Source: Escherichia phage CLB_P2
Sequence record: OL770107
DNA: 64,000 bases
Reading direction: 5' to 3' (one strand)
Shown here: piece by piece, positions 1-64,000 of the stretch
How the letters are laid out: the number at the start of each line of letters is the position of its first letter
How positions within the stretch are numbered: the first letter of the stretch is position 1
The notes under the pieces: generated by a model
Told to the model about the DNA's origin: nothing
Databases searched by the model: none
What the model saw: the letters and a program-made list of their open reading frames with translations, nothing else
Program-made: the position numbers and the translations under genes

Positions 1-463
1 TGACTTTACCCAACTTCATAAATTCCCTGGTGTAAAACAATGGTCTCCAATGCAGAAAAAATTCGTCAAAACAAAATCTGGTGATGCTCTGCTTGATTGT
101 GTGACTAAGGTTATTAAAGGTGACCGCAAGGATAACGTTGCAAGTATTAAAGTTCGTGGTGATTATTGGTTGACAATGGTTGAAGGCGAACGTACTCCTA
201 GCACTCGTGCCAAGGAACTTGAAGCAATTGCTCTTAATTATTATGACCATGATATAATTAAAACACTTCTTACTGAGGAACAATATGAACGTTTCTGTGA
301 AAACCAAATCTTAATTGATATGGACTTTATTCCAGATGATATTGTTGCTTTAATTACTGAAAGATATAATACGTATAACAAACCTTCGAAATCTAAAGTT
401 TATCCTTATTTCGTTAAATCAGGTTTGTCTAAACTAACTGCTACAGTAGCTGATTTTTATTAA
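1..463 (+). CDS. rnh: RNase H (5'-3' exonuclease), C-terminal part; gene continues upstream of the window
   Basis: Frame is open from position 2 with no upstream stop; sits immediately upstream of dsbA-33-59-32 as in T4. Product assigned by synteny only. Confidence 0.5.
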   Translation, partial: DFTQLHKFPGVKQWSPMQKKFVKTKSGDALLDCVTKVIKGDRKDNVASIKVRGDYWLTMVEGERTPSTRAKELEAIALNYYDHDIIKTLLTEEQYERFCENQILIDMDFIPDDIVALITERYNTYNKPSKSKVYPYFVKSGLSKLTATVADFY

Positions 464-464
464 G

Positions 465-743
465 GTGAATATAATGGCTAAAGAAAAAGTGAAAGTTGAA
501 TTCAACCAAGAAGAACATGGTAATACCCTAGCCCAGTTGATTAAAACTGCTTCCGATACCAAATTAAAAATGGAAGCATACGGCGACGAAATTAAAGATA
601 TCAAAGACCGTGCTAAGACTGAACTTGGTGTAGACGGTAAAATGTTTAACCAGCTGTTCTCCCTGTATCATAAAGGCACTCGTGAACGTTTCGAAGACGA
701 AAAAACTGAAGTGGTAGAACTGTATGACACAATCTTTGAATGA
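465..743 (+). CDS. dsbA: small dsDNA-binding protein DsbA-like (92 aa)
   Basis: Size and position between rnh and gene 33 match T4 order; no motif verified. Confidence 0.5.
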   Translation: MNIMAKEKVKVEFNQEEHGNTLAQLIKTASDTKLKMEAYGDEIKDIKDRAKTELGVDGKMFNQLFSLYHKGTRERFEDEKTEVVELYDTIFE

Positions 744-1026
744 TTTTGACGGAGCGGTTAATACCGCTTCTGAACCTGTCCATGTATTGGTAAATAAACA
801 ACAGAATGGCCTTGATATTGAGGCCTTTGTTGAGGCTGAAGGATGTAGCTATCTCGAAGCGGCTACCGCATGGTTGGAAGAGAACAGCATCCCTGAAGGT
901 AACTTTGCTCGTTATTTGCCTGCAGGAATTATTGATAAAATTATGAACGAGGCCATTGATGATAACTTGCTTCGTCCTTCAATGGCACGAACGCAAAAAA
1001 CTAATACCCTGGATTTCTTGTTATGA
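724..1026 (+). CDS. 33: late transcription co-activator gp33-like (100 aa)
   Basis: Small ORF directly upstream of gene 59 and gene 32, overlapping neighbours by a few codons; assigned by synteny. Confidence 0.55.
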   Translation: MTQSLNDFDGAVNTASEPVHVLVNKQQNGLDIEAFVEAEGCSYLEAATAWLEENSIPEGNFARYLPAGIIDKIMNEAIDDNLLRPSMARTQKTNTLDFLL

Positions 1027-1676
1027 TTAAGATTCGCATGCCACCAAACAATAACCGTATGGTGAATGGTAAGAGCGTATATTCACTATACTTAATGCTC
1101 AAACATCACTTCAATGCCAAATACGACGTTATAAAATATAACTGGGTCATGCGAATCTCTGATACGGCTTACCAAAAACGTCGTGACAAATATTTCTTCG
1201 AGAAATTGAGTGATAAATACACTTTGAAAGAGCTTGCTCTTATCTTCATGAGTAACTTGGTGGCTAACCAAGACGCATGGATTGGCGACATCAGTGATGC
1301 TGACGCCTTAGTCTTTTACCGAGAATATATCGGTAGACTTAAAAGAATAAAACAAGTTTTTGAGGACGATATCAAAAACATCTATTATTTCAGTAAGAAA
1401 GTGGAAGTTCAAGCGCTTTCTGAAATTTTTGAATATAATAAAAAAGTTAACTCGAGCTATATTTTTAAGCTCCTTCAATCGAATGTTATTTCGTTCGAAA
1501 CGTTTATTTTGCTTGATTCATTTATGGATATAATAAATAAACATGATGAACAGACCAACGATTTAGTGTGGTCTAAGTATTCGACTAAATTAAATGCTTA
1601 TAAGAAAATTCTTATAATCGATAATTTAGAAGCTCGTAAATTGTTCATTGAAACTATCAAATCTTGTAAGTTTTAA
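1023..1676 (+). CDS. 59: helicase loader gp59-like (217 aa)
   Basis: 217 aa, the same length as T4 gp59, immediately upstream of gene 32. Confidence 0.65.
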   Translation: MIKIRMPPNNNRMVNGKSVYSLYLMLKHHFNAKYDVIKYNWVMRISDTAYQKRRDKYFFEKLSDKYTLKELALIFMSNLVANQDAWIGDISDADALVFYREYIGRLKRIKQVFEDDIKNIYYFSKKVEVQALSEIFEYNKKVNSSYIFKLLQSNVISFETFILLDSFMDIINKHDEQTNDLVWSKYSTKLNAYKKILIIDNLEARKLFIETIKSCKF

Positions 1677-1766
1677 TGCTTCATATTAAATGTGTTAATA
1701 TACTAACTCAATCTGTTAAAAACTGTTAATAAAATACAACTGCTAAAATCTGCTAAGGTAAATAAT
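1677..1766 (+). promoter_or_regulatory. A/U-rich gene 32 leader, candidate autoregulatory translational operator
   Basis: 90-nt AT-rich untranslated leader with repeated TTAAA/CTGTTAA/CTGCTAA elements directly before the gene 32 ATG; T4 gp32 represses its own mRNA through such a leader. Confidence 0.4.
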
Positions 1767-2672
1767 ATGTTCAAACGTAAAGACCCTTCCCAACTGGCTG
1801 CTCAACTGTCTGCAATGAAAGGTGGTTCTTCTTTCTCTTCCGATGATAAAGCTGAATGGAAATTGAAAGATGACAATGGTGTTGGTACTGCGGTAATTCG
1901 TTTCCTACCTTCGAAAAACGAAGAAAATCCATCTCCATTCGTTAAGCTCGTTAACCACGGCTTTAAGAAAAATGGTCAATGGTATATTGAAAACTGTACG
2001 TCTACTCACGGTGATTTCGATTCTTGTCCTGTATGTAAATACATGAACCAGAACGATACGTATAATACTAATAACGCCGAATACAAACTGATGAAACGTA
2101 AAACTTCCTTCTGGGCTAACATCCTTGTTATTAAGGATAGTGCAGTGCCTGCTAACGAAGGTAAAGTGTTTAAATTCCGTTTCGGACAGAAAATTATGGA
2201 TAAAATCAACCAGATGGTTGAAGTTGATACTGATATTGGTGAAGTGCCGGTTGACGTAACATGTCCGTTTGATGGTGCTAACTTCGTACTGAAATCTAAG
2301 AAAGTTGGTGACTTCAAAAACTACGACGATTCCAAATTCATGGGTCAGTCTGAAATTCCTAACATCAATGATGAAGCTTACCAAGCTAAATTGATGGAAG
2401 AAATGCACGACCTTTCTAAACTGCTCGAGTTCAAATCCTTTGAAACTAACGAAGCCAAGTTTAAGAAAGTTGTTGGTACTGCTGCTCTTGGTGGTGCTGC
2501 CGCTAAAGCTTCTGCAGCTGCCGATAAGATTGGTGATGACCTGGACGCATTCAGTGCAGACCTTGATGCATATGATTCTAAACCGTCTACACCGACCCGT
2601 TCCACTACTCCTGAACCATCAGTAAGTCCTTCTGATGACGATGGTTTGGACGACCTGTTAGCTGGTCTATAA
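1767..2672 (+). CDS. 32: single-stranded DNA-binding protein gp32 (301 aa)
   Basis: N-terminus MFKRK...EWKLKDDNG...IRFLPSK...[13 protein letters not shown] and the zinc motif H-x-C-x-C-x-x-C ([12 protein letters not shown]) match T4 gp32 as remembered; same length. Confidence 0.93.
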
Positions 2673-2688
2673 GTTATTGATTTATAAT

Positions 2689-2716
2689 GGGAAGACTTCG
2701 GTCTTCCCTTTTTTGG
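2689..2716 (+). terminator. rho-independent terminator after gene 32
   Basis: GGGAAGAC-TTCG-GTCTTCCC hairpin followed by TTTTTT. Confidence 0.7.
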
Positions 2717-2725
2717 CATTTAATG

Positions 2726-2754
2726 GTTTACAATGCCTTTAAACATGATACTAT
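2726..2754 (+). promoter_or_regulatory. T4 early-type promoter (GTTTAC -35, TACTAT -10)
   Basis: GTTTAC at 2726-2731 and TACTAT at 2749-2754, 17-nt spacer, about 30 nt before the ATG at 2784. Confidence 0.5.
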
Positions 2755-2783
2755 AGACCTATCAACTACATGAGGAAATAAAA

Positions 2784-3152
2784 ATGGAAACTGGTAAATT
2801 TTATGTATTAGACCCTGCTGCCAAAAAACAATTCATCGCTGGTAGTCCTGATAACAATTCGCGTATGGTTAAGATTATGGAACAACATGGCAGTTCCTTT
2901 AAAGTCCTGGGCATGTGTTATATCGACGGTGATTATTTTGTCGAAAAAGTTGAAATGAAAGATGGTACCATCCTGAAGTCTGTTTATGATAATGCTGACG
3001 AGTATTTTGAACTCGCTGAATGGGAATTCAAACACTTCATAGAAGTTGATGGTGATGCTCCTGCTGTTGATACCCAAACCATTCATGTGCAGGTAAATCA
3101 TAAAAATGCGGCAGAAGTTGTTGCCTTGATTAAAGCTACCTTTGGAATTTAA
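2784..3152 (+). CDS. hypothetical early protein (122 aa), paralog of the next ORF
   Basis: ORF with SD GAGGAAA; shares a pattern with 3155..3538 (NNN.MV.I, DGD.FV.K, EYFEL.E.EF, C-terminal L...F). Confidence 0.6.
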   Translation: METGKFYVLDPAAKKQFIAGSPDNNSRMVKIMEQHGSSFKVLGMCYIDGDYFVEKVEMKDGTILKSVYDNADEYFELAEWEFKHFIEVDGDAPAVDTQTIHVQVNHKNAAEVVALIKATFGI

Positions 3153-3154
3153 AA

Positions 3155-3538
3155 ATGAAAATCGGTAAAAAATACGAACTTCGTCCTGAGCGTATCAAAT
3201 CTTTTATCAATATCAGCCCTATCAATAATAATGATATGGTTGATATTATCCAAGAAAACGGTGGATGGTTTGAAGTAAAGGACGTTATGACCTCAGATGG
3301 GGATGAATTTGTAACTAAAATCAAATGTGCTAATGGTGAGGTTTTTAGTTCGGACGGGACACTAGAGGAATATTTTGAATTGCATGAAGATGAGTTCTAT
3401 TGCTTCCGTGAATACGTTGAACAAGATGAAGTTGATGAACCCGTTTCTAAGGCCGGTGTGACCCAAATCCATTGCGTTGTCACTGAACAGAACGTTGACC
3501 AAATCATTGAACTTTTGCAAAAAACTTTTAAGGCCTAA
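3155..3538 (+). CDS. hypothetical early protein (127 aa), paralog of the previous ORF
   Basis: Tightly coupled to the upstream ORF; recognisable shared motifs. Confidence 0.6.
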   Translation: MKIGKKYELRPERIKSFINISPINNNDMVDIIQENGGWFEVKDVMTSDGDEFVTKIKCANGEVFSSDGTLEEYFELHEDEFYCFREYVEQDEVDEPVSKAGVTQIHCVVTEQNVDQIIELLQKTFKA

Positions 3539-3539
3539 T

Positions 3540-3800
3540 ATGACTAAAGATGATTTCCTGGATGCCGTAGAAAAAGCCAGTGAGAAATTTGAAGTGATGG
3601 GTGTACGAGTTCATAAAGACCGAAATTATGGGCTCGATGTCCAAACGTATTCGTTATGGCTTGTAGGTGAACATAGTCTTGTAACCAGCTTAGTTATGGG
3701 TGTTGATGCTCAACCCTTACTGGTTAAATTTAGAAGTATGGAAAAAGCTACCAAAGAAATGATTAAGCTTGGTAAATGGCTTGATAAAATTCAAAAATAA
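3540..3800 (+). CDS. hypothetical protein (86 aa)
   Basis: ATG at 3540 two nt after the upstream stop; the track ORF 3477..3800 begins inside the previous gene. Confidence 0.5.
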
Positions 3801-3802
3801 GT

Positions 3803-3836
3803 GTTTACAAGGTCTGTAGATATGATACTATAGACC
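3803..3836 (+). promoter_or_regulatory. early-type promoter with inverted repeat around the -10
   Basis: GTTTAC 3803-3808, TACTAT 3826-3831; GGTCTGTAG / CTATAGACC inverted repeat flanks the -10. Confidence 0.5.
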
Positions 3837-3859
3837 TATCAACTAATGAGGAAAATAAA

Positions 3860-4087
3860 ATGGCTAAGGTTAATATTGATATCGTTGATTTTGAATACAC
3901 TTACGAAGTTATCCGTAATCGTTATCCTTCTTTGACTATGACTTATATCAAAGACACACAATTCTGTAGTATGCAAATTGAAGTTCAAGGTCCTCTTGAA
4001 GACCTTACCCGCTTTATGGCTGATGAATATTGTGATGGTATGCATGCTGAAGACGCTGAATTTTATATGGGCTTAATTCAAAAATAA
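3860..4087 (+). CDS. hypothetical protein (75 aa)
   Basis: ORF preceded by SD GAGGAAAA and an early-type promoter. Confidence 0.55.
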
Positions 4088-4089
4088 GT

Positions 4090-4125
4090 GTTTACCTAAG
4101 GCTATGGTAGTGATACTATAGCCTT
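4090..4125 (+). promoter_or_regulatory. early-type promoter with inverted repeat
   Basis: GTTTAC 4090-4095, TACTAT 4114-4119; AAGGCTAT / ATAGCCTT inverted repeat. Confidence 0.5.
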
Positions 4126-4145
4126 ATCAACTTGAGGAGAATAAA

Positions 4146-4385
4146 ATGAAATTACAACGCGAATCAATCAAAGATTCTGAAGTTAAAGGCAAATGGTACT
4201 TCACAATCCAAGGTAACAATCCGGAAGCTCTGGAAAAAGCCGAACAAGCTTTGTGTGAAATGGGTTGGAAAGATGAGTGTGATGGGTGTCCTCTTTATGA
4301 AGATGGTAGCTCATCTGGTTTCTGGATTCACCATTCTGATGTTGACCAATTTAAAGCCGACTGGAAAGTCGCTAAGAAAGCGTGA
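4146..4385 (+). CDS. hypothetical protein (79 aa), Cys-containing
   Basis: ORF with SD GAGGAGAA upstream. Confidence 0.55.
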   Translation: MKLQRESIKDSEVKGKWYFTIQGNNPEALEKAEQALCEMGWKDECDGCPLYEDGSSSGFWIHHSDVDQFKADWKVAKKA

Positions 4386-4395
4386 GGAAAATATA

Positions 4396-4725
4396 ATGCT
4401 TACTGAATACACTTGCTTTGCTAAAGATGATGCACATCCTGAACTGATTCTTGAAGTTAAGGTTAATACACTTGAACAAAAATTTGATTGGAGCCTTTAC
4501 ATCTATCCTAAAAATAATATTGATGGTCCACAGAAATATACGCTTAACGACAAGTGCATTAGCGGTATCATTGGATACGGGTCTAGCGAAAGCAAATATT
4601 CATTAGAAGATATTCGCCAATCACGTTGTGCCGTCGCTTATTTTGATACTAGTACCATTAAATATCTTTACAAATTGGTTCTTGATATTCGCAAAGATTT
4701 TACCGCAATTAAAAAATGCAGTTAA
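4396..4725 (+). CDS. hypothetical protein (109 aa)
   Basis: ATG at 4396 preceded by GAGGA; the track ORF 4255..4725 begins inside the upstream gene. Confidence 0.5.
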   Translation: MLTEYTCFAKDDAHPELILEVKVNTLEQKFDWSLYIYPKNNIDGPQKYTLNDKCISGIIGYGSSESKYSLEDIRQSRCAVAYFDTSTIKYLYKLVLDIRKDFTAIKKCS

Positions 4726-5506
<781 letters not shown>

Positions 5507-5519
<13 letters not shown>

Positions 5520-6379
5520 TGAAACAATACCAATTTTTAATTAAAGATATCCTGGAAAATGGCTACGAAACCGACGACCGTACCGGCACCGGTACAATTG
5601 CACTGTTCGGTACTAAATTACGTTTTGATTTAACTAAAGGCTTTCCTGCAGTAACAACTAAAAAATTAGCATGGAAAGCCTGTATTGCTGAGCTCCTTTG
5701 GTTCCTTTCGGGTTCAACTAACGTTAATGACCTTCGTTTCCGTACTCACGGTTCACTAATTGGCGGTAAAACTATTTGGGACGAGAACTACGAAAATCAG
5801 GCCAAAGACCTAGGTTATCATAGTGGTGAACTTGGTCCGGTATACGGGAAACAATGGCGAGATTTTGGTGGTGTCGACCAGGTTGTAGAAATCATCAACC
5901 GCATTAAAAAGATGCCTAATGACCGACGTCAAATCGTATCTGCATGGAACCCGGCTGAAATCAACCAGATGGCTCTTCCACCGTGCCATTGTTTTTACCA
6001 GTTCAACGTTCGTAATGGACATCTTGACCTCCAGTGGTACCAACGTTCTGTTGACGTGTTCTTAGGATTGCCATTTAATATTGCCTCTTACGCCGCTCTT
6101 GTGCATATTGTAGCTAAGATGTGTAATCTTATTCCGGGCGATTTAGTGTTCTCAGGCGGCAATACACACATCTATTCTAACCACGTTGAACAATGCCAAG
6201 AAGTTCTTCGTCGTGAGCCTAAAGAGCTTTGTGAACTGGAAATTAATTGGCCTGAAGGATTCTCTGATTGGAGCACGACATTACAGCTTCATTGGGTAAC
6301 AGAGCATATGGTCCATGAAGATTTTAAACTCATTGGTTACGAATCACACCCTACCATTAAGGCTAAAATGGCTGTATGA
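5507..6379 (+). CDS. td: thymidylate synthase (290 aa), uninterrupted
   Basis: Thymidylate synthase motifs (DRTGTGT, LPPCH, FYQF, DLGPVYG); a single continuous ORF. Confidence 0.93.
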
Positions 6380-6440
6380 AAATTCAAATTGCTGGTACCT
6401 TATTTTTGGTTATTATGATTGGGCTGAATTTGGTGCTATA

Positions 6441-6734
6441 ATGAGAGTCTGTAGAGTTGTTAACAAGTATAAAGAAGATTTTGATGTCAATATCCAACGC
6501 GGAACCATGTGGGGTAATCCATTTAAAGATGGGACCCGTGAGGAAAACATCAAGAACTTTAAAGAATACTTTATTGCTAAAATAAAATCGGGTGAAATTA
6601 AAAGAGAACATCTTGAAACCCTTAGAGGTATGCGTATAGCGTGTACCTGTAAACCTAAGGACTGTCATGGGGATGTGATAGCCCTGGTTGTTAACAAACT
6701 TTTCAAAGACACGTTCTCATTAGAAGACCTATAA
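6441..6734 (+). CDS. hypothetical Cys/His-motif protein (DUF4326-like), start uncertain
   Basis: Motif GNPF...ACTCKPKDCHGD resembles a small conserved phage domain; first ATG after the td stop is at 6441 but lacks a clear SD. Confidence 0.45.
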   Translation: MRVCRVVNKYKEDFDVNIQRGTMWGNPFKDGTREENIKNFKEYFIAKIKSGEIKREHLETLRGMRIACTCKPKDCHGDVIALVVNKLFKDTFSLEDL

Positions 6735-6743
6735 ATATCAGTC

Positions 6744-6770
6744 CATGCTTAACAGGTTCTATGATAGAAT
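6744..6770 (+). promoter_or_regulatory. candidate middle (MotA-box) promoter for nrdA
   Basis: TGCTTAA at 6746-6752 resembles the MotA box; TAGAAT -10-like element 12 nt downstream; lies in an inverted repeat AGGTTCTAT / ATAGAACCT. Confidence 0.35.
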
Positions 6771-6800
6771 AATTATAGAACCTAACATATTGAGGAAATT

Positions 6801-9056
6801 ATGCAAGTACAAAAAAGTAGCGGTGTATCCCAAGATTTTGACGCACAAAAAATTATTAAAGTTCTGACTTGGGGCTGTGAAGGAACCCAAATCGACCCCT
6901 ATGAATTATACGAAGAAATCAAATCCCATCTTCGTGATGGTATGACCACCAAAGATATCCAGAATCTGACTGTTAAGGTAGCAGCCAACCTTATCTCGGT
7001 TGAAGAACCCGATTACCAATATGTTGCTGCAAAGCAACTGATGTTTGCACTGCGTAAAGAAGTTTATGGGCAGTTCGAACCGCGTAGTTTTATAGACCAT
7101 ATTTCCTATTGTGTTAACGAAGGTAAATATGACCCTGAATTGCTGTCTCGATATTCTGCAGAAGAAATTACTTTCTTAGAATCTCATATCAAGCATGAAC
7201 GCGATTTCGAATTAACCTATGCTGGTGCAATGCAGCTGAAAGAGAAATATCTGGTTAAAGATAAAACAACCGGTAAAATCTACGAAACCCCTCAGTTCGC
7301 TATTATGTGTATTGGTATGGCCTTACACCAAGACGAGCCAGGTAACCGTTTAGCACATATTATTCGTTTTTATGACGCTGTAAGTACTCGTCAGGTTTCG
7401 TTGCCTACTCCTATTATGGCAGGAGCACGTACTCCAACCCGTCAATTTAGTTCTTGTGTGGTTATTGAAGCAGGCGACTCGCTGAAATCTATTAACAAAA
7501 CCGCTAACTCAATAATTGAATACATTTCTAAACGTGCAGGTATTGGTATCAACGTTGGTATGATTCGTGCTGAAGGTTCTCGTATTGGCATGGGTGAAGT
7601 CAAGCATACCGGTGTTATTCCATTCTGGAAACATTTCCAGACTGCTGTTAAATCATGTTCACAAGGTGGAATCCGTGGCGGCGCTGCTACTGCTTATTAT
7701 CCTATTTGGCATTTGGAAGTTGAAAATCTGCTCGTTCTGAAAAACAACAAAGGTGTCGATGAGAACCGTATTCGACATATGGACTACGGAATCCAGTTGA
7801 ACGACCTTATGATGGAACGTTTCGGTAAAAATGATTACATCACGTTGTTCAGTCCTCATGAAATGGGCGGTGAGCTTTATTATTCTTATTTTGAAGACCA
7901 AGAACGTTTCCGTGAATTGTATGAAGCGGCTGAAAAAGACCCTAGCATTCGCAAGAAACGTATTAAAGCACGCGACCTCTTTGAATTGTTCATGACCGAA
8001 CGTTCAGGCACTGCACGAATTTATCCTCAGTTTGTTGATAACACTAACAACTTCACACCATTTATTCGTGAAAAGGCTCCTATTCGCCAGAGTAACTTGT
8101 GTTGTGAAATTGCTATCCCGACCACCGATGTGAATAGTCCGGACGCTGAAATCGGGTTGTGTACGCTGTCTGCATTCGTGTTGGATAACTTTGATTGGCA
8201 AGACCAAGACAAAATCAACGAACTTGCTGAAGTACAGGTACGTGCACTTGATAACTTGTTAGATTATCAAAGCTATCCTGTTCCTGAAGCTTTGAAGGCT
8301 AAGAAACGTCGTAACCTGGGTGTAGGTGTTACGAACTACGCCGCATGGTTAGCAAGCAACTTTGCTTCTTATGAAGATGCAAACGATTTAACTCACGAAT
8401 TGTTTGAGAGATTACAGTATGGACTTATCCGAGCATCAATCAAGTTGGCCGAAGAAAAAGGGCCTTGCGAGTATTATTCAGACACTAAATGGTCTCGAGG
8501 CGAGCTTCCTATCGACTGGTACAATAAAAAGATTGACCAAATCGCAGCCCCAAACTATGTTTGTGACTGGTCGTCGTTGCGGGAAGACTTGGCTAAACAT
8601 GGCATCCGTAATAGCACATTATCAGCACTTATGCCATGCGAGTCAAGCAGCCAAGTTTCCAACTCTACAAACGGTATCGAACCTCCGCGTGGTCCGGTAA
8701 GTATTAAAGAATCTAAAGAAGGTAACTTCCGTCAGGTAGTTCCTAATGTAGAACATAACCAAGGCCTCTATGATTACGCTTGGAGCCTCGCTAAGAAAGG
8801 TAATAAACCTTATCTTACCCAAGTAGCAATTATGTTGAAATGGGTTTGCCAATCTGCATCAGCGAATACGTATTACGACCCTCAGAACTATGAGAAAGGA
8901 AAAGTTCCTATGTCAGTAATGCTTGATGACCTGTTATATTTCTGGTACTTTGGTGGTAAGAACCTTTATTATCATAATACCCGTGATGGCTCTGGTACTG
9001 ACGATTACGAAATCGAAACTCCTAAAGCCGATGATTGCGCAGCTTGTAAGCTTTAA
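6801..9056 (+). CDS. nrdA: ribonucleotide reductase large subunit (751 aa)
   Basis: Class Ia RNR alpha features (N-terminal ATP-cone region, catalytic CE...NLC and C-terminal Cys pair), length and position. Confidence 0.95.
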   Translation: MQVQKSSGVSQDFDAQKIIKVLTWGCEGTQIDPYELYEEIKSHLRDGMTTKDIQNLTVKVAANLISVEEPDYQYVAAKQLMFALRKEVYGQFEPRSFIDHISYCVNEGKYDPELLSRYSAEEITFLESHIKHERDFELTYAGAMQLKEKYLVKDKTTGKIYETPQFAIMCIGMALHQDEPGNRLAHIIRFYDAVSTRQVSLPTPIMAGARTPTRQFSSCVVIEAGDSLKSINKTANSIIEYISKRAGIGINVGMIRAEGSRIGMGEVKHTGVIPFWKHFQTAVKSCSQGGIRGGAATAYYPIWHLEVENLLVLKNNKGVDENRIRHMDYGIQLNDLMMERFGKNDYITLFSPHEMGGELYYSYFEDQERFRELYEAAEKDPSIRKKRIKARDLFELFMTERSGTARIYPQFVDNTNNFTPFIREKAPIRQSNLCCEIAIPTTDVNSPDAEIGLCTLSAFVLDNFDWQDQDKINELAEVQVRALDNLLDYQSYPVPEALKAKKRRNLGVGVTNYAAWLASNFASYEDANDLTHELFERLQYGLIRASIKLAEEKGPCEYYSDTKWSRGELPIDWYNKKIDQIAAPNYVCDWSSLREDLAKHGIRNSTLSALMPCESSSQVSNSTNGIEPPRGPVSIKESKEGNFRQVVPNVEHNQGLYDYAWSLAKKGNKPYLTQVAIMLKWVCQSASANTYYDPQNYEKGKVPMSVMLDDLLYFWYFGGKNLYYHNTRDGSGTDDYEIETPKADDCAACKL

Positions 9057-9109
9057 TAAAATCTGATTATAATTGACTCATGGATGAGTCACTAACAAAT
9101 GAGAATAAC

Positions 9110-10249
9110 ATGTCTACAGTTTTTAATACTACCCCGGTTGATGTTTTAGTCGAACCGATGTTCTTTGGTTCAGGATTGGGTATTGCTCGTTACGATATCC
9201 AACGTCATAAAGTATTCGAAGAGCTTTGTGAAAAGCAGTTGAGTTTCTTCTGGCGTCCAGAGGAAGTTAACTTGATGATGGATGCTGCCCAGTTTAATAA
9301 GCTTCCTCAATTCCAACAAAATATTTTTACCAATAACCTGAAGTATCAATCACTTCTGGATAGTATCCAGGGACGTGCTCCTTCTGCTGCGCTCCAAGCA
9401 TTGATTTCAGACCCTAGCCTTGATACATGGGTGGCTACATGGACCTTTAGTGAAACCATTCACTCTCGTTCGTATACCCATATCATGCGTAACCTCTATA
9501 CAGACCCATCTAAGGTATTTGACGAAATTCTATTAGATGAAGCTATCATGAAACGTGCTGAATCTATTGGTCGTTATTATGATGATGTTATTGAGAAAAC
9601 TCGTAAATACCAAAATGCTTTAGAAGAATACCATGAGTTCAGTGAAGGTGTTAAAACCGCTAAATACGAACTAATGCGTTCTCTTTACCTCTGCCTGCAT
9701 GTAATAAACGCATTGGAAGCTATTCGTTTTTATGTATCTTTCGCATGTACCTTTAACTTCCATAAGAATATGGAAATCATGGAAGGTAATGCTAAGATTA
9801 TGAAGTTCATTGCACGTGATGAACAGCTTCACCTTAAAGGCACCCAGTACATTATCCGTCAACTCCAGCTTGGTACAGATGGTGATGAATGGGTTAAAAT
9901 TGCTCAAGAGTGTGAACAAGAAGCAGTTGATATTTTCATGGAAGTTAACCGACAAGAAAAAGAGTGGGCCGCTCACCTGTTCAAAGATGGTACTTGCCCT
10001 GGATTAAATACTCAGAACATGGGTGCTTTTGTCGATTACCTGACAGTTTCTCGTATGAAGCAATGTGGCTTACCATGTCCTATTACTGATGCTCCTACTC
10101 GCCATCCTTATCCTTGGATTCGTGAATACCTGAACTCTGATGCTGTACAGGCTGCTCCTCAGGAAGTGGAAATCAGTTCTTACCTTGTAGCACAAATTGA
10201 TAATGATGTCGATGAAAAAGTAATGGCATCATACAAGAAATATTTTTAA
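9110..10249 (+). CDS. nrdB: ribonucleotide reductase small subunit (about 379 aa), uninterrupted
   Basis: MSTVFN...EPMFFG...RYD aligns residue-for-residue with the E. coli NrdB N-terminus; start taken at that ATG (9110). An in-frame upstream ATG at 9080 lies inside a hairpin. Confidence 0.92.
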   Translation: MSTVFNTTPVDVLVEPMFFGSGLGIARYDIQRHKVFEELCEKQLSFFWRPEEVNLMMDAAQFNKLPQFQQNIFTNNLKYQSLLDSIQGRAPSAALQALISDPSLDTWVATWTFSETIHSRSYTHIMRNLYTDPSKVFDEILLDEAIMKRAESIGRYYDDVIEKTRKYQNALEEYHEFSEGVKTAKYELMRSLYLCLHVINALEAIRFYVSFACTFNFHKNMEIMEGNAKIMKFIARDEQLHLKGTQYIIRQLQLGTDGDEWVKIAQECEQEAVDIFMEVNRQEKEWAAHLFKDGTCPGLNTQNMGAFVDYLTVSRMKQCGLPCPITDAPTRHPYPWIREYLNSDAVQAAPQEVEISSYLVAQIDNDVDEKVMASYKKYF

Positions 10250-10254
10250 GGAAT

Positions 10255-10276
10255 GGGGCTTCGGCCCCTTATTGCT
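10255..10276 (+). terminator. hairpin/terminator after nrdB
   Basis: GGGGC-TTCG-GCCCC followed by TTATTGCT. Confidence 0.5.
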
Positions 10277-10690
10277 ATGAAAGAAATCGCAGATGAATTT
10301 AGCTTTATCAAGTACGTTACACTGGAGCTCCAAACAGATGCTACTATAGCCCCTATCACGGTTCCAAATAAACAAAATGTCATATATGCTATAGCGGTTG
10401 ATGATATACTAGTCTACATCGGGAAGACTAAAAATCTTCGTAAGCGCATCAACTACTACCGAACCGCCATTAATCGTAAGGACCAAACGTCGGATTCGAC
10501 CAAGTCCATTCTGATTCATGAAGCATTAATGGCTGGTAAAAAGGTAGAGTTCTATGCTAGACAGTGCTTTAATCTGTCGATGACTAACGAACTTGGAACT
10601 ATGTCAGTTGAGACCATGTCTCTTGAAGAGCCAATGTTCATAAAGAAATTTAATCCACCTTGGAATACCCAACATAGGATAAAGCAATGA
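10277..10690 (+). CDS. denA: endonuclease II, GIY-YIG family (137 aa)
   Basis: GIY-YIG-like motif (IYAIAVDD...VYIGKTKNLRKRINYY); about 137 aa from the ATG at 10277, close to T4 EndoII; follows nrdB as in T4. Confidence 0.75.
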   Translation: MKEIADEFSFIKYVTLELQTDATIAPITVPNKQNVIYAIAVDDILVYIGKTKNLRKRINYYRTAINRKDQTSDSTKSILIHEALMAGKKVEFYARQCFNLSMTNELGTMSVETMSLEEPMFIKKFNPPWNTQHRIKQ

Positions 10691-11835
10691 TTGAATTATA
10701 TGATAACTTGATGACTTTGGTTAAAAACTCGACTAAATCTAAGTTCTTCTTTAAAGACTTCCAGAGTGCGCTAGGAGTCAACTATCGCATCTTTAGTTAT
10801 AACTATGCATCGTACAGTGATTGGTTGGAAGACGGCGCACTAGAGTGCCGAGGCATTATGTTTGAAATGGACGAGAATGGTCCTGTACGTATCGCTGCTC
10901 GTCCTATGCAAAAGTTCTTTAATCTCGATGAAAACCCACTGACTATTGGTTTGGATTTATCACAAGAAAATATTGATTTGGTTATGGCCAAGGAAGATGG
11001 TTCCTTGATTTCTACCTTCATGGATAGACAATATCTTTCTGTTAAATCTAAAGGCTCTATCCATTCATCGATGGTACATGATTCTTTACGTTTCCTTCGT
11101 CTCCCTGAAAACGAGGCCTTCGCTGCTCGTTTAGAAGAAATTACTAAAGCAGGCTATACATGTAACCTCGAGTATGTTTCGCCTACTAACCGTATTGTGC
11201 TGGCATACCAAGAAACAAACCTTATCTTACTGAACGTTCGTAATAACGAAACAGGTGAGTATATCCCTTACGCTGAACTGTTTAAAGATGGCGCTCTGCG
11301 TAAGCATTTGGTTAAAAGCTATGAACTCGCTGAAGGTGATTTTGTTGACAATATCCGTAAACAAGAGGGTATTGAAGGCTTTATCTTTGTACTTAAAGAT
11401 GGCACGTTCTTTAAACTCAAAACCGCTTGGTATAGCGCACTGCATCATACCAAAGATTCCATTAACAATAACGAACGTTTGTTTGAAGTTGTAGTGGCTG
11501 GTGGAACCGATGACCTCCGAGGTTTGTTCAGTACTGATTCATTTGCTATTGAGAAAATCAATGCATTTGAACGTATTCATTTAGACTACTTAGAACAGTC
11601 CTTGGCTTTGTTAGAAGCAGCATATTCTCAGCTCAAGGGTCGTGACCGTAAAGACTACGCTGTTACCGGTCAGTTAATCCTCAAAGACTTCCCAGGGCTG
11701 TTCTCTATTCTTATGCAGGCGTACGTAGGCGGTATTAATTATGATACGGTCGTAGACCAGATTAACTCTGTGTTCTTGAAAAATCATAAGGCCCAAATCC
11801 CTGAAAAATATTTGAAAGAAATTGTGATAGAGTAG
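10687..11835 (+). CDS. rnlA: RNA ligase 1 (382 aa)
   Basis: Strong match to remembered T4 Rnl1 (YRIFSYNYASYSDW, ECRGIMFEMD, lysine-containing ligase motif). Confidence 0.92.
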   Translation: MIELYDNLMTLVKNSTKSKFFFKDFQSALGVNYRIFSYNYASYSDWLEDGALECRGIMFEMDENGPVRIAARPMQKFFNLDENPLTIGLDLSQENIDLVMAKEDGSLISTFMDRQYLSVKSKGSIHSSMVHDSLRFLRLPENEAFAARLEEITKAGYTCNLEYVSPTNRIVLAYQETNLILLNVRNNETGEYIPYAELFKDGALRKHLVKSYELAEGDFVDNIRKQEGIEGFIFVLKDGTFFKLKTAWYSALHHTKDSINNNERLFEVVVAGGTDDLRGLFSTDSFAIEKINAFERIHLDYLEQSLALLEAAYSQLKGRDRKDYAVTGQLILKDFPGLFSILMQAYVGGINYDTVVDQINSVFLKNHKAQIPEKYLKEIVIE

Positions 11836-11863
11836 TTTACATCTCCTCATGATGTGTTAGTAT
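11835..11863 (+). promoter_or_regulatory. early-type promoter
   Basis: GTTTAC 11835-11840, TAGTAT 11858-11863, 17-nt spacer, then SD AGGAGAAAA and ATG at 11894. Confidence 0.5.
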
Positions 11864-11893
11864 AGACTTACCAACTAATGAGGAGAAAACAAA

Positions 11894-12394
11894 ATGAATA
11901 TGCAAATGATTACTAACGAAATGGTTGTTAAAGCTTTTGGTGACTCTACTGACGGTATCCAAGTTTTTAAAGGTTCTCGTGCAGTAGGGTACCTAACCGA
12001 TCTTCGTGTTACTTTAGCTAAAAATGCTAAAAAGAAAATTAAGCAAAAAGAATACTCTACCCGTTATGCAGAAGAAAAGCGTGAAGCCATGCCTGAAGCT
12101 GTTAACTCTATGGTTGAGTTTCTCCAAAACAACCTTTCCAAGTATGATGCTGAGGTATTCATTAATATCAGCCAACCTAATGTCAAAATCGCAGGAATCA
12201 CTTTCTATTTGATTTGCGACCCATTAAGCGATAAGTTTAATCGCCTTGGCATTTCGAGTCCTTACCATACCGCTGAAGAATTGTGCGTGATGTTCGAAAC
12301 GTATAAAATCCAGTGTGAAAACCCTAAAACGGTTCTTATCAACTCCCTGTCACGTGATGACATCATCGAGATTATTACCAAATGTCTAAATTAA
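11894..12394 (+). CDS. alc: Alc-like protein (host transcription shutoff), 166 aa
   Basis: Size and position between rnlA and the spanin/pseT cluster match T4 alc; no motif verified. Confidence 0.5.
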   Translation: MNMQMITNEMVVKAFGDSTDGIQVFKGSRAVGYLTDLRVTLAKNAKKKIKQKEYSTRYAEEKREAMPEAVNSMVEFLQNNLSKYDAEVFINISQPNVKIAGITFYLICDPLSDKFNRLGISSPYHTAEELCVMFETYKIQCENPKTVLINSLSRDDIIEIITKCLN

Positions 12395-12735
12395 GTATTT
12401 ACCTTTTAGCTGGAGCCATTGTAGTAGGTGCTTACAGTCTTATTTCGTATCAATCAAGCCGTATTGATACATTAACTGAAGAACTGAAAACAACCCAGCA
12501 AACAGCTAAACAGAACGCCGAAGCTGTTGATGACCTTCGTGGTCAATATTCAGATATTGAATTCCGTACTACTGAAATGAATGCCAGACTGGATAAAATT
12601 AAGGTAGAAAATGAAAAGCTCCGTAAAGATTCGAAGAAGGCGCACGTGGTGGCAAGTAAGCCAGGATTGGTCGAAAAACAAATCAACAAGTCCTTCGATT
12701 CCTTTACAGAAGACTTCAGGAGCATCACAGAATGA
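12382..12735 (+). CDS. i-spanin (inner-membrane spanin), 117 aa
   Basis: N-terminal transmembrane segment (LLAGAIVVGAYSLISY) followed by a charged coiled-coil region; overlaps the downstream lipoprotein ORF, as spanin pairs do (T4 pseT.3-like). Confidence 0.7.
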   Translation: MSKLSIYLLAGAIVVGAYSLISYQSSRIDTLTEELKTTQQTAKQNAEAVDDLRGQYSDIEFRTTEMNARLDKIKVENEKLRKDSKKAHVVASKPGLVEKQINKSFDSFTEDFRSITE

Positions 12736-13022
12736 TTAAATTGACTGCTGTAATGTTATCTATTGGATTGCTAGTTGGATGTGCCCAGGATGTTCCTGTA
12801 GCGCCTAAACAACAACTCCACCCTTCATGGCCACAACCTATTGCCGAACATAATGTTAAGTGGCAGGTTAAGGTAATCGATGGTAAGGCTTGGGTCGGTA
12901 TGCCGTTTGAAGACTCACAAGAACATCGTATTTGGTTGAATGACGTAAAAAGATATGTACAAGACCAGAAATCTATGTTATGTTATTATCGTTCCGGGTT
13001 AAAAGAGGAGAAGTGCAAATGA
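12732..13022 (+). CDS. o-spanin (outer-membrane lipoprotein spanin), 96 aa
   Basis: Signal peptide with lipobox LLVGC, Pro-rich periplasmic region, C-terminal Cys (T4 pseT.2-like). Confidence 0.7.
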   Translation: MIKLTAVMLSIGLLVGCAQDVPVAPKQQLHPSWPQPIAEHNVKWQVKVIDGKAWVGMPFEDSQEHRIWLNDVKRYVQDQKSMLCYYRSGLKEEKCK

Positions 13023-13123
13023 TCGAGGCTTGTGCTGACGGGTGGGATATCGTTCGATTTGGTTTTGCATGCTTTTGTTTTGGAATCGTGTTCAGCATGT
13101 GTATGAACGGTATTTTTGGAAAG
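13019..13123 (+). CDS. possible small hydrophobic peptide (34 aa)
   Basis: ATG overlapping the o-spanin stop (ATGA); product MIEACADGWDIVRFGFACFCFGIVFSMCMNGIFGK. Too short for the ORF track. Confidence 0.25.
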
Positions 13124-13189
13124 TAGTGTACAAACTCTTGGGAGCAGAGTATAATGCTCCTACGGATTATAAAAATTGAGGAAATGACT

Positions 13190-13647
13190 ATGAAAATATT
13201 ATGGTATGTTGAGAACGCTAATAATATCATGAAGTGTAAAGACGAATTCTTCCAAAATCTGGCCCGAATTGGTTCTTGCCGTAAAACACCTTTGGAAGGT
13301 AAAGCTCGATTCTTTATTTCAGAATGTAAAGACAAAGCTATTACAGAAGTTGAATACTACGCCCCATGGAATGATTTCCCGAGCAGAGTGTTGAAATTAT
13401 CCAAGCCTATTCCTTCTGATGTGTGGAATTCAATCTTAGATGTTACTGCATGCTATGAAGAAAACCAATCACTTCATGAAGAAAAAGAACGTATTCGCGA
13501 ACTGGTAAAAAGTTTTGAATACGCGGCTAAACGCCATGGCCAAATGCAATCCGCAGTAACCCTTGGCGATGTTCCTGAAAGTGTTGCTTATGAATCCGGT
13601 AAAATCCTTAAAACCTGCCGTGAAGAACTTTATAAGGAGCTCGGTGT

Positions 13648-13651
<4 letters not shown>
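13190..13651 (+). CDS. hypothetical protein (about 153 aa)
   Basis: ATG at 13190 with SD GAGGAA 7 nt upstream; the track ORF starts at an earlier in-frame codon. Confidence 0.55.
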
Positions 13652-14872
<1,221 letters not shown>

Positions 14873-14873
<1 letters not shown>

Positions 14874-15070
14874 TGGCATGGCATCATGAAACCTGGGCAG
14901 TCGTTCATGTGGACGGTGGCCTAGTTGGAACTAACAATGGGCAATTCTGTGTATTCACTAGTCAATCTAAAGCCTGGGAAGAATGCCTTAAATTAAAAGC
15001 CAAAAACCCGGGTATTGAATTAACAGTAAAGCAAACTAAAATCCCGTTACCGTGGAAAACCTATGAATAA
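14873..15070 (+). CDS. hypothetical protein (65 aa)
   Basis: ATG overlapping the pseT stop (TAATG); the track ORF starts inside pseT. Confidence 0.5.
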
Positions 15071-15260
15071 TATCGAAAAGATTTTTCGTACAATCGAAGA
15101 AATTGAAAAACGTAAATGCTTTTTCTTCGGCGTGTGGCCTTTAACTGATGGTCGTATTGGCCTGGATGTTATGGACTATAAAGATGAAGACAAGGTCGAT
15201 GGTGGTATTTTTAAATCCGCGCCAGAACTCCTTGCCTTCTTGGAAGAACATTATGTATAA
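15063..15260 (+). CDS. hypothetical protein (65 aa)
   Basis: ORF overlapping neighbours by a few nt. Confidence 0.5.
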   Translation: MNNIEKIFRTIEEIEKRKCFFFGVWPLTDGRIGLDVMDYKDEDKVDGGIFKSAPELLAFLEEHYV

Positions 15261-15468
15261 CAAACACCACGAAGTTGAAGAAGAAGCTTATAAAGAGCTT
15301 CAGAAACTGGTAGGACAGAATATGTCTCCTGCTCTCATTAACTCGCTTGCCACTCTTCGTAATGACTTGAACGAACGTTACAAAGGTGAATATTATGTCG
15401 AGTTCGTTCCACTGACTGAAGTCGTTGACCGGTTTATTGTTAACGTGAAGGTCCATACAGTACACTGA
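15253..15468 (+). CDS. hypothetical protein (71 aa)
   Basis: ATG at 15253; the track ORF 15148..15468 begins inside the upstream ORF. Confidence 0.45.
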   Translation: MYNKHHEVEEEAYKELQKLVGQNMSPALINSLATLRNDLNERYKGEYYVEFVPLTEVVDRFIVNVKVHTVH

Positions 15469-15475
15469 GGTGATT

Positions 15476-15754
15476 ATGTTCCCTACTTATTCTGAAATTG
15501 TTAAAGTAGTTTTTAGTCAGATTGTATCTGATTACCTATACGAACCTGTCGACACGTCGACTGAACTAAAAGTGCACGGACGTTTGTCTGCTATTCTGGA
15601 AATCATGTTCCCGGATGCAGTCGATGCAATCACTGTCCAACTCACGCCCGGTGCAGCATTTGCAATTGTTCCATTTAAAATTGATAACCACATTTTGGCT
15701 ATTTCATGCAAAATGGACTTCCAGAAACAAACGGTAGTTGTCGAAGCAATTTAA
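15476..15754 (+). CDS. hypothetical protein (92 aa)
   Basis: ATG at 15476 with SD GAGG; the track start at 15470 is a GTG codon. Confidence 0.5.
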   Translation: MFPTYSEIVKVVFSQIVSDYLYEPVDTSTELKVHGRLSAILEIMFPDAVDAITVQLTPGAAFAIVPFKIDNHILAISCKMDFQKQTVVVEAI

Positions 15755-15756
15755 GT

Positions 15757-15794
15757 GTTTACAACACGGTAGGACTGTGGTATAGTAGTCCTAC
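15757..15794 (+). promoter_or_regulatory. early-type promoter with inverted repeat
   Basis: GTTTAC 15757-15762, TATAGT 15781-15786; GGTAGGACTG / TAGTCCTACC inverted repeat around the -10. Confidence 0.5.
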
Positions 15795-15816
15795 CGAAAC
15801 AAATGAGGAAATCGAA

Positions 15817-16371
15817 ATGGGTAAGTTCTTTGAAGAGCGTAAGTTTTATAAGTTCATTAGCGAATACACTAAAAACAAATTCACTAATAACGGCTCTTAT
15901 GGCCTCAATACAGCTTTTGCCAAGTATGTAGGTATGAACCCGTTTGAAGTTGAAATTGATTACCATAATGGGCGTGAACGTGTAAGCCGAATTCGTGTAT
16001 ATGACGAGATGATGTTTGTCGACCCTAGCAAAATCACAGGTAATCCTGATGATGCAAATGCTGTTCTTTTTAATTCAACAGGCCTTTTTGGCCATGAATT
16101 CGATTACTTTATTGAAGTGGTACGTCCACTGGCCTCGGTGAGTATTCCTGAAAATGGTGGACCTAAACCAGTAAAAGCCACTGCGGATTGGAAAGTGCTT
16201 ATCGTTAAAAATGGTAAGATTGAAGTTCATTCTCGCCATAACACAAAGGAACAAGCCGACCGTCAAGCCGAAGAGCTTTTGACCAGTTCGTTCCAACAAG
16301 TGTGTTATATTGTTAAAGGCGACGTTACCCAAGCTACCACTACCAAACAACTTAAGTTGGAGACCATCTAA
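15817..16371 (+). CDS. hypothetical protein (184 aa)
   Basis: ATG at 15817 with SD GAGGAAA, downstream of the promoter at 15757. Confidence 0.55.
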   Translation: MGKFFEERKFYKFISEYTKNKFTNNGSYGLNTAFAKYVGMNPFEVEIDYHNGRERVSRIRVYDEMMFVDPSKITGNPDDANAVLFNSTGLFGHEFDYFIEVVRPLASVSIPENGGPKPVKATADWKVLIVKNGKIEVHSRHNTKEQADRQAEELLTSSFQQVCYIVKGDVTQATTTKQLKLETI

Positions 16372-16604
16372 TGCTGAGCGAACAACCCATTACTGTAGAG
16401 CAGTTCCAAGTTAAAGTTAAAGAATTTGCTCAGGCTCTGATTAATAAGGTTTCTGTACGTTTTCCTGATGCAACTCTGCGAGTAATTCAGGAATCACCAC
16501 GTGCGGTATTGGTTATCGTTAATCCTAAAAATGGCGGCCAGATTACCCAGTTAAAACTTGGTTCTGATGGTCTGGTCGAAGCGCAGCGAGTGTTCGTAGA
16601 ATGA
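16371..16604 (+). CDS. hypothetical protein (77 aa)
   Basis: ORF coupled to the upstream gene and to cd. Confidence 0.5.
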   Translation: MLSEQPITVEQFQVKVKEFAQALINKVSVRFPDATLRVIQESPRAVLVIVNPKNGGQITQLKLGSDGLVEAQRVFVE

Positions 16605-17146
16605 AAGCAAGTACATATCTTCAGATTGCCTATTTGATTTCTCAGGAATCAAAATGTTGTTCATGGAAAGTGGGCGCGGTTATTGAAAAGAATGGCCGTA
16701 TTATTTCTACAGGGTATAATGGTTCTCCGTCTGGTGGCGTTAACTGTTGTGACCATGCAGTGGAACAGGACTGGACTCGTGTTGTGTATGACCCAGCACG
16801 AATGTCCCATAAATCGATTCTTCTTAAAGAACATCGTATGGCCCATGCCGCATGGTCATCCAAAAATGAAATCCATGCCGAATTGAATGCTATCCTGTTC
16901 GCAGCTCGTACAGGAAGTTCTATTGACGGTGCTACGATGTATGTGACACTATCCCCATGTGCAGATTGTGCTAAGTCTATTGCGCAGTCCGGAATTAAAA
17001 CACTGGTTTATGCTGAACTCTATGACCGAAATCCTGAAGGTTGGGATGATATCCTCCGTGAATCAGGCATCGAAGTTATCCAGTATAACCGTACTGGCCT
17101 CCGTTCTCTGAACTGGGAATCAATTCAAAACTATTGTGGTGAATAA
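16601..17146 (+). CDS. cd: dCMP deaminase (181 aa)
   Basis: Cytidine/dCMP deaminase zinc motifs (HAE...PCADC) and similarity to T4 Cd. Confidence 0.9.
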   Translation: MKASTYLQIAYLISQESKCCSWKVGAVIEKNGRIISTGYNGSPSGGVNCCDHAVEQDWTRVVYDPARMSHKSILLKEHRMAHAAWSSKNEIHAELNAILFAARTGSSIDGATMYVTLSPCADCAKSIAQSGIKTLVYAELYDRNPEGWDDILRESGIEVIQYNRTGLRSLNWESIQNYCGE

Positions 17147-17379
17147 TGAAATTTCGTCTAGTTAAGTTTTCAGGTCTGAATTCAAAAGGTGAAAGCTTAG
17201 TAGCCTATTCGGTAGAATACAAAAAGTACTTTTTCTCTCGATGGAAATCGTACTATAAATCCGAGTGGGTTTATGCCGACATGAATTACAAAACAGTGCC
17301 TATTCTTGAGAATTGCCATAGCCTATTAAGAGCTCTAAAAGAGCGTAATGCAACCACTATTAAAACTATCCTGGAATAA
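17146..17379 (+). CDS. hypothetical protein (77 aa)
   Basis: ORF immediately after cd. Confidence 0.5.
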   Translation: MKFRLVKFSGLNSKGESLVAYSVEYKKYFFSRWKSYYKSEWVYADMNYKTVPILENCHSLLRALKERNATTIKTILE

Positions 17380-17381
17380 TT

Positions 17382-17681
17382 ATGATTTTAACTGAACAAG
17401 AAACTATTCGGCTCCGTGAAAAAGTCAAGACTATCTTGTCTGTAGGCTTTCACGAAGTTCTGTTTGAAAAGGCGGATGGCAGCGTTCGTCGTATGACTTG
17501 TACTCGCGACCTAGACCTCCTCCCATATAAAGAAATTCAAGCACCGGGCCCAGAAGCTAATAAAGAACCGGTTAATTATATTCGTGTATTTGATACCAAG
17601 GTTAATGACTGGCGCTCGTTCCGTTTCGATAAACTGATTTCTATTAACGGGCTTCAGACTGAAACTCTGCTTGTCCTGTAA
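17382..17681 (+). CDS. hypothetical protein (99 aa)
   Basis: ORF between cd and gene 31. Confidence 0.5.
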   Translation: MILTEQETIRLREKVKTILSVGFHEVLFEKADGSVRRMTCTRDLDLLPYKEIQAPGPEANKEPVNYIRVFDTKVNDWRSFRFDKLISINGLQTETLLVL

Positions 17682-17683
17682 TA

Positions 17684-17708
17684 TGCTTTAAGAATAGCGT
17701 GTTATTAT
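17684..17708 (+). promoter_or_regulatory. candidate middle (MotA-box) promoter for gene 31
   Basis: TGCTTTA at 17684-17690 matches the MotA-box core; TATTAT 12 nt downstream; about 30 nt before the gene 31 ATG. Confidence 0.4.
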
Positions 17709-17739
17709 TAATCTATCAACAAAACAACATGGATTAAAT

Positions 17740-18063
17740 ATGGAACTTCCTATTAAAGCGGTTGGAGAATATGTTATTCTCGTTTCCGAACCAAAACAAG
17801 CTGGCGATGAAGAAACTACTGCATCTGGTATCGTTATTGGCAAACTTCATCAAGGTGAAATCCCTGAACTTTGTGAAATTTATTCTGTAGGACCTGATGT
17901 CCCTGAAGGTTTTTGTGAAGTAGGCGATTTGACTCCACTTCCTGTTGGTAAGATTGCTAACGTGCCTCACCCTTTAGTTGCATTGGGTATTAAACAGCCT
18001 AAAGAAATTAAACAGAAATTCGTTACCTGTCACTATAAAGCTATTCCGTGTCTTTATAAGTGA
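17740..18063 (+). CDS. 31: co-chaperonin gp31 (GroES-like), 107 aa
   Basis: [21 protein letters not shown]...[20 protein letters not shown]...[23 protein letters not shown] matches remembered T4 gp31. Confidence 0.92.
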
Positions 18064-18223
18064 TATAAATAATAATATGGATTGGCTGATGCCATACAGA
18101 GCTTTGCTGGTGTATGGGGTTAGCTAATCCTAAGCGGTGGACTACAACTGAGAGACTTGCCGAAAGGAAGTGAAATTCAGAAGAACGTGTCCACCAATCT
18201 TTATCTCGAATTGAGAATTTAAA

Positions 18224-18472
18224 ATGAACAAACATCTGAATCACGCTCTTGAACTGCAACGCAACGCTTGGAACAACGGCCACGAAAACTATGGTGCATC
18301 TATTGATGTTGAAGCCGAAGCACTGGAAATCCTGCGTTATTTCAAACATCTTAATCCTGCTCAGGCTACTCTGGCTGCTGAACTGGAAGCAAAAGATGAA
18401 CTGAAATATGCTAAGCCTTTGGCTTCAGCAGCTCGTAAAGCAGTACGTCATTTTATTATTACCCTGAAGTAA
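18224..18472 (+). CDS. rIII: rIII-like lysis-inhibition accessory protein (82 aa)
   Basis: 82 aa, the same size and position (after gene 31) as T4 rIII; no motif verified. Confidence 0.55.
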   Translation: MNKHLNHALELQRNAWNNGHENYGASIDVEAEALEILRYFKHLNPAQATLAAELEAKDELKYAKPLASAARKAVRHFIITLK

Positions 18473-18825
18473 AATCGAGGAGCCGTCGAACTGTCTGATT
18501 AATGATTTGCGAATCATTATAGTTTTAAGACCCCGGCAGTTTTACGGTGTACCTCTTGAATGTTATTTTATAGCGGCAAGTGCATGCTACCCCGAGGTGA
18601 TGGCCAATCGGGAGTACGCCTCAAGGCCTATATACCCATCAGTATATATCTTATCCTCGAGAAATCGAACCCGGAACCTTTAAGCTAACGGTGTGCAACA
18701 GATAAGAGCTATGATGACGAGGTTTATGGTTATCCTGTCGTTAAATATCCGAAACCTATGTTCCCCTTGAGGGCTTGCGCAGGCAACGCCAATAAGTCCT
18801 GCATTCTAATTTAAGAGATTTAAAA
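18473..18825 (+). other. about 350-nt region without a convincing ORF; candidate structured leader or ncRNA
   Basis: All frames are interrupted; candidate ORFs are 42 aa or shorter and lack a ribosome-binding site; several local inverted repeats. Confidence 0.3.
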
Positions 18826-18987
18826 ATGGCTAAGAAAGAAGTTAAAGTAGTTGACGGAACCTCTAAACGCGCTGGTTACAAGCGTGCGTCTAACAAGCGT
18901 ATCAATCAGGTAGTTGATAAGCTTCAAGCTCGTGCTCGTGCAGTATTGCGTGCAGATGCTGCTTGCTTCGGTAAAGTTATTGCATAA
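18826..18987 (+). CDS. small basic protein (53 aa)
   Basis: ATG at 18826; Lys/Arg-rich product MAKKEVKVVDGTSKRAGYKRASNKR...; followed directly by a strong terminator. Too short for the ORF track. Confidence 0.4.
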   Translation: MAKKEVKVVDGTSKRAGYKRASNKRINQVVDKLQARARAVLRADAACFGKVIA

Positions 18988-18992
18988 GTTAT

Positions 18993-19020
18993 GGGACTCT
19001 TCGGAGTCCCATTTTTGTTT
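18993..19020 (+). terminator. rho-independent terminator
   Basis: GGGACTC-TTCG-GAGTCCC hairpin followed by ATTTTTGTTT. Confidence 0.7.
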
Positions 19021-19038
19021 CTAAATCTTTAAAAAAAG

Positions 19039-19067
19039 GTATACATCTCCGGTAGGCATGATACTAT
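19039..19067 (+). promoter_or_regulatory. early-type promoter (degenerate -35 GTATAC, -10 TACTAT)
   Basis: 17-nt spacing; followed by a conserved 40-nt leader. Confidence 0.4.
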
Positions 19068-19108
19068 AGACATGTACCAAATAATACGAAAACAAACTGG
19101 AGAATAAA

Positions 19109-19477
19109 ATGAAAATCAATCTTAACTCATACATCAAAGGTAAAGACCACGACGGTTACAAAGCCATTGAAACTAAAGAGATGCAATGGCGCTTGTACAA
19201 AGAACAATTTGAATTTGTAGGTTGTATGACTCCTGAAGGTCCTTCCGATGACTTCTCTTGGAAAATTTTGGTAACAAACTTTTTTACTGGCGATACCTAC
19301 GAACTGAAAACTATCATAACCGGTAAGATTCGTTGTAAGACCTATGAAGATGAAGAAACCGGTTATTCTGAAGATGTTACATGGTATCAAAATGGTCGTA
19401 TCACTACAGATAACCTGATCGAAAAAATGAATGCCAAAGGTGAATTAAATTTAGATAATTGGATTAAAGTTGCATAA
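19109..19477 (+). CDS. hypothetical protein (122 aa)
   Basis: ORF with SD GGAG; the 40-nt leader up to the ATG is identical to that of the next ORF. Confidence 0.6.
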   Translation: MKINLNSYIKGKDHDGYKAIETKEMQWRLYKEQFEFVGCMTPEGPSDDFSWKILVTNFFTGDTYELKTIITGKIRCKTYEDEETGYSEDVTWYQNGRITTDNLIEKMNAKGELNLDNWIKVA

Positions 19478-19481
19478 AACG

Positions 19482-19521
19482 GTTTACTTTGGTACAGGTT
19501 GTGTTATTATAGACCTGTACC
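19482..19521 (+). promoter_or_regulatory. early-type promoter with inverted repeat
   Basis: GTTTAC 19482-19487, TATTAT 19505-19510; GGTACAGGT / ACCTGTACC inverted repeat. Confidence 0.5.
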
Positions 19522-19551
19522 AAATAATACGAAAACAAACTGGAGAATAAA

Positions 19552-19917
19552 ATGAACTACATCAACTTCGAACGTAAATATGTTTCTAACGGTATCGCTG
19601 GTTCTTCTGAAGTTATTTGTCTGTGGAAACACAACAACGGCACAGTGTGTGAAATCGAACAGTGCATGACTCCTAACTACGTTTATATGCGCTTTGAAAA
19701 TGGTATCACAGTTTCAATCACTATGGAAGGTTCTACTTTTAAAATCGCTTTGGACGATGATTTCCGTCAACGTGATTTAGGTACCCATCCTTGCTGGAAC
19801 GGTTCTAATCGTAAGCTTCTGGTTAAAACCTGGATTCGTCACATCCTGAGCAACCGTGCTAAACCTGAACACCTGGAAGCAATCTTTGATGTAGTTCTGA
19901 ATGAATTTGATATCTAA
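19552..19917 (+). CDS. hypothetical protein (121 aa)
   Basis: ORF with the same leader and SD as 19109..19477. Confidence 0.6.
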   Translation: MNYINFERKYVSNGIAGSSEVICLWKHNNGTVCEIEQCMTPNYVYMRFENGITVSITMEGSTFKIALDDDFRQRDLGTHPCWNGSNRKLLVKTWIRHILSNRAKPEHLEAIFDVVLNEFDI

Positions 19918-19958
19918 TCTTAAAAATGGAGGCTTCGGCCTCCTTTGAGGAAAATATT

Positions 19959-20246
19959 ATGTTTATGACCACTTATTTCGATACTCGTAAAAATTTCTGT
20001 GAAGTTGTTTTCTCTAAGGCAGGTAAAGATGTTCCTGCTGAAAAACAGCCTACTCGTGAATCCATTAAGGCTTATGCTGATGTGGTTTGTCCAGTAGAAT
20101 TCCGTACAGTCAATGGTCGTGACACCCTAGCAATCACTAAGCTCAACCATGATATTAACATCGACCCTAGCGCTGCCCGTGAAGTCAATACTTCTGACAT
20201 CTACGGTGGTAATGTTAAATCACATGGATTTCAGATGAGGTTCTAA
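19959..20246 (+). CDS. hypothetical protein (95 aa)
   Basis: ATG at 19959 after SD GAGGA; the upstream in-frame ATG at 19926 lies inside the hairpin GGAGGC-TTCG-GCCTCC. Confidence 0.5.
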   Translation: MFMTTYFDTRKNFCEVVFSKAGKDVPAEKQPTRESIKAYADVVCPVEFRTVNGRDTLAITKLNHDINIDPSAAREVNTSDIYGGNVKSHGFQMRF

Positions 20247-20440
20247 TGCAACTATTCTTATCACAAACCGTTCAGCTAAAAGGCATAGGTATTCCTGGTA
20301 TGATTTCAAAGGTTTTACCTGCTTTTAAATTAGGTAATGCTACTATTAAAGAAGCCTACACCGTCCTATGGGTCGATGGCACTGAAGACGTTCGCATGGG
20401 TTCTGAATTGTCTGTAATCAAATGTTTGAAGCGAGGATAA
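20246..20440 (+). CDS. hypothetical protein (64 aa)
   Basis: ORF coupled to neighbours. Confidence 0.45.
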   Translation: MQLFLSQTVQLKGIGIPGMISKVLPAFKLGNATIKEAYTVLWVDGTEDVRMGSELSVIKCLKRG

Positions 20441-20441
20441 C

Positions 20442-20654
20442 ATGTTTAGGAAATTGATTCAGAAATTATTAGGTACGGAAATGGTCGAAGTGACTTATCG
20501 TGTAACCGACGTAAGTCCATGGGCCCGGAATATTGAACCATATACTAAAACAATTAAAATGCTGAAATCTGACGGTGGATTATCTATTAAAGACCGTCTT
20601 CCCGGTTATGGACATTGGGCTGATGTCGAAATTATAAGTGTCAAAGATGTCTGA
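20442..20654 (+). CDS. hypothetical protein (70 aa)
   Basis: ORF coupled to neighbours. Confidence 0.45.
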   Translation: MFRKLIQKLLGTEMVEVTYRVTDVSPWARNIEPYTKTIKMLKSDGGLSIKDRLPGYGHWADVEIISVKDV

Positions 20655-21105
20655 GTTAGAAATTAGAAGTAACTTTCCATGGCCATCATGCGCATTAAGT
20701 AACTTTGCTAAATGGCCTTTCGTTATGGATGGTATCCAATTTGGTGGACTCGAAGGATTCCTCCAAGGATGTAAGGTGAAAAATGTTGAACAACAAAAAC
20801 GTATATTTAGGATGTCCGGGTTGGACGCGCAAAAAGCTGGACGAGCTTATGCTAGAGCTGCGGACCGTGGGACGCTTTTCTGGCTTGGAATTCCCTTTTC
20901 AAGATACTCTGCAGCATGGAAAGAGTTGTATACAAATGCATATTTTGAAGCAGCGCTCCAGAACAAAGGATTCCGAGAAGCTTTACAAGCCACTAAAGGT
21001 AAGGTTTTAAAGCATTCAATGGCAAGCCACCTCAAAGAATGTGATACAATACTAACTGAAAAAGAGTTTATCGACATCCTAAACAAATTGAGAGATTTAT
21101 TATGA
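20638..21105 (+). CDS. NADAR / YbiA-like (DUF1768) domain protein (155 aa)
   Basis: Pattern SNFAKWPF..DG..F...EGFLQ..K and ALQATKGKVLKHS parallels E. coli YbiA (SNFAAWPI..DG..W...EHYFQAQKF, ALLATAPAKLVEH) as remembered. Confidence 0.55.
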   Translation: MSKMSELEIRSNFPWPSCALSNFAKWPFVMDGIQFGGLEGFLQGCKVKNVEQQKRIFRMSGLDAQKAGRAYARAADRGTLFWLGIPFSRYSAAWKELYTNAYFEAALQNKGFREALQATKGKVLKHSMASHLKECDTILTEKEFIDILNKLRDLL

Positions 21106-21740
21106 AACCAGTTATCTTAACAGATATCGATGGAGTATGTTTGAGTTGGCAGTCCGGCTTGCCTTATTTCGCACAGAAATATAATTTGCCTTTAGAACAT
21201 ATTTTGAATATGATTCAGGACGAACGTTTCTTATCTCCAGGCGAACTGTTTAATTGTGACGACGAATTAGGCTCACGTTTAATAGAGAAGTATAACCAGT
21301 CAGATTTTATTCGTTATCTGTCCCCTTACATGGACGCATTAAAACACATCAACAAGCTCAAAAAAGACTTCGATTTTGTAGCCGTGACTGCGCTAGGCGA
21401 CTCAATTGACGCTCTGCTGAATAGACAATTCAATTTGAATGCTTTGTTCCCTGGCGCATTCAAGGAGATTCTGATGTGTGGCCATTCAGAATCAAAAGAA
21501 GACCTGTTCATAAGAGCTAAAAATACGTACGGCAAACGCATTAAGTTTTATGTTGACGATTTGGCTCACCACTGTGATGCTGCATCCAATATTCTCATGG
21601 ATATCCAAGTTTATTGGTTAGCCCGTGGTGAACGCGACTTTAAACCTAATTTAGCCGTAAAGGTTAATTCATGGGACGATATCGCAGCTATCGAATCCCT
21701 TCGTAATAATGCAGCAGTTGAATGGATTGCTCGAGGTTAA
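21102..21740 (+). CDS. HAD-superfamily hydrolase-like protein (212 aa)
   Basis: N-terminal motif I-like ILTDIDGV (DxDG) and a downstream YVDD acidic motif; function not determined. Confidence 0.5.
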   Translation: MKPVILTDIDGVCLSWQSGLPYFAQKYNLPLEHILNMIQDERFLSPGELFNCDDELGSRLIEKYNQSDFIRYLSPYMDALKHINKLKKDFDFVAVTALGDSIDALLNRQFNLNALFPGAFKEILMCGHSESKEDLFIRAKNTYGKRIKFYVDDLAHHCDAASNILMDIQVYWLARGERDFKPNLAVKVNSWDDIAAIESLRNNAAVEWIARG

Positions 21741-21741
21741 T

Positions 21742-22014
21742 ATGTTTGTTGTTCATACAATTTCAGGCCATGGCCCTACCACTACAATGGATTATGGTCA
21801 CGTCAATCAGTTCTTTCGTCATCAACCTTTATTTAGGATTGCCAAAGAAAATCCTTTATTTAAAGAATGTGTGGAGCAAGGGTTTATTTACATCAGCAAA
21901 TACGACGTAAATATGTTTTCCACAGGCAATAATAGAATGATTACCTACAATAAACGCCTTGACTTGCTGTTAGAAGAAGTGGCGTATAATAGAAATCAAT
22001 CCGGAAGAAGGTAA
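21742..22014 (+). CDS. hypothetical protein (90 aa)
   Basis: ATG at 21742 two nt after the upstream stop. Confidence 0.45.
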   Translation: MFVVHTISGHGPTTTMDYGHVNQFFRHQPLFRIAKENPLFKECVEQGFIYISKYDVNMFSTGNNRMITYNKRLDLLLEEVAYNRNQSGRR

Positions 22015-22017
22015 ATT

Positions 22018-23523
22018 ATGATTTTAGATATTTTGAACGAAATTGCTGCTATCGATTCTACTAAAGCTAAAGAAGCTATTATTGCACGTGAAAAGGATAA
22101 CGAGCTTCTGAAACGCGTTTATCGTATGGCTTATACCCGTCGTCTGAACTACGGTATTAAAAAGTGGCCAGAACCTGGATTTACGTCTCAGTCCTTTGGT
22201 ATGATTACACTTGAAGACCTTCTTGATTTCGCTGAGTTCACACTAGCAACCCGTAAGATTACAGGTAATGCTGCTATTGAAGAACTTGCCCAAATTATTG
22301 CCGATGCTAAGGGTCAAGATGCCGAGGTATTACGTCGCGTAATGATGCGTGACCTTGAATGTGGTGCATCGATTTCTATTGCTAACAAGGTTTGGAAAGG
22401 TTTAATCCCTGAACAACCTCAAATGTTGGCTAGTTCTTATGACGAAGCCCTGATTAAGAAAAATATTAAATGGCCAGCGTTCGCTCAATTAAAAGCTGAT
22501 GGTGCTCGTTGTTTTGCTGAAGTTCGTAACGACGGGGTAACATTCCTTACTCGCGGTGGTAATGAATATCAAGGGCTTACTAAATTAGCTGAAGAACTTA
22601 TTAAAATGACTGAAGAAGCTCGTCAGCGTCATCCTAATGGTGTTATGATTGACGGTGAATTAGTTTACCATACGCCTAAGGTTGAACCGAAAGCATCTAA
22701 CGATTTGTTTAGTATGTTTGATGAAGAACTTCCAGAATTAAGTAAAGCCAAGGAATTCCAGACAGTCGCCGACCGTTCTACTTCAAATGGTTTGGCTAAT
22801 AAGGCCCTCCAAGGAACCATTACTCCAGCTGAAGCAGATGGTATGGTATTGCAGGCATGGGACTATGTTCCACTGGATGAAGTTTATTCTGAAGGCAAAA
22901 TTAAAGGTCAAAAATACGATGTCCGTTTAGCGGCATTAGTACAAATGGCTGAAGGTTTTACACGTGTCGAGCCTATTGAAACGCAATGGGTTAATAATCT
23001 TGAAGAAGCTAAAGTCGTTTATAAGAAATATGTCGACCAAGGCCTGGAAGGTATTATCCTTAAGAACATGGACTCCTACTGGGAAAACCGCCGTTCTAAG
23101 AATCTTATCAAGTTCAAAGAAGTAATCGATATCGCTTTAGAAGTGGTAGGTTATTATGAACACTCGAAGGACCCTAACAAACTTGGTGGTGTTGAGTTAG
23201 TATCGCGGTGCCGTCGAATTACATCCGACTGTGGTTCAGGCTTTAAAGATACTACCCATAAGAAAGATAAATCGGGTAAAAAGGTATTGATTCCATTAGA
23301 AGACCGACCTGATTTAGACCGTGAACTTCTTATGAAACAAGCTCGTGAAGGTAAGTTGATTGGACGTATTGCTGACTGTGAATGTAATGGTTGGGTTCAT
23401 TCTAAAGGACGTACAGATACTGTAGGTATTTTCCTTCCAATTATTAAAGGTTGGCGTTTCGATAAAACAGAAGCTGATACATTTGAAGATGTATTTGGCG
23501 ATTGGTCTCAAACTGGACTATAA
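22018..23523 (+). CDS. 30: ATP-dependent DNA ligase (501 aa)
   Basis: Strong match to remembered T4 DNA ligase (MIL.ILNEIA, catalytic lysine motif QLKADGARCFAE, RDLECGAS, EGIILKN, CECNGW). Confidence 0.95.
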   Translation: MILDILNEIAAIDSTKAKEAIIAREKDNELLKRVYRMAYTRRLNYGIKKWPEPGFTSQSFGMITLEDLLDFAEFTLATRKITGNAAIEELAQIIADAKGQDAEVLRRVMMRDLECGASISIANKVWKGLIPEQPQMLASSYDEALIKKNIKWPAFAQLKADGARCFAEVRNDGVTFLTRGGNEYQGLTKLAEELIKMTEEARQRHPNGVMIDGELVYHTPKVEPKASNDLFSMFDEELPELSKAKEFQTVADRSTSNGLANKALQGTITPAEADGMVLQAWDYVPLDEVYSEGKIKGQKYDVRLAALVQMAEGFTRVEPIETQWVNNLEEAKVVYKKYVDQGLEGIILKNMDSYWENRRSKNLIKFKEVIDIALEVVGYYEHSKDPNKLGGVELVSRCRRITSDCGSGFKDTTHKKDKSGKKVLIPLEDRPDLDRELLMKQAREGKLIGRIADCECNGWVHSKGRTDTVGIFLPIIKGWRFDKTEADTFEDVFGDWSQTGL

Positions 23524-23524
23524 T

Positions 23525-23698
23525 ATGAAAGCTTATTTAGAAACAATTGTAATATCGCATACTACGGCGGCCCCAGCCGTTTCTCAAACCATTTTAGAAT
23601 TCACAGATGAAGCCGCATATAATAAATTTATTGAAGTCTTTGATGGCTATGAAAAAGGCCCGACATTCGAAGTATATCGTACGTTGCTACCACTTTAA
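23525..23698 (+). CDS. hypothetical protein (57 aa)
   Basis: ATG one nt after the ligase stop; followed by a terminator. Confidence 0.4.
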   Translation: MKAYLETIVISHTTAAPAVSQTILEFTDEAAYNKFIEVFDGYEKGPTFEVYRTLLPL

Positions 23699-23716
23699 GG
23701 CCTTCGGGCCTTTTAT
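23698..23716 (+). terminator. rho-independent terminator
   Basis: AGGCC-TTCG-GGCCT hairpin followed by TTTTAT. Confidence 0.6.
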
Positions 23717-23748
23717 GGCATAAATACGGTTATTAAAGAGGAATTATT

Positions 23749-25809
23749 ATGACCGAACAATTGAATGAGGTGTTTGAGTCCGAAGGCACCCTGCCTACTG
23801 TAAACTTAAACCCAAAACTTAAAGTACCCCAGATTTGGAAGATTGGCGATGCTGAATCCCAATTGGTTGCTCGTATGGTATCTTATGCCTCTGAAGGCGA
23901 TGCTATTAAACAGGTTAAATTAGGTGATAAATACGCCCACGTTATCCTTATGAGCCTTTCAGCTAAAGGTTCTCCAGCCGAACTTAAAGGCGGCCTAGGC
24001 CCTACTCCTATTGATGCTATCAATACCATTTTCGACGTAGTATTCGAACAAGTTAAAAAGCTTCGTATGGATGCAGTGATGTTCCGTTTTCCAACCAAGA
24101 AAATGAAAGGACAAGGCCCTATTGTCCAACGGATTATCCAACGTTTGGTAGCACAGAAAACCGGTGGACGTTTTAAAGTAGTTCCTGCTATGTACCAATT
24201 TACCGGTAAACATACTTATATCCTAGTAGTTCGTAAACAAGCTGATATCGAAGATATCAAAGGTATGCCAGGAATTAATTCCGAATTATACACTAAGGTA
24301 GATTCTGATGTCGGTGAAGTTTATATTTCTAAAAAAGAAGGCGTACAGGTTACTAAAGAAACTGCTATTGCCGGCAGTATTGCCAAAGTTGAAGAACGTC
24401 GCACTGATAAAATGGTTATAACCAAGACTAAGATTTCTCGTCGCGCTATTGCAGCAAGCCAGTCTTTAGAATCCTATCGTAATGAAAGTGAACTGTTTAA
24501 GAAATATGAAGCCACTGCCGCTGATTTTAATAAACCGGCAACAGCTCCATTAATCCCTGAGGCCCAGGAAATGGTCACCAATAACAATTCTCCTGCGGCT
24601 AAAAATAAAGTTGCTAATATAGTAGCTGAAGGCACTGCTGAAGAGTTGCATTACGATTATAAAATGTTTCCTCTTCACGGTATAGGTGAAATCCAAGAGA
24701 AAATTAAAGAGAAAATCCTTACAGCCATCAAAAACGAACCTTTGACATCTGTTAAAGCTCTAGAAAAATATGCCTCTGTTATTAATACAGTTTTTGAAGA
24801 ATATAAAGGCGAATGGCTGGCTATACATAACAAAACTCGTAAAGGTCAACCTGACGACGTCTGGAATGAATTAACCGAGTCCAAGTGGAAAGCCGCTAAG
24901 ACCAAGTTCATTAAAAAACGTGTTTATAGTTTTGCTGGTGTAGGTGGCGGTATTATGGTTGATATTACTTTAGGTCATAGTGCAGATAAATACACCCCTT
25001 CTCAAAAACGTGGTATTCGTGAATATTGTGGCTCCGGATATGGCGATATCAATAACCTTCTTTTAGGACGATATAATCCTCAGAACTATGAAGTTATGAG
25101 CGAAAAAGATATCGAATCTGCAGTTAATAATTTGGATTCTGCTTTTGAAAACGGTGATAGATTACCTGAAGGCATCACAGTTTATCGTGCACAGAGTATG
25201 ACGTGGGCCATATATAATGCTTTAGTCAAAAATAAAGTATTCTATTTTAGAAACTTTGTATCAACTTCACTGACCCCTATTATTTTCGGTCGTTTTGGTG
25301 TTACTCATGCCGGTGTAGGTCTTTTAGAGCCTGAAGTTAGAGCCGAACTTACTGTAGATAAAAATGATGAAGGTTATACTAAGGTCCAAGGTTCCGGCGA
25401 CAAATTGGTTAAAGTTGGTTGGGCCATTGACGGTGCTTCTAAAGTTAACGTGGTATTCCCAGGACAACTTGGTATTGCTACTGAAGCTGAAATCATTCTT
25501 CCGCGCGGACTAATGGTAAAAATTAATAAGATAACAGATGCATCTAATAATGATGGTATAATATCCAACAATACAAAACTCATTCAAGCTGAAGTTATGA
25601 CATCAGATGAGCTTCAAGAATCTGTAGTGTATGATGGTGACGTACTAATGGAAACCGGTGAATTGGTTGTATACCAAGATGACTTCGATACTTCCGAAAG
25701 CCCTGTATCTTTTGATTCATTTGTTAAATCTACACGGTTTGACGTACTGCCTCTTTTGGCTTCATGCATAGACCTCTATGACATACCAGAAAAATTCATC
25801 CAAGGGTAA
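23749..25809 (+). CDS. alt: Alt-like ADP-ribosyltransferase, copy 1 (686 aa)
   Basis: R-S-E ADP-ribosyltransferase signature (YRAQ, FVSTSL, EAEIILPRG); size near T4 Alt; position between ligase and gene 54. Confidence 0.85.
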   Translation: MTEQLNEVFESEGTLPTVNLNPKLKVPQIWKIGDAESQLVARMVSYASEGDAIKQVKLGDKYAHVILMSLSAKGSPAELKGGLGPTPIDAINTIFDVVFEQVKKLRMDAVMFRFPTKKMKGQGPIVQRIIQRLVAQKTGGRFKVVPAMYQFTGKHTYILVVRKQADIEDIKGMPGINSELYTKVDSDVGEVYISKKEGVQVTKETAIAGSIAKVEERRTDKMVITKTKISRRAIAASQSLESYRNESELFKKYEATAADFNKPATAPLIPEAQEMVTNNNSPAAKNKVANIVAEGTAEELHYDYKMFPLHGIGEIQEKIKEKILTAIKNEPLTSVKALEKYASVINTVFEEYKGEWLAIHNKTRKGQPDDVWNELTESKWKAAKTKFIKKRVYSFAGVGGGIMVDITLGHSADKYTPSQKRGIREYCGSGYGDINNLLLGRYNPQNYEVMSEKDIESAVNNLDSAFENGDRLPEGITVYRAQSMTWAIYNALVKNKVFYFRNFVSTSLTPIIFGRFGVTHAGVGLLEPEVRAELTVDKNDEGYTKVQGSGDKLVKVGWAIDGASKVNVVFPGQLGIATEAEIILPRGLMVKINKITDASNNDGIISNNTKLIQAEVMTSDELQESVVYDGDVLMETGELVVYQDDFDTSESPVSFDSFVKSTRFDVLPLLASCIDLYDIPEKFIQG

Positions 25810-25812
25810 ATA

Positions 25813-27936
25813 ATGGAAAATTTAAACGAAGTTTTTGATAGTGATTCCGCTAAAAACTATCCAGTAACAAATCTTAAGCCAGGCTCAGGTATCCCACAGA
25901 TTTTCTCTATCCAAGCACCAGGTAATGATAACCTGGTTGCTCGTATGGTATCTTATGCGTCTCAAGGAGACGCTATTAAAATGGTTAAGCCTGGCGACAA
26001 ATATGTCCACGTTATTCTAATGAGTTTGTCAAGCAAGGGTGCTCCGGCTGAACTCAAAGGTGGGCTTGGTTCCGACCCGCTTGGTGCATTGAATACTATT
26101 TTCGATACGATATATGAACAAGTAAACAAACTTAAAATGGATGCAGTTTTGTTCCGTTTCCCTACCAAGAAAATGAAAGGTAAGGGTCCTACTGTTCAGC
26201 GGGTATTAGCTCGTTTGGTGATGGCACGTACCGGTGGTAAGTTTAAAGTTGTTGATAACATGTTCCAATTCAGTGGAAAACATACCTATGTTCTTTTAGT
26301 ACGTCGCGGCACTAATATCGAAGATATCAAGGGTATGCCTGAAATTGATGCTGACCTTTATACCAAGGTTGAGTCTAAAGTTGGTGAAGTTTATGTTTCT
26401 AAGAAAACTGGCCGGGCCGTAAGTAAGGTCGAAGCCGTGGCGGCATCTATTGCACAGGTTGAAGAGAAACGTACCGATAAGGCTGTTATCTCTCGTACTA
26501 AGATTTCTCGTCGTATGGCTGCAGCAGCACAGTATTCTACTGCCGAACCTGAAACTTTATCCCCTAAAGAATTGCAGGTTTATAATGAGTTTGAAGCTTC
26601 TGTACCTGTTCATTCGGCTGAAGGTCCTGAGAACGAAGGTATTGAACAAATTAGCCAGAACTTTAAAAAAGGTGCTATTACTAAAATGCGTCAGGCCTCT
26701 CAGTTTAAATCTAAGAGTGAGGACCTTGCCAACTTTAGATACACCATTGCTCTCACACACGCTTTAATGACTGATAGTAAATTTAAACTAAATTATGCTA
26801 ATAGAGATAAACAAGGGTTTGAAATTTACTCTAATAATATGGCATTTTTTAATACGGAAGTCGATAGACTTTTAAGCGGCCTTTCTCAAATCAATACTAC
26901 CAATAGTCTGGATATTATTAAGAGAATTGTTAATAACCTGAGTGCCCGTTTTCAGGGGTCTCCTTCAGAGAAAGCATCCCGAATTGCTTTCGCTATGGAA
27001 GCCGTTTATAAACTGATTAACGATTCTATTAGCGATGCATATGCTTATTCAGGCGAGCTCATTAAACCTAAGGGCTTGACCAAAGACGAAAGTAATGCCA
27101 TTATTGAATATTGTGCGGCTGAATATGCTCCTATGAACTTATTCCTTTTAGGTAAACCTGAATCCGAAAACAATACAACAGCTATTAAATTGATTAAGGA
27201 TTTAGACTCAGCATTTACCAAGGGTATTAAACTTCCTAAAGGTACTATTTTGTATCGTGGTCAGGATTTACCATACAAAATTCTGCGCCATAATATTGAT
27301 AACAAAACCTTTTACTTTAAGAACTTTGTATCCGCTTCATTAAAGCCTAATATCTTTGGTGAATTTGGTAAAAATTATATGGCCCTCGACAACCAAGCAG
27401 TTTTTGTTGGTGATGAAGGTTCTTTATCCTCCGCCGATGAGTTGTTTAAATTGGCCAGTGGTAGTTCATCTGACGTAGGTGAAGTTGATGATGAAGAGGT
27501 AGAATGGGAAGAAGACGAGTTTGGTAATCCAATTGCACCTGAAGGCCCTGCAGACAGGATTGCTGAAATTGGTATGGTTATTCGAGGTGCTGAAGCAGTT
27601 AAAGTTATCGCTCCTGGTGACCTTACAGAATATGCCGAAGAAGCGGAAATTATCCTTCCGCGCGGATTATTGTTGAAGGTTGATAAAGTAGCAGCTTTTG
27701 CTATGAATGATAGGGTATCTCACAAATACCTTATGGAAGCTACAGTGACATCTCCTTCAGAACTCAGTGAGTCCGTTTACGATGGTGACCATCTGATGGA
27801 AACCGGCGAAGTTAAATTGATGAATGGGTTTAAAGAATTCCTAGTTTCAGAATCTGTTTCAGAAAGTAACGAGGCTATGGAAATCCTTGCTGCATCTTTG
27901 GACATCTCTTCTTTACCAAATAAATTCAAAATGTAG
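25813..27936 (+). CDS. Alt-like ADP-ribosyltransferase, copy 2 (707 aa), tandem paralog
   Basis: Shares the first ~220 aa with copy 1 (LVARMVSYAS.GDAIK, HVILMSLS.KG.PAELKGGLG, FRFPTKKMKG.GP) and the motifs YRGQ, FVSASL, EAEIILPRG; central region divergent with an acidic insert. Confidence 0.85.
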   Translation: MENLNEVFDSDSAKNYPVTNLKPGSGIPQIFSIQAPGNDNLVARMVSYASQGDAIKMVKPGDKYVHVILMSLSSKGAPAELKGGLGSDPLGALNTIFDTIYEQVNKLKMDAVLFRFPTKKMKGKGPTVQRVLARLVMARTGGKFKVVDNMFQFSGKHTYVLLVRRGTNIEDIKGMPEIDADLYTKVESKVGEVYVSKKTGRAVSKVEAVAASIAQVEEKRTDKAVISRTKISRRMAAAAQYSTAEPETLSPKELQVYNEFEASVPVHSAEGPENEGIEQISQNFKKGAITKMRQASQFKSKSEDLANFRYTIALTHALMTDSKFKLNYANRDKQGFEIYSNNMAFFNTEVDRLLSGLSQINTTNSLDIIKRIVNNLSARFQGSPSEKASRIAFAMEAVYKLINDSISDAYAYSGELIKPKGLTKDESNAIIEYCAAEYAPMNLFLLGKPESENNTTAIKLIKDLDSAFTKGIKLPKGTILYRGQDLPYKILRHNIDNKTFYFKNFVSASLKPNIFGEFGKNYMALDNQAVFVGDEGSLSSADELFKLASGSSSDVGEVDDEEVEWEEDEFGNPIAPEGPADRIAEIGMVIRGAEAVKVIAPGDLTEYAEEAEIILPRGLLLKVDKVAAFAMNDRVSHKYLMEATVTSPSELSESVYDGDHLMETGEVKLMNGFKEFLVSESVSESNEAMEILAASLDISSLPNKFKM

Positions 27937-27965
27937 TTTACAACACCACAAGGATGTGGTACTAT
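27936..27965 (+). promoter_or_regulatory. early-type promoter
   Basis: GTTTAC 27936-27941, TACTAT 27960-27965; CCACA-AGGA-TGTGG hairpin in the spacer. Confidence 0.45.
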
Positions 27966-27993
27966 TACCTTACACAAACATGAGGAGAACATT

Positions 27994-28284
27994 ATGAAAT
28001 CTGCATTCCGTTTTAATGGTCAAGAACTGGTAGTTGAAAACGTTATCCCTGCTTCTGAAGAGTTCGACAGTGCAGTAGGTAATGAATTACGTCGAGTTTT
28101 CGGCGAAGACAAACAGTTCGACTTACGCCCGGTTGAAAATTTTTCACAACCTGAGCAAACCGAAAATATTTTTAATGGTGTAGTAACCGGTCAGCTTGAA
28201 TCTGAAGCTCCTATTTCTATCACGGTCTTTGTTAAAAAGCAGCCATTAATGACCGCTGCAGGTTTTATCTCGTTCCGTAAATAA
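27994..28284 (+). CDS. hypothetical protein (96 aa)
   Basis: ORF with SD GAGGAGAA, followed by a terminator. Confidence 0.55.
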   Translation: MKSAFRFNGQELVVENVIPASEEFDSAVGNELRRVFGEDKQFDLRPVENFSQPEQTENIFNGVVTGQLESEAPISITVFVKKQPLMTAAGFISFRK

Positions 28285-28292
28285 ACCCCTAA

Positions 28293-28318
28293 AGGAGAGC
28301 GTAAGCTCTCCTTTTTTG
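28293..28318. terminator. bidirectional terminator between the early block and gene 54
   Basis: GGAGAGC-GTAA-GCTCTCC hairpin with a T-run on the plus side and an A-rich plus-strand flank (T-rich on the minus strand). Confidence 0.6.
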
Positions 28319-29272
28319 TTATAACAACCTGGATACTCCATTATTAATAGCACGCCCACCAAATGTATTAACCAACCCGGTCAATCCACTAGAAGCTCCT
28401 GAAAGTCTACTTAATTTAGCTACAGAAGAACTTAATGAGTTACTCTCACTTATACCTGCTACGCCTTTAAGGACTTTATCTTCCAGCCATTCATAAGCAG
28501 CTTGTTTACCGACTGCACCCGTCTGTACACTTCTATAAGCAAATGTAACATCAAACGAAGCAATCTGGTTATCGCCATCATAAGATAATTCCGGCGATGA
28601 AACACTTACAGGAACACATCCATTAAGCATTACTACCGTATGTGGCAATCCATTACGAGAATGAAGGTTGACTTGGATATCGGCTTCAACATCCTCTGGC
28701 AATGCTCTTAATTGTGTAATAGGGTCTTGGACACTGTTGACCCAATCATTAAAAGCACGGTAGTTAGCAGCTTCAGAATCCATACGGAAGCTTAATACCA
28801 ATGGAGAATATTCTCTTCCGGTAATTTTGATATTAGGCGAGTTGTGATTCAAATCCATTTCATAGTTCAAAGTATTATCTGGGATTTTAACAGCATGGAC
28901 TAAAAGACCTGCCGTAGGATAAGCCATATTGAAAAAATCCATCAGATAAGTCCCGACTTCAAACTCACCTAGTAAGCTCTGCACAACCCTGGATGACATA
29001 GCACCAATCAGATATTTACTTATGCCTGACTTACGAATCAACTTCTGAGTGCCCGCGGTCACTAATGTCGTAACACCTTGAGTCAACTCTCCTTGAGTAA
29101 TTCCAAACAAATCAGTGTTCAATGGGATATTGTTAAATAAAGCTCCACCGAACTGGTCGAGGAGCGCTTGGGATTTAGAAGAAGGAACTGTAGCAAATAC
29201 TACACTAAACAGGTTATTCCTCTGTAGGTCAATATTAATTGCCTGGTTTTGAAATTCTTGTAAAGTATACAT
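28319..29272 (-). CDS. 54: baseplate tail tube initiator gp54 (317 aa)
   Basis: Matches remembered T4 gp54 (MYTL.EF.NQA.NID.QR.N.FS.VFAT.PS.KSQ.LLDQFGG); T4 gene order. Confidence 0.9.
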   Translation of the reverse strand: MYTLQEFQNQAINIDLQRNNLFSVVFATVPSSKSQALLDQFGGALFNNIPLNTDLFGITQGELTQGVTTLVTAGTQKLIRKSGISKYLIGAMSSRVVQSLLGEFEVGTYLMDFFNMAYPTAGLLVHAVKIPDNTLNYEMDLNHNSPNIKITGREYSPLVLSFRMDSEAANYRAFNDWVNSVQDPITQLRALPEDVEADIQVNLHSRNGLPHTVVMLNGCVPVSVSSPELSYDGDNQIASFDVTFAYRSVQTGAVGKQAAYEWLEDKVLKGVAGISESNSLSSSVAKLSRLSGASSGLTGLVNTFGGRAINNGVSRLL

Positions 29273-30366
29273 TAGAATCCTTCCGTATAAAGTGAGCCAC
29301 GGTTCAAAGTAATGATTTCACGGAAAGTAACTTCTAAACTAAACGTAGATGGTAAGTTAGGAGCAATAGCCAAACCGTTAAAATGTCCATCAGGAGTTTT
29401 ATCAAATCGTATACTTTGGATTTGGCAGGGTCCGAAAATATCTTCACGGCCATCGTATGAACTACTATCACCAAAGTTTCGAATATACCAAATAGTTGGG
29501 TTACTTACCACAATAACATTAGAAAGGAAGCTCGTAATACCTTCGCCTAATAGTTTGCCGTCAAAGTTATCAATAGCTTCTTTTTTAAATGTGGAACGGT
29601 ACCAAGTATCAATCTTCTCTTTTAATTCACCGGCGAAGGCAGAGTTACCGGTTTCACCATAAGAATAGTAATTAAAGATTTCGTATATTTTAATAATCTG
29701 AATAAGGTCTTGGGCGTTTCTAGGGGTCATTTCCCAAGTAAATACCTTAGTACGGTTATCTGGCCCTGCATACATACTACGGGCGGTTGTGTATATTTGC
29801 TCACCTGAATCGGCCATTACGCCGTTAGTTACGGATTCCAATGCTCCAAATACAGCAGTACTGGCAACGTTACTCAAAATACCGGTAGCAGTACCACCAC
29901 CTTTAGTAATTAATGATTCGCCTACATCATTAAATTTATGGGTAACCGAATCAACATCAGATTTAGAACGTGGGAGCAAAATATTGGCTAAAGCCTGGCT
30001 ATCAAATTTAACTCCTTTAGAGTTGTTACTAAACAAGTTTTTAACCGCACTGAATCCTCCGGTATTACCGGTAAGTTTACTAGCGGCTTTTGAAAACTTT
30101 TTAGTCATTTGGCTTGAACGGTCATTACGCAAATCGGGTGATACACGAGAGCTAAAATTATATGCTGTAAAAAGTAGCCCGTTTTTATATAAATCGCTTA
30201 ACACCATATCCGTAGAGGTGTCATTACCAGAGGCCCTTTCTGCTGGGTATTGGGCCGTTACTGTAGTTTGGACCGGTTTAGCTTTAGACTGGCCGGCGGA
30301 GGTCTTTGAACCTCCTTTAAACAAGGAGGCTACGTCAATGTCAATTTCTTTTACTTTCATTATCAA
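29272..30366 (-). CDS. 48: baseplate tail tube cap gp48 (364 aa)
   Basis: Same length as T4 gp48 and position between 54 and 29. Confidence 0.85.
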   Translation of the reverse strand: MIMKVKEIDIDVASLFKGGSKTSAGQSKAKPVQTTVTAQYPAERASGNDTSTDMVLSDLYKNGLLFTAYNFSSRVSPDLRNDRSSQMTKKFSKAASKLTGNTGGFSAVKNLFSNNSKGVKFDSQALANILLPRSKSDVDSVTHKFNDVGESLITKGGGTATGILSNVASTAVFGALESVTNGVMADSGEQIYTTARSMYAGPDNRTKVFTWEMTPRNAQDLIQIIKIYEIFNYYSYGETGNSAFAGELKEKIDTWYRSTFKKEAIDNFDGKLLGEGITSFLSNVIVVSNPTIWYIRNFGDSSSYDGREDIFGPCQIQSIRFDKTPDGHFNGLAIAPNLPSTFSLEVTFREIITLNRGSLYTEGF

Positions 30367-30368
30367 TC

Positions 30369-32105
30369 CTAATTAACTTTAGTAGCTTGACGCATACCAG
30401 GAGCAGGAGTAGAAGACTGTGGTGGTAAATTATAACTGGTCTTACTCGTTTTCTTGATATTCGTTTGCTGATTTATTTGAGTTGGAGCTTGCTGACTATA
30501 TTTAGCATTTTCCTTTGCTCTCATTTGCTCGTCAACCTTTTTAACCTGGGTGTTTTCAGGAGATTCCGCTACAGAAGCAGGTTTAGGCTTTTCAGCTTCG
30601 TTAAATTTCTCTAAAGATTTATTCATCTTATCAAGTAATTGCTGGATATTAAGGTCCTTAGGTGCTCCACCTTTAGCCATAATAGGGTCAGCCAATTGTT
30701 TCTCGATATCCGCTTTAAATGCCTTGGCATTTTCGATATCTTTAGAATCAGGCTTCATTATATTATCGGCGGTTTGAGTTAAACGAATAATATCGGCCTG
30801 TGCTTTATCACGTTTCTTGAAATACTCTAAACGTTCTTCTTCAGGGAGGTCACGGAAGCTTGTGTCAATTCCACCTGCGCGTAATTGGTCAGCTTGTTCT
30901 TTAGTAAGGTTACCGTATTTCTCTGCCTGGTTTATAAGCTCGGGTTTATCCTTATACTTCTTATTCATTTTCTCGGCTGCTTCTAAAGCCTCGGCAGAAC
31001 GTCTATCATGATACTTGGCTACTTTAGTTTGGTCTTCGTCATCTAAAGTGGCTCCGGTATTTTGTTGATATGACATTAAAGCGGATGCCTCTACGTTTTC
31101 AGCCAACTCGCCCATACCTGGTATTTTACTTAAAATGGCAGAAATCAATTTAGAAATACCGAGCATTAACAGTTGTGCCATATTTTTGGTAAGATTAACC
31201 ATACCGCGAATAATAGCTTCTGCCAGACCTAGCCAATTTCTTTCGCTAAACATAGCTTCAGCATTCTTGGCCCAGGTCATTAAGCCTTCAAGTACAGGTC
31301 CCCACTCTTTAAACTTATCGTTAAATTTTTTCCATCCTTCATTAAATTGGTCCATGAAATATTGGAAGTATACACGAATAGCATCTATACCAAATATTAA
31401 AAGGGCTAAACCTGCGGCAAGTTTAGCGGCTTCTGCAGCAGCAGTAATAGTATACTTAAAAAGCATGTCTGAAATTCTATCAGCGACGCCTATAGAAGCT
31501 TTAAATCCTTTTTCGGTTATTTTTGTAAGGGCTTCGATTTTATCAGAAAGAGAAGACTTATCACCTTCTTTACCTTCATCCGAATTTTTAGGAGGCTCTG
31601 GCATAAATTCGGCGTCAGGTTTATTATCTTCAGGCGGAAGAATATCTTCAACAACAGCAGGGACTTTAGGAGTTTCGGCCTTGGGTTCTTCCGGAATAGA
31701 GTCTTCAATAACCTTTAATGAGCTCCCGTCCGGTGGAATAGAAATACCGGAAAATTTAGCCTCCAACATATTAGAAAGCTTATTAATCTTTTCGTTTAAT
31801 GCATCCGAAAGAGCTTTAGACTGTTGGGTTTGTTCTGATATAGCTTCAGCTGTTAATTCTGTTCCAGCGACAACGTCTTGGACGCTTTTATCTACTCTAT
31901 CTACAGAATTAATAATCTGATTGGACTTTGTCTCAACCACTTCAGAGAGCAATTCAGACGCCGCCTGGGAATCAGATAAAACATCTGATATATTTCCTAA
32001 TTCATCGTTCTGAGTTTGGGCTAGCGCCTCAGCACGACGCTGAGGAGCCATTTCTTCAATCAGTTTATTGCGACGAAAACTATTCTGATTAGATTCATTC
32101 TTCAT
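30369..32105 (-). CDS. 29: tail tape-measure protein gp29 (578 aa)
   Basis: Long, largely alpha-helical Ala/Glu/Lys-rich protein between 48 and 28; size near T4 gp29. Confidence 0.85.
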   Translation of the reverse strand: MKNESNQNSFRRNKLIEEMAPQRRAEALAQTQNDELGNISDVLSDSQAASELLSEVVETKSNQIINSVDRVDKSVQDVVAGTELTAEAISEQTQQSKALSDALNEKINKLSNMLEAKFSGISIPPDGSSLKVIEDSIPEEPKAETPKVPAVVEDILPPEDNKPDAEFMPEPPKNSDEGKEGDKSSLSDKIEALTKITEKGFKASIGVADRISDMLFKYTITAAAEAAKLAAGLALLIFGIDAIRVYFQYFMDQFNEGWKKFNDKFKEWGPVLEGLMTWAKNAEAMFSERNWLGLAEAIIRGMVNLTKNMAQLLMLGISKLISAILSKIPGMGELAENVEASALMSYQQNTGATLDDEDQTKVAKYHDRRSAEALEAAEKMNKKYKDKPELINQAEKYGNLTKEQADQLRAGGIDTSFRDLPEEERLEYFKKRDKAQADIIRLTQTADNIMKPDSKDIENAKAFKADIEKQLADPIMAKGGAPKDLNIQQLLDKMNKSLEKFNEAEKPKPASVAESPENTQVKKVDEQMRAKENAKYSQQAPTQINQQTNIKKTSKTSYNLPPQSSTPAPGMRQATKVN

Positions 32106-32616
32106 TTAAGATATCCATGATTTTAAGCAATCCTTTGATAGGACCATTAGGACCAGGGATAGCTACAGTAGAAGTTATATCGTCGGCCCATGTAGCAACA
32201 AAGGCAGGCATATCCAGAAAATCTGGTACATCGTTACCAAGGTAAAGAGATTGTAATACACTATCAACCGGACCAAAGGTCTGGAATGGTTCGTGTGATT
32301 TGAATTTAAATGTTTTACCTTGGAATTGGAATTCAAGTCGCTGGCAGATATAAAGGTCATTTAGGTTATACGTAAACCCGTCTTTAGTTACTTTACTTTT
32401 TAATCTTCCATTGAATTCTAAAAGATGAAGAGCAGCGAAATCAGTCTCCGCTGCAGTTAAACCCTTATAAATGGAATTCATTAATATATGAAGAGCTTTA
32501 TAAGGGTCCTTTTCATCTTTAACCAATTTTTGGTGTTTAAGACCTAATTTAGGAATGGAAATCTCTTTATCACCCAGCGTTATTTTCTTGATCGGGAGTA
32601 TCAGTTTTAAGTTCAT
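32095..32616 (-). CDS. 28: baseplate hub subunit gp28 (about 173 aa)
   Basis: Start taken at the internal ATG (32616) preceded by SD GAAGG; the longer track ORF (to 32658) overlaps gp27 by 89 nt and lacks an SD. Confidence 0.75.
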
Positions 32617-33739
32617 TTTTAACCTTCGGTGGTTCTTCAATCTTAATAGGCTTACCATTAGTAAACATATAAAGGTTTGTAATTGATGTATTGTTACTCA
32701 CTTCATGAATAACTTCGTCTACATAAAAATCGTACTGGAATTGGTTTTTAGGGTCATAGAAATTAATCTTATCACCTGGAGTTAATTCAAAGTTCCCATA
32801 TACCTTACAATGAGCATAACCATCGTACTGGGCCATTGTAACTAATCTATCAGCTTCTTCAAATCCATTTCGGTAGGTATAATCAGAATATCCACCTGAA
32901 CGAGAAACCAATATACTGTTTTGTCCATCACCAAAAGTAATTCGTGTAGCGTTTTTATCTAGGAACGAATGGGCATATACTGTAGCATTTTCGTATGGCT
33001 TTCTGGTATGTTGGTTAGCTTTAGTTAGCCACTCAAAATCAAATGCAATAGGGGTATCCATATCTTGGACGTATTGGCCTATTAAACGAGGCTCACCAAC
33101 CACAAAATTGATAGGCTCCTGATTAACCATAAATTCGTAGTCCATGATAGAAATACCATCTATATCTTCCCAGACAAATACAAATTTATCGGATTCAACA
33201 GCCATACCTACTTCTCGCACAAATTCCATATATCTGTCCATAGAATCACACCACGGAACATTAGGAACGTAAACGTTTATTCCGTTCAAAGGAGGAGCAA
33301 GTAACGGACGGTCTTGGTAAATAACACCAATCATTTCTGTTAATGTTTCTTGAACGCTAGGGAAGAACATACGTCCGAATTTAAGATTTTCTAAAAAGTG
33401 GATAGGGGCGAGTTGTATTGTTATGATATTGTCGCCCTTAGAATCCACCCCTACTGCAAAGTGTTTACTTCCGTAAATTCTTGATTGGGTACGTTCAGAG
33501 TTGGCATTCTTAACAGAAACTTGGATAATTTGTTCACCATCCATTTTAGTATGAAGGTTTTTTGCATCATAAAACTGGAGCAATCCTTCATTACTACCGT
33601 AAAGGCCATCACGCATTGTTAGGGTAGTAAATGTCGCGCCTAGTTCAACAAAACGATGCTCTAACCAGGCGTCATAATCTTCGTAAAGGCGTATACTAAT
33701 ATTAGGAAAGCCTTCACGCTGCATAGTTTTTGAACTCAT
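32570..33739 (-). CDS. 27: baseplate hub subunit gp27 (389 aa)
   Basis: Strong match to remembered T4 gp27 ([38 protein letters not shown]). Confidence 0.92.
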
Positions 33740-34488
33740 TTCTTAAGGTCCTTTTCAACCAAAGACAAAGCAATACCGCGTTCGATTGGAATCATCTGCA
33801 TAATGCTTTCTAATGAATAATTGTTCTTTACCAATAAATGGTTTATTTGGTAAAATAAAAATATCTCATCCGGATTGACTATAAGCTTAAACACCTCTAA
33901 AATATCGGTATACGTAATTGTTCTACGATTACAGCATCCATATTTGAGTTCGAAATGAATAGGGCTTGTTTGTTTGACTATATCCTCTAAAGTGGATAAG
34001 TCTATAGCATCTATTACGGCCAACTGGTCTTCTTCAGAAAGGTCAGTCCAATTATATGTCCCATTTTCATCTTCGACGGTTTGGAGGGTGTTCAAAATCA
34101 ATTCAGATTTGTCGTGATATTCTATTTCCGGAAATTTGAATGTTAGTTTCAAGCCAGCCACTTCAATTGTAGGGTTATCTAACTTGGCCTGTTTCAAATT
34201 GAATAAGACTTGTTTATCCTTTTCACACTTACTGCAAGTGTATCGGATAGGAATTTTGGTCTTGCCGAGTGATGACGTGTAAAGTTCAATGAACATATAC
34301 GGGCGCCATGACATAGGATATTCACCGAAGTATTCTTCCAGTAACTCATCTAAAATTTGTTTTTGCTCTTCAGGTGATTTATTATTCATGTCATTTCGAA
34401 TCAAAATAAAATCACGATAATCAGCTACTGTAAAAGGTTTAAATCGGTGGACTCCATCGGGCATTTCACAACGTACTATATTAGCCAT
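33736..34488 (-). CDS. 51: baseplate hub assembly catalyst gp51 (249 aa)
   Basis: Start at ATG 34488 (MANIV...) gives 249 aa, the T4 gp51 length; preceded on the minus strand by TATAAATA and SD AGAGGA. Confidence 0.8.
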
Positions 34489-34508
34489 AGGGTGTCCTCT
34501 TATTGATG

Positions 34509-34520
34509 TATTTATAAATA
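34509..34520. promoter_or_regulatory. palindromic bidirectional late promoter TATTTATAAATA (genes 51 and 26)
   Basis: The 12-mer contains TATAAATA on both strands, each about 20-25 nt upstream of an SD and ATG (gp51 on minus, gp26 on plus). Confidence 0.6.
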
Positions 34521-34538
34521 AGCTTAAAGGAGAAGACA

Positions 34539-35162
34539 ATGAATTATACTTTTGACGTAAAAATTAAAAACAAAACCATAAAATGCAGAGCATTTACCCT
34601 CAGAGAGTATAAGGACTTGCTCCAAGCTAAATTAGAAGGCAGAATAGAGTCCTTTATCAATGAACTCATTTCGAATTGCACAGATGCTCGTGATTTAAAC
34701 AAGCAAGAATCTGAGCTCCTGGTGATAAACCTGTGGGCCCATTCATTAGCTGAAGTTAATATAGAACGTGAGTGGGTTTGTAGTTGTGGTCGCTCACAGG
34801 TTGTTCCTATGACACTAACTCGCGCAACATTAGGTAAAGAGCCAGATGTTATTAAAGACTTTGGCAACTTTAAAATCGTGTTCAGATATCCTAAACTCTT
34901 TGAAGATAAAAATAGAGCTATGATGGTCGCAGGGTGTATCGATTATATTTTAACTTCTGCAGGCGAAAAGCTTTTTCTTTCCGATTTAAGTGATGCGGAA
35001 CTTGATGACCTTTATTCTGTGATAACAGAAAAAGATATAAAAGAAGTTTATGATGCTCTAGTTGCCCCTAAGCCTATTTTGGCCATACCTATTTCTTGTG
35101 AATGTGGTGAACATACCGTCCATGTTATTGAGGGACTTAAAGAGTTCTTTAAGGTGATGTAA
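34539..35162 (+). CDS. 26: baseplate hub protein gp26 (207 aa)
   Basis: Length near T4 gp26, divergent from gene 51, with late promoter and SD AAGGAGAAG. Confidence 0.8.
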   Translation: MNYTFDVKIKNKTIKCRAFTLREYKDLLQAKLEGRIESFINELISNCTDARDLNKQESELLVINLWAHSLAEVNIEREWVCSCGRSQVVPMTLTRATLGKEPDVIKDFGNFKIVFRYPKLFEDKNRAMMVAGCIDYILTSAGEKLFLSDLSDAELDDLYSVITEKDIKEVYDALVAPKPILAIPISCECGEHTVHVIEGLKEFFKVM

Positions 35163-35551
35163 TGAATATCAATAAAATGTATTCAGATTTAGACCCTGAA
35201 ATGAGGACGTCTTGGAATAGAGACGTCGCTAAAGCTACAGGGGCCCGTGCAGTAAAAAACAGTTTGCTAGGCATTATTACCACCCGTAAGGGTTCTCGCC
35301 CTTTTATGCCTGAATTCGGTTGTGATATCAGTAATCAACTATTTGAGAATATTACTCCATTAATCACGGATACCATTAAGCGTAATATAGTTTCCGCTGT
35401 GCGGAACTTCGAACCCAGAATTTCTGCTCTTGCCGTAGGCGTTACCCCTGTTTATGATGACAACTCTATTATAGTAACCGTCCAGTTTAGTATTGTTGAT
35501 GACCCGGATACATTAGAGCAAATTAGAATCCAGCTCTCACAGAGTGGTTAA
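35162..35551 (+). CDS. 25: baseplate wedge protein gp25 (129 aa)
   Basis: Size and position after gene 26 as in T4. Confidence 0.85.
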   Translation: MNINKMYSDLDPEMRTSWNRDVAKATGARAVKNSLLGIITTRKGSRPFMPEFGCDISNQLFENITPLITDTIKRNIVSAVRNFEPRISALAVGVTPVYDDNSIIVTVQFSIVDDPDTLEQIRIQLSQSG

Positions 35552-35609
35552 TTGCTGTTCAAATGAATAGTGTATAATGGTCCTATGGTTATTACACAGG
35601 AAACATGCG

Positions 35610-36044
35610 ATGAGTAAAGAGATTGAATATAAATTGGAATCATTCCAAGATGCATTAGATGAAGATTTAAAAATTGATGGGACTCGTTTACAGTATGAAG
35701 TACAGAACAACGTTTTGCTGCACAGCAAATGGCTAAGGCTGTATACGAATTGTAAGAAAGAGATAATGCGATTAGAAATCCAGAAAAAGACCTCTCTCAA
35801 GAAGAGATTAGATTTCTACACGGGACGTGGAGAGCCTGGTGATGAGGTTTGTATGGACCAGTATGAGAAGTCAGAATTAAAGACTGTAATGGCCGCAGAT
35901 TCTAGCGTGATTAAAATCGATACATCAATTCAATATTGGGCTTTATTACAGGACTTTTGTAGTTCGGCACTTGATGCCATTAAGGCGCGTGGGTTTAACC
36001 TTAAGACCATGCATGAGATGAGACAATTTGAGGCAGGTAAATAA
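35610..36044 (+). CDS. uvsY: recombination mediator UvsY (about 144 aa)
   Basis: Strong match to remembered T4 UvsY (RLQYE..NNV.L.SKWL, YEKSE.KTV, SALDAIK.RGF, FEAGK); start taken at ATG 35610 with SD AGGAAA. Confidence 0.9.
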   Translation: MSKEIEYKLESFQDALDEDLKIDGTRLQYEVQNNVLLHSKWLRLYTNCKKEIMRLEIQKKTSLKKRLDFYTGRGEPGDEVCMDQYEKSELKTVMAADSSVIKIDTSIQYWALLQDFCSSALDAIKARGFNLKTMHEMRQFEAGK

Positions 36045-36154
36045 TGAAAAATATTAGTGAGATTCTTGATGAGATGGTTGTTTCTGCTAACAGAATAACC
36101 GAAATTGTTAACGAATTGAAAGCAAAAGCCGCAGCAATGAAGGCTAATAAATAG
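36044..36154 (+). CDS. small ORF (36 aa), uvsY.-1-like
   Basis: ATG overlapping the uvsY stop (TAATG). Too short for the ORF track. Confidence 0.35.
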   Translation: MKNISEILDEMVVSANRITEIVNELKAKAAAMKANK

Positions 36155-36182
36155 ATATGTAAGATAAACTAAGGAGACAATC

Positions 36183-36350
36183 ATGTCAGATAAGATTTGC
36201 GTTGTCTGTAAAACTCCAATCGATGCTGCATTGGTTGTTGAAACAGAAAAAGGTCCGGTTCATCCGGGTCCATGTTATAATTACGTTCAAAGCATGCCTG
36301 TTACGGAAAACACTGAAGAACAGCTGAACGAAACCCAATTATTACTTTAG
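36183..36350 (+). CDS. small Cys-rich ORF (55 aa), uvsY.-2-like
   Basis: SD AAGGAG 7 nt upstream; CVVC...PGPC zinc-ribbon-like motif. Confidence 0.45.
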   Translation: MSDKICVVCKTPIDAALVVETEKGPVHPGPCYNYVQSMPVTENTEEQLNETQLLL

Positions 36351-36380
36351 TCTAGTGTGTATAGCCATTTTATGGTTATT

Positions 36381-36412
36381 GGCCCTTCCGAAAGGTTGGG
36401 CCCTTTTTGTTT
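36381..36412 (+). terminator. rho-independent terminator after the uvsY operon
   Basis: GGCCCTTCC-GAAA-GGTTGGGCC imperfect hairpin followed by CTTTTTGTTTTT. Confidence 0.55.
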
Positions 36413-36640
36413 TTAGAACTCTTCTTGCTCTTCGTCATCCATGGATTCTAATTCAGCTCGTTTACCTGCTAGGGCATCACGAACACTGATATCATCCGAA
36501 TCTCGAAGTTCAGCTTCTTTACTACGAGTTTTGTAATACTTCTCCAATTCCTTCAAACCGTCCATGGTTTGACAAGAACTAATTTTAGACATGAAGCTCT
36601 CGATAGAGGCTTCATAGATAACTTCTTTAAAGGACTTCAT
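36413..36640 (-). CDS. UvsW.1-like small acidic protein (75 aa)
   Basis: Small ORF immediately downstream of and overlapping the uvsW stop, as in T4. Confidence 0.6.
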   Translation of the reverse strand: MKSFKEVIYEASIESFMSKISSCQTMDGLKELEKYYKTRSKEAELRDSDDISVRDALAGKRAELESMDDEEQEEF

Positions 36641-38133
36641 AAATCCACCTGTTTCATTACGTAATTAAATTTCTCGTCAGCATAACGTTGAATACGTTCT
36701 AAGGCATGTTTTAATGCATAATTCAAATGAACATATTTCTTTTTAGCATTTGCTGATTTAGGCTTAACGCCCATGTCGTCTATAATGTCCCAAACTTGTG
36801 CTGTTGATTTAGAAGCATGTTTACGGAGCACACGACCTATTGTCTGGAGTACAATGATTTTGGATTTTACCGGATGCGCAAATACTACATGGTGAAGGTT
36901 CTTAACGGAAATACCGGTAGAGAACACACCGTAACTTGCCACAACAATAATACCCTTACCATTTTCCGCCATTACTTTAAGAGCATTACGAGTTTCTGTA
37001 TTAACTTCACCTGATACGTAATAAACTTCTTTATGTTGCTCTTTAACCATTTCAAAAAGAGTTTTACCGTGCTCGATGTTTTTAAACATCAGGAATACGT
37101 TCTCTTCTTTCTTAGCGAGTTTAACAGCTAAATTAGCAACCCATTTATTACGACGGGTAGCCTTAGTAATGACTTTAATTTCTGATTGGTAATCTTTACC
37201 TTTCATCTTAACAGTGAATTCATCTGGATAACGAAGGAAAATACTGTTTATTTTTAAATCAGTGACCTGTCCTTCTTCCATTAACTGTGAAGTGGATACT
37301 GGCTTAAACACATCACCAAACAAACCCATATATTGCATTAAATTGGCTTTACCGTCTTTTAAAGAACCGGACAAACCGAATTTAAACATACAATTGGTAA
37401 GGCCTTCGATGATGGTAGAAATTGATTTACCTGTTGCCAAATGGCATTCGTCGTTCATAAACATACCAAACTGAGCAAACCATTCTTTAGGTTGTTTAAT
37501 AGCCGTTTGATAAGTTGAAACATAAATCATTGCATCGGAATCACGAGCAGTACCTGAACGAATACCAAGCATAGCAGCTTTAGGGAACAAACGATAATCA
37601 ATGAAGTCATTAATCATCTGGTCGACAAGTGCAGTAGTAGGAACTAAGATAAGAATTTTACCTTCATAGTTCTCAACGTAATATCGACTCAGGAGCGCCT
37701 GAATCAATGATTTACCTGCAGATGTAGGTAAATTCAGAATTGCACGACGTTTTGTCAGACCGTTGTATACGGCTTCATTCTGATACCAATGTGGCTCAAT
37801 CTTGGTAGAACCTGAATAAATCTCTTGTGAAGCTACCCATGAGTCAAAATCTTCACGTGAAATATCTTCTTGTTCAAGAATTCGTGGGTCAATCCAAAGA
37901 GAGTATTCAAACTGGTCAGCGAATTTTTTAATTTGTGGGACTAGACCATACGGAAGTTTACGGTTATAATCTAGAAGACGAATTCTCCCATCCCATTGCC
38001 CGTAACGGTATTTAGGGTTAAATTTATATCCATCAGCTTCAAAGCTGAAATAGTCTCTGAGTTCGTAGAAGGTGGATTCATCACACTCAACACGAACATG
38101 ACTAAAATTATCAAAATGTACTTGAATTTGCAT
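36637..38133 (-). CDS. uvsW: UvsW DNA/RNA helicase (498 aa)
   Basis: SF2 helicase motifs (Walker A PTSAGKS, DECH box, TIGRVLR arginine finger region); size near T4 UvsW. Confidence 0.92.
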   Translation of the reverse strand: MQIQVHFDNFSHVRVECDESTFYELRDYFSFEADGYKFNPKYRYGQWDGRIRLLDYNRKLPYGLVPQIKKFADQFEYSLWIDPRILEQEDISREDFDSWVASQEIYSGSTKIEPHWYQNEAVYNGLTKRRAILNLPTSAGKSLIQALLSRYYVENYEGKILILVPTTALVDQMINDFIDYRLFPKAAMLGIRSGTARDSDAMIYVSTYQTAIKQPKEWFAQFGMFMNDECHLATGKSISTIIEGLTNCMFKFGLSGSLKDGKANLMQYMGLFGDVFKPVSTSQLMEEGQVTDLKINSIFLRYPDEFTVKMKGKDYQSEIKVITKATRRNKWVANLAVKLAKKEENVFLMFKNIEHGKTLFEMVKEQHKEVYYVSGEVNTETRNALKVMAENGKGIIVVASYGVFSTGISVKNLHHVVFAHPVKSKIIVLQTIGRVLRKHASKSTAQVWDIIDDMGVKPKSANAKKKYVHLNYALKHALERIQRYADEKFNYVMKQVDL

Positions 38134-38147
38134 GTCTAATTCTCAGT

Positions 38148-38170
38148 TATAAATATAATTATATTTATAC
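38148..38170. promoter_or_regulatory. divergent late promoters (inh on plus, uvsW on minus)
   Basis: TATAAATA at 38148-38155 on the plus strand and its complement TATTTATA at 38163-38170, each about 30 nt from its ATG. Confidence 0.5.
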
Positions 38171-38188
38171 ACCAACAAGAGACTAATT

Positions 38189-38860
38189 ATGGATACTCAA
38201 TATATTGAAGAGCTTCGTGCACTCGAAGATAAAAAAGAAGCTAAAGCTAAGTTAATCGAATACGGCGAACAGTTCGGTTTAAAACTTAAGAAAACCCGTT
38301 CGTTTGATAATTTGATTATCGATATCTCTGAAGGCCTTAAAGCCCTGGCTGATGAACCACTTCCAGAAACCGAAGGTTTGTCTATTTCTGATTTGATTGA
38401 TGCCGCCGACGAACTCACAGGTGCTAACGAATTTGTTGATGGTGCTGAACCTGCCAAAGAAGAAGCTACCCTATTATTTGATGCCCCTGAAGCGGTAGTT
38501 GAAGTTATTGAGGTAGCCGAACTTCCTAAGGTAGAGATTATTGAAGAAGATGTTCCTTTTGTCGAAGAGAAATTCAAAGAGGCTGTAGCCGAGGTTATTG
38601 AATCTGAAAAACCTGTATTCTCTTTGCCTGAAAACTTTAGTCCTAATCTTTTGCTTATTGGTAAAAACCCTGGTTACTGTACTGTTCCTTGGTGGATTTA
38701 TCAATGGATTTCTGAAACCCCTGATTGGAAAGACCGTCCTAAAGATTTCCAACACCCTTCTGCCCACCAAACATTATTCAGTCTGATTTATTACATCAAT
38801 CGTAATGGCTCAGTATTAGTACGTGAAACACGTAATTCATCTTTTGTAACTTTAAAATAA
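38189..38860 (+). CDS. inh: Inh-like protein (inhibitor of prohead protease), 223 aa
   Basis: Acidic protein located between uvsW and hoc as T4 inh; assigned by synteny and size. Confidence 0.5.
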   Translation: MDTQYIEELRALEDKKEAKAKLIEYGEQFGLKLKKTRSFDNLIIDISEGLKALADEPLPETEGLSISDLIDAADELTGANEFVDGAEPAKEEATLLFDAPEAVVEVIEVAELPKVEIIEEDVPFVEEKFKEAVAEVIESEKPVFSLPENFSPNLLLIGKNPGYCTVPWWIYQWISETPDWKDRPKDFQHPSAHQTLFSLIYYINRNGSVLVRETRNSSFVTLK

Positions 38861-38869
38861 GGGTAAAAT

Positions 38870-40282
38870 ATGGCTTTTACTGTAAGTATAGCCGGCGCTG
38901 CGTCTATTAAAATAGGCGAAAGCGCCAACTACACTGCTACCGCAACAGGTGCAGCTGTAGAAGGAACCGTTACATATGTATGGACCATTGACGGTGCTTC
39001 TAATCCGGAGGCAACCAATGTTTTGAGATATACCGGTGCGGCTCCAGCTGGTAAGAAAGTTTTAAAAGTAGTAGCAACTTCTACTCCGGCCGAAGGCGAA
39101 CCTGAGGTAGCTGAAAAAACTTTTGAAGTTACCGTAGCTAATAAGACCATGACTATTTCTTTGGCCTTAGACCCTACTTCCGTTTCTAAAGAAATTGGCC
39201 AGTCCCAAGTTGTTACTGCTAACGTGACGGGTGCTCCTGCTGGTGCTACAATTGCTTATGTTTGGAAACGTAATACAACTGTAATTTCAGGACAAACTGG
39301 TAAAACTATTACTGTAACCGAAGCAGCAGAAGCAAATTACACGTTGAACTGTGAAGTTACTGTTACCGCCCCTGAATATGACCCGGGTACCGCTACTAAA
39401 GGTGTTGCGGTAACTTTTGTTAAGAAAACTATATCAGGTGCTTCCGTTACTTTAACACCAGCCTCAATTAGTACAGAGAAAGGCTCATCTGCACAGTTTA
39501 AAGCGGATGTAGTTGGCGCTCCTTCCGGCGTAAATGCAACTTATTCTTGGAAGAAAAATGGTTCTATTATTCCAGGCGAAAGCAGTAATATTCTTGCCGT
39601 CGATACATCTACAATAGGTTCTTACTCTATTGAAGTTTCGGTACTCCTAAAAGGTACGGATTATAATGATTTAACCGTTACCAAAACAGGAAGTGTAACA
39701 ATTACTAAAAAGACTATGGCAGGTGTTTCTGTTAATTTAACGCCTGCTTCTATTACTGTCTCTGAAGGAATCCCGGCTTCTTTTAAAACCACGGTAGTCG
39801 GTGCGCCTAGTGGTGCTACTTTTGCTTATTCTTGGAAGAAAGATGGTTCACCTGTTGTGGGTGCTACGGATACATTAGTAATTGACACAAGCGCTGAAGG
39901 TTCACAGGTTATTGAAGTTTCTGTTGTGGTTTCGGCTACCGACTATAATTCTGTGACCGTCACAAAATCCGGTAATGTAACAATTACGGCTAAAGTCGCT
40001 CCTGAACCAGAGGGCGAACTACCTTACGTTCATCCGCTACCAGTTCGTAATTCAGCTTATATTTGGTGTGGTTGGTGGGTTATGGACGAAATTCAGAAAA
40101 TGACCCTTGAAGGCAAAGACTGGAAAACTGACGAACCTGATAGTGAATATTATCTCCATCGTTATACCCTTCAAAAAATGGTAGCCGATTATCCTGAGGT
40201 TGATGTACAGGAATCTCGTAATGGTAGAATTATTCACAGAACCGCTTTGGATGCTGGAATTATTTACGATTACGTTTATTAA
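38870..40282 (+). CDS. hoc: Hoc outer capsid decoration protein with four Ig-like domains (470 aa)
   Basis: C-terminal capsid-binding region (AKVAPEPEGELPYVHPLP...AYIWCGWWVMDEIQKMT.EGKDWKTD...EVDVQESRNG) matches T4 Hoc; four Ig-like repeats each with the Y.W pattern. Confidence 0.92.
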   Translation: MAFTVSIAGAASIKIGESANYTATATGAAVEGTVTYVWTIDGASNPEATNVLRYTGAAPAGKKVLKVVATSTPAEGEPEVAEKTFEVTVANKTMTISLALDPTSVSKEIGQSQVVTANVTGAPAGATIAYVWKRNTTVISGQTGKTITVTEAAEANYTLNCEVTVTAPEYDPGTATKGVAVTFVKKTISGASVTLTPASISTEKGSSAQFKADVVGAPSGVNATYSWKKNGSIIPGESSNILAVDTSTIGSYSIEVSVLLKGTDYNDLTVTKTGSVTITKKTMAGVSVNLTPASITVSEGIPASFKTTVVGAPSGATFAYSWKKDGSPVVGATDTLVIDTSAEGSQVIEVSVVVSATDYNSVTVTKSGNVTITAKVAPEPEGELPYVHPLPVRNSAYIWCGWWVMDEIQKMTLEGKDWKTDEPDSEYYLHRYTLQKMVADYPEVDVQESRNGRIIHRTALDAGIIYDYVY

Positions 40283-40286
40283 TAAA

Positions 40287-40310
40287 GGGCCGCAAGGCCC
40301 TTATTTAGTT
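40287..40310 (+). terminator. rho-independent terminator after hoc
   Basis: GGGCC-GCAA-GGCCC hairpin followed by TTATTTAGTTT. Confidence 0.6.
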
Positions 40311-40367
40311 TATGATAATGTTTCGGGAGATTAAGTTATTGACGAATAATTTTTAATAGGTGGATAT

Positions 40368-40547
40368 ATGAAATTTAACAAAGATATAGGGTTGTTGGTT
40401 TTCTTTATAGTGCTGTTTTTGTTTTCGTTAATTTCATTAACTAGTGGGTTGTTTGCTTCTATATTGGCTCTTTTCACATGCATTAGTTCCTTTTTTGGGA
40501 TAATAGCTACTATAGATAAAATTTTACATACCAAAAAGGGCCCGTAG
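40368..40547 (+). CDS. small predicted membrane protein (about 59 aa)
   Basis: SD AGGTGG 6 nt before the ATG; hydrophobic product (MKFNKDIGLLVFFIVLFLFSLISLTSGLFASILALFTCISSFFGIIATI...); followed by a terminator. Too short for the ORF track. Confidence 0.45.
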   Translation: MKFNKDIGLLVFFIVLFLFSLISLTSGLFASILALFTCISSFFGIIATIDKILHTKKGP

Positions 40548-40560
40548 GCCCTTTATTATT
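40531..40560. terminator. bidirectional terminator
   Basis: GGGCC-CGTA-GGCCC hairpin flanked by an A-run upstream and TTTATTATTTTT downstream; serves the plus small ORF and the minus Hoc-like gene. Confidence 0.6.
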
Positions 40561-41422
40561 TTTCAGGAGGGACGTAAACTAAGTCTTTCCTTTCTAAGAT
40601 GTAGCCATTTCTCGACTCTTGTATCTCTACTTCAGGATACTTAGACAAAAGGTCGGCTACTTTTTGTAACTCACATTTATACTTGTATGGGCTGTTGTTT
40701 ATATCCAAAGTCCAATCTTCTCCCAATCTAACGGCTTCTCTTATTTCGTCCCATACCCACCAACCTATCCACATATACGATTCATTTCTTCCACCGCCAT
40801 ATGGTAAATAAGCATTAAGGTCGTTATCATATATGAAAGGGCACTGCAATACATCATCCCTAGGTTTTATTTCAACTAAAAGTTCTTCAGAAGCAGGGAT
40901 ATATGCTCCTTCGCAGGTCGCTATAGATTTTAATGTATAATCTCCAAATTTATCAGGGTCGTCTATTAATATATCAATATCTTCGTCTTTAGATAATTCT
41001 ACTCCATCTCTATACCATCTACAAATTCTTTCGGCATAAGTGGGTTCCACTCTACACGACGGGCGAAGTGAAACTGTTTCTCCTATATTGGCATATATTA
41101 ATTCCCTAGAGTTTATATCTAGGACTATTCTTCTTGGAAGGGTACCTATTTCAAGTTCTATTTCGTTACTCTTTGTTATTTCACCACTTTTCTTATTTGT
41201 TATGGTCGCATAAAATGTTCCTGCCGCCGGGAATCCTACTTCCCATAAATTTAATTCAAAAGGGTCTTCGGTAGGAAGTTGTGGAATATGGACATCGTTT
41301 TTATACCAATTAATTTCTACATCATCTAGAGTAGAACCGGGTGGTAATACAAACCCGGTATAAAAGGTTACTGTCCTGCCAACCAATTCATATCTAGGAC
41401 CATTTATTTTAAGTACAATCAT
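40556..41422 (-). CDS. second Hoc-like protein: two Ig-like domains plus a Hoc-type capsid-binding C-terminus (288 aa)
   Basis: C-terminus (NESYMWIGWWVWDEIREAVRLGEDWTLD...KYPEVEIQESRNGYILE) parallels the Hoc C-terminal domain; N-terminal region has Ig-like W.Y and Y.C patterns; SD AGGAGG couples it to the upstream collagen-like gene. Confidence 0.75.
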   Translation of the reverse strand: MIVLKINGPRYELVGRTVTFYTGFVLPPGSTLDDVEINWYKNDVHIPQLPTEDPFELNLWEVGFPAAGTFYATITNKKSGEITKSNEIELEIGTLPRRIVLDINSRELIYANIGETVSLRPSCRVEPTYAERICRWYRDGVELSKDEDIDILIDDPDKFGDYTLKSIATCEGAYIPASEELLVEIKPRDDVLQCPFIYDNDLNAYLPYGGGRNESYMWIGWWVWDEIREAVRLGEDWTLDINNSPYKYKCELQKVADLLSKYPEVEIQESRNGYILERKDLVYVPPEK

Positions 41423-41431
41423 TTAACCTCC

Positions 41432-42937
41432 TTAAAACGTGCTCATATTGGTATGGTCTTCGACAGAAAATAAAACTTCAACAGGGATATCTGTAGTCGT
41501 ATTAAGAGGGCCGCCTACAATAAACACAGATACAGTGTAGTATTTTCTAGTATCACGGTCAAATATTTCGTAACGGTTAAATTGTCTTGCACTAGAATAA
41601 GCCAAATCGTCGAATAATTCAGGAGATGATGACCACAACACATTACTCCAGTTGGCACATTCTATTCCGTTTTCATAGTTGGTAAATCTTTTAATATCAA
41701 GCCTATTAGTAAGACCTGCATTAGTAGCCCTTATATGGATGCCTACAGATGAGTACATGCGAACATGAAGAACCATATTAAGGTCCCACAAACGTATTTC
41801 CTTCCACTCTGAAGTGTTCAGAGGCTTATCAAATCTTAAAGAGCCTTTCCAATATCTAGGTGGATAGAATGGGAAAAGTTTATCATATAAAGATTTTAAT
41901 TGAGACTGGGTTAAAGAATCGACATCAAATACTGCATCTTTGCCTGGCGCACCTGCAGGACCTATAGGACCTTGAATACCTTGAGGACCTTGATCGCCTT
42001 TTTCACCTTTAGGTCCTGGATTACCTTGTGGACCCTGCGGCCCTTGAGCACCGGGCGCGCCATCTTCTCCTGGATATCCAGGTCTTCCTTCTTGTACAAA
42101 CAAATGCCAATAATCAACCCATAGGTCTCCACGGCCTGGATAACTATCATTATTTGCTATATTGTCCTGAATACAAATCCAAGAAGACCCTTCGCACTGG
42201 ACTAAATCATTTACATAATAAGGTGTGCCAGGGTCCCAGTTTCCGGCCCAGATAAACCCATTACCATCTTGGCCTGGCGCGCCTTGTGGACCTTGAGGGC
42301 CGGTTGGGCCTGTTGGTCCTTGAGGACCTGGTGCACCGATATTAGCCAATAGCGCCCAAACTCCTTCGCTAGGAGGTATTGTTCCTGTATTAGAACTGAT
42401 GCAAAAATAAGAAGCTCCCTGGTATCCAACTGCATCGTCTTTAGAGTATTGGGTAGATTCATCCCAGGCTCCCTTCCACACCAAACCTGCCGGGCCTATA
42501 GGACCTTGTGGTCCTTGCGGTCCTACTTCTCCTTGGGCCCCTTGTAAACCCTGAGGGCCTTCTTTTCCTGGTGAACCCGGGTCTCCTTTAGGACCTTCTG
42601 GACCTGCTGGTCCTGGTTCGCCCTTTTCTCCTTTAGGACCCGGGTTACCTTGAATACCTTGCGGCCCTGGGTCTCCTTTAGGGCCTTGTGGACCTTCAGT
42701 ACCAGGTGTTAGCATCTCATTAGTTATACCTAAATGGGCCAACGCGCCTTCCCTAGAAGCTTGTTTTATAAATTCAAGTCCATAACTTTGAGAAGAATCC
42801 AACATAGTAGGGTCTAAGGTGCTTTCACTAGTGAGTATGTCTGCAAATTCCAATGATTTATCCTGCGGAACTTCTACTAATGATACGCCTCTAAAGTGAC
42901 CTCTACCGTCATGCCCGTATAATGGATTGTCTGACAT
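41432..42937 (-). CDS. collagen-like triple-helix repeat protein with two carbohydrate-binding-like (CBM5/12-type) modules (501 aa)
   Basis: Three Gly-X-Y runs of about 24, 8 and 17 triplets, separated by W.G.WD...Y...D.V...G.S(Y/W).CI modules; SD CAGGAG before the ATG; first gene of a two-gene minus-strand operon. Confidence 0.8.
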
Positions 42938-42947
42938 AAAATCTCCT

Positions 42948-42977
42948 GTTTACAAGTTAAAATTCTCATGTTACTAT
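42948..42977 (+). promoter_or_regulatory. early-type promoter
   Basis: GTTTAC 42948-42953, TACTAT 42972-42977, 18-nt spacer. Confidence 0.4.
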
Positions 42978-43006
42978 TGAATAGTTCAAATCACAAGAGA
43001 ACTGTT

Positions 43007-43219
43007 ATGGATAAGATTAAAGTACATTTTTTACATGAATCGGGTATGAATTTTATTGATATTGCTAAAAAGATTGGCGGAACTGCCAGAGATATGGCTA
43101 AAGCTTGGGCCGAAGTTGAGAATGCTAAGGCCAAGTTTAAAGCAAGAGAGAAAGTCGTATATCGTAAAAGATTAAACAACAAAAAAGTCAGCGCAAAGCG
43201 CGTTTTTGGTCTAAAGTAA
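43007..43219 (+). CDS. hypothetical small basic protein (70 aa)
   Basis: ATG at 43007 downstream of the promoter -10; the track ORF start at 42968 lies within the promoter. Confidence 0.45.
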   Translation: MDKIKVHFLHESGMNFIDIAKKIGGTARDMAKAWAEVENAKAKFKAREKVVYRKRLNNKKVSAKRVFGLK

Positions 43220-43333
43220 TATGCTTTAAATTTAGGTGTGTTATAATGGGTCTAGGTCCTTCCGTTAAACCATTTGGCTTGGTGACAGAAGATTACTAGC
43301 TCTTCTATTTAATTATATTTATTATGGTGATTT

Positions 43334-44341
43334 ATGTTCAAGAAATATAGCAGTCTGGAAAACCACTACAACAGTAAGTTTATCGAAAAACTCCGTACCA
43401 ATGGTTTGACTGGTGGTGAATGGGTAGCACGTGAGAAGATTCACGGAACCAACTTTAGTTTAATCATAGAACGTGACGCAGTCACATGCGCCAAGCGCAC
43501 TGGCCCAATTCTCCCTGCCGAAGATTTCTATGGCTATGAAATTGTACTTAAGAACTATGCTGATTCTATTAAATCTGTTCAACATCTAATCGAATCCATT
43601 AATTATCAGTCATATCAAATTTATGGCGAGTTCGCTGGTACAGGTATCCAGAAGAATGTGGATTATGGCGATAAAGACTTTTATGTATTTGATATCCGTG
43701 TTACTAAAGAAGATGGTACCGAATCCGTTTTAACTGATACCCTTATGGAAGCTTTCTGTATTATTCATAAGTTTAAGGTTGCTCCGTGCTTAGCCACAGG
43801 TAGCTTTGAAGACCTTATTAAACTGCCGAATGATTTTGATTCTGTTATCCCAGATTACAATTTTGCAGTGGATAACGCAGGTTTAACCATTGCTAACTCA
43901 ACCGATTTTATTCCTAAGGTCGAAGGTAAAGTATTTACGGCTGAAGGCTTTGTACTGAAACCTGATGTTCCTATCTGGCTGCCTAATGGAAATCGTGTAG
44001 CAATTAAATGCAAGAACTCTAAATTCAGCGAGAAGAAAAAGTCTGATAAGCCTATTAAGGCCGCAGTAATATTGTCCCAAGACGATATGGACTTGATGTG
44101 GCAATTCACCGATTATGTGACTGTTAACCGTATTAACAACGTTATCAGTAAGATTGGTGAAGTATCACCTAAAGATTTTGGAAAGGTAATGGGACTGACG
44201 GTCCAAGATATTTTGGAAGAGGCAGCCCGCGAAGAATTAGAATTAACCGATGCAGAAAACCCTGTTGAAGTTAAAAAGCAGCTTATCGAGTGCGTTAAAG
44301 ATACGCTACGAGCTGTGTGGATTGAATTAGTATCCAAATAA
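43334..44341 (+). CDS. rnlB: RNA ligase 2 (335 aa)
   Basis: Near-identical N-terminus to remembered T4 Rnl2 ([20 protein letters not shown]...[32 protein letters not shown]). Confidence 0.95.
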
Positions 44342-44376
44342 ACAATAAAGGGACCTTACGGTCCCTTTTATTTTTC
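44341..44376. terminator. bidirectional terminator (rnlB on plus, gene-24 paralog on minus)
   Basis: GGGACC-TTAC-GGTCCC hairpin flanked by AACAATAAA and TTTTATTTTTC. Confidence 0.65.
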
Positions 44377-45648
44377 TAGTGGTGGAAGTTTAACACCGAG
44401 ATAAGAACTCAACTGACTTTGATTAGCCATTTTGTCCATATCCGAACCATCAATAATGCGAGCTTCTTTATCGTCCTTAGCGACGGTATAAGGGTTTGCA
44501 GTCAATGCATAACGAGCAAGCAATGCTACTGTAGGTTGTAAGCTTTCCGGGTCAACAATAACCTTAAATTCACCTACTGAAGTATCACCTTCTTCATCAA
44601 CCACATCCAAACCTTCCGTATAAGGCGCATAATATAAAGATGCGACCGTCTGTCCTTCACCCATCTGAGCATTTACACCAACAATAACATAATCACATGG
44701 ACTATTCATATCGGCATAAAGAGGTAGACCATTCTTTAATACACCATAAGCCAATTCATCTTGGTCTTCCTTTTTCTCAACCCAACCGGAAGCGGCGAGA
44801 ATAGCAGCACAACGAGAACTAGCTACTGCATAAGTCCCAGCGAAAGAAGTTTGACGTTGGACGGCAGAGTTCATCTCACACATGTAATAATATAATGTAC
44901 GAGCACGGTCCTGGGCATTATCATAACGTGGGTTAGTAAGGTCCAATACGCCCTTTTCAGAAACACCTTGGACTTTAAAACGAGAACTCACCGTAATTAA
45001 TGACTGTAATACGTCCTTATTAATTTCTTCTGCCATTTGAATGCCTAGCAGATTTTCAATGAAATTAGGAGCATTAAATCCGTTTGATTCTAGGTCTTGG
45101 GCCAATTCGACTGTCAACGAAGTTTTCAGTTTACGTGATTTAACTTCAGATTGCCATTTGTCAATACGGAAGCCTGCTTCAGCAATTTCAGGATGGCCTT
45201 GTTCGAATTTAGAAGTAATAGCAGCATCTGATACCATACGAATATGTCCGGCCGCCACTGCTTCAGAAATAACTTCACCGAGGTCGGTTTCCGTGGTTCC
45301 GGCGAAAGGAGATGCTTCTAGAACTTTAAACACTACACTTTCAAACTGGAACATATCGCCGGCTGCATAAGCTGTAGACGAATCGGTAAATTCAGGAATA
45401 TTTTCACGTTCCGACATACCAATCTGACCTGCAAATGTGGCGCCACCAAGATAAGTCATTTTGTCGTCAGGATTAAGTACACGAACCCCGTACAGAGCGG
45501 CCACAGGTTGGCTTGTTTTTTGTTCAGCAACTAGGGCTTTAAAGATTCGTTTATTAGTTGCTTGGGTGTATGAAAGAAGAGCAGGACGGCCAACCGAGTT
45601 GGCAGCCGTCAATGTGGATTCTTTAATTAGGTCTATAATCTTAGACAT
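44368..45648 (-). CDS. gp24-like capsid vertex protein paralog (426 aa)
   Basis: Collinear similarity to the adjacent gp24 along the whole length (about half the residues shared at both termini, e.g. SLQPTVALLARYALTANPYTVAKDDKEARIIDG). Confidence 0.85.
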   Translation of the reverse strand: MSKIIDLIKESTLTAANSVGRPALLSYTQATNKRIFKALVAEQKTSQPVAALYGVRVLNPDDKMTYLGGATFAGQIGMSERENIPEFTDSSTAYAAGDMFQFESVVFKVLEASPFAGTTETDLGEVISEAVAAGHIRMVSDAAITSKFEQGHPEIAEAGFRIDKWQSEVKSRKLKTSLTVELAQDLESNGFNAPNFIENLLGIQMAEEINKDVLQSLITVSSRFKVQGVSEKGVLDLTNPRYDNAQDRARTLYYYMCEMNSAVQRQTSFAGTYAVASSRCAAILAASGWVEKKEDQDELAYGVLKNGLPLYADMNSPCDYVIVGVNAQMGEGQTVASLYYAPYTEGLDVVDEEGDTSVGEFKVIVDPESLQPTVALLARYALTANPYTVAKDDKEARIIDGSDMDKMANQSQLSSYLGVKLPPLEK

Positions 45649-46931
45649 TAATCAGCCTCGTAAATAATTGCTGGAAGTTTAACACCAAGCAGATAGGACA
45701 TATTACTCTGACCGGCCATTAAATCCATATTGGTTGCATCGATAACACGAGCTTCTTTATCGTCTTTAGCTACGGTGTACGGGTTAGCGGACAGTGCATA
45801 ACGAACCATCAGAGAAATAGAAGGCTGTAATGAATCCGGGTCGACAATAACCTTATAAGCACCAACGTGTTCTTGGTCGTCTAAATCCAGGCCTTCTGTA
45901 TATGGGGCGTAGAAAATAGAACCGACAACTTCATTACCACCATAGTTCTCTTTAACACCTACGATAACATAATCCAATGGGCTGTTAACGTCGCAGAACA
46001 GAGGTAATCCATTCAACAAATAACCATAGGCCGTTTCTGGGAGCCAATTATTATCTTCAGGTCTATGTTTTAACCAGCCAGAACCTGCAAGCATTGCAGC
46101 CACACGACTTGAAGCCACAACAAACGTACCTGAATAAGAAGTAGTTTTCTGGATTTCAGAATTCATCTCACAAACAATTTCATAAAGTTTACGTGCAGAT
46201 TCTGGAGCACTATCATAAGTCAAATCGATGATGCCATTATCAGATACACCCGTAACTTTATAGCGTTTGGATACGGTTATTAGAGATTGCAGAACATCTT
46301 TATTAATTTCATCTGCCATTACCGTAGCCAGGAGGTCTTCTAAGAATGCAGGGGCGTCGAAGCCATTTGATTCCATATCCTGTGCTAATTCTACGGTCAA
46401 AGCAGTCTTCAATTTACGGGTCTTAACAGGGGCATTCCATTTATTAACCTGGAATACAGCATCAGAGATTTCTACATCACTCTCTTCAAATTTAGTGGTA
46501 TGGGCTGCATCAGGAACCAAACGACACGTTAATGACACCAAACCTTCTTGAAGAGCATCGGCCAATTCTGTAGCGCTAGTGGATGCGAGTGGGCTTGCTT
46601 GAAGAGCCTTATAAACCACATTCTGATACTTAAAGTAGTCACCCTTGGCAATCGCCTGGGCTTTATCTGTGAGTTCCGGGATAGTTTCACGGTCTTTAGA
46701 ACCAACTTCACCACCATAAACTGCACCGGTTTGGAAACTGAATTCATTATCAGGGGTAAGATATTTGACACCATACAACGCAGCGATAGGTTGGTTTGTA
46801 CGTTGTTCAGCGATGATATCGCGATAAATTAGTTTAGTGGTAGCACGGGTCAAAGCAACAAGATTAGGGCGACCCAATGAGTTGCTGGTAGTAGTTGTTG
46901 ACTCGCGCAGTAATTCGTTAATCTTTGCCAT
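45648..46931 (-). CDS. 24: capsid vertex protein gp24 (427 aa)
   Basis: N-terminus MAKINELLRESTTT.SNS.GRPNLVALTRATTKLIY and C-terminal region match remembered T4 gp24; same length. Confidence 0.92.
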   Translation of the reverse strand: MAKINELLRESTTTTSNSLGRPNLVALTRATTKLIYRDIIAEQRTNQPIAALYGVKYLTPDNEFSFQTGAVYGGEVGSKDRETIPELTDKAQAIAKGDYFKYQNVVYKALQASPLASTSATELADALQEGLVSLTCRLVPDAAHTTKFEESDVEISDAVFQVNKWNAPVKTRKLKTALTVELAQDMESNGFDAPAFLEDLLATVMADEINKDVLQSLITVSKRYKVTGVSDNGIIDLTYDSAPESARKLYEIVCEMNSEIQKTTSYSGTFVVASSRVAAMLAGSGWLKHRPEDNNWLPETAYGYLLNGLPLFCDVNSPLDYVIVGVKENYGGNEVVGSIFYAPYTEGLDLDDQEHVGAYKVIVDPDSLQPSISLMVRYALSANPYTVAKDDKEARVIDATNMDLMAGQSNMSYLLGVKLPAIIYEAD

Positions 46932-46959
46932 TGCGCTTTCCTTATTGAGGGTATATGTT

Positions 46960-46967
46960 TATTTATA
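46960..46967 (-). promoter_or_regulatory. late promoter TATAAATA for gene 24
   Basis: Plus-strand TATTTATA about 30 nt upstream of the gene 24 ATG on the minus strand. Confidence 0.5.
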
Positions 46968-47007
46968 AAAGTTGTTTACAGCAAGGTTCCCACGTGTTAC
47001 TATAGTA

Positions 47008-47038
47008 CAGAAACAAGAATGGGAGACCGAAGTCTCCC
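47008..47038 (-). terminator. terminator after gene 23
   Basis: GGGAGAC-CGAA-GTCTCCC hairpin followed on the minus strand by ATTCTTGTTTCT. Confidence 0.6.
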
Positions 47039-47054
47039 ATAATAAGGTTAGGTC

Positions 47055-48614
47055 TTAGATACCTTTAACATAAACGCGACGGAAGTAACCATTCAGACCG
47101 AGGCTGTTAACGATGTCCGGCATACCATTCTGAATACGTTTGGTAGGTGCCTGAGCAGCTGGGTCAGCGAACGGGTTAATACCGATACCGTAACGAGTTT
47201 TGAAGCCCATTACCGGCTGGAAGTTCTTCGGATCGGAACCGCGCAGTGGGGTCAGTGCAACGTAAGGGGCGTAGTAGATACCTGCGTCCATTTCGTTGGA
47301 ACCTTTATAACCGATGGTGAAGTAATCAGCACGGGCATACTGGTCGATGTAAACGCGATATTTACCACCAAGAACACCGGCAAATACTGCTTTAGTGGTG
47401 TCAACGTTGAAACCTTGACCCAGACCTTGAGCTGCATAACTTACAGAAGTATCAACTGCAGCCAGTACGTTAACTACGTTACGGGAAGCGATGATGAAGT
47501 TACCAGCACCACGACCGGTCTGACGAGCGATTTCGGCTGCTTCTTTATCAATCTGGAACAGAAGGGCTTTAAAGCTCTCACCGGCCCAACGAGCACCACG
47601 GATATCGATCGGGTCCTGGAAGTCAAACACACCAGCTTTAGCGCCAACGGTGTTGGTCATACCAGATTTACCAACCTGTGCAGAGTAGTTAATCCAATCA
47701 ATAACTTCACGGTTGATTTCGAGCATAATTTCGGTAGCAAGGATACCGGACAGTTCAGCATCTGCATCCATACCGTGTACTGCACGAAGGTCCTGTGCCA
47801 GTTCGATGGAGTAGCTTGCTTTCAGCTGACGGGATTTAGCTTCGATAACTTGTTTATCGATACGGAAGCCCATTTCGTTCCACGGGTTGTCCTGAGAACC
47901 GTTAAAGCCTTCCTGAAGTTCAGCGATAGAAGTAGCCATACCTTCAGCCAATTCAGCCAGCTGACCAGCTTCCAACAGAGCGGTTACGGCAACATCCAGT
48001 TTAGCAGCATCGGTAGCAGCAGCATCAACGGTTACGGCTTCAACAGCCTGGAAGTGTGCAGAACCGGTAGCTTCGAAGAAGTGAGAATAAATTTTACCAA
48101 CTTCCAGAACTTTACCTGCAGCCAGTGCTTCAAAAGTCTGAGCAGCACCCTGACCAGAGAACATAGCATTCGGAGCATACATCGGGTGGAAAGCTTCTTT
48201 AGCGCCAGCAGCGATAGGGTCTTTACCGTATACTGCGCGCAGTGCAAATACCTGGCCGGTAGGGTTATTCAGAGGCTGAACACCACAAATATCAAAAGCA
48301 ATCAGATGAGGAATAGCACGACGAACCATACCCATTACTGCCGGCCCAATCTGAGTTACAGCACCAGAGGTCTGGCCAGCTGCGATATTGGTAGCATCAT
48401 AACCGTGGTCACCACCGATTTCAGCTTCAGTCAGGAAAGAACCAAATGCTTCGGAGATTTTTTCGTCACGATATTCAGGAGCGGTCAGAATATCTTGTTC
48501 CTGGTTTTCAAAGATTTTAGCGATGATAGCTTGTTTAGAAGCACCAACGATTTCAGGAAGAGCTTCGTTTTCCAGCAGAGCGGACCATTTTTGTACTAAT
48601 GCATTCTTTTTCAT
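47055..48614 (-). CDS. 23: major capsid protein gp23 (519 aa)
   Basis: Extensive match to remembered T4 gp23 (AIIAKIFENQE, GGDHGY.ATNIAAGQTSGAVTQIGPAVMGMVRRAIP.LIAFDICGVQP, FRRVYVKGI). Confidence 0.97.
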   Translation of the reverse strand: MKKNALVQKWSALLENEALPEIVGASKQAIIAKIFENQEQDILTAPEYRDEKISEAFGSFLTEAEIGGDHGYDATNIAAGQTSGAVTQIGPAVMGMVRRAIPHLIAFDICGVQPLNNPTGQVFALRAVYGKDPIAAGAKEAFHPMYAPNAMFSGQGAAQTFEALAAGKVLEVGKIYSHFFEATGSAHFQAVEAVTVDAAATDAAKLDVAVTALLEAGQLAELAEGMATSIAELQEGFNGSQDNPWNEMGFRIDKQVIEAKSRQLKASYSIELAQDLRAVHGMDADAELSGILATEIMLEINREVIDWINYSAQVGKSGMTNTVGAKAGVFDFQDPIDIRGARWAGESFKALLFQIDKEAAEIARQTGRGAGNFIIASRNVVNVLAAVDTSVSYAAQGLGQGFNVDTTKAVFAGVLGGKYRVYIDQYARADYFTIGYKGSNEMDAGIYYAPYVALTPLRGSDPKNFQPVMGFKTRYGIGINPFADPAAQAPTKRIQNGMPDIVNSLGLNGYFRRVYVKGI

Positions 48615-48635
48615 GTGTTGTATAACCTTATTAAA

Positions 48636-49451
48636 TTAAGAAATTCGAGATGCTGCGATTGCAGACAGGTCCGCGAAGGACAGGGTAGGCTTAGCGCCTT
48701 TTTCTTCAACTGCTTCCGAAATGTAATTCAGTGCTGCAGCATCGTCTTCAGTTTTATTTATAGCGGCTTCGGTGATTGGGTTTTCAACGTCAGTCTGACC
48801 TTTAACCATTTCAACGATAGCGCCAATTTTTTTACCAAATGCATCGGAATAATCCATGCCTTCTACCAGAGAACTAACTTTTTCTTTCTGAGATTCAGTC
48901 AGGTCTTTGGTTGCTTCCATAACAGCTTGTTCACGCTGTACGTAATTAATATATGCGTCACGCTTGCCAACTTCTTCGAACAAACGAGCGGTTTCAGCTT
49001 TCTGTTCAGCCAATTCTTCTTCCATTTCAGCGACAACGTCTACTGCTTCTTCTGGAACAACCACGTTATGTTCAACAAACAGTTCTTTCATACCCATCAA
49101 CATGGATTCGAACAGTTCGGCTTTAATACCTTTATCAACAGCCAGCTGGTTTTCAGCCATCCATTCTTTAGCGACGTGGTCAAGGAAACGTCCGGCAGCT
49201 TCTTGGATTTTCTTATCAGCTTTTTCTTCAGCTTCTTCTTTATTTTTCTCAACTTCTTCTTCCGCTTTTTCAGCGATTTTAGCGATATGAGATTCAGCCA
49301 GTTTAACGGCGTGTTGCTTGACGGTAGCTTCGAATACAGTGCCGAAAGTTTCTTTTGCTTCCGGAGAAATATTAACTGATTCGAAAATACTGTCAAGAGC
49401 AACGGAAGCATCAATATTCTGTGCTTCGGCGATCAGTTGTTCTTTAAGCAT
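48636..49451 (-). CDS. 22: prohead core scaffold protein gp22 (271 aa)
   Basis: Acidic helical protein of T4 gp22 size, immediately upstream of gene 23. Confidence 0.88.
   Translation of the reverse strand: MLKEQLIAEAQNIDASVALDSIFESVNISPEAKETFGTVFEATVKQHAVKLAESHIAKIAEKAEEEVEKNKEEAEEKADKKIQEAAGRFLDHVAKEWMAENQLAVDKGIKAELFESMLMGMKELFVEHNVVVPEEAVDVVAEMEEELAEQKAETARLFEEVGKRDAYINYVQREQAVMEATKDLTESQKEKVSSLVEGMDYSDAFGKKIGAIVEMVKGQTDVENPITEAAINKTEDDAAALNYISEAVEEKGAKPTLSFADLSAIAASRIS
48755..48762 (-). promoter_or_regulatory. candidate late promoter TATAAATA inside the end of gene 22 (for gene 23)
   Basis: Plus-strand TATTTATA about 140 nt upstream of the gene 23 ATG; single motif match. Confidence 0.3.
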
Positions 49452-49481
49452 TTTGTAGTCCTGTTGTTTAGATAATAATAT

Positions 49482-50117
49482 TTATAACGCTTTTTTCATG
49501 GCCTCTGCGAGAGCCATAAAGGCGTCATCGGCACTGGTATCGGTATCTACCGTTTGTGATTCTGTAATTTGTTTAGGAGTTACATAAGCATCAGGAGCAG
49601 ATGGACCCCATACTGCATCAACACCGACGGTTAATTTATAACCTTCGTTTACACGCTTATATCCTTTATTGGTTTCAGTTAAAGAACCTAGACCACGAGA
49701 ACTAACACCAGGCACCCAACCGGCTCTAATATTAGCAGCTAGTTTATCACCAGGACCATGGTCGCCTTCAATAATACGAGCACGTCCATAAACGTCATTA
49801 CCTTTCCACCACATATCTTCAATAATAATAGCGGCTTGCATAGGGTCGACGTTAGCACGAGGCGGATGATTTAATTCTCCTAAAGCTTGTTTAGTAGCAA
49901 CCTGTTCTGCCATATAATCAGCAACAGCTTTTTCCAAAATAGGTTTTGGATAAAGGCGTTTATTACGGTTAACCACTTCGGCTTGCATGAATATGCCTTC
50001 TATATAAAGGCCCGGGGCAAGTCCAGAATCTTTTCCATCATGAGATTCCAACATCGGAACCCCATCGATAATTTCACCTGGTTGTCCCCAATGTTCGATG
50101 AGCAATTCAGGTTTCAT
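49482..50117 (-). CDS. 21: prohead protease gp21 (211 aa)
   Basis: LLIE.WG.PGEIIDGVPML N-terminus and size match T4 gp21. Confidence 0.9.
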   Translation of the reverse strand: MKPELLIEHWGQPGEIIDGVPMLESHDGKDSGLAPGLYIEGIFMQAEVVNRNKRLYPKPILEKAVADYMAEQVATKQALGELNHPPRANVDPMQAAIIIEDMWWKGNDVYGRARIIEGDHGPGDKLAANIRAGWVPGVSSRGLGSLTETNKGYKRVNEGYKLTVGVDAVWGPSAPDAYVTPKQITESQTVDTDTSADDAFMALAEAMKKAL

Positions 50118-50545
50118 TAGTTAAGTCCAAAGGCTTTACGTTTAGAACGAGCTTTCTTACGCTTACGTTCAGCACGTACTTGAGTAGACGGGTTAGCACG
50201 TTTGGTTTTAGACGCTTTGCGAGCAATCTGACGGCGTTTTGCTTTAGACAACCCAGTCGTTTGATAAGCGTTGCGTTGACGGGTTTTAATATCTTTAGTA
50301 CGAGTAAGCTCACCTTTAGAAGAGACGTGCTTAACGATAAATTCGTTAAGAGCCATATTTTCATTCAAAGAGGCAATGGCGATAGCTGTATCGATATCAC
50401 CATCAGCAATCATGTTCTCTACAAGATTATTTATATCGCTTTTCTCGAGGGCTTCAGAAAGAGTAGCAAAACGTCCCTGTGCTTCTGGAATTTTGGCCTC
50501 TACGCTTTCTAGAGTTAATTCGTAATCATCAGGGATAAGGAACAT
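50117..50545 (-). CDS. 68: prohead core protein gp68 (142 aa)
   Basis: Size and position between 67 and 21 as in T4. Confidence 0.75.
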
Positions 50546-50823
50546 TATTCGTCGTCCTCGTCTTCATCATCATCGCCGTCATCACCTTCATCCGCATCGT
50601 CAGATTCTTTTTTGTCTTTCTTATCTGCTTTATCGGATTTTTCGTCTTTATCTTCGTCTTCGTCATCTTCGTCGGCTTCTTCGCCTTCAATCATAACGGA
50701 GCGAGCAATTTCTGCTTTACGGGCTTCAATCAAAGCGGCTACTCGAGATTCGATAAGCGGGGCTGCTGCTTTACGAACTGCTACGAGGTCGTTTGATTTA
50801 ATAGCTTCGATTAAATCTTCCAT
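50545..50823 (-). CDS. 67: prohead core protein gp67 (92 aa), acidic C-terminus
   Basis: Small protein with a poly-Asp/Glu tail directly downstream of the portal gene. Confidence 0.75.
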
Positions 50824-52397
50824 TAGAAATCCTCTTCTTCTTCATCTGGGTTTTGGAAACGAGCCTCTTTAGACTCTTCTTCAATTTGCTTAGCTTCTTG
50901 ATTAATTTCTTCGTCAGTCATCTGAAGGAAATCTTTCATAGCCGTTTGATGTGAAATATACTTACCAATAAATGGTTCAGCCATCGTTAGCATATTGATT
51001 CTGCGTTCCATGATTTCCGCATCTTTCATTTCACTGAAATAGCTATCACGATTGAACGTAACTTTAATATTATTTATTTCCTTTTCCCACTCATCTTCTG
51101 TAATAATCTTTTTAAGAATGAGGTTTGTTTTTAACGGGTCTAGGAAAATTTCTTCAAATTTGTTTTGTAGCTGGCGAATCCATTTAGCAAATTTCAACTC
51201 ATCACGAGTGATTGCTGTACCGGCATCAAACATAACGCCTGAATTAGATTCACTAGGGATACGTGACTCTGGAATACGCAGTGCACGATAAAGTGCTGTG
51301 CGGAAATAAAGAACATCATCCATATCACTCATACCAGTAGCACCTGGCATTGTATCAACTTCTGTTACCGCTTTACCGTCACGACGTTGCAACCAATAGT
51401 CTTCAGTCATAGACATATTATGTTGTTGGTTTTTAATTTTACCTGTCGAAGCATCATACACCACACGGTTTTTCATCGTGTTCATGATATGTTGCATTTG
51501 TGCTGCAGCCTTACGTGAAGGCATATTACCTGTATCGATATAAAACACACGACGGTCAGGAGCACGTGTAATACGGTAGATGACCATTGCGTCTTCCATC
51601 AATTTAAGCTGGTTTGCAGGCTTAATAGCACGTTGCAAATAGCCAATGATGTTTTTACCGCAACAATCTAATAATCCGGAATGTGCATAAACTACGGCAG
51701 CACGAGGAATTTTAACTTTAGTCCCGGCTGAATAAATGCGTCCATCAGCGCAATAACTTTCATGGCCTGTGTCGTAAACGAAAAACTCGCGATACCCGTC
51801 TACAATTTTAACGCCGTCTTCCATACGTGTAACGATTTCACGAATATATTGGACTTGGCGCGGGTCTAAGCGTCGAAGCTCTTGTACGCCATCTTTCATT
51901 TTTTTAGGGTTTATAATTTTATGAAAGAATATTCTCGAGTCTACATACCAACGTTGGAAATGGTCAGTGCCTTTACGTTGGAAATTTAAAAGGTTTAAAA
52001 CTTCACTAAATTCAGCCAAAATTTTATCTTTAATTGATTGACTAAATTCCGTGCCGTCTAAATTCAATGCAACTACTTCTTTATCATCCTCGTAGACAAT
52101 AGCGTCAGACACAATTTCTTGAACGGCATTGTCGACTTCATAGTTGTTCATCAAATTACGGTAGGTATCAATGAGTTCCCTGGTGTTTTTAACTTCAGGC
52201 TCATTACTACCAAACATTTGTTGCATAAGAGCGTTATAAGGAATATTTTGCTCTTGGGTTTCAATTTCGCGAGCGCCATCATCAAGCTTAGGTGCAGTGA
52301 CAGACTCTAAATTGTTATTTAATTGTTGTTTATATTCTTTTTCGTCTTCATTAGCCCATGGCTTAAGAAAACTTAATATTGTATTAAAGTTTGCCAT
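50823..52397 (-). CDS. 20: portal vertex protein gp20 (524 aa)
   Basis: Same length as T4 gp20 and extensive match ([52 protein letters not shown]). Confidence 0.95.
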
Positions 52398-52454
52398 TAG
52401 AGTCTCCGATGAATGGGATAAGGAGCCGAAGCTCCTTTATAATTCTATTTATAC

Positions 52455-52958
52455 TCATTCCCACCAATCGATAGCGAACGTAGATTCAAACGTTTCGACT
52501 TCATTATTGCTGTCCCAGTCCATCTGGACTTCACCAACGTTAGTAGGCCATAAGCCGTAAATTGTAACTTCTTTAGTCACAGTCTTACCGTCACGGTGGA
52601 ACTGTCGAACAATTGCTTGTTTCTTATATTCTGCAGGTGCAGCACCGGTAATTTCATTGGTCATACCATGGCAGAGGTTTTGCCAATCGACAATTGCCTG
52701 ACGGGTGTCATGGGCATCATCGTTATAAATGGTAATAGTCCAATCATCAAACGTACGGTCGCCGGCTACGTTAATTTTACGGTTCATGTAGCCAACCGGT
52801 ACTTTTTCTACAATGCCTGCCGGCATAGGTGCTGCTTTACATTTAAAGCTAAAGTTTTTACCAAGAAATGGAATTTCCACTTCGAAAAGGTTAGGGCGTG
52901 CAAAGTCACCTGACTCAAACGCACGAGTGATATCTGTCAACTCCATGGGATGCCTCAT
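52455..52958 (-). CDS. 19: tail tube protein gp19 (167 aa)
   Basis: Match to remembered T4 gp19 (TRAFESGDFARPNLF, GLWPTNVGE, DWDSNNE). Confidence 0.93.
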   Translation of the reverse strand: MRHPMELTDITRAFESGDFARPNLFEVEIPFLGKNFSFKCKAAPMPAGIVEKVPVGYMNRKINVAGDRTFDDWTITIYNDDAHDTRQAIVDWQNLCHGMTNEITGAAPAEYKKQAIVRQFHRDGKTVTKEVTIYGLWPTNVGEVQMDWDSNNEVETFESTFAIDWWE

Positions 52959-52998
52959 AAGTCAGTTCCTGGCCACACCAGGAACGTTCTGATTAATT

Positions 52999-53006
52999 TA
53001 TTTATA
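52999..53006 (-). promoter_or_regulatory. late promoter TATAAATA for gene 19
   Basis: Plus-strand TATTTATA about 41 nt upstream of the gene 19 ATG. Confidence 0.5.
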
Positions 53007-53131
53007 ACAGTTGATAAATCATATTCCTGATAGTTAATCAATCCCAGGCGCAATTCTACGCGATGTACGCTGTAACCAAACCCATGGTATAATGGTTTTA
53101 GGTTCTTTATATTACAGCCTGGGATAATAGA

Positions 53132-55114
53132 TTATACTAAAGGTCCAATCAATTCATCAAAATCAGCACCAGTGCTCGTTGCAACGAAGTTCAACGTGAT
53201 GTAGTTAATAGAACGAGAAGGTTTTACGTATATATTAGCAATAAACTCGTTACGGTCGATAACCGCAGGGGTGTTCACTGTAGTATCACAAACCACACGT
53301 CCTTCATAAATCCCACCAAGTGCCTTAATACCATCTAAGTACTGAGAAACTTCCATACGGAAGCTTGAACGAGTGAAGTTATCGTTCAATTCAAACAGTT
53401 TATATTTAGAGGCATCACCGATATTTTTCTTAAGCATGTTGAACAAACGGCGAACGTTAATGTGGTCCATCGGAGATGGAACTTTAGTTGCAGTCTTATC
53501 ACCAAACAATACGAAACCATCACCACCAGCAAAACCAACAACCGGGTTAATAGCTTCCTGGTACATGCGGTCACGTTGTGCTTGGCGTGGTTCAATTGCC
53601 AATTTCAGAACGTTAAGAATCTGACCACGGTTATAACCAGCAGGAGACATCCAAGGCTGAGACACATCATCAGTACGTGCACACAAACCAGCCATATCAG
53701 CAGCCAGCGGTACCCAACGGTTTACGTCGTTATATTTGTCATACTGATATTTATAGTTACCATCAATAGCAGCATAAGTGGTACTGATGTTCATGTTGTT
53801 GGCATCGAAATTACCAGCACCGGTACGCCAGTCAATAAGGTTATCTACTGCACGAGTCAGTGGAACGTTAACCAACAGTCCTTTAGGAGGAGAAATAAAT
53901 GCTAAGCAATCCTGACGTTCATCGGCAATACTAACAACGTGTTTCTGAACAGTAGAAGCCACTTCGTCGCCTTCACCAGCAACAGCACCAGCAATAAGCA
54001 GGTTAATATGGAGTGCTTCACGATCGGCAAACAAATCCCAACCCTGCATCAAATCGCCTGCAGTAACTTTATCGTTAGCAGAAACACCGCCCATCAGATT
54101 AATGATACCGCTGAAGCCTTTAGGCCAGTTCAAAGAGGTAGCAAAAATATAGTTGGAAGTACCTTTAGCGAAATAGTCGTCAAGATAAATGTTATTACCG
54201 TAAACGTCTTTTTCACCTTCTTTGGTAGAAAGTACGACAGATTCTACGATAGCGCCATCGCGACGAACAATAATTGCGTATTGGTCATCTGTTTGTGGTC
54301 CGTAATTAAATACTGCCTTGGCAATAGAAGCACGGGTACCGCCGCCAGGATAAATATCCAGCATTTTAGAAGAACCAGCATCATAAGCGGCTTTGGAAAC
54401 GATTTCTACTTCCAGAGTAGAACCAATTTCACCAGGATAAAGAGCCACTACGCCTGGCATAGCAAATTTCTTAAGAGATGCTTGGAATTCAAGAGAAGTA
54501 ATAGCTTCTTCACTATTCTCTGCTTCAGTCAAAAGAATACCGGAATCCGTAACAATTTTACCTACGGTAATAGTACCAGAAACACCGGAAGATGCAGAAG
54601 TAACTTCAGCGGTCCAAGCCGGGCCAAGGGTAGGATACTGGTTTAAAGAACGTGCATAAGCAATAATTTTTGCTGACGGAATAAACACGGAAAGAATTTT
54701 ACCGTCTGTATCTACAGAAGTCACACGACCTTCAGATTCGACTACAGTTTGGTTATATTTAATATTGATTTTATCGCCTACTGCATAGTTGGAACCGGCC
54801 GTAGTAATAGTGGTCTCAATGTTACCAGCGATAGGAGATGCGTTTTTAGCAAATTCGCGACTAACAACACGAACTGTGCGAAGGTCATTACCATACTGGA
54901 GGAAGTTCATACCAGACATAAAGTAATCTGCTACTTCGTTATTAGGACCTCCAAATAAATCAACCAGTTCAACTTCATTAGTAATCTGAGTTACCTGGAA
55001 AGCAGGGCCCCACTGGAATTTACCTACCAGCGCTGCACGACCCGTTGCGTTACGAACGACAGTACTCTGTACGGACGTTTCTTTGAGCTCAATGCCCGGT
55101 GATAATAAAGCCAT
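53132..55114 (-). CDS. 18: tail sheath protein gp18 (660 aa)
   Basis: Extensive match to remembered T4 gp18 (LLSPGIELKET, MNFLQYGNDLR, NVRRLFNMLK, NYITLNFVAT). Confidence 0.96.
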   Translation of the reverse strand: MALLSPGIELKETSVQSTVVRNATGRAALVGKFQWGPAFQVTQITNEVELVDLFGGPNNEVADYFMSGMNFLQYGNDLRTVRVVSREFAKNASPIAGNIETTITTAGSNYAVGDKINIKYNQTVVESEGRVTSVDTDGKILSVFIPSAKIIAYARSLNQYPTLGPAWTAEVTSASSGVSGTITVGKIVTDSGILLTEAENSEEAITSLEFQASLKKFAMPGVVALYPGEIGSTLEVEIVSKAAYDAGSSKMLDIYPGGGTRASIAKAVFNYGPQTDDQYAIIVRRDGAIVESVVLSTKEGEKDVYGNNIYLDDYFAKGTSNYIFATSLNWPKGFSGIINLMGGVSANDKVTAGDLMQGWDLFADREALHINLLIAGAVAGEGDEVASTVQKHVVSIADERQDCLAFISPPKGLLVNVPLTRAVDNLIDWRTGAGNFDANNMNISTTYAAIDGNYKYQYDKYNDVNRWVPLAADMAGLCARTDDVSQPWMSPAGYNRGQILNVLKLAIEPRQAQRDRMYQEAINPVVGFAGGDGFVLFGDKTATKVPSPMDHINVRRLFNMLKKNIGDASKYKLFELNDNFTRSSFRMEVSQYLDGIKALGGIYEGRVVCDTTVNTPAVIDRNEFIANIYVKPSRSINYITLNFVATSTGADFDELIGPLV

Positions 55115-55143
55115 TTTGAATCCTCTTGGTTATGCTTTATTGT

Positions 55144-57453
<2,310 letters not shown>

Positions 57454-57457
<4 letters not shown>

Positions 57458-58323
57458 GGGTTTCTCCTTGGTGCTGGAGGCTCTGGTTCAACAGGCACCG
57501 GAATATCTTGTGAATACGTTTGAATGGACTTACCATCCCATTCTTTTTCTTCTACGCCTCTAGGAACTACTTCGCTATCAACCGATTCAAAATTACCTTC
57601 AGGAGCGAGTTCTTTAGAGTTGGCAAAGAAATCAAGATAAATGGTTTTGATTTCGCCTTCCATTTCTTTAACAGGAGGATATAGCCATCCGTTAACCTCA
57701 AACATCATAGACCATTCTAAGCGACGACGTGAAGTGGTATCACCTTCTAATTGTTCGTCCATTGCTATAGATTGGAACACAATACGAATATCACGGTCAA
57801 ATTTAATTTCGTTTGTATAGAGTTCGGTAATTGTTGTATTAAAGTGAGGTTGGAAATACGGCATAATTTGTTCCACAATCTGGAACATATCATCTTGAGT
57901 TCTAGTGTAAATACCCAGTTCAAAAATCATTTTTACTGGAGTAGGAGAATATTGGCTGACTCGTTTCCGAGGGTCTCCATTCTCAAATTGAATTTGTGTT
58001 CTATTTTGAAGAGCCGTTTTGTATTGTGAGTTATAAAGCATGTCAACCATTTGGAGGTTCATACGTGGAAGAACAGTTTCCACTTTAGCTTTTTGTTCAG
58101 CCCTTTCTTTTGGGGACATATTAGGATTTGGGATATTTTGAACTGCGGTCCACTTACCTAAATTAGCCATAAATCTTTCTTTAGAAGCATACGTAATAGG
58201 AACCTTAATAAATTTAAGCCCTGTATCTTCTCTTTGACGTGCTACTTGAACATGGGAAAATAAATCACCCATCAAAACAATATAGCGACGTAGCGAACTA
58301 TTATACCAATGTCCAAACATCAA
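57454..58323 (-). CDS. 15: tail sheath stabiliser / completion protein gp15 (289 aa)
   Basis: T4 gene order and size. Confidence 0.85.
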
Positions 58324-58359
58324 ACCTCCTAAAATGGCGCACTATGCGCCATGTATTAT

Positions 58360-59133
58360 TTAATCATCTAAAAAAGCATCATCAAATGCTGTAGGAGGAG
58401 CATCTTCTCCTCTACCATTAATCACCACATAAGGATGTACGAATTCCGCTGCTTCAGCATTAATCTCATTAACCTCTTCATATTGGATATCAGAGATATC
58501 AGCCAACCCGTCGATATTTTTAACAGGCATTAAATCAAGCTCACTGAATTCAGGAATATTAATACCTTCATTTCTCTGTAATTCAGGACGAAGTTCTTCA
58601 CCATTATAAATGAACTTGGTAGCAGTAATACGACGCTGGACGTTTGTACCAACTTGATAGAACGGGTCGTAAGGTTGAACCCAATTAATTTCAAATAGAC
58701 TGTTGTCCATAGGGAAATAAATCAAGTCACCTGAAACAGGTTCAGTACCATTGCATTGATGTTTAAAAAGGTTAGGGTTAATTGTGATTGTTACTTCATC
58801 ATTAACCATCATACCGAACTTACTGAAATAAGTATTGTCACCGGAATAACCTTCAAAGGAATCTAAATAACCTGCAAACTTCCAGGCTTTAGTAAATTTG
58901 TTCTGAAGGTCTTCGCCAAATAGCTGGTCTGGTTTAACATATTCACGTGGTATATAATAAAGCTCGATACCACGCATTTGAATAGACTCAGCAACTAAAG
59001 CATCAGCCAATGTTTGGGTGTTCTCATGGCGATAAAAGTTGACGAATGGGTTCATTATTTCAGTTTCGTTCGTGTTAGCATAGCCAGTATTATCTTCTAG
59101 CTTAGCGAATAAACTCGAATCGAAAGTAGCCAT
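58360..59133 (-). CDS. 14: neck protein gp14 (257 aa)
   Basis: T4 gene order and size. Confidence 0.85.
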
Positions 59134-59135
59134 AA

Positions 59136-60068
59136 TTATCCAATTAAAATAGGTGTTGGTGGGTCGAGCAAATCTAATTCTTCACGAAGACGTTCTTTTT
59201 CTAAACGAGCCTCTTCAATCAATCGAATACCATCTACAGTGGTTCCACCTGCAAGTTGCATGCCTTGGTGTTTGGCTAGAATATTGCCATTGACTTCTTT
59301 AACCAATGCAGTGGCATAATCTTTAACCCAACGGTTATTATATGCACCGTCCTGAAGGCCGAGGTCCTCGCCTACGCGCATACCGGAAATACGACGAGAT
59401 GGGTTATCCCAAATAGCACCTGGGCTCCATTCGTTTTCACCACAGGCCGAAGCATAACCATAGCCTACGGTATTTCCAACCATAGAATCAACCCCATTAA
59501 AAGAACGAGTATAAACTTCGATTACAATAAAATCGCCTTTAACAAAGTTACCCATTACCTTCAATTGTTCAGTGGCATCGTTATACCAATAATCTGGTAG
59601 TGGAACCAAAAGGTCCTGCATCATAGAACGATATTGCATTAGCTGCGTAAAATAACCAAGGTCGGCGCCGAAGGCATTAGGTCCGAAACTGTTACATGAA
59701 GACCCAAGCCCACCATTAATACCAGCTAAGCCTAATACAAAATCTGTAAACCAGGGATAAGTTGCTTGCCCATCCATAGATGTTAAAGAACCAACGTTAG
59801 TTCTCAAAATTTGTGTTACTGCAAATATATTACGTCCTTTAAGGTCGAATACACCATTACGGAATTTTTCTTCATCGTCGTGGCCGATATAAAAAGCCTG
59901 ATATCCTTTGTTATACCCGTTATAATGGTATTCACCGTAGAGCTCTAGAGCACGCTGGATGCAATCATATACTTGGTCTGTAGTTACTTCAATATTTGTA
60001 ATCGGTGCACCCAGGCGGCGCAGAATAGCGTCCTTGAGTTGCTTAGGGTTGAATGATTCGCTTGCCAT
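59136..60068 (-). CDS. 13: neck protein gp13 (310 aa)
   Basis: T4 gene order and size. Confidence 0.85.
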
Positions 60069-60089
60069 ATTTTATTCCTCTAATAACCG

Positions 60090-60097
60090 TATTTATA
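60090..60097 (-). promoter_or_regulatory. late promoter TATAAATA for gene 13
   Basis: Plus-strand TATTTATA about 22 nt upstream of the gene 13 ATG. Confidence 0.5.
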
Positions 60098-60100
60098 GCA

Positions 60101-60123
60101 AAAAAGGGCCGAAGCCCTTTTTA
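60101..60123 (-). terminator. terminator after wac
   Basis: GC-rich hairpin (GGGCC-GAAG-CCC) flanked by AAAAA and TTTTTATT. Confidence 0.5.
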
Positions 60124-62442
60124 TTATGGTGCTGAGTTTAAAGTCACAAAATCAGACAATAATACCCATGCGTTATCAACCAGAACGTACGGGAGTCCGT
60201 CTGCAGCAGGAGCCACCGGCGGACGTTTAGCTAATTCTGTTTCTAAGGCTGTAATTTTACCTTCGGCGGCGGTTAAACGGGTTCCTAAATCGGCAACTTT
60301 ATCAGATTCAACTTTAACTGCGGCCAAACCTGTTTCAAGAGTACCAACTTCACCTTCAACAGCGGCTAAACCAGACTCAAGGGTGGTTATTTTACCTTCT
60401 GCCGTAGTTATTTTACCTTCTGCCGTACCTAAACGGGTATTGATTCCTGCCACTTTGTCAGATTCAACTTTAACGGCAGCCAAACCTGTTTCAAGGGTAG
60501 TTATTTTACCTTCAGATGTACCTAATCGAGTATCAATTCCTTCTACTTTATCCGATTCAACCTTAACTGCGGCTAAATCGGACTGAAGGGTAGTTATTTT
60601 ACCTTCAGCTGTTGTTACACGAGTTGTTAAAGGAGCTATTTTAGCGGTATCTAATTTAATATCAGTAATTTCGCCTTCATTAGCTGCTACTCGCCCGGTT
60701 AAAGTAACGATATCACCTTTATTCTTGGTTATATCGGCTTTAATAGGGGTTAATTGTGATTCTATAGAACTCACATCTAAAGCCAAAGCCGTAACATCAG
60801 AATCGGTTGTATCCGTCTTGGTTTCCAATGCGGTTATTTTGCCATTAATAGTTACGTCACTTTCTTCCAAAGCAGTAATACGATTATCTTGCTCAGTGTC
60901 TTTGGATTTTAACAAAACAACATCGGCTTTAATTTCTCCTACTGAAGTGTTTAAAGCACCAGTTCTGGTATCAAGAGAAGAAATGGAGGCGTCATTAGTA
61001 TCGACTCTAGCCGTTAAGGCTGATACCTTACCATCAGTAACCAATAAAGAAGCTTTTACTGCATCGATTTCTGTAGTACCATCAAGGATTTCCGTCCATG
61101 CCGAATCCTTACGTCCATACAATTTACCATCAGTAGGTGCTTCACCCAATTTAGTAGGCATCTGAGCTTCAAGGCCTTTAACCGAGTTTATTAATCCTCG
61201 TTCTTCTACGGTACTACCGTTAGGGTTGGTTCCTTCAATTTGGTTGGTGATTTTAAGAATAGAACCTTTGATGCCTGTTTGGTTATTACCAATTTCGGCC
61301 TGCAAATCCTGAATAGTAGAGGCTGAAGTATTGCCTTGAGTTGTAAGGTCGTTCAAACGTTTATTGATTGTTCCTGCTGCCGGACTCACATCCGCACCGA
61401 TTTTACGGTCTATATCAGAAACCTGGAAACGAAGCCCTTCAGATGAACTAGCACCAACTATGGTTTTTAACTCATTAACATCAGTACGCAAGCCACCCAA
61501 TCTGCCGTTAATAGACGTAGGGGTATCGGCAGTACCGATGGCAGTTTCTACTGCAGTAACCCTAGGGACCAAACCATTATTAACAGTGTTTTCTAAAGTA
61601 GACGTTTTAGTTTCTAGTGTAGTTACTCTGGTATCAATAGAGCCCTTATTAAAGCCTATACTGGTTTTGATAGAATCTATCGATTCATTAAAGTTTACGG
61701 CTGCCGTTTCGAGAGCTGAAATTCTAGTATAAGCAGGTTGTTTACCTACCGTATCAATATGTGGACCAAGTTCTTCACGAATTTCGTTAAGTTTAAGCCC
61801 AAGTTGACCTACATCAGAATCTTCATAATTCTTTTCAAGGGTATCTATACGTTGCGAATGGTCGACAATAGCACTGGTATTATCCATAATACGACGCTTC
61901 ATACCGGTGGCTTCAGAAGTTTCACCCGGAGGAAGCGGCTGGCTGTTTATATCTTGGTTTGCATAATGACCAATTTCTGATTTAAGAAGATTTATATTTT
62001 CTCTAACAGTGAGATACGGGCCATCTAAAGACGGGTCATAATAACCGACATCTTCTTCTAAAAAATTAAAATTAACTGTTAAGTCGCCTAAGTCCTTTTT
62101 AGTCTCGGAAGCCTTTTCATCTACAGCCAATATATCGACACGGTTCTTTTCAATTTGCTGAATAACAGCCGTATCAGTAGAAATATCAAGGGCTTCATTA
62201 ATCAAATTAACGTTATCCACAAGCTCGTTAATTTTGTCTTTAGAAGCTATGCTGTTTTCTTCTAATCTAACTACGTTAGTTTGTACTCCTAAAGCAGGGG
62301 CATTCAAATTACCGTCGTGACCGTATTTAGTCGTGGCTCCTTCAATACATTCACCATTGCGTATCCAACGGATACGCTCTTGGGATGCATCAGGTACACC
62401 ATCGACAAACGGAAGTTCTTTAATACTCAGTTTGTCAATCAT
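60124..62442 (-). CDS. wac: fibritin (neck whiskers), extended 772-aa form
   Basis: Long coiled-coil protein between genes 12 and 13 with a foldon-like C-terminus (DGLPYVLVDNAWVLLSDF); internal tandem repeats. Confidence 0.9.
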   Translation of the reverse strand: MIDKLSIKELPFVDGVPDASQERIRWIRNGECIEGATTKYGHDGNLNAPALGVQTNVVRLEENSIASKDKINELVDNVNLINEALDISTDTAVIQQIEKNRVDILAVDEKASETKKDLGDLTVNFNFLEEDVGYYDPSLDGPYLTVRENINLLKSEIGHYANQDINSQPLPPGETSEATGMKRRIMDNTSAIVDHSQRIDTLEKNYEDSDVGQLGLKLNEIREELGPHIDTVGKQPAYTRISALETAAVNFNESIDSIKTSIGFNKGSIDTRVTTLETKTSTLENTVNNGLVPRVTAVETAIGTADTPTSINGRLGGLRTDVNELKTIVGASSSEGLRFQVSDIDRKIGADVSPAAGTINKRLNDLTTQGNTSASTIQDLQAEIGNNQTGIKGSILKITNQIEGTNPNGSTVEERGLINSVKGLEAQMPTKLGEAPTDGKLYGRKDSAWTEILDGTTEIDAVKASLLVTDGKVSALTARVDTNDASISSLDTRTGALNTSVGEIKADVVLLKSKDTEQDNRITALEESDVTINGKITALETKTDTTDSDVTALALDVSSIESQLTPIKADITKNKGDIVTLTGRVAANEGEITDIKLDTAKIAPLTTRVTTAEGKITTLQSDLAAVKVESDKVEGIDTRLGTSEGKITTLETGLAAVKVESDKVAGINTRLGTAEGKITTAEGKITTLESGLAAVEGEVGTLETGLAAVKVESDKVADLGTRLTAAEGKITALETELAKRPPVAPAADGLPYVLVDNAWVLLSDFVTLNSAP
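60270..60620 (-). repeat. in-frame tandem repeats inside wac (about 93-nt units plus a 21-nt tandem duplication)
   Basis: Repeated nucleotide unit ...TTATCAGATTCAACTTTAACTGCGGCCAAACCTGTTTCAAG... three times; encoded motif EGKITTLE.GLAAVKVESDKV; GTTATTTTACCTTCTGCCGTA occurs twice in tandem. Confidence 0.7.
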
Positions 62443-62451
62443 TTTATTTCC

Positions 62452-63984
62452 TTAAGCAACTTTAATAATGAATAGGATGGACATAGTCCAAGGACGGTTT
62501 TCGTTACCAATTAACCCTTCACTGTTTAGGGTAGTTCTTGAATCTCGTGAACCGGAACCGTCAATTTCGTATCCTTCGTTTGTAAAGTAAGAACGGTTAT
62601 CCCAGTCTAATCCTTTACGAGTACCGGCAAAGTTGGAACGAACAGTGTTACCAAAAGCACCTGCGTTATCATGTTCACCAAAACCACCTGCATGTTTATG
62701 GAAACGAAGTTGTTGAGCTTGTACTGTACCGTGTCCATATGAACCACAACCTACACCTAATTTTGGTTTGCCTTTGGCGTCGTTACCTTTGGCGTCTCTA
62801 ATTCTAACGTTGGCGTCCCATTCTTTTAATCCACCGTCATTAGTTTGGTTTGCACCTCTAGGATATAATCCACGGAAGTCAGGTCGAGCGCCAGTTGAAC
62901 CCCATTTACTACCAACTACATTTCGGAATCCTTGCTCACCAGAGTTACCGCCATCACAAACGGCCCAACCTGCAGGGATATTGTTAATTTGGCCTCCCCA
63001 CATAACGATAGTACCAATAGGAACAGAATCTTTTAATTGGTCGACAGTAACAACATCACGCCCATTACGACGTAAAGTACCGTTAACGTTTAAAGTACCA
63101 TTAATAGTGCCGCCGGTGGTAGAAATAACGTTAGCATTATATGCCAGTGCTGTACTTCCGTCTCCAGAACCTACGGTGGTGGATAATTTAACAACACCAA
63201 CCCTTCCGGTAGTACCAGTACGAGAAAGAAGAGTTGAAGGAGATAAAGCTATATTAGAATCACTGCCTGCAGAAGCTTCTTGCGGAGTGGCTAATCTAAT
63301 AATACCTGCACGTGCTTGGGTGGAAGTTAAGGATTTTAATCCAGAAGGAGAAATTGCGACACCATTAGTCAATGTGCCATTTGCCACTTCAGCATTTGTC
63401 GCGATTCTAACAATACCTTCGGTAGTTTGTGTTGCACTTGCATAAGTTGGTAAGGCCGATGTAGCGGCTCCAATTGCCTGTGCGGTTTTAAGAGGCGTCA
63501 TAGCCGTAGTATCATCTGTACCCGCTAAAGCCGCTGGCAAGGTTGAAATCTTGAGTACGCCTGTAGTGTTCTCTGTGGCTAAACGATTAGTGAATGTATA
63601 ATCTATAGTAGCCTTCAAAGATGATGCTACGATTGCAGCCTGGGTCTCTGTCCCAGCGATGGCCTCGTCATTAGTGGCATAACGGGTGATACCTACATAG
63701 GTTTCAGTTGCTTGAGTAGGAATGTCCAAGCGGCCTTTTAAAGTTGCCGGGGTCACAGCAGAGAAAGTATCAGTGCCATCAATAACTTCTTGTTGGGTGG
63801 CTAATCTAATAATACCTTGTTCGGTTTCAGATGCGGCCGGAATATCACCTGTAACACCTATAGCAGAAATGGACGATAAGGCGTCTTGGACGTTGGTAAT
63901 ACTAGGGTCAAAATTCGACCCGGTAGGGTCGAATGTTTTAAATTCCGATTTATCACTTATATGTTTTAGTGTATTTGTAGACAT
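62452..63984 (-). CDS. 12: short tail fibre protein gp12 (510 aa)
   Basis: Match to remembered T4 gp12 (KFDPT..NF.P.IT.VQ, TAMTPLKT, C-terminal GFGE.D.SGAFGNT.RSNF.GTRKGLDWDNRSYFTN.GYEID). Confidence 0.93.
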   Translation of the reverse strand: MSTNTLKHISDKSEFKTFDPTGSNFDPSITNVQDALSSISAIGVTGDIPAASETEQGIIRLATQQEVIDGTDTFSAVTPATLKGRLDIPTQATETYVGITRYATNDEAIAGTETQAAIVASSLKATIDYTFTNRLATENTTGVLKISTLPAALAGTDDTTAMTPLKTAQAIGAATSALPTYASATQTTEGIVRIATNAEVANGTLTNGVAISPSGLKSLTSTQARAGIIRLATPQEASAGSDSNIALSPSTLLSRTGTTGRVGVVKLSTTVGSGDGSTALAYNANVISTTGGTINGTLNVNGTLRRNGRDVVTVDQLKDSVPIGTIVMWGGQINNIPAGWAVCDGGNSGEQGFRNVVGSKWGSTGARPDFRGLYPRGANQTNDGGLKEWDANVRIRDAKGNDAKGKPKLGVGCGSYGHGTVQAQQLRFHKHAGGFGEHDNAGAFGNTVRSNFAGTRKGLDWDNRSYFTNEGYEIDGSGSRDSRTTLNSEGLIGNENRPWTMSILFIIKVA

Positions 63985-63988
63985 TAAC

Positions 63989-64000
63989 TTACTCGCTTAT
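63989..64000 (-). CDS. 11: 3' end of the upstream baseplate gene (gene 11-like), only the last codons in window
   Basis: A minus-strand stop codon lies 4 nt upstream of the gene 12 ATG; the frame continues beyond the window edge. Synteny only. Confidence 0.3.
   Translation of the reverse strand: MSE

Follow-up and report, generated by a model that had tools for sequence, protein, structure and literature searches.

What do the two genes lying beside hoc in Escherichia phage CLB_P2 (CLBP2) encode, and do their products act together? The window analyzed is a stretch of 64,000 nucleotides from sequence record OL770107 of this Dhakavirus, a T4-like coliphage, in which a two-gene cassette occupies the minus strand with both reading frames intact. 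Its first gene, col (41432..42937), encodes a 501-aa collagen-like fiber protein, and the downstream gene, hoc2 (40556..41422), a 288-aa Hoc paralog; both are in the ORF list, and the first-pass annotation, made from the sequence alone, had located them correctly at 40556-42937. That annotation had also set the locus between hoc and rnlB. The latter does lie upstream, but further out: the immediate upstream neighbor of col is gp24.3 (DUF2774; 42968-43219, plus strand). The canonical hoc (Hoc1, 470 aa; 38870-40282) is on the strand opposite to hoc2. No gene is found between 24.3 and hoc in T4, where the operon had been thought absent. In every genus examined, the cassette sits amid head genes (23, 24, hoc and inh) and outside the tail-fiber cluster. 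A tie between the cassette and duplication of gp24 was ruled out, as WG01 and IME341 have two gp24 genes without a cassette and PspYZU05 has one gp24.

Both genes have strong ribosome-binding sites. That of col, read from the sequence, is AGGAG (42943..42947, minus strand), 5 nt 5' of the ATG, and that of hoc2 is AAGGAGG (41427..41433, minus strand), which shares bases with the col stop codon. Across the junction the sequence is ...TTT TAA GGAGG TTAA ATG, with 9 nt between the col stop and the hoc2 ATG, and the overlap suggests translational coupling, as had been proposed from its AGGAGG core. Directly 3' of the hoc2 stop, a G+C-rich hairpin (40535..40554) with a T-run on the minus strand is likely the operon terminator and may terminate transcription in both directions. 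The canonical late promoter TATAAATA is absent within 450 nt upstream of col in both CLBP2 and JS10, and is present upstream of the cassette in ABTNLsp5 and Phynn. The nearest promoter candidates, AATAAATA and a sigma-70-like TTGAAC-18-TATAAT, are found ~380 nt upstream, where they run antisense to gp24.3.

The col protein is laid out as an N-domain, collagen, CBM, collagen, CBM, collagen and C-domain, all on the minus strand. The N-domain (aa 1-78; 42704..42937), which we propose as the anchor, carries the invariant motif G-H-D-G-x-G-x-(F/Y)-x-G, is 29-72% identical across all family members, and matches no Pfam family. Three Gly-X-Y runs, noticed in the first reading, total 51 triplets: 25 at aa 79-153 (42479..42703), 9 at aa 201-227 (42257..42337), and 17 at aa 284-334 (41936..42088). 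Pfam Collagen (PF01391) matches col at E=2.3e-23, and PDB collagens do so at up to 9.5e-49. Two modules separate the runs, at aa 154-200 (42338..42478) and aa 228-283 (42089..42256), and their suspected resemblance to CBM5/12 was borne out: scanned one by one with Pfam CBM_5_12 (PF02839) they score 26.9 and 28.3 bits, both above the gathering score of 26.2 bits by a small margin, and the whole of col gives 4.9e-11. A profile built from the family's CBM modules matches the chitin-binding domain of Bacillus circulans chitinase A1 (1ED7) at E=8e-4, spanning nearly all of its 45 residues including the conserved W/Y/G positions; in contrast to the CBM5/12 modules of glycoside hydrolases, those of col are set between collagen segments of a predicted trimeric phage protein. 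The C-domain (aa 335-501, 167 aa; 41435..41935), proposed to form the distal tip and anticipated as a globular region of ~150 aa, is indeed globular in an alignment-based AlphaFold model (pLDDT 83), in which a beta-sandwich of 10 strands follows a short helix. It did not classify as a TNF/C1q jelly-roll head, and it is 100% identical in dhabil/dhaeg, where it is labeled "hypothetical protein".

Full-length col matches PHROG 5073 at 2.5e-89, although PHROG scans with the isolated N-domain, the C-domain or the first Ig-like domain (d1) of Hoc2 returned no match. Since PHROG 5073 and many collagen-containing PHROGs are labeled "tail fiber", col could be an accessory tail, neck or baseplate fiber and Hoc2 a second head decoration in its own right, with co-exchange of accessory adhesion genes as the only link between them; we regard this as a minor but real possibility. 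Phage tail fibers often contain collagen-like segments, a point also made for PhiM9 (PMC4621102), and the PDB entry 6V8I, "Fiber Upper gp68", was among those matched. The database labels, however, come from similarity alone, with no experimental basis found for that of PHROG 5073, and no Pfam tail-fiber or baseplate-attachment family matches any part of col (E<=1). The position of col in the head cluster and its apparent translational coupling to hoc2 also argue against a tail location.

The Hoc2 protein is predicted to comprise d1 (~aa 1-97), a second Ig-like domain d2 (~aa 98-190), and a Hoc capsid-binding domain (~aa 191-288). The likeness of its C-terminus to Hoc, which the first-pass annotation had seen in shared motifs, held up: WWVxDEI and QESRNG are both present, identity to the C-terminus of the same phage's canonical Hoc is 46% (E=8e-18), and all invariant residues of the capsid-binding domain are retained. 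Hoc2 matches PHROG 1149, "Hoc-like head decoration", at 6e-43, and its family profile matches T4 Hoc (PDB 5VF3 chain Z) at 9e-37, aligning with T4 Hoc residues 106-367. The same profile also matches RB49 Hoc (3SHS, 2e-10) and Ig domains of CEACAM, titin and sidekick; the two Ig-like domains that had been read in the 288-aa protein are therefore supported, and Pfam Ig_2 alone gives 17.1 bits, under the cut-off of 27. The HMM search suggested at the outset thus returned collagen, CBM_5_12 and Hoc-type matches alike. Hoc2 resembles T4 Hoc in build, with Ig-like domains in tandem ahead of a homologous capsid-binding domain at the C-terminus, and in being dispensable. It differs in that the Hoc2 capsid-binding domains form their own clade apart from T4-type Hoc, with a common 2-residue insertion, and in that hoc2 is coupled to a fiber gene on the strand opposite to hoc; by clade and strand, Hoc2 is a paralog and not an ortholog of T4 hoc. 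Hoc2 is also fixed at two Ig-like domains and nearly uniform in length (273-291 aa in the 11 full-length genes measured), compared with 178-473 aa for Hoc1; shorter forms are found in Cronus (166 aa) and as a remnant in PspYZU05 (132 aa). The d1 domain is conserved between genera and is retained even in the shortened Cronus protein.

The two genes are adjacent and on the same strand in 18 distinct genomes, which belong to the T4-like genera Dhakavirus, Gaprivervirus, Gelderlandvirus, Roskildevirus and Ishigurovirus and to unclassified Aeromonas and Pantoea phages. In these relatives the two reading frames overlap by as much as 11 nt or stand up to 11 nt apart, and the pair is conserved between genera at 25-70% protein identity with every domain preserved. 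In IME08, col and hoc2 lie 1.5 kb apart and the fiber gene appears frameshifted; this split pair favors unconnected functions, such as a tail fiber beside a head decoration, and we count it, along with the lack of a canonical late promoter in CLBP2, against a shared head fiber. The fiber family is very small and closed: an exhaustive search of representative proteins never found the N- or C-domain joined to other domains. Searches of a large protein database with the N-domain, the C-domain and an N-domain profile returned nothing or two short fragments, from an index that apparently holds no collagen-bearing members, and IMG/VR yielded three loci only, corresponding to the isolates CGG4-1, Cronus and PspYZU05.

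The evidence that bears most directly on a joint function is the linked evolution of particular domains. Hoc2 d1 was detected in 22 of 50,697 phage records, and all 22 also contain the fiber N-domain. Across 10 taxa only, pairwise divergence of the fiber N-domain tracks that of Hoc2 d1 (Mantel r=0.66, p=0.0006; r=0.60 without the closest pairs) and does not track that of the Hoc2 capsid-binding domain (r=0.22, p=0.07; r=-0.01 without the closest pairs). A tail fiber exchanged alongside an unrelated decoration would not be expected to covary with d1 in particular, nor d1 to be found solely where a fiber gene is present. The pair also appears to have been exchanged as a unit: the CLBP2 fiber and Hoc2 score 72% and 61-69% against their counterparts in Salmonella phage CGG4-1 but 49% and 51-59% against the proteins of JS10, a member of the same genus. 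Loss is likewise shared: in PspYZU05 only 49 aa of the fiber gene are left and d1 is missing from Hoc2, and in IME341 a single event deleted hoc2 and most of col, leaving a 96-nt col stub. Two accessory genes that act independently of each other could nonetheless show all of the adjacency, co-occurrence and correlated divergence simply by being genetically linked.

Cassette remnants are found in AP1 as well as PspYZU05, and with the cassette missing from WG01 and deleted from IME341, genome comparison indicates that it is dispensable. Dispensability, decay and the missing late promoters of CLBP2 and JS10 are what might be seen if the cassette were a non-functional or non-structural passenger, for instance a remnant that is barely expressed or a protein that is secreted or directed at the host. 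This seems very improbable to us: both reading frames are unbroken and have strong ribosome-binding sites, the domains have been preserved across genera despite extensive divergence, and Hoc2 has lost none of the residues that are invariant in the capsid-binding domain.

The conserved side-by-side position, the strict co-occurrence, the correlated divergence and the shared losses instead strengthen the reading of the cassette as a capsid-decoration or adhesion module, and the comparative data suggest that col and Hoc2 are two parts of one structure rather than parallel decorations. Our favored reading, which we hold to be about as likely as not, is that Hoc2 is the capsid adaptor for a glycan-binding head fiber of roughly 45-50 nm. 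Here we infer trimerization, presence in the virion, contact between col and Hoc2, the capsid site, the ligand and late expression. Both genes would contribute to a single two-part virion appendage, in which Hoc2 would attach to the capsid through its C-terminal Hoc-type domain, at the center of a gp23 hexamer if it follows its homolog T4 Hoc, and the conserved N-terminal d1 would face outward. The 501-aa protein would trimerize into a segmented collagen triple helix, for which 51 triplets at 0.286 nm per residue predict a length of ~44 nm, broken up by knots of three CBM5/12 modules and capped by a beta-sandwich knob. Docking of the 78-aa fiber N-domain on d1 would let the fiber reach well past the ordinary Hoc layer, where the CBM modules, the tip, or both may provide weak, multivalent adhesion to polysaccharide of cells, mucus or particles. 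The more specific proposal, that the outermost Ig domain of Hoc2 is a socket holding a ~45-50 nm CBM5/12-studded collagen-like trimer in a modular, horizontally exchanged and previously undescribed two-component system, we hold tentatively, with slightly less than even confidence. T4 Hoc binds the capsid as a monomer, and a trimer placed on such a protein poses a symmetry problem for the head fiber; if the socket reading is true, a 3-to-1 or 3-to-3 mismatch at the capsomer center must also be solved somehow.

Known appendages offer partial parallels. BclA of the Bacillus anthracis exosporium nap and P5 of the PRD1 vertex spike each combine an N-terminal anchor, a variable-length collagen-like stalk and a C-terminal knob with a separate basal protein; col has this general design in common with them, and the collagen part of BclA was matched in the PDB (1WCK). 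The head protein gp12 of SPP1 is small, about 64 aa, and binds the capsid directly, whereas col, compared with it by description only, has 501 aa, CBM5/12 modules, a large tip domain and a dedicated Hoc-type partner. SPP1 gp12 is collagen-like and non-essential, with a presumed role in adhesion, and as a trimer located at hexamer centers it sets a precedent for a further alternative (PMC7602432, PMC5292684): the col trimer may bind the capsid itself through its N-domain, with Hoc2 as a parallel decoration competing with Hoc1, such that the two are independent, as the first-pass annotation had pictured. A location among head genes would suit this arrangement, and yet it leaves unexplained why d1 is limited to genomes with the fiber gene, why d1 and not the capsid-binding domain tracks the fiber N-domain, and why d1 was lost along with the fiber in PspYZU05; we give it a rather small chance. 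The head fibers of phi29, formed by gp8.5, are likewise non-essential trimers that protrude from the capsid, and they are considered an aid to attachment (PMC7602432). These differ from the proposed appendage in being alpha-helical coiled coils that bind the capsid themselves at quasi-3-fold positions, with no collagen and no adaptor.

The genes themselves are not new, and the first-pass annotation overestimated their novelty. The same pair is annotated in several phages: in JS10 as a "tail fiber-like protein" and a second "hoc", in Aeromonas phage 65 as "hoc-2, second copy of the hoc gene" and "similar to collagen-like proteins", and also in dhabil/dhaeg. Our search of the full-text literature found no study of the cassette, and no proteomics, imaging or genetics on any of the family. 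What is new here is the adjacency in 18 genomes, the Hoc2 clade, the confinement of d1 to fiber-bearing genomes, the correlated divergence and the joint decay. Were col a tail fiber after all, the cassette would still be a mobile adhesion module that databases have labeled without experimental basis.

Hoc serves as the model of how phages adhere to mucus, and capsid display on T4 relies mainly on it. If the proposed head fiber is real, a Hoc type specialized as the anchor of a glycan-binding collagen-like fiber would represent a new way to build a capsid appendage, and the two proteins could be used as they are, as plug and socket, for display on the heads of T4-like phages. The presence or absence of such a fiber could account for differences in retention on mucus, particles or cell surfaces among near-identical therapeutic coliphages, for which Dhakavirus provides a natural comparison between phages with the cassette (JS10, CLBP2 and dhabil) and phages with none (WG01 and IME341).

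Between hoc (38870-40282, + strand, 470 aa) and rnlB lie two minus-strand genes: col (41432-42937), encoding a 501-aa collagen-like fibre protein, and hoc2 (40556-41422), encoding a 288-aa Hoc paralog. Both ORFs are present as the first-pass annotation described them, and its observation was upheld in every particular. Positions 38000-44500 match Dhakavirus CLBP2 (OZ035781.1) at 100% identity and phages dhabil, dhaeg and Ec2-ASingh at 95-97%; the gene order is uvsW (-), inh (+), hoc (+), hoc2/col (-), gp24.3/DUF2774 (42968-43219, +), rnlB (+) and two gp24 paralogs (-). The order in T4 is 24, rnlB, 24.2, 24.3, hoc, inh; 24.3 directly adjoins hoc with no gene separating them, and T4 lacks such an operon at this site. 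The proposed coupling through an AGGAGG site also stands: AAGGAGG overlaps the col stop codon, the hoc2 ATG follows 9 nt past the stop, and a G+C-rich hairpin with a T-run is located directly 3' of hoc2. The hoc-hoc2 gap holds an unannotated, very hydrophobic 59-aa ORF (MKFNKDIGLLVFFIVLFLFSLISLTSGLF...; 40368-40547, +) with a GGTGGA ribosome-binding site, flanked by G+C-rich hairpins (40285-40302 and 40535-40554); the 273-nt segment shows 92-100% conservation across dhabil, dhaeg, Ec2-ASingh and IME341 and is not present in JS10 or WG01. The tandem gp24 (head vertex protein) paralogs (44368-45648 and 45648-46931, both -) are 56% identical and abut, the stop of one and the start of the next sharing one base; they are annotated in JS10 as 24a and 24b. 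A tie between this duplication and the col-hoc2 cassette was rejected because cassette-less Dhakavirus WG01 and IME341 also carry the duplication.

The fibre protein comprises a 78-aa N-domain, three Gly-X-Y runs (aa 79-153, 201-227 and 284-334, with 25, 9 and 17 triplets, respectively), two intervening modules and a 167-aa C-terminal domain. Pfam recognizes both the collagen-like runs (Collagen, 2.3e-23) and the suspected CBM5/12 character of the modules (CBM_5_12, 4.9e-11); scanned singly, the modules score 26.9 and 28.3 bits, barely over the gathering score of 26.2. A profile built from 12 family modules hits the structure of the chitinase A1 chitin-binding domain (1ED7, E=8e-4), together with CBMs from chitinase 60 and from chitin deacetylases. 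Stalk content differs widely, from zero collagen or CBM modules in Phynn to ~73 triplets and at least two modules in ABTNLsp5, which fits an adjustable-length stalk joining a fixed anchor to a fixed tip. The C-domain has no sequence match in Pfam or PDB. Its AlphaFold model (13-sequence alignment; pLDDT 83, pTM 0.72) confidently predicts a short helix and then a beta-sandwich of ten strands, and a Foldseek search of viral models returned its own family, the JS10 C-domain (TM 0.54) and a collagen-like siphovirus protein. The latter, A0A7T7GU87 of E. coli siphovirus vB_EcoS-BECP10 (BFVD), bears a similar tip domain. The JS10 (C4MZS1) and CLBP2 C-domains are 20% identical, with no detectable sequence similarity, and share the same predicted fold.

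The reading of Hoc2 as a Hoc capsid-binding C-terminus behind Ig-like domains was likewise confirmed. The protein is 46% identical to the capsid-binding end of the adjoining Hoc (E=8e-18) and matches PHROG 1149, "Hoc-like head decoration" (6e-43); its family profile aligns with T4 Hoc residues 106-367 (PDB 5VF3, E=9e-37), RB49 Hoc (3SHS) and Ig-domain proteins. A neighbour-joining tree of capsid-binding domains places all cassette-linked Hoc2 proteins in one clade, joined by a 944-aa Hoc of CGG4-1, and the T4-type Hocs (T4 and the canonical Hoc1 of CLBP2, JS10, IME08 and ABTNLsp5) in the other. The Hoc2 type is marked by a 2-residue insertion in this domain and is nearly constant in length (273-291 aa in 11 full-length genes measured), Hoc1 ranging from 178 to 473 aa. 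By sequence, then, Hoc2 is a paralog distinct from T4-type Hoc. Its N-terminal Ig-like domain (d1) carries the cross-genus motifs GPxYxLVG, WYK, PxLPxEDP and LxLWDVxYPAAGxY, and is retained in Cronus, where domain 2 is lost. Searched by tblastn, d1 occurs in 22 of 50,697 phage records, every one of which also has the fibre N-domain, making d1 a cassette-specific domain. In Salmonella phage CGG4-1, three Hoc-like genes (two at 8515-11349 and 11383-12222 of the compared region L004, both -) encode a 285-aa cassette Hoc2, the 944-aa Hoc with a Hoc2-type capsid-binding domain and a 279-aa T4-type Hoc.

The fibre N-domain was found by tblastn in 25 phage records, and wherever a region examined gives its taxonomy, it is Straboviridae. 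Comparison with other T4-like genomes, proposed at first pass, found the pair adjacent in 18 distinct genomes of several genera with a full-length fibre gene: CLBP2, Ec2-ASingh, dhabil, dhaeg, JS10, Esco_phi_B-01 and ABTNLsp5 (Dhakavirus where taxonomy is given), TH15 (Gaprivervirus), CGG4-1 (Gelderlandvirus), Cronus, IT22 and FBB1 (two of them checked, both Roskildevirus), Phynn, and Aeromonas phages 65, 65.2, AS4, GomatiRiver_11 and AhFM11. In all 18, the same-strand gene after col bears the Hoc capsid-binding motifs WWVxDEI and QESRNG, and at the junction the two genes overlap by up to 11 nt or stand up to 11 nt apart. IME08 is an exception: col (region L003, 5915-7311, -) directly follows gene 24b, with hoc2 1.5 kb downstream, and is apparently frameshifted past the N-domain. 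There the N-domain is a 68-aa ORF (7105-7311) in a different frame from the annotated collagen part (5915-7102), through a frameshift or through an error in sequencing. Remnants occur in PspYZU05 (a 49-aa N-domain fragment adjoining a 132-aa Hoc2 without domain 1) and AP1 (an 83-aa fibre fragment with no Hoc domain nearby). Presence of the cassette differs from phage to phage within Dhakavirus; its absence is clean in WG01, and IME341 keeps a 96-nt N-domain stub (L020 3324-3419, matching 42727-42823 at 83% identity), so one deletion took hoc2 and most of col. When 1.84 billion representative proteins were searched exhaustively by HMMER with the C-domain, 12 true clusters emerged, ten with the full N-domain, collagen, CBM, collagen, C-domain architecture (one, Phynn, without collagen), the remaining two being a C-domain on its own and a protein that is truncated. 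None of these clusters fuses the N- or C-domain to any other domain, and IMG/VR yielded just contigs equal in length to known isolates; by these searches the family is small and closed. A word-indexed protein database returned two short collagen-less fragments and no collagen-bearing members, even identical ones, and probably overlooks proteins rich in low-complexity sequence.

By pairwise identities across ten taxa, divergence of the fibre N-domain tracks that of Hoc2 d1 (Mantel r=0.66, p=0.0006; r=0.60 without the closest pairs) and not that of the capsid-binding domain in Hoc2 (r=0.22, p=0.07; r=-0.01 without the closest pairs), a pattern consistent with contact between N-domain and d1, the capsid-binding domain following the capsid instead. 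Genetic linkage by itself could account for part of this signal, and the sample of ten taxa is small. The cassette moves as a unit: col and hoc2 of CLBP2 are both closer to those of CGG4-1, from another genus, than to those of JS10; both genes were also lost together in PspYZU05 and IME341. Adjacency, coupling, co-occurrence, correlated divergence, unit transfer and joint loss are correlative, and together point to joint action.

Both genes are already in databases: the pair is annotated as "tail fiber-like protein" plus another "hoc" at the equivalent position in JS10 (EU863409), as "hypothetical protein" and "head outer capsid protein" in dhabil, and, in Aeromonas phage 65, as "hoc-2, second copy of the hoc gene" beside a protein "similar to collagen-like proteins". 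The novelty therefore resides in reading them as a mobile cassette of two components that is conserved and has a Hoc paralog of its own. Full-text literature searches found no paper analysing the pair; the nearest analogue in the literature, SPP1 gp12, is a collagen-like trimer that decorates hexamer centres (PMC7602432, PMC5292684).

As for expression, TATAAATA lies upstream of the fibre gene at -42 in ABTNLsp5 and -75 in Phynn, and was not found in the 450 nt upstream of col in CLBP2; in Cronus, FBB1 and IME08, late gene 24 immediately precedes the fibre gene. The rnlB-24.3 intergenic region contains a sigma-70-like TTGAAC-18-TATAAT (43312-43341, -) overlapping AATAAATA (43316-43323, -), a near late-promoter sequence; these are the sole promoter-like sites found upstream of col, both directed antisense through gp24.3 to the cassette.

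The capsid-decoration or adhesion module first suggested is plausible and now better supported. Hoc2 would take a Hoc site on the capsid, and since PspYZU05 has the Hoc2 type alone at this locus, that type may be capable of acting as sole Hoc. The fibre would form a trimer whose three N-domains engage d1, the opening helix of the C-domain could make a neck, and, with the standard collagen helix rise of 0.286 nm per residue, the collagen part alone (153 residues) would be ~44 nm long. The cassette probably forms a head fibre, on which the CBM5/12 knots, the tip or both may bind polysaccharide.

Follow-up and report, generated by a model that had tools for sequence, protein, structure and literature searches.

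Within the window analysed here, a stretch of 64,000 nucleotides from Escherichia phage CLB_P2 (sequence record OL770107), two genes for proteins of the capsid vertex type lie in tandem on the minus strand, with the head cluster 20-67-68-21-22-23 upstream of them. The first, gene 24a (45648..46931), encodes a T4-type capsid vertex protein of 427 amino acids with the prohead-protease motif LRE↓S at residues 8-11; the second, gene 24b (44368..45648), encodes a divergent paralog of 426 amino acids with the motif IKE↓S at the same residues; and gene 23, for the major capsid protein, occupies 47055..48614 on the same strand. The lengths and coordinates of the two adjacent reading frames are exactly those given in a preliminary description of the locus, which had also held that their products resemble each other along their whole length, that the upstream one matches T4 gp24 closely, and that the downstream one shares about half of its residues. 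BLASTP bears out the mutual similarity, which is far above chance (502 bits, E = 0.0, with 56% identity and 77% positives over 428 columns, or 56.4% identity in the common alignment); "closely" amounts to 70.4% identity between 24a and T4 gp24 in the common alignment, and "about half" is accurate for 24b, at 56% to 24a and 57.1% to T4 gp24.

The assignment of both genes as paralogs of gene 24 is likewise sound, resting on full-length homology to T4 gp24. Both proteins match T4 gp24 end to end in PDB entry 1YUE (666 bits for 24a and 510 bits for 24b) and in the in-situ structures 7VS5, 5VF3 and 8GMO, whereas their similarity to gp23 is weak (26-28% over some 290 residues, the scores for gp23 chains being near 45 bits), so that homology places each copy far nearer to gp24 than to gp23. 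Pfam family PF07068 (Gp23 family, HK97 fold) is matched by 24a and 24b at 331 and 327 bits respectively. Gene position agrees with membership of the gp24 type: the order 20-67-68-21-22-23-24a-24b is supported by the reading frames and by the annotation of phage JS98, and the pair lies on the late strand behind a late promoter. The single gene 24 followed by rnlB that had been attributed to T4 is seen in the T4-species phage RB55, where rnlB is convergent. Over 5.4 kb, the sequence of the region matches OZ035781.1, an unannotated record of Dhakavirus CLBP2, at 100% identity, and JS10, dhabil, Bp7, IME08 and JS98 at 89-97%.

The signals around the two genes are arranged as expected of a single transcription unit. 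After the gene 23 stop codon (47055-47057) comes a terminator-like hairpin, ATGGGAGACTTCGGTCTCCCAT, with a T-run (47019..47040, minus), followed by a T4-type late promoter consensus, TATAAATA (46960..46967, minus), 28 nt 5' of the 24a ATG, and by the Shine-Dalgarno-like motif AAGGAAAG of 24a (46936..46943, minus). At the other end a bidirectional terminator-like hairpin (44347..44368) is common to 24b and the convergent rnlB (43334-44341, plus strand). The stop codon of 24a and the start codon of 24b overlap in the sequence TAATG (45646-45650, minus), and a GAGG Shine-Dalgarno for 24b (45656..45659, minus) lies within the 3' end of 24a, 7 nt 5' of the 24b ATG. Motif and hairpin scans revealed neither a late-promoter motif nor a minus-strand terminator between 24a and 24b. 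In the seven loci examined for the promoter, TATAAATA is also present 5' of 24a in JS98, VR26, IME523 and two further loci (L009 and L012), with the variant CATAAATA in another (L011); the junction between 24a and 24b is abutting or overlapping in nine loci out of nine, from at least four genera, usually with a purine-rich motif resembling a Shine-Dalgarno sequence. The codon bias of 24a is similar to that of 24b, both being nearer to the portal gene than to gene 23. The single upstream promoter, the flanking hairpins, the TAATG overlap with its GAGG, and the lack of any signal in between argue that 24a and 24b form one bicistronic late operon in which translation is predicted to be coupled; 24b, having no promoter of its own, would be co-transcribed with 24a.

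The tandem is not new, contrary to what the preliminary description implied. GenBank records for JS98, JS10 and IME08 label the pair 24a/24b, those for VR5 and VR26 label it "capsid vertex protein I/II", and dozens more list "capsid vertex protein (x2)". The abstract of the 2004 paper on JS98 is said to mention a "gene 24 duplication". The tandem is thus already known as annotation and is widespread in relatives, and CLB_P2 adds a member and not a phenomenon. It had been held that the proposal would fail if the second copy proved common in close relatives with a documented role. The first part of this is the case, since orthologs of 24b with at least 80% identity were found by tblastn in at least 91 phage records; as to the second, no documented role was found. 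The open literature yielded no function, virion proteomics, cryo-EM, structure or genetics for the second vertex protein of any two-copy phage, and a review of the genomes of T4 relatives does not mention a second copy of gene 24. In a search of about 5.8 billion proteins, 24b-type proteins grade from 91% to 67% identity.

The order 23-24a-24b, with abutting or overlapping reading frames, recurs in JS98 (Dhakavirus), VR26 (Gaprivervirus), IME523 (Kanagawavirus) and Cronus (Roskildevirus), and the order is found also in an FBB1-like contig and seven more uncultured contigs, so the tandem is not restricted to Dhakavirus. In all 13 loci examined, that of CLB_P2 with its overlapping start codon among them, 24b lies directly 3' of a 24a-type gene, and neither these loci nor the top database matches include a 24b without 24a. 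Examples with one copy only come from Jiaodavirus, Tequatrovirus, Tulanevirus and Pseudotevenvirus. The presence of 24b varies even inside a named genus: in Kanagawavirus, IME523 has both genes and PEi20 has one gp24-type match.

The age of the split was assessed by neighbour joining with bootstrapping on 39 sequences. The tree unites all 24b proteins in a single clade (100% support) that sits on a long stem (0.186), and CLB_P2 24b belongs to this clade both by its position in the tree and by the diagnostic residues described below. Another clade, likewise supported at 100%, contains every 24a partner together with the single-copy gp24s of T4, AV111, Merlin, CC31, Serratia 4S, PM2, PEi20 and EcS1. 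The 24b clade branches outside that of 24a and T4, though these are distance methods and long-branch effects on the exact attachment point of 24b are possible. Support for the split is 99-100% under p, Kimura and two gamma distances, and 75-82% on the slowest two-thirds of sites. A recent duplication specific to Dhakavirus is rejected, because the outgroups are nearly equidistant from the two copies (Acinetobacter phage ZZ1 has 57.7% identity to 24a and 57.0% to 24b; RB43 has 44.8% and 44.0%) and because not one of the 100 bootstraps run under any of six settings, namely four distance models and two with slow sites only, makes 24b sister to the Dhaka-type 24a. Gene conversion or homogenisation was also rejected: the genes share 60% of their nucleotides, with no identical run longer than 17 nt, and identity between the a and b copies is 52-57.5% in all 12 phages compared. 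Capture from an identifiable single-copy donor is not supported, since the nearest single-copy gp24 (from Jiaodavirus, at 62-63%) is equally close to 24a and to T4. The position of 24b outside 24a and T4, the equidistant outgroups and the lack of conversion argue for an ancient split, and the paralogs appear to have separated no later than the radiation to which T4 belongs.

Their patchy distribution then needs either repeated loss, in the T4 lineage among others, or lateral spread of the cassette. Mosaicism does occur, for in two contigs the 24a partner belongs to a CC31-like or PM2-like subclade. The trees of the two genes are also discordant, that of 24a joining CLBP2 with JS98, with VR26 outside, and that of 24b joining JS98 with VR26, with CLBP2 outside (bootstraps 99.5 and 95.5 respectively), which points to recombination inside the cassette between Dhakavirus and Gaprivervirus.

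Purifying selection acts on 24a and 24b as strongly as on gp23, with omega of about 0.05: for CLBP2 against JS98, dN/dS by the Nei-Gojobori method is 0.052 for 24a, 0.056 for 24b and 0.060 for gp23, and for deeper pairs it is 0.02-0.2, with dS saturated. On these values and the intact reading frames, a pseudogene or decaying copy is rejected. Between the same two phages, dS of gene 23 is 0.155, far below the values of 0.74 for 24a and 1.09 for 24b; this could reflect strong codon bias in gene 23 (ENC 33.5) or its recent replacement through recombination. In the 12 phages that carry both genes, conservation is slightly higher for 24b than for 24a, with mean pairwise identity of 75.9% against 70.7% and 226 invariant columns against 208. 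The history of 24b, as read from the tree and the alignment, would thus appear to be a burst of change on the stem and then stasis. The (L/I)-x-E↓S protease motif is present in all 12 aligned 24b sequences, with a variable x position, and in 24a too; T4 gp24 is cleaved by gp21 after residue 10 (PMC9546572).

Sites were counted as diagnostic of 24b where one residue is at least 90% conserved in 24b and a different one is at least 90% conserved in 105 other gp24s. There are 13 such sites (in T4 numbering A26S, T32N, L34R, Y36F, K56R, Y57V, T68G, T204I, I261V, Y267F, K328N, E335Q and L415Y), and the diagnostic residues are visible in the CLB_P2 24b protein. Seven of them lie within residues 26-68, a clustering with binomial P of about 1e-4 in a window picked post hoc. 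In T4, residues 26-29 of gp24* pair as a parallel beta strand with an I-domain linker that belongs to the neighbouring gp24* subunit of the same pentamer, linker 1 spanning approximately residues 60-81, while residues 11-20 reach the neighbouring hexamer (PMC9546572). Set against this description, the cluster suggests that the changes specific to 24b concentrate on both partners of an intra-pentamer subunit contact, both sides of a self-contact having apparently changed together. The two paralogs have 110 near-invariant alignment positions in common, and each of them varies most in the exposed I-domain region. Of the neofunctionalisation raised in the preliminary description, functional divergence at least fits the long stem, the strong purifying selection and the residues fixed at the intra-pentamer contact; the alternative pentamer composition also raised there is a hypothesis.

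Comparison with known systems places the pair in context. With T4 gp24 (PDB 1YUE; in situ 7VS5 and 5VF3) the two proteins share length and end-to-end alignment (70% for 24a, 57% for 24b), a gene position after gene 23, late-promoter control and the N-terminal L/I-x-E cleavage motif. They differ in that T4 has one copy where CLB_P2 has two, and 24b carries, besides its 13 clade-specific substitutions, several small indels: an acidic insertion of 3-4 amino acids in the loop at 348-359, an insertion near residue 240 and, in most members of the 24b group, a deletion near residues 293-297. The 24a-24b pair of JS98, JS10 and IME08 and vertex proteins I and II of VR5 and VR26 are direct orthologs in the same order. 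The JS98 proteins are 94.8% (24a) and 91.3% (24b) identical to those of CLB_P2, with minor differences that include a change of one amino acid at each C-terminus. The relationship between gp23 and gp24 offers a broader parallel, 24a and 24b representing another round of the process in which an HK97-fold shell protein is duplicated and then specialises (PMC10580926); here gp23 and gp24 have 26-28% identity and a known division of labour between hexamer and pentamer, as against 56% identity between 24a and 24b.

The space on either side of the pair differs between relatives. In JS98 (L001, 6734-7000) and VR26 (L004, 5199-5480) a small opposite-strand reading frame of about 90 amino acids lies between 23 and 24a, and is absent from CLBP2. 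The homing endonuclease gene segD occupies the same place in T4, between genes 23 and 24, and so this intergenic space appears to be a recurrent insertion site. Downstream, between rnlB and hoc, CLB_P2 has a 501-amino acid collagen-triple-helix protein with two CBM5/12 carbohydrate-binding modules (41432-42937, minus), annotated in relatives as "tail fiber-like". Its gene lies directly 5' of, and almost abuts, that for a second Hoc-like head decoration protein of 288 amino acids (40556-41422, minus; PHROG 1149 "Hoc-like head decoration", E = 6e-43), which has an ESRNG motif in its C-terminal capsid-binding domain; a second Hoc paralog is also described for the T4-like phages Muldoon and PG7 (PMC10385173). 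In Roskildevirus and FBB1-like phages the homologs of this collagen-like/Hoc-like pair lie directly 3' of 24b on the same strand, giving a late operon 23-24a-24b-collagen-like-Hoc-like; homologs are located at 2676-4506 in L008, 5326-6841 in L011, 4890-6427 in L012, 2634-4140 in L015 and 5501-7016 in L016 (Cronus). The idea that 24b serves as a head-fibre docking site for the collagen-like/Hoc-like pair is weakened by JS98, which has 24b without the pair that is found near the CLB_P2 genes, and any link between them is weakened also by Aeromonas phage AS4 (L018), which has the pair and a single gp24.

The products of both genes are almost certainly functional shell proteins that become part of the prohead, to judge by the operon structure, the strong selection on each copy, the protease motif and an HK97 core that is intact. 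It is proposed that 24a and 24b would be made from one bicistronic late transcript by coupled translation; that both proteins would enter the prohead, where the gp21 protease would trim them after Glu10; that 24b, an ancient paralog, would be an obligate companion of 24a and not a replacement for it; and that, of the 11 vertices of the prolate head other than the portal vertex, some would be occupied by 24b homopentamers and the others by 24a. The chances that this reading is right in full, with two functional, gp21-trimmed vertex proteins from a coupled bicistronic late transcript and 24b homopentamers at some vertices and 24a at the rest, are about even; incorporation into the virion, formation of homopentamers and the division of vertices between 24a and 24b are the parts that we infer. 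The vertices of a prolate head fall into non-equivalent classes, and a five-fold pentamer admits no fixed symmetric ratio of a to b. Since both sides of the intra-pentamer contact appear to have changed in concert, and since a mixed pentamer cannot be symmetric, separate homopentamers are the most parsimonious arrangement. Counting against it, all 55 gp24* subunits of T4 are conformationally alike (PMC9546572), so that a need for vertex-specific proteins is not demonstrated.

The coupling of translation would also fit hetero-oligomers, and such tight coupling, with invariable co-occurrence, is typical of the subunits of a single complex. If 24a and 24b co-assembled, both would be present in every vertex, and the positions kept near-invariant across the paralogs could leave most of the interface compatible; but five-fold symmetry would deny such heteropentamers a fixed symmetric stoichiometry, and the diagnostic changes, falling on both contact partners (the N-terminal strand and the I-domain linker), favour self-recognition, which makes mixed pentamers unlikely. 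Homopentamers might further be position-specific, one paralog being confined to a distinct symmetry class, for example the single apical vertex at the end away from the portal, or one of the two rings of five vertices, and the other used elsewhere, an arrangement that we regard as possible, if on the doubtful side.

Two further explanations fare less well. The proteins might be alternative and partly redundant, either being able to build vertices and the pair giving robustness against temperature, gut conditions or a host factor that targets one form. Several two-copy phages, those of the VR series, reportedly low-temperature phages, would suit such a role, as would the variability of the exposed I-domain region in both copies; moreover, T4 gp24 can be bypassed by mutations in gp23, and capsids that lack gp24 are less stable under stress (PMC10580926, PMC3012670). 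Redundancy would lead one to expect phages with 24b only, however, and the lack of any such phage among the loci and top database matches favours a role dependent on 24a over simple redundancy; nor is an omega of about 0.05 often kept in both copies by simple redundancy over such divergence, and this explanation is accordingly judged quite improbable. Finally, 24b might have no place in the mature virion, being instead a factor for assembly, a protein of scaffold-like or decoy function, or a decaying copy. No proteomic evidence of its incorporation was found in the open literature, but strong purifying selection, a full-length reading frame in every lineage, and retention of the protease motif and of the whole HK97 core all speak against decay, and the protease site implies a location inside the prohead; we consider it very improbable.

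T4 serves as the reference model of prolate capsid assembly; its vertices are taken to require a single specialised protein, and one that can even be bypassed. If the vertices proved to be position-specific, these would be the first tailed-phage capsids known with two dedicated pentamer proteins, and the single gene 24 of T4 would be a secondarily simplified state. The sequence finding itself has been present in GenBank annotation since the JS98 genome. A sizeable group of T4 relatives, from several genera and with some phage-therapy candidates among them, retains the second vertex protein under strong selection, and its retention suggests a requirement in head assembly or stability that has gone unrecognised.

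Follow-up and report, generated by a model that had tools for sequence, protein, structure and literature searches.

What could an early promoter transcribe when it lies between two late capsid genes and faces the wrong way? The question is raised by a motif at positions 46974-47003 of the window, by which we mean the whole 64,000-nucleotide stretch of Escherichia phage CLB_P2 that was analysed. The motif is on the plus strand, within the 123-nt gap that separates two minus-strand ORFs, genes 24 and 23. The first-pass annotation had located its parts exactly, as a re-reading of the sequence confirmed: GTTTAC at 46974-46979, an 18-nt spacer, TACTAT at 46998-47003, and a palindrome at 46998-47007. 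It had offered two explanations, namely early antisense control of gene 23 or a chance match. The features of the locus are collected in Table 1.

Table 1. Features of the gap between genes 24 and 23 and of its borders (positions in the window).
Feature	Position	Strand	Basis and remarks
Gene 24, capsid vertex protein, 427 aa	45648..46931	-	In the ORF list; 'precursor of head vertex subunit' in dhaeg; late gene lying 3' on the minus strand
Gene 24 late promoter box TATAAATA (plus strand TATTTATA)	46960..46967	-	Direct reading; back to back with the early promoter
A/T-rich stretch TATAAAAGTT, UP-element-like	46964..46973	+	5' of the -35; fits the family consensus AAAAAAGT ahead of GTTTAC
-35 element GTTTACA	46974..46980	+	Invariant in 9/9 ORF-bearing relatives from four genera
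Spacer, variable between relatives	46981..46994	+	Mean majority fraction 0.60; seven distinct sequences in nine relatives
Extended -10, TGT then TACTAT	46995..47003	+	TG ahead of the -10 confirmed by the sigma-70 scan
ATAG microhomology	47002..47005	.	JS10/JS98 alignment; deletion junction between 47005 and 47006
Predicted transcription start	47009..47011	+	Purines 6-8 nt past the -10; from promoter geometry
Stem-loop ATGGGAGAC-CGAA-GTCTCCCAT	47019..47040	both	On the minus strand, intrinsic terminator of gene 23 with a UUCG loop and the tail UCUUGUUUCU (47018-47009)
Gene 23, major capsid protein, 519 aa	47055..48614	-	ORF list; dhaeg annotation; plus-strand read-through would enter it antisense

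The motif is bordered on both sides by elements of the late genes. The late promoter box of gene 24, six bases away from the early -35 element, was invariant in all 12 aligned genomes. A late promoter is annotated at the same place in fPS-65, and the RB69 late promoter Pl:109573 was predicted at the homologous place (PMC1524935 Additional file 3). The hairpin on the other side has a stem of nine pairs, five of them G-C, with minimum free energies of -15.8 kcal/mol for a 61-nt minus-strand segment and -17.5 kcal/mol for a 67-nt plus-strand segment. The annotations of G28, Melville and fPS-65 list it as a terminator. The terminator scan called it on the minus strand only (tail TCTTGTTTCT). On the plus side the tail, AATAAGGT, contains no U-tract and was not called by the scan, so that the hairpin does not qualify as a bidirectional terminator. 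The absence of a T-run on this side, already pointed out in the first-pass annotation, was thus borne out. Another hairpin at 44347-44368 (AAAGGGACC-TTAC-GGTCCCTTT), with a plus-strand 335-aa ORF (43334-44341) on one side and the minus-strand gp24 paralogue on the other, is terminator-like on both strands and, unlike the gene 23 hairpin, looks truly bidirectional. Two gp24-like vertex protein genes are present in tandem (44368-45648 and 45648-46931, 426 and 427 aa, respectively). They are called 24a/24b in JS98, JS10 and IME08, and constitute a known Dhakavirus feature.

Judged by its sequence, the segment 46974-47003 is a T4-type early promoter possessing every sequence feature of this class. 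The T4 early consensus is made of GTTTAC at -36 to -31 and of an A-rich region at -40 to -44 (PMC1524935). Here, GTTTACA (46974-46980) agrees with the GTTTAC(A/T) expected near -36 to -31, and the -35 is preceded by ATAAAAGTT, which corresponds to the A-rich, UP-like stretch expected at approximately -40 to -44. The 18-nt spacer counted from GTTTAC is AGCAAGGTTCCCACGTGT (46980-46997). When the -35 is taken as TTTACA (46975-46980), the spacer is 17 nt long, and the TG at 46995-46996 (-15/-14) makes the -10 an extended one. The resulting TTTACA-17-TACTAT conforms to the T4-type arrangement (TAnnnT, spacing of 17 +/- 1 nt, GT-rich/TGn). The -10 region reads ACGTGTTACTAT, compared to ACGTGGTACTAT in the family consensus, and the commonest -10 among the phage's own early promoters is precisely TACTAT with (A/G)TGn in front. 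A middle (MotA-dependent) promoter was considered and rejected, the distance between the box and the -10 being 17-18 nt, not 11-13, and the box being GTTTAC, not TGCTT. One attribute of T4-type early promoters is absent from the window: no correctly oriented gene lies 3' of the promoter, whereas such a gene is found in 11 relatives. The search for a hidden small ORF 3' of the promoter returned merely a 7-codon frame inside the hairpin, devoid of a ribosome-binding site, and an Rfam search of the site returned sub-threshold noise only.

The specificity of the motif was evaluated at several levels. A generic sigma-70 scan of the window produced 13 matches as compared to 11.1 +/- 3.9 in shuffled sequence, and did not separate the site from background. 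The phage-specific pattern GTTTAC-N17-19-TANNNT was present 11 times in the window, for 2.95 +/- 1.76 expected, with 10 of the 11 occurrences on the plus strand. Eight other matches to this pattern have an ORF downstream and, in most of them (42948 is an exception), a conserved leader and ribosome-binding site, TATAGACCTATCAAC...ATGAGGA...AAAATG, lie in between. With a matrix made from these eight sites, the candidate scored 27.1 bits and the next-best untrained site 14.9 bits (128 kb, both strands). A larger matrix was made from 32 ORF-linked promoters of the window and of the rest of the dhaeg genome, a close proxy, with leave-one-out scoring. The candidate then scored 33.9 bits, higher than 31 of the 32 leave-one-out scores. 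When the score was restricted to the flanks, i.e., to the positions outside the search pattern, it was 17.5 bits, against a random mean of -18.9 +/- 8.7, and none of 20000 random positions reached this value. A second match, GTTTAC-N18-TATCAT, is located at 46187-46216 (+) within gene 24. Its flank-only score of -26.6 bits is that of a chance match, and it serves as a negative control. The existence of an early-type promoter on the strand opposite the late genes and aimed at gene 23, as claimed in the first-pass annotation, is upheld by both the sequence and the matrix score.

Comparison with close relatives indicated what is missing. The 801 bases around the site were 100% identical to those of dhaeg and CLBP2, and 99.9% identical to those of dhabil, all of them Dhakavirus. 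Over 24 kb, the window was 98.3% identical to dhaeg and dhabil, and thus comes from a near relative of dhaeg, distinct from dhaeg proper. The other Dhakavirus matches split the 801-nt query in two, with approximately 294 extra bases in between. In JS10 and JS98 these extra bases are annotated as an 88-aa CDS on the plus strand, opposite genes 23 and 24. The window coincides with JS10 from the start of gene 24 through ...GTGTTACTATAG (ending with TACTATAG), and the identity resumes at TACAGAAACAAGAATGGGAGAC... (TACAGAAAC) and extends through the hairpin. The segment absent from the window (JS10 L002 1907-2200, 294 bp) comprises the leader ACCTATCAAAACATGAGGAGATTAAAAATG, the ribosome-binding site, the ORF and its TAG stop codon. 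It is flanked at both ends by ATAG (L002 1903-1906 and 2197-2200). According to this alignment, the event is a 294-bp deletion at a 4-nt microhomology.

The perfect palindrome TACTATAGTA (46998-47007) is, by the same alignment, the scar of the deletion, since JS10 reads TACTATAGAC at this place, which is not palindromic. Its interpretation as a binding site was rejected by this comparison with JS10, in which it corresponds to the deletion junction. The -10/+1 region is now joined to the 13 nt preceding the hairpin. Positions from -4 onward were altered by the deletion (AGACCTA to AGTACAG), and this could shift the choice of the start site or the promoter strength. In the window, the leader consensus TATAGACCTATCAAC of the ORF-linked promoters is interrupted precisely where the junction lies.

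Among 50,697 phage records, the junction was present only in dhaeg, dhabil and CLBP2, and approximately 50 Dhakavirus records retain the ORF. It was not found in the IMG/VR and JGI metagenome contigs. The confinement of the junction to three records and its absence from the metagenomes point to a recent event in one small clade. The ranking of identities (JS10 97.8%, JS98 93.2%) suggests that the clade of the window is nested inside the ORF-bearing Dhakavirus. No relocated copy of the ORF was detected by tblastn at E <= 0.1 in the window and the rest of dhaeg. As the flanks have not diverged from JS10, too little time has passed since the deletion for decay to occur, and the retention of the promoter is therefore uninformative on selection.

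The lost ORF corresponds to orf173 of JS98, an 88-aa member of phrog_6003 (E 2e-49) with unknown function. A tblastn search with this ORF gave matches in 120 phage records. The Pfam search gave nothing above threshold and a literature search on JS98 orf173 returned nothing relevant. By its phrog_6003 and tblastn matches, orf173 is a real, conserved gene. The promoter was found at the same place in approximately 50 other Dhakavirus genomes, in Mosigvirus, in Gaprivervirus and in one Tequatrovirus, where it drives orf173, sometimes followed by segD. Thus, orf173 occupies the same place and strand in Dhakavirus AnYang and fDHCT2, Gaprivervirus VR7 and SP18, and Tequatrovirus G28; it is followed by segD in Dhakavirus IME08 and by a homing endonuclease gene in Mosigvirus mobillu. 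In T4, segD is alone in the gap, on the strand opposite genes 23 and 24.

The situation in RB69 is particular, as the gap contains two short ORFs, apparently a frameshifted version of orf173. ORF188c and ORF189c (L015 9292-9532) indeed look like a single frameshifted orf173 (KYGAKVNGNAFNKV in RB69 vs KFGTNPNGNAVNALV in JS10). This frameshift would be a second, independent decay of orf173, or a sequencing error. In Tequatrovirus vB_EcoM-G28 (L014 147-516), promoter and orf173 are present as a cassette, with a promoter region that does not differ from those of Dhakavirus JS98 and IME08. The cassette thus seems to have been exchanged across genera, through recombination within the conserved capsid genes on either side. 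An unrelated myovirus, the Acinetobacter phage ABPH49, carries a homologue of orf173 (41% identity) amid small hypothetical genes (L006 1501-1767). On account of this homologue, orf173 may be regarded as a widely travelling small phage gene.

The promoter was aligned in nine ORF-bearing genomes from four genera. In addition to the -35, the -10 hexamer positions 2, 5 and 6 (including A-11 and T-7) were invariant. Such a pattern, with an invariant -35, a variable spacer and fixed -10 positions, is the footprint expected of a functional promoter. A lack of conservation in relatives had been proposed as grounds for dismissing the motif; it is conserved, GTTTACA being the same in the nine genomes. 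The whole 24/23 gap of 16 genomes was then scored with the matrix. The eleven gaps containing orf173 and/or segD showed 21.7-33.9 bits at the same position, the T4 gap (ATTTAC-18-TATTAT) among them showing 22.8 bits. The four empty gaps of T2, Yersinia phage fPS-65, Klebsiella Jiaodavirus phiA85 and Salmonella phage Melville scored -20.2 to -5.8 bits, which is the background level (best score per random 100-nt window, mean -14.9, maximum 5.7). The window was the sole empty gap with a high score, 33.9, among the 16 genomes. In the alignment, the gaps of T2, fPS-65 and phiA85 (81-83 nt) contain the late promoter and the terminator and nothing else; in the 96-nt gap of Melville, the promoter is reduced to a TTTTACA remnant. 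With four empty gaps at background, the promoter did not show the conservation independent of a coding cargo that would be expected of a dedicated antisense regulator of a late gene. By this comparison the promoter belongs to the cargo gene and not to the regulation of gene 23, because T4-like phages with an empty 23/24 gap are without it. These phages evidently need no plus-strand promoter here for the proper expression of genes 23 and 24.

We propose that the element is, with high probability, an intact sigma-70-dependent T4-type early promoter that lost its gene by the 294-bp deletion, and that it is a remnant rather than a device for the control of the capsid gene. In the ancestor, the promoter would have transcribed orf173 on the strand opposite the late genes, and transcription would have ended at the terminator hairpin shared with gene 23, an arrangement that persists in most present-day Dhakavirus. 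In the lineage of the window, dhaeg, dhabil and CLBP2, a deletion between the two ATAG copies would have taken away the leader, the ribosome-binding site, the ORF and the stop codon. The host sigma-70 polymerase would still initiate at approximately 47009-47011 in the first minutes of infection. The product would be a non-coding RNA, folding into the hairpin from about +10 to +31. Owing to the lack of a U-tract on the plus side, a fraction of the polymerases would probably go on antisense into the 3' end of gene 23. This antisense transcription would be ended by Rho acting on the untranslated RNA, or by the AsiA/Alt/Mod shut-off of early promoters before the late genes are expressed. The search for Rho-loading (C>G) regions on the plus strand revealed no convincing one in the first 300 nt and modest ones farther in. 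Genes for AsiA, MotA, Mod-type ADP-ribosylases and the late sigma factor gp55 are present in the lineage, and a T4-type early-to-late switch is therefore expected. In T4, the shut-off of -35-dependent promoters comes before late gene expression, with the reservation that AsiA has a weaker effect on TGn promoters in vitro. JS10 has the gene 23 hairpin, with an identical tail, behind the stop codon of the ORF, and T4 has a similar hairpin behind segD. For this reason, antisense read-through would be an old property of the locus that was not made for regulation. The element is therefore better regarded as a remnant, recent and probably neutral, than as a regulator.

Other explanations were weighed against this one. 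A chance resemblance to a promoter in A/T-rich intergenic DNA would agree with the generic sigma-70 scan, in which there was no excess over shuffles, and with the presence of a GTTTAC...TATCAT match inside gene 24 at 46187. However, the candidate outscores 31 of 32 genuine-looking promoters, its flank-only score is matched by 0 of 20000 random positions while the match at 46187 obtains only -26.6, and the site is conserved in four genera. Chance has a practically negligible probability, and this alternative of the first-pass annotation was ruled out by the matrix scores, the cross-genus conservation and the comparison of the 24/23 gaps. The history of the locus might also be read in reverse, the empty promoter-plus-terminator arrangement being ancestral and the ORF having been inserted 3' of an existing promoter in the other phages. 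Formally, ATAG at both ends fits an insertion that duplicated its target as well as it fits a deletion, and cassette exchange does exist, as in Tequatrovirus G28 with its JS98-type promoter and ORF. But this order of events would need a cargo-less promoter retained in the common ancestor of four genera, whereas the ORF and the promoter are paired in all four, the empty state is limited to three near-identical records, and the family leader is cut at the junction in the window. The reverse order is highly improbable. The polarity, which rests on parsimony and on the truncated leader, is unlikely to be other than a deletion here, as opposed to an insertion elsewhere.

Cis-antisense transcripts are found in phages, with T4 'anti-late' RNA and lambda OOP as examples, the 'anti-late' RNA having been described from early T4 infection in the 1970s. 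A plus-strand transcript of the present locus would similarly be complementary to late mRNA, with the difference that here there is no conservation apart from the cargo gene. In early antisense control of gene 23, such a transcript would silence leaky or premature gp23 expression or prime mRNA decay. Read-through into gene 23 is plausible with a hairpin lacking a U-tract on the plus strand, and the predicted start falls within the sequence complementary to the terminator tail of gene 23; an RNA from it, however short, would therefore be antisense to the 3' end of the gene 23 mRNA. A T4 dRNA-seq preprint mentions 22 antisense start sites. A literature search on 'anti-late' RNA returned nothing relevant. 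Yet the promoter is missing from the cargo-less gaps of T2, fPS-65, Klebsiella phiA85 and Melville, it has elsewhere a protein-coding target with its own ribosome-binding site, and the arrangement in the window is the product of a rare recent deletion. Early promoters, in addition, act minutes ahead of the late genes, the AsiA and Mod shut-off genes are present, and antisense RNA that is not translated is a natural target of Rho. Antisense control is improbable and finds no comparative support, the promoter of the relatives driving a coding gene and their empty gaps having no promoter. The early-type promoter, its orientation and the hairpin without a T-run are thus what stands of the first-pass annotation, and neither of its two readings is the preferred one. 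The promoter and the hairpin might also make up a neo-functionalised small RNA gene, yielding a stable short RNA (approximately 32-60 nt) with a function of its own. With about 10 nt from promoter to hairpin and a stable stem, the transcription unit would be compact. There is, however, no U-tract to set the 3' end and no match to an Rfam family, and the arrangement is only as old as the rare recent deletion, with no sequence change since; such a gene is extremely improbable. There is only a slim chance that the deletion made a compact transcription unit by accident, in which the hairpin and/or a read-through antisense RNA would pair with the 3' end of the gene 23 mRNA and measurably change the stability or timing of the capsid mRNA. 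If this were true, the clade would offer a natural experiment on how antisense regulators arise in phages.

The reading of the element as an orphaned early promoter can be compared with known systems. It shares with the T4-type early promoters (Pe) the A-rich upstream stretch, GTTTAC(A/T), TGn with TAnnnT, and the spacing of 17-18 nt. It differs from them by the absence of a gene 3', the first coding sequence met being gene 23 in antisense. At the homologous site of RB69, Nolan et al. 2006 had predicted the early promoter Pe:109605 (PMC1524935 Additional file 3). This promoter (GTTTACAACGTATTTGGTATGTGATACTAT) has the same position in the 23/24 gap and the same strand, back to back with the gene 24 late promoter. 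RB69 differs in retaining a downstream frame, apparently frameshifted (ORF189c/ORF188c), whereas the window has none.

The T4 segD locus, which carries a GIY-YIG homing endonuclease gene, occupies the same gap and strand and shares the hairpin with the CGAA/UUCG loop. The cargo is different, segD instead of orf173. Upstream of segD, the sequence ATTTAC-18 nt-TATTAT is located at L008 3754-3783 on the minus strand (NC_000866, approximately 107,253-107,282), back to back with the gene 24 late promoter. According to a 2010 review, no segD-specific promoter was found and a very low expression was expected (PMC2988022). In a 2022 time-resolved omics study, segD was classified as early RNA and middle protein, and the protein was detected (PMC9697503 supplement). 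The homologous promoter-like site of T4 would reconcile these two reports.

The locus also recalls the PeSL (promoter-early stem-loop) cassettes of RB49 and phi1, through which small ORFs are gained and lost (Arbiol et al. 2010, PMC2839356) and in which a stable stem-loop at or beside the promoter terminates transcription coming from upstream. In both cases, a strong early promoter precedes a small dispensable ORF of unknown function in a conserved module, and the ORF is gained or lost between close relatives. The difference lies in the repeat, which is here only 4 bp (AGGT/ACCT in JS10, the 3' arm being deleted in the window), and in the breakpoints, which correspond to the 4-nt microhomology and not to two recombining cassettes. 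Elsewhere in the window, early promoters at 2726-2800, 3803-3880, 4090-4170, 15757-15830, 19482-19560 and others have a common leader, TACTATAGACCTATCAAC...ATGAGGA...AAAATG. In many early promoters of the window, the -10 lies between the arms of a 6-9 bp inverted repeat (AGGTCT/AGACCT or GGTAGGACT/AGTCCTACC, for example), an organisation resembling the PeSL of RB49 and phi1.

For annotation, the lesson of this locus is that a promoter of consensus quality in a late-gene cluster need not mean regulation of the late genes. Comparison with close relatives reveals the promoter as what a lost gene has left behind. In T4-like phages, the 23/24 gap appears as a small hotspot, for which six states were observed: empty; promoter only; promoter and orf173; promoter and frameshifted ORF; promoter, orf173 and segD; and promoter-like site and segD. 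The T4 segD gene, said to lack a specific promoter, is preceded by an early-type promoter-like site at the homologous position, and this would explain the early behaviour of its RNA. If the orphan promoter is active, the phages of this clade would provide a clean natural test of the cost of early antisense transcription into gene 23.

Follow-up and report, generated by a model that had tools for sequence, protein, structure and literature searches.

The wac gene of Escherichia phage CLB_P2 raises the question of how a neck whisker protein comes to be so much longer than that of T4, and whether the change is recent. The window, the whole 64,000-nucleotide stretch of DNA analysed here (record OL770107), encodes a fibritin of 772 aa. 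The initial annotation set this against 487 aa in T4 and proposed that recent expansion of tandem repeats had lengthened the neck whiskers. The difference in length holds, as ORF length and the T4 fibritin in PDB (2bsg_A, 487 aa) agree. The history of the repeats appears to be a different one: we conclude, with a probability of roughly 85%, that the window gene is an ordinary JS98-type fibritin (gpwac) allele of Dhakavirus, that its repeat array is inherited, and that the shorter alleles of dhabil and dhaeg are deletion derivatives.

The 772-aa ORF matched PHROG 1056 'fibritin neck whisker' (E 5e-196), and a phmmer comparison with T4 fibritin (2bsg_A) showed residues 6-430 of the product to be collinear with T4 residues 5-432 (E 2e-73). 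On one flank of wac is a gp12-like short tail fibre ORF (62452-63984) in which gp12 domains are present. On the other flank lie a gp13-like ORF (59136-60068) and then a gp14-like ORF (58360-59133), the latter matching the T4 neck-protein Pfam family. This places wac between gene 12 and the neck genes 13/14, the genomic context of a fibritin. A late promoter was sought immediately upstream of wac and none was found; the sole nearby TATAAATA is at 60090-60097 on the minus strand, ahead of gene 13.

The window gene was 100% identical to wac of Dhakavirus CLBP2, and the exact 772-aa protein is UNI73301.1 of phage CLB_P2. A protein identical to UNI73301.1 was present on 6 contigs, one of them the Logan assembly of SRR19268272, and these 6 contigs may all be re-sequencings of one laboratory phage. 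The hit records looked at in detail all fall in Dhakavirus. A literature search combining CLB_P2 with fibritin returned nothing specific. The CLB_P2 record calls the protein a 'hypothetical protein' and that of ESCO10 a 'phospholipase'; the identification as wac corrects both annotations.

Domain architecture was read from alignments, heptad analysis and structure prediction, and the coordinates of the features are given in Table 1. The N-terminal alignment to T4 fibritin starts at residue 5/6 (LPFVDGxP...RIxWIxNGE), within the domain that in T4 fastens the fibre to the neck (Letarov & Krisch 2013, PMC3797505). Heptad analysis found segmented registers spanning aa 44-418, and the register in the shaft switched every 30-50 residues, the pattern that a segmented coiled coil should give. 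Pfam Fibritin_C matched internally, at aa 373-452 (profile positions 4-90 of 93, E 3e-22), and the stretch KLGEAPTDGKLYGRKDSAWT, aa 427-450, aligned to T4 foldon residues 455-478. Together with the collinearity over aa 6-430, these matches indicate that residues 1-452 correspond to nearly the whole of T4 fibritin. In the alignment, the foldon-like motif at aa 428-452 is where short fibritins (455-459 aa) end, their terminal foldon sitting at the position of the internal motif, about aa 434.

Table 1. Features of the wac gene and its product in the window (nucleotide positions are those of the window).
Feature	Residues	Nucleotides	Strand	Sequence	Basis or remark
wac (fibritin, neck whisker) ORF	772 aa + stop codon	60124..62442	-		ORF list, PHROG, T4 collinearity
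Conserved N-terminal domain	1 to about 50	62293..62442	-		Aligns with T4 fibritin N-terminus
Proximal segmented coiled-coil shaft	about 51-427	61162..62292	-		Collinear with T4 fibritin shaft
Internal foldon-like motif	428-452	61087..61161	-	KLGEAPTDGKLYGRKDSAWTEILDG	Pfam, T4 alignment, AlphaFold2
Non-repetitive spacer coiled coil	453-610	60613..61086	-		Heptad register, AlphaFold2 helix
Repeat unit U1	611-641	60520..60612	-	TAEGKITTLQSDLAAVKVESDKVEGIDTRLG	Protein segmentation
Repeat unit U2	642-672	60427..60519	-		Protein segmentation
Exact 21-nt x 2 tandem duplication	added heptad 673-679	60386..60427	-	AEGKITT twice	TRF; one added heptad
Half unit h14	680-693	60364..60405	-	TAEGKITTLESGLA	Unit without its last 17 residues
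Repeat unit U3, conserved last full unit	694-724	60271..60363	-		Protein segmentation
Truncated fourth unit	725-741	60220..60270	-	AAEGKITALETELAKRP	Leads into terminal foldon
C-terminal foldon and tail	742-772	60127..60219	-	PVAPAADGLPYVLVDNAWVLLSDFVTLNSAP	PDB matches, AlphaFold2 hairpin

T4 fibritin ends at its single foldon, whereas in the window protein the corresponding motif lies inside the chain, and the 320 residues beyond it (aa 453-772) consist of a coiled coil of about 285 residues and a second foldon-like sequence, PVAPAADGLPYVLVDNAWVLLSDFV. Of the 60 PDB matches listed for the C-terminal 41 aa, nearly all were foldon-containing chains, and the residues A,P,D,G,Y,V,D,W,L,L,S,F of the terminal foldon were invariant in 16 homologues. 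An AlphaFold2 model (monomer, aa 400-772, 16 homologues, mean pLDDT 76) placed hairpins at aa 442-451 and aa 752-761, with one continuous helix (aa 455-738) between them; confidence exceeded 90 in aa 453-610 and was modest in the repeat region (pLDDT 60-73). A single chain carries two T4-like foldon motifs, both predicted to be beta-hairpins. The terminal foldon differs from that of T4 in having Val and Leu at the positions aligned with Glu5 and Arg15, which form an inter-subunit salt bridge in T4.

Judged from these alignments, the excess over T4 is mainly the module appended past the internal foldon-like motif (aa 453-772), an architecture that is genus-wide and already published. The repeat array takes up the final 130 or so residues of the second coiled coil and supplies only that many of the roughly 285 extra residues. 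The suggestion that the repeats lengthen the whisker was therefore borne out in part: they lie in the coiled coil and so contribute length, but most of the excess is the appended module. From T4 biology and the literature, the protein would be expected to form a trimeric whisker roughly 40 nm longer than that of T4, the spacer helix of about 284 residues contributing about 42 nm beyond a T4-like shaft. About 4.6 nm would come from each unit and about 1 nm from the extra heptad. By analogy with T4 fibritin, it would probably aid the attachment and retraction of the long tail fibres.

The repeats were recovered by several approaches. TRF reported a 93-nt period over 60404-60612 (2.2 copies, 81% matches), the repeat finder gave three in-register copies at spacings of 93 and 156 nt, and protein segmentation resolved three full units of 31 aa (93 nt), U1 to U3, sharing the motif EGKITTLExGLAAVKVESDKV. 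At lag 93, 128 of 186 positions matched, compared to 70 +/- 3.5 (maximum 79) in 200 codon shuffles, and the longest exact lagged run was 23 nt, compared to a maximum of 15 in codon shuffles; both values exceed the shuffles, placing the repeats far beyond chance. The three units of about 93 nt described in the initial annotation were thus found again, and so was its exact 21-nt tandem duplication (TRF, 2.0 copies, 100% identity), whose added heptad reads TAEGKIT in the protein segmentation. The tandem arrangement claimed for the units applies to U1 and U2, which are adjacent, but not to U3, which is set off from U2 by 63 nt of partial-unit material made up of the 7-aa duplicate and the 14-aa half unit (h14). 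The truncated fourth unit is kept in all alleles, including the 514-aa AnYang form.

Heptad phase was followed along the second coiled coil. In the non-repeat spacer the register ran unbroken from aa 446 to 612, and the Fourier spectrum peaked at 3.5 residues. In the repeat region it moved by -3 once per 31-residue unit, and the hydrophobic periodicity peaked at 3.44 residues, which is 31/9. One such shift per unit indicates that each unit comprises four heptads and a 3-residue insertion (stammer), and units built in this way would be structurally interchangeable. No register change was seen over the 7-aa duplicate or the 14-aa h14, so all observed inserts keep the coiled-coil phase. Loops between the units, in the style of the T4 shaft, were considered but find no support in the clean 3-residue phase shift per unit or in the one continuous AlphaFold2 helix, although for such loops a monomer model is weak evidence. 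The spacer also matched the P22-type tail needle gp26 (4lin_A, E 2e-7; phrog_1219); this match was taken as coiled-coil compositional similarity and not as homology, and matches to other coiled-coil Pfam families were read in the same way.

The comparison of wac length across related isolates, which the initial annotation had recommended, showed a real polymorphism. Among Dhakavirus phages and related metagenomic proteins, alleles of 514, 515, 529, 652, 689, 718, 720, 734, 737, 749, 751, 768, 772, 799 and 827 aa were found, every one in frame and with the terminal foldon retained. Between the two foldons lies a coiled-coil spacer of variable length: both foldons are present in the AnYang type (514 aa) with only about 25 residues between them, and the spacer of Esco_phi_B-01 (827 aa) measures about 340 aa. 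Among the long JS98-type alleles that have a C-terminal tail in common (689, 720, 734, 737, 751, 768, 772 and 799 aa), the differences are made up of 31, 17, 14 and 7 residues in various combinations and all start at aa 604-611. Alleles outside this set show differences elsewhere too.

An origin of the repeat structure or of the length in sequencing or assembly error, which the initial annotation had named as grounds for rejecting its proposal, is extremely improbable: 93-nt repeats can mis-assemble from very short reads and the 100%-identical database record is probably the same phage, but the same protein was recovered on the 6 contigs including the independent Logan assembly, phages deposited independently show this layout too, with the 21-nt duplication, all alleles are in frame with a terminal foldon, and the units differ by about 20-30%, so that reads place unambiguously.

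Recent expansion would mean that the 93-nt units and the 21-nt duplication arose in this phage lineage and have just lengthened its whiskers. The exactness of the 21-nt duplication in the window would fit such an origin, as would a window allele longer than those of the two closest relatives. The units themselves do not. They had been described as nearly identical at the nucleotide level, but their identities were only 80.6% (U1/U2), 73.1% (U2/U3) and 66.7% (U1/U3), in line with the TRF figure, and there were 6-10 synonymous codon differences per unit pair within the window gene. Each unit also has a closer positional counterpart in another species. U1 was 90% identical to ESCO10 U1, compared to 81% for its best paralogue in the window gene; U2 was 89% identical to ESCO10 U1, 86% to IME341 U1 and 81% to window U1; and U3 was 94% identical to JS98 U3, 90% to IME341 U4 and 73% to window U2. 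Because the window units are closer to counterparts in other phages (90-94% in the cases of U1 and U3) than to units of the same gene, the array predates the divergence of these phages, and on these identities the 93-nt units are old paralogues. They are neither nearly identical nor closer to each other than to orthologous copies, as recently expanded units would be. Alleles longer than that of the window, at 799 and 827 aa, exist as well. We therefore regard recent expansion in this lineage as very unlikely.

The direction of change was assessed in dhabil and dhaeg, the nearest relatives of the window allele. Each differs from the window by one in-frame gap and 8 substitutions, 7 of which are in common. 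The dhabil wac (720 aa) lacks 156 nt of the window gene, and its breakpoint falls within a 17-nt tract, GTTAAAGTTGAATCTGA, common to U2 and U3; the dhaeg wac (689 aa) lacks 249 nt, and here the breakpoint falls in an 8-nt tract, GATAAAGT, common to U1 and U3. The remaining units in these shorter relatives are U2/U3 and U1/U3 chimeras of window units, which argues against expansion in the CLB_P2 lineage. With just 72% identity between its two units, dhabil cannot have come from dhaeg by a fresh duplication. When the direction of change is judged by parsimony on a handful of genomes, the simplest reading of these alignments is that dhabil and dhaeg lost sequence by deletion from a window-like allele, and not that the array expanded here. 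The longer alleles could instead have arisen by importing units through recombination with another phage, in which case the short ones would not have formed by deletion.

Comparison of 9 alleles had suggested that the 21-nt duplication was private to the window phage. This was overturned by Esco_phi_B-01 and Ec2-ASingh, in which a 70-nt junction-spanning probe found the duplication at 97% identity; a single base distinguishes the two 21-nt copies of Esco_phi_B-01. The half-unit (h14) junction recurs in UP19 (P0007) and Esco_phi_B-01, and the layout of U2, 7-aa duplicate, h14 and U3 is common to Esco_phi_B-01 and the window. The presence of the duplication or half-unit junction in these three phages again speaks against recent expansion. 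Identity between the Esco_phi_B-01 and window wac genes was about 73% over nt 1-1350 and 93-100% over nt 1500-2319, and UP19 wac was similarly mosaic. The mosaicism of Esco_phi_B-01 and UP19 shows that the distal module has been exchanged between lineages.

At the sequence level, gain and loss of units is in frame, preserves heptad phase and falls at short tracts common to units. We propose that copy number may shift by unequal homologous recombination, or by slippage, at short identical tracts in different units. The terminal foldon is kept, since changes are always in frame and involve heptads or units as a whole. On this reading the array was passed down and not newly expanded, dhabil and dhaeg derive by deletion from a window-like allele, and the distal module has moved between lineages by recombination.

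The window allele agrees with the published description of JS98-type fibritins. These carry two foldon-like motifs, and their coiled-coil spacer varies in length (PMC3797505, citing Latypov et al. 2007 for JS98C3); JS98 fibritin is reported to trimerise by itself (PMC3797505). They share with the window gene the two foldons, the variable spacer, the N-terminal domain, the shaft, the gene 12/13 position and their place in Dhakavirus, and the window gene has every JS98-type feature recognisable at the sequence level. The wac gene of JS98 (751 aa) carries the same unit array with 3 units. The window allele shows no difference in kind: besides its 3 full units it has a half unit, one heptad in duplicate and a last unit that is truncated. 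With T4 fibritin (gpwac; PDB 2bsg, 1aa0, 1avy) the window gene has the N-terminal domain, the shaft, the foldon signature and the gene context in common.

Past the ancestral foldon position, fibritin lengthens and shortens as modules are gained and lost (PMC3797505). The RB43-type, EcS1 and CHI14 fibritins share such gain and loss with the window gene but differ in what is repeated: RB43-type fibritins have 1 or 3 Ig-like domains, a globular module and not a coiled-coil unit, and in the EcS1 and CHI14 fibritins, with 5-6 tandem foldon-like motifs, it is the foldon itself. In streptococcal M protein, in-frame coiled-coil tandem units vary in number by unequal recombination, altering fibre length. 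The M proteins are dimeric, bacterial and driven by antigenic selection; their repeats have no homology to the window array, and no sign of immune- or host-driven selection was seen in the window gene.

Selection could nonetheless act on length. Spacer length may be adaptive and rapidly tunable, with copy number selected to set whisker reach, as opposed to neutral repeat instability; reach would then be fitted to the knee of the long tail fibres, tune the sensing of the environment or allow contact with the host surface. The many distinct lengths in very closely related phages are consistent with this, as are the retention of frame, heptad phase and terminal foldon by all indels, the swapping of the distal module between lineages, and the control of tail-fibre retraction by T4 fibritin (PMC3797505). 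However, neutral unequal recombination, filtered just by the need for an in-frame foldon, predicts the same pattern, and the nearly spacer-less 514-aa alleles are common and viable. We consider adaptive length doubtful on this evidence.

Beyond phage structural biology the significance of the JS98-type allele is modest, as the gene is deposited and both its architecture and its variable spacer are published. No 31-residue stammer-containing units, mapped deletion breakpoints or distal-module mosaicism were found in Letarov & Krisch (PMC3797505). What is added here is that the spacer variation consists of interchangeable 31-residue units, each of four heptads and a stammer; that the recent changes in the nearest relatives are, in the simplest reading, deletions at mapped short shared tracts; that the distal module is exchanged between lineages; and that there is a near-isogenic length series with which the effect of whisker length could be tested. 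It is conceivable, if rather improbable, that the stammer-containing units are a natural length ruler, their number being under selection to set the reach of the distal foldon. If so, dhaeg (1 unit), dhabil (2), CLB_P2 (3.7) and the 514-aa alleles would form a ready-made whisker-length experiment that would address tail-fibre retraction or host sensing. A corollary would be that the internal foldon keeps the T4-like contact with the tail fibre and the distal module has a separate role.

The fibritin encoded by wac carries an internal and a terminal foldon separated by a coiled-coil spacer. In the T4 foldon, Glu5 and Arg15 form a salt-bridge pair. The residues aligned with this pair were retained in the internal foldon, whereas the terminal foldon had Val and Leu at these positions. 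The WVLLSxF tail was kept in the terminal foldon and was absent from the internal one. On these residue differences, the two foldons look to be specialised differently from each other.

A stretch of the non-repeat spacer (aa 499-626) matched the tail needle protein gp26 (PDB 4lin_A, E 2e-7), and a shorter stretch, aa 592-648, matched PHROG 1219 'tail needle protein' (E 8e-14). These matches could reflect common trimeric coiled-coil ancestry or just compositional similarity. The fibritins of Escherichia phage EcS1 (607 aa) and Serratia phage CHI14 (584 aa) possess, in contrast to a coiled-coil spacer, a trimerisation-knot array: 5 or 6 tandem foldon-like motifs (xAPxDxKxYxRxxxxW), spaced ~29-32 residues apart and all located beyond aa 436.

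Features in and around wac and the homologous locus compared
Feature	Position	Strand	Remark
Internal foldon	61087-61161
Terminal foldon	60127-60219
Non-repeat spacer, stretch matching gp26	60565-60948
Antisense ORF	60053-60586	+	177 aa; crosses wac repeat region
T4 late-promoter consensus TATAAATA	60090-60097	-	within 55-nt wac/gene 13 gap
Esco_phi_B-01 wac (OP292222.1)	268-2751		counterpart: window 60124-62442

The late-promoter consensus TATAAATA occurred 16 times in the window against 7.1 expected; of the 11 minus-strand sites, ten fell at 46-60 kb. None of the 16 lay immediately upstream of wac, and the gap between gene 12 and wac is only 9 nt. The translation of the antisense ORF was rich in VILPSAV/TLSDSTLTAAKP repeats. 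Rather than being a real gene, this ORF probably arises from the repeats and the codon composition.

Several homologue records contained annotation errors. CLB_P2 wac (UNI73301.1) is labelled 'hypothetical protein', ESCO10 wac is wrongly labelled 'phospholipase', and a metagenomic homologue (P0014) is wrongly labelled 'Zn-ribbon protein'. The annotated start of IME08 wac is 23 codons too early, giving 822 aa instead of 799 aa and running into gene 12.

Identity between the window wac and that of Esco_phi_B-01 was ~73% at gene nt 1-1350 and 93-100% at nt 1500-2319. UP19 wac showed this pattern too. The wac gene is a mosaic between lineages. Since identity in Esco_phi_B-01 switches just past the internal foldon, the distal coiled coil and its foldon appear to be transferred together as a cassette.
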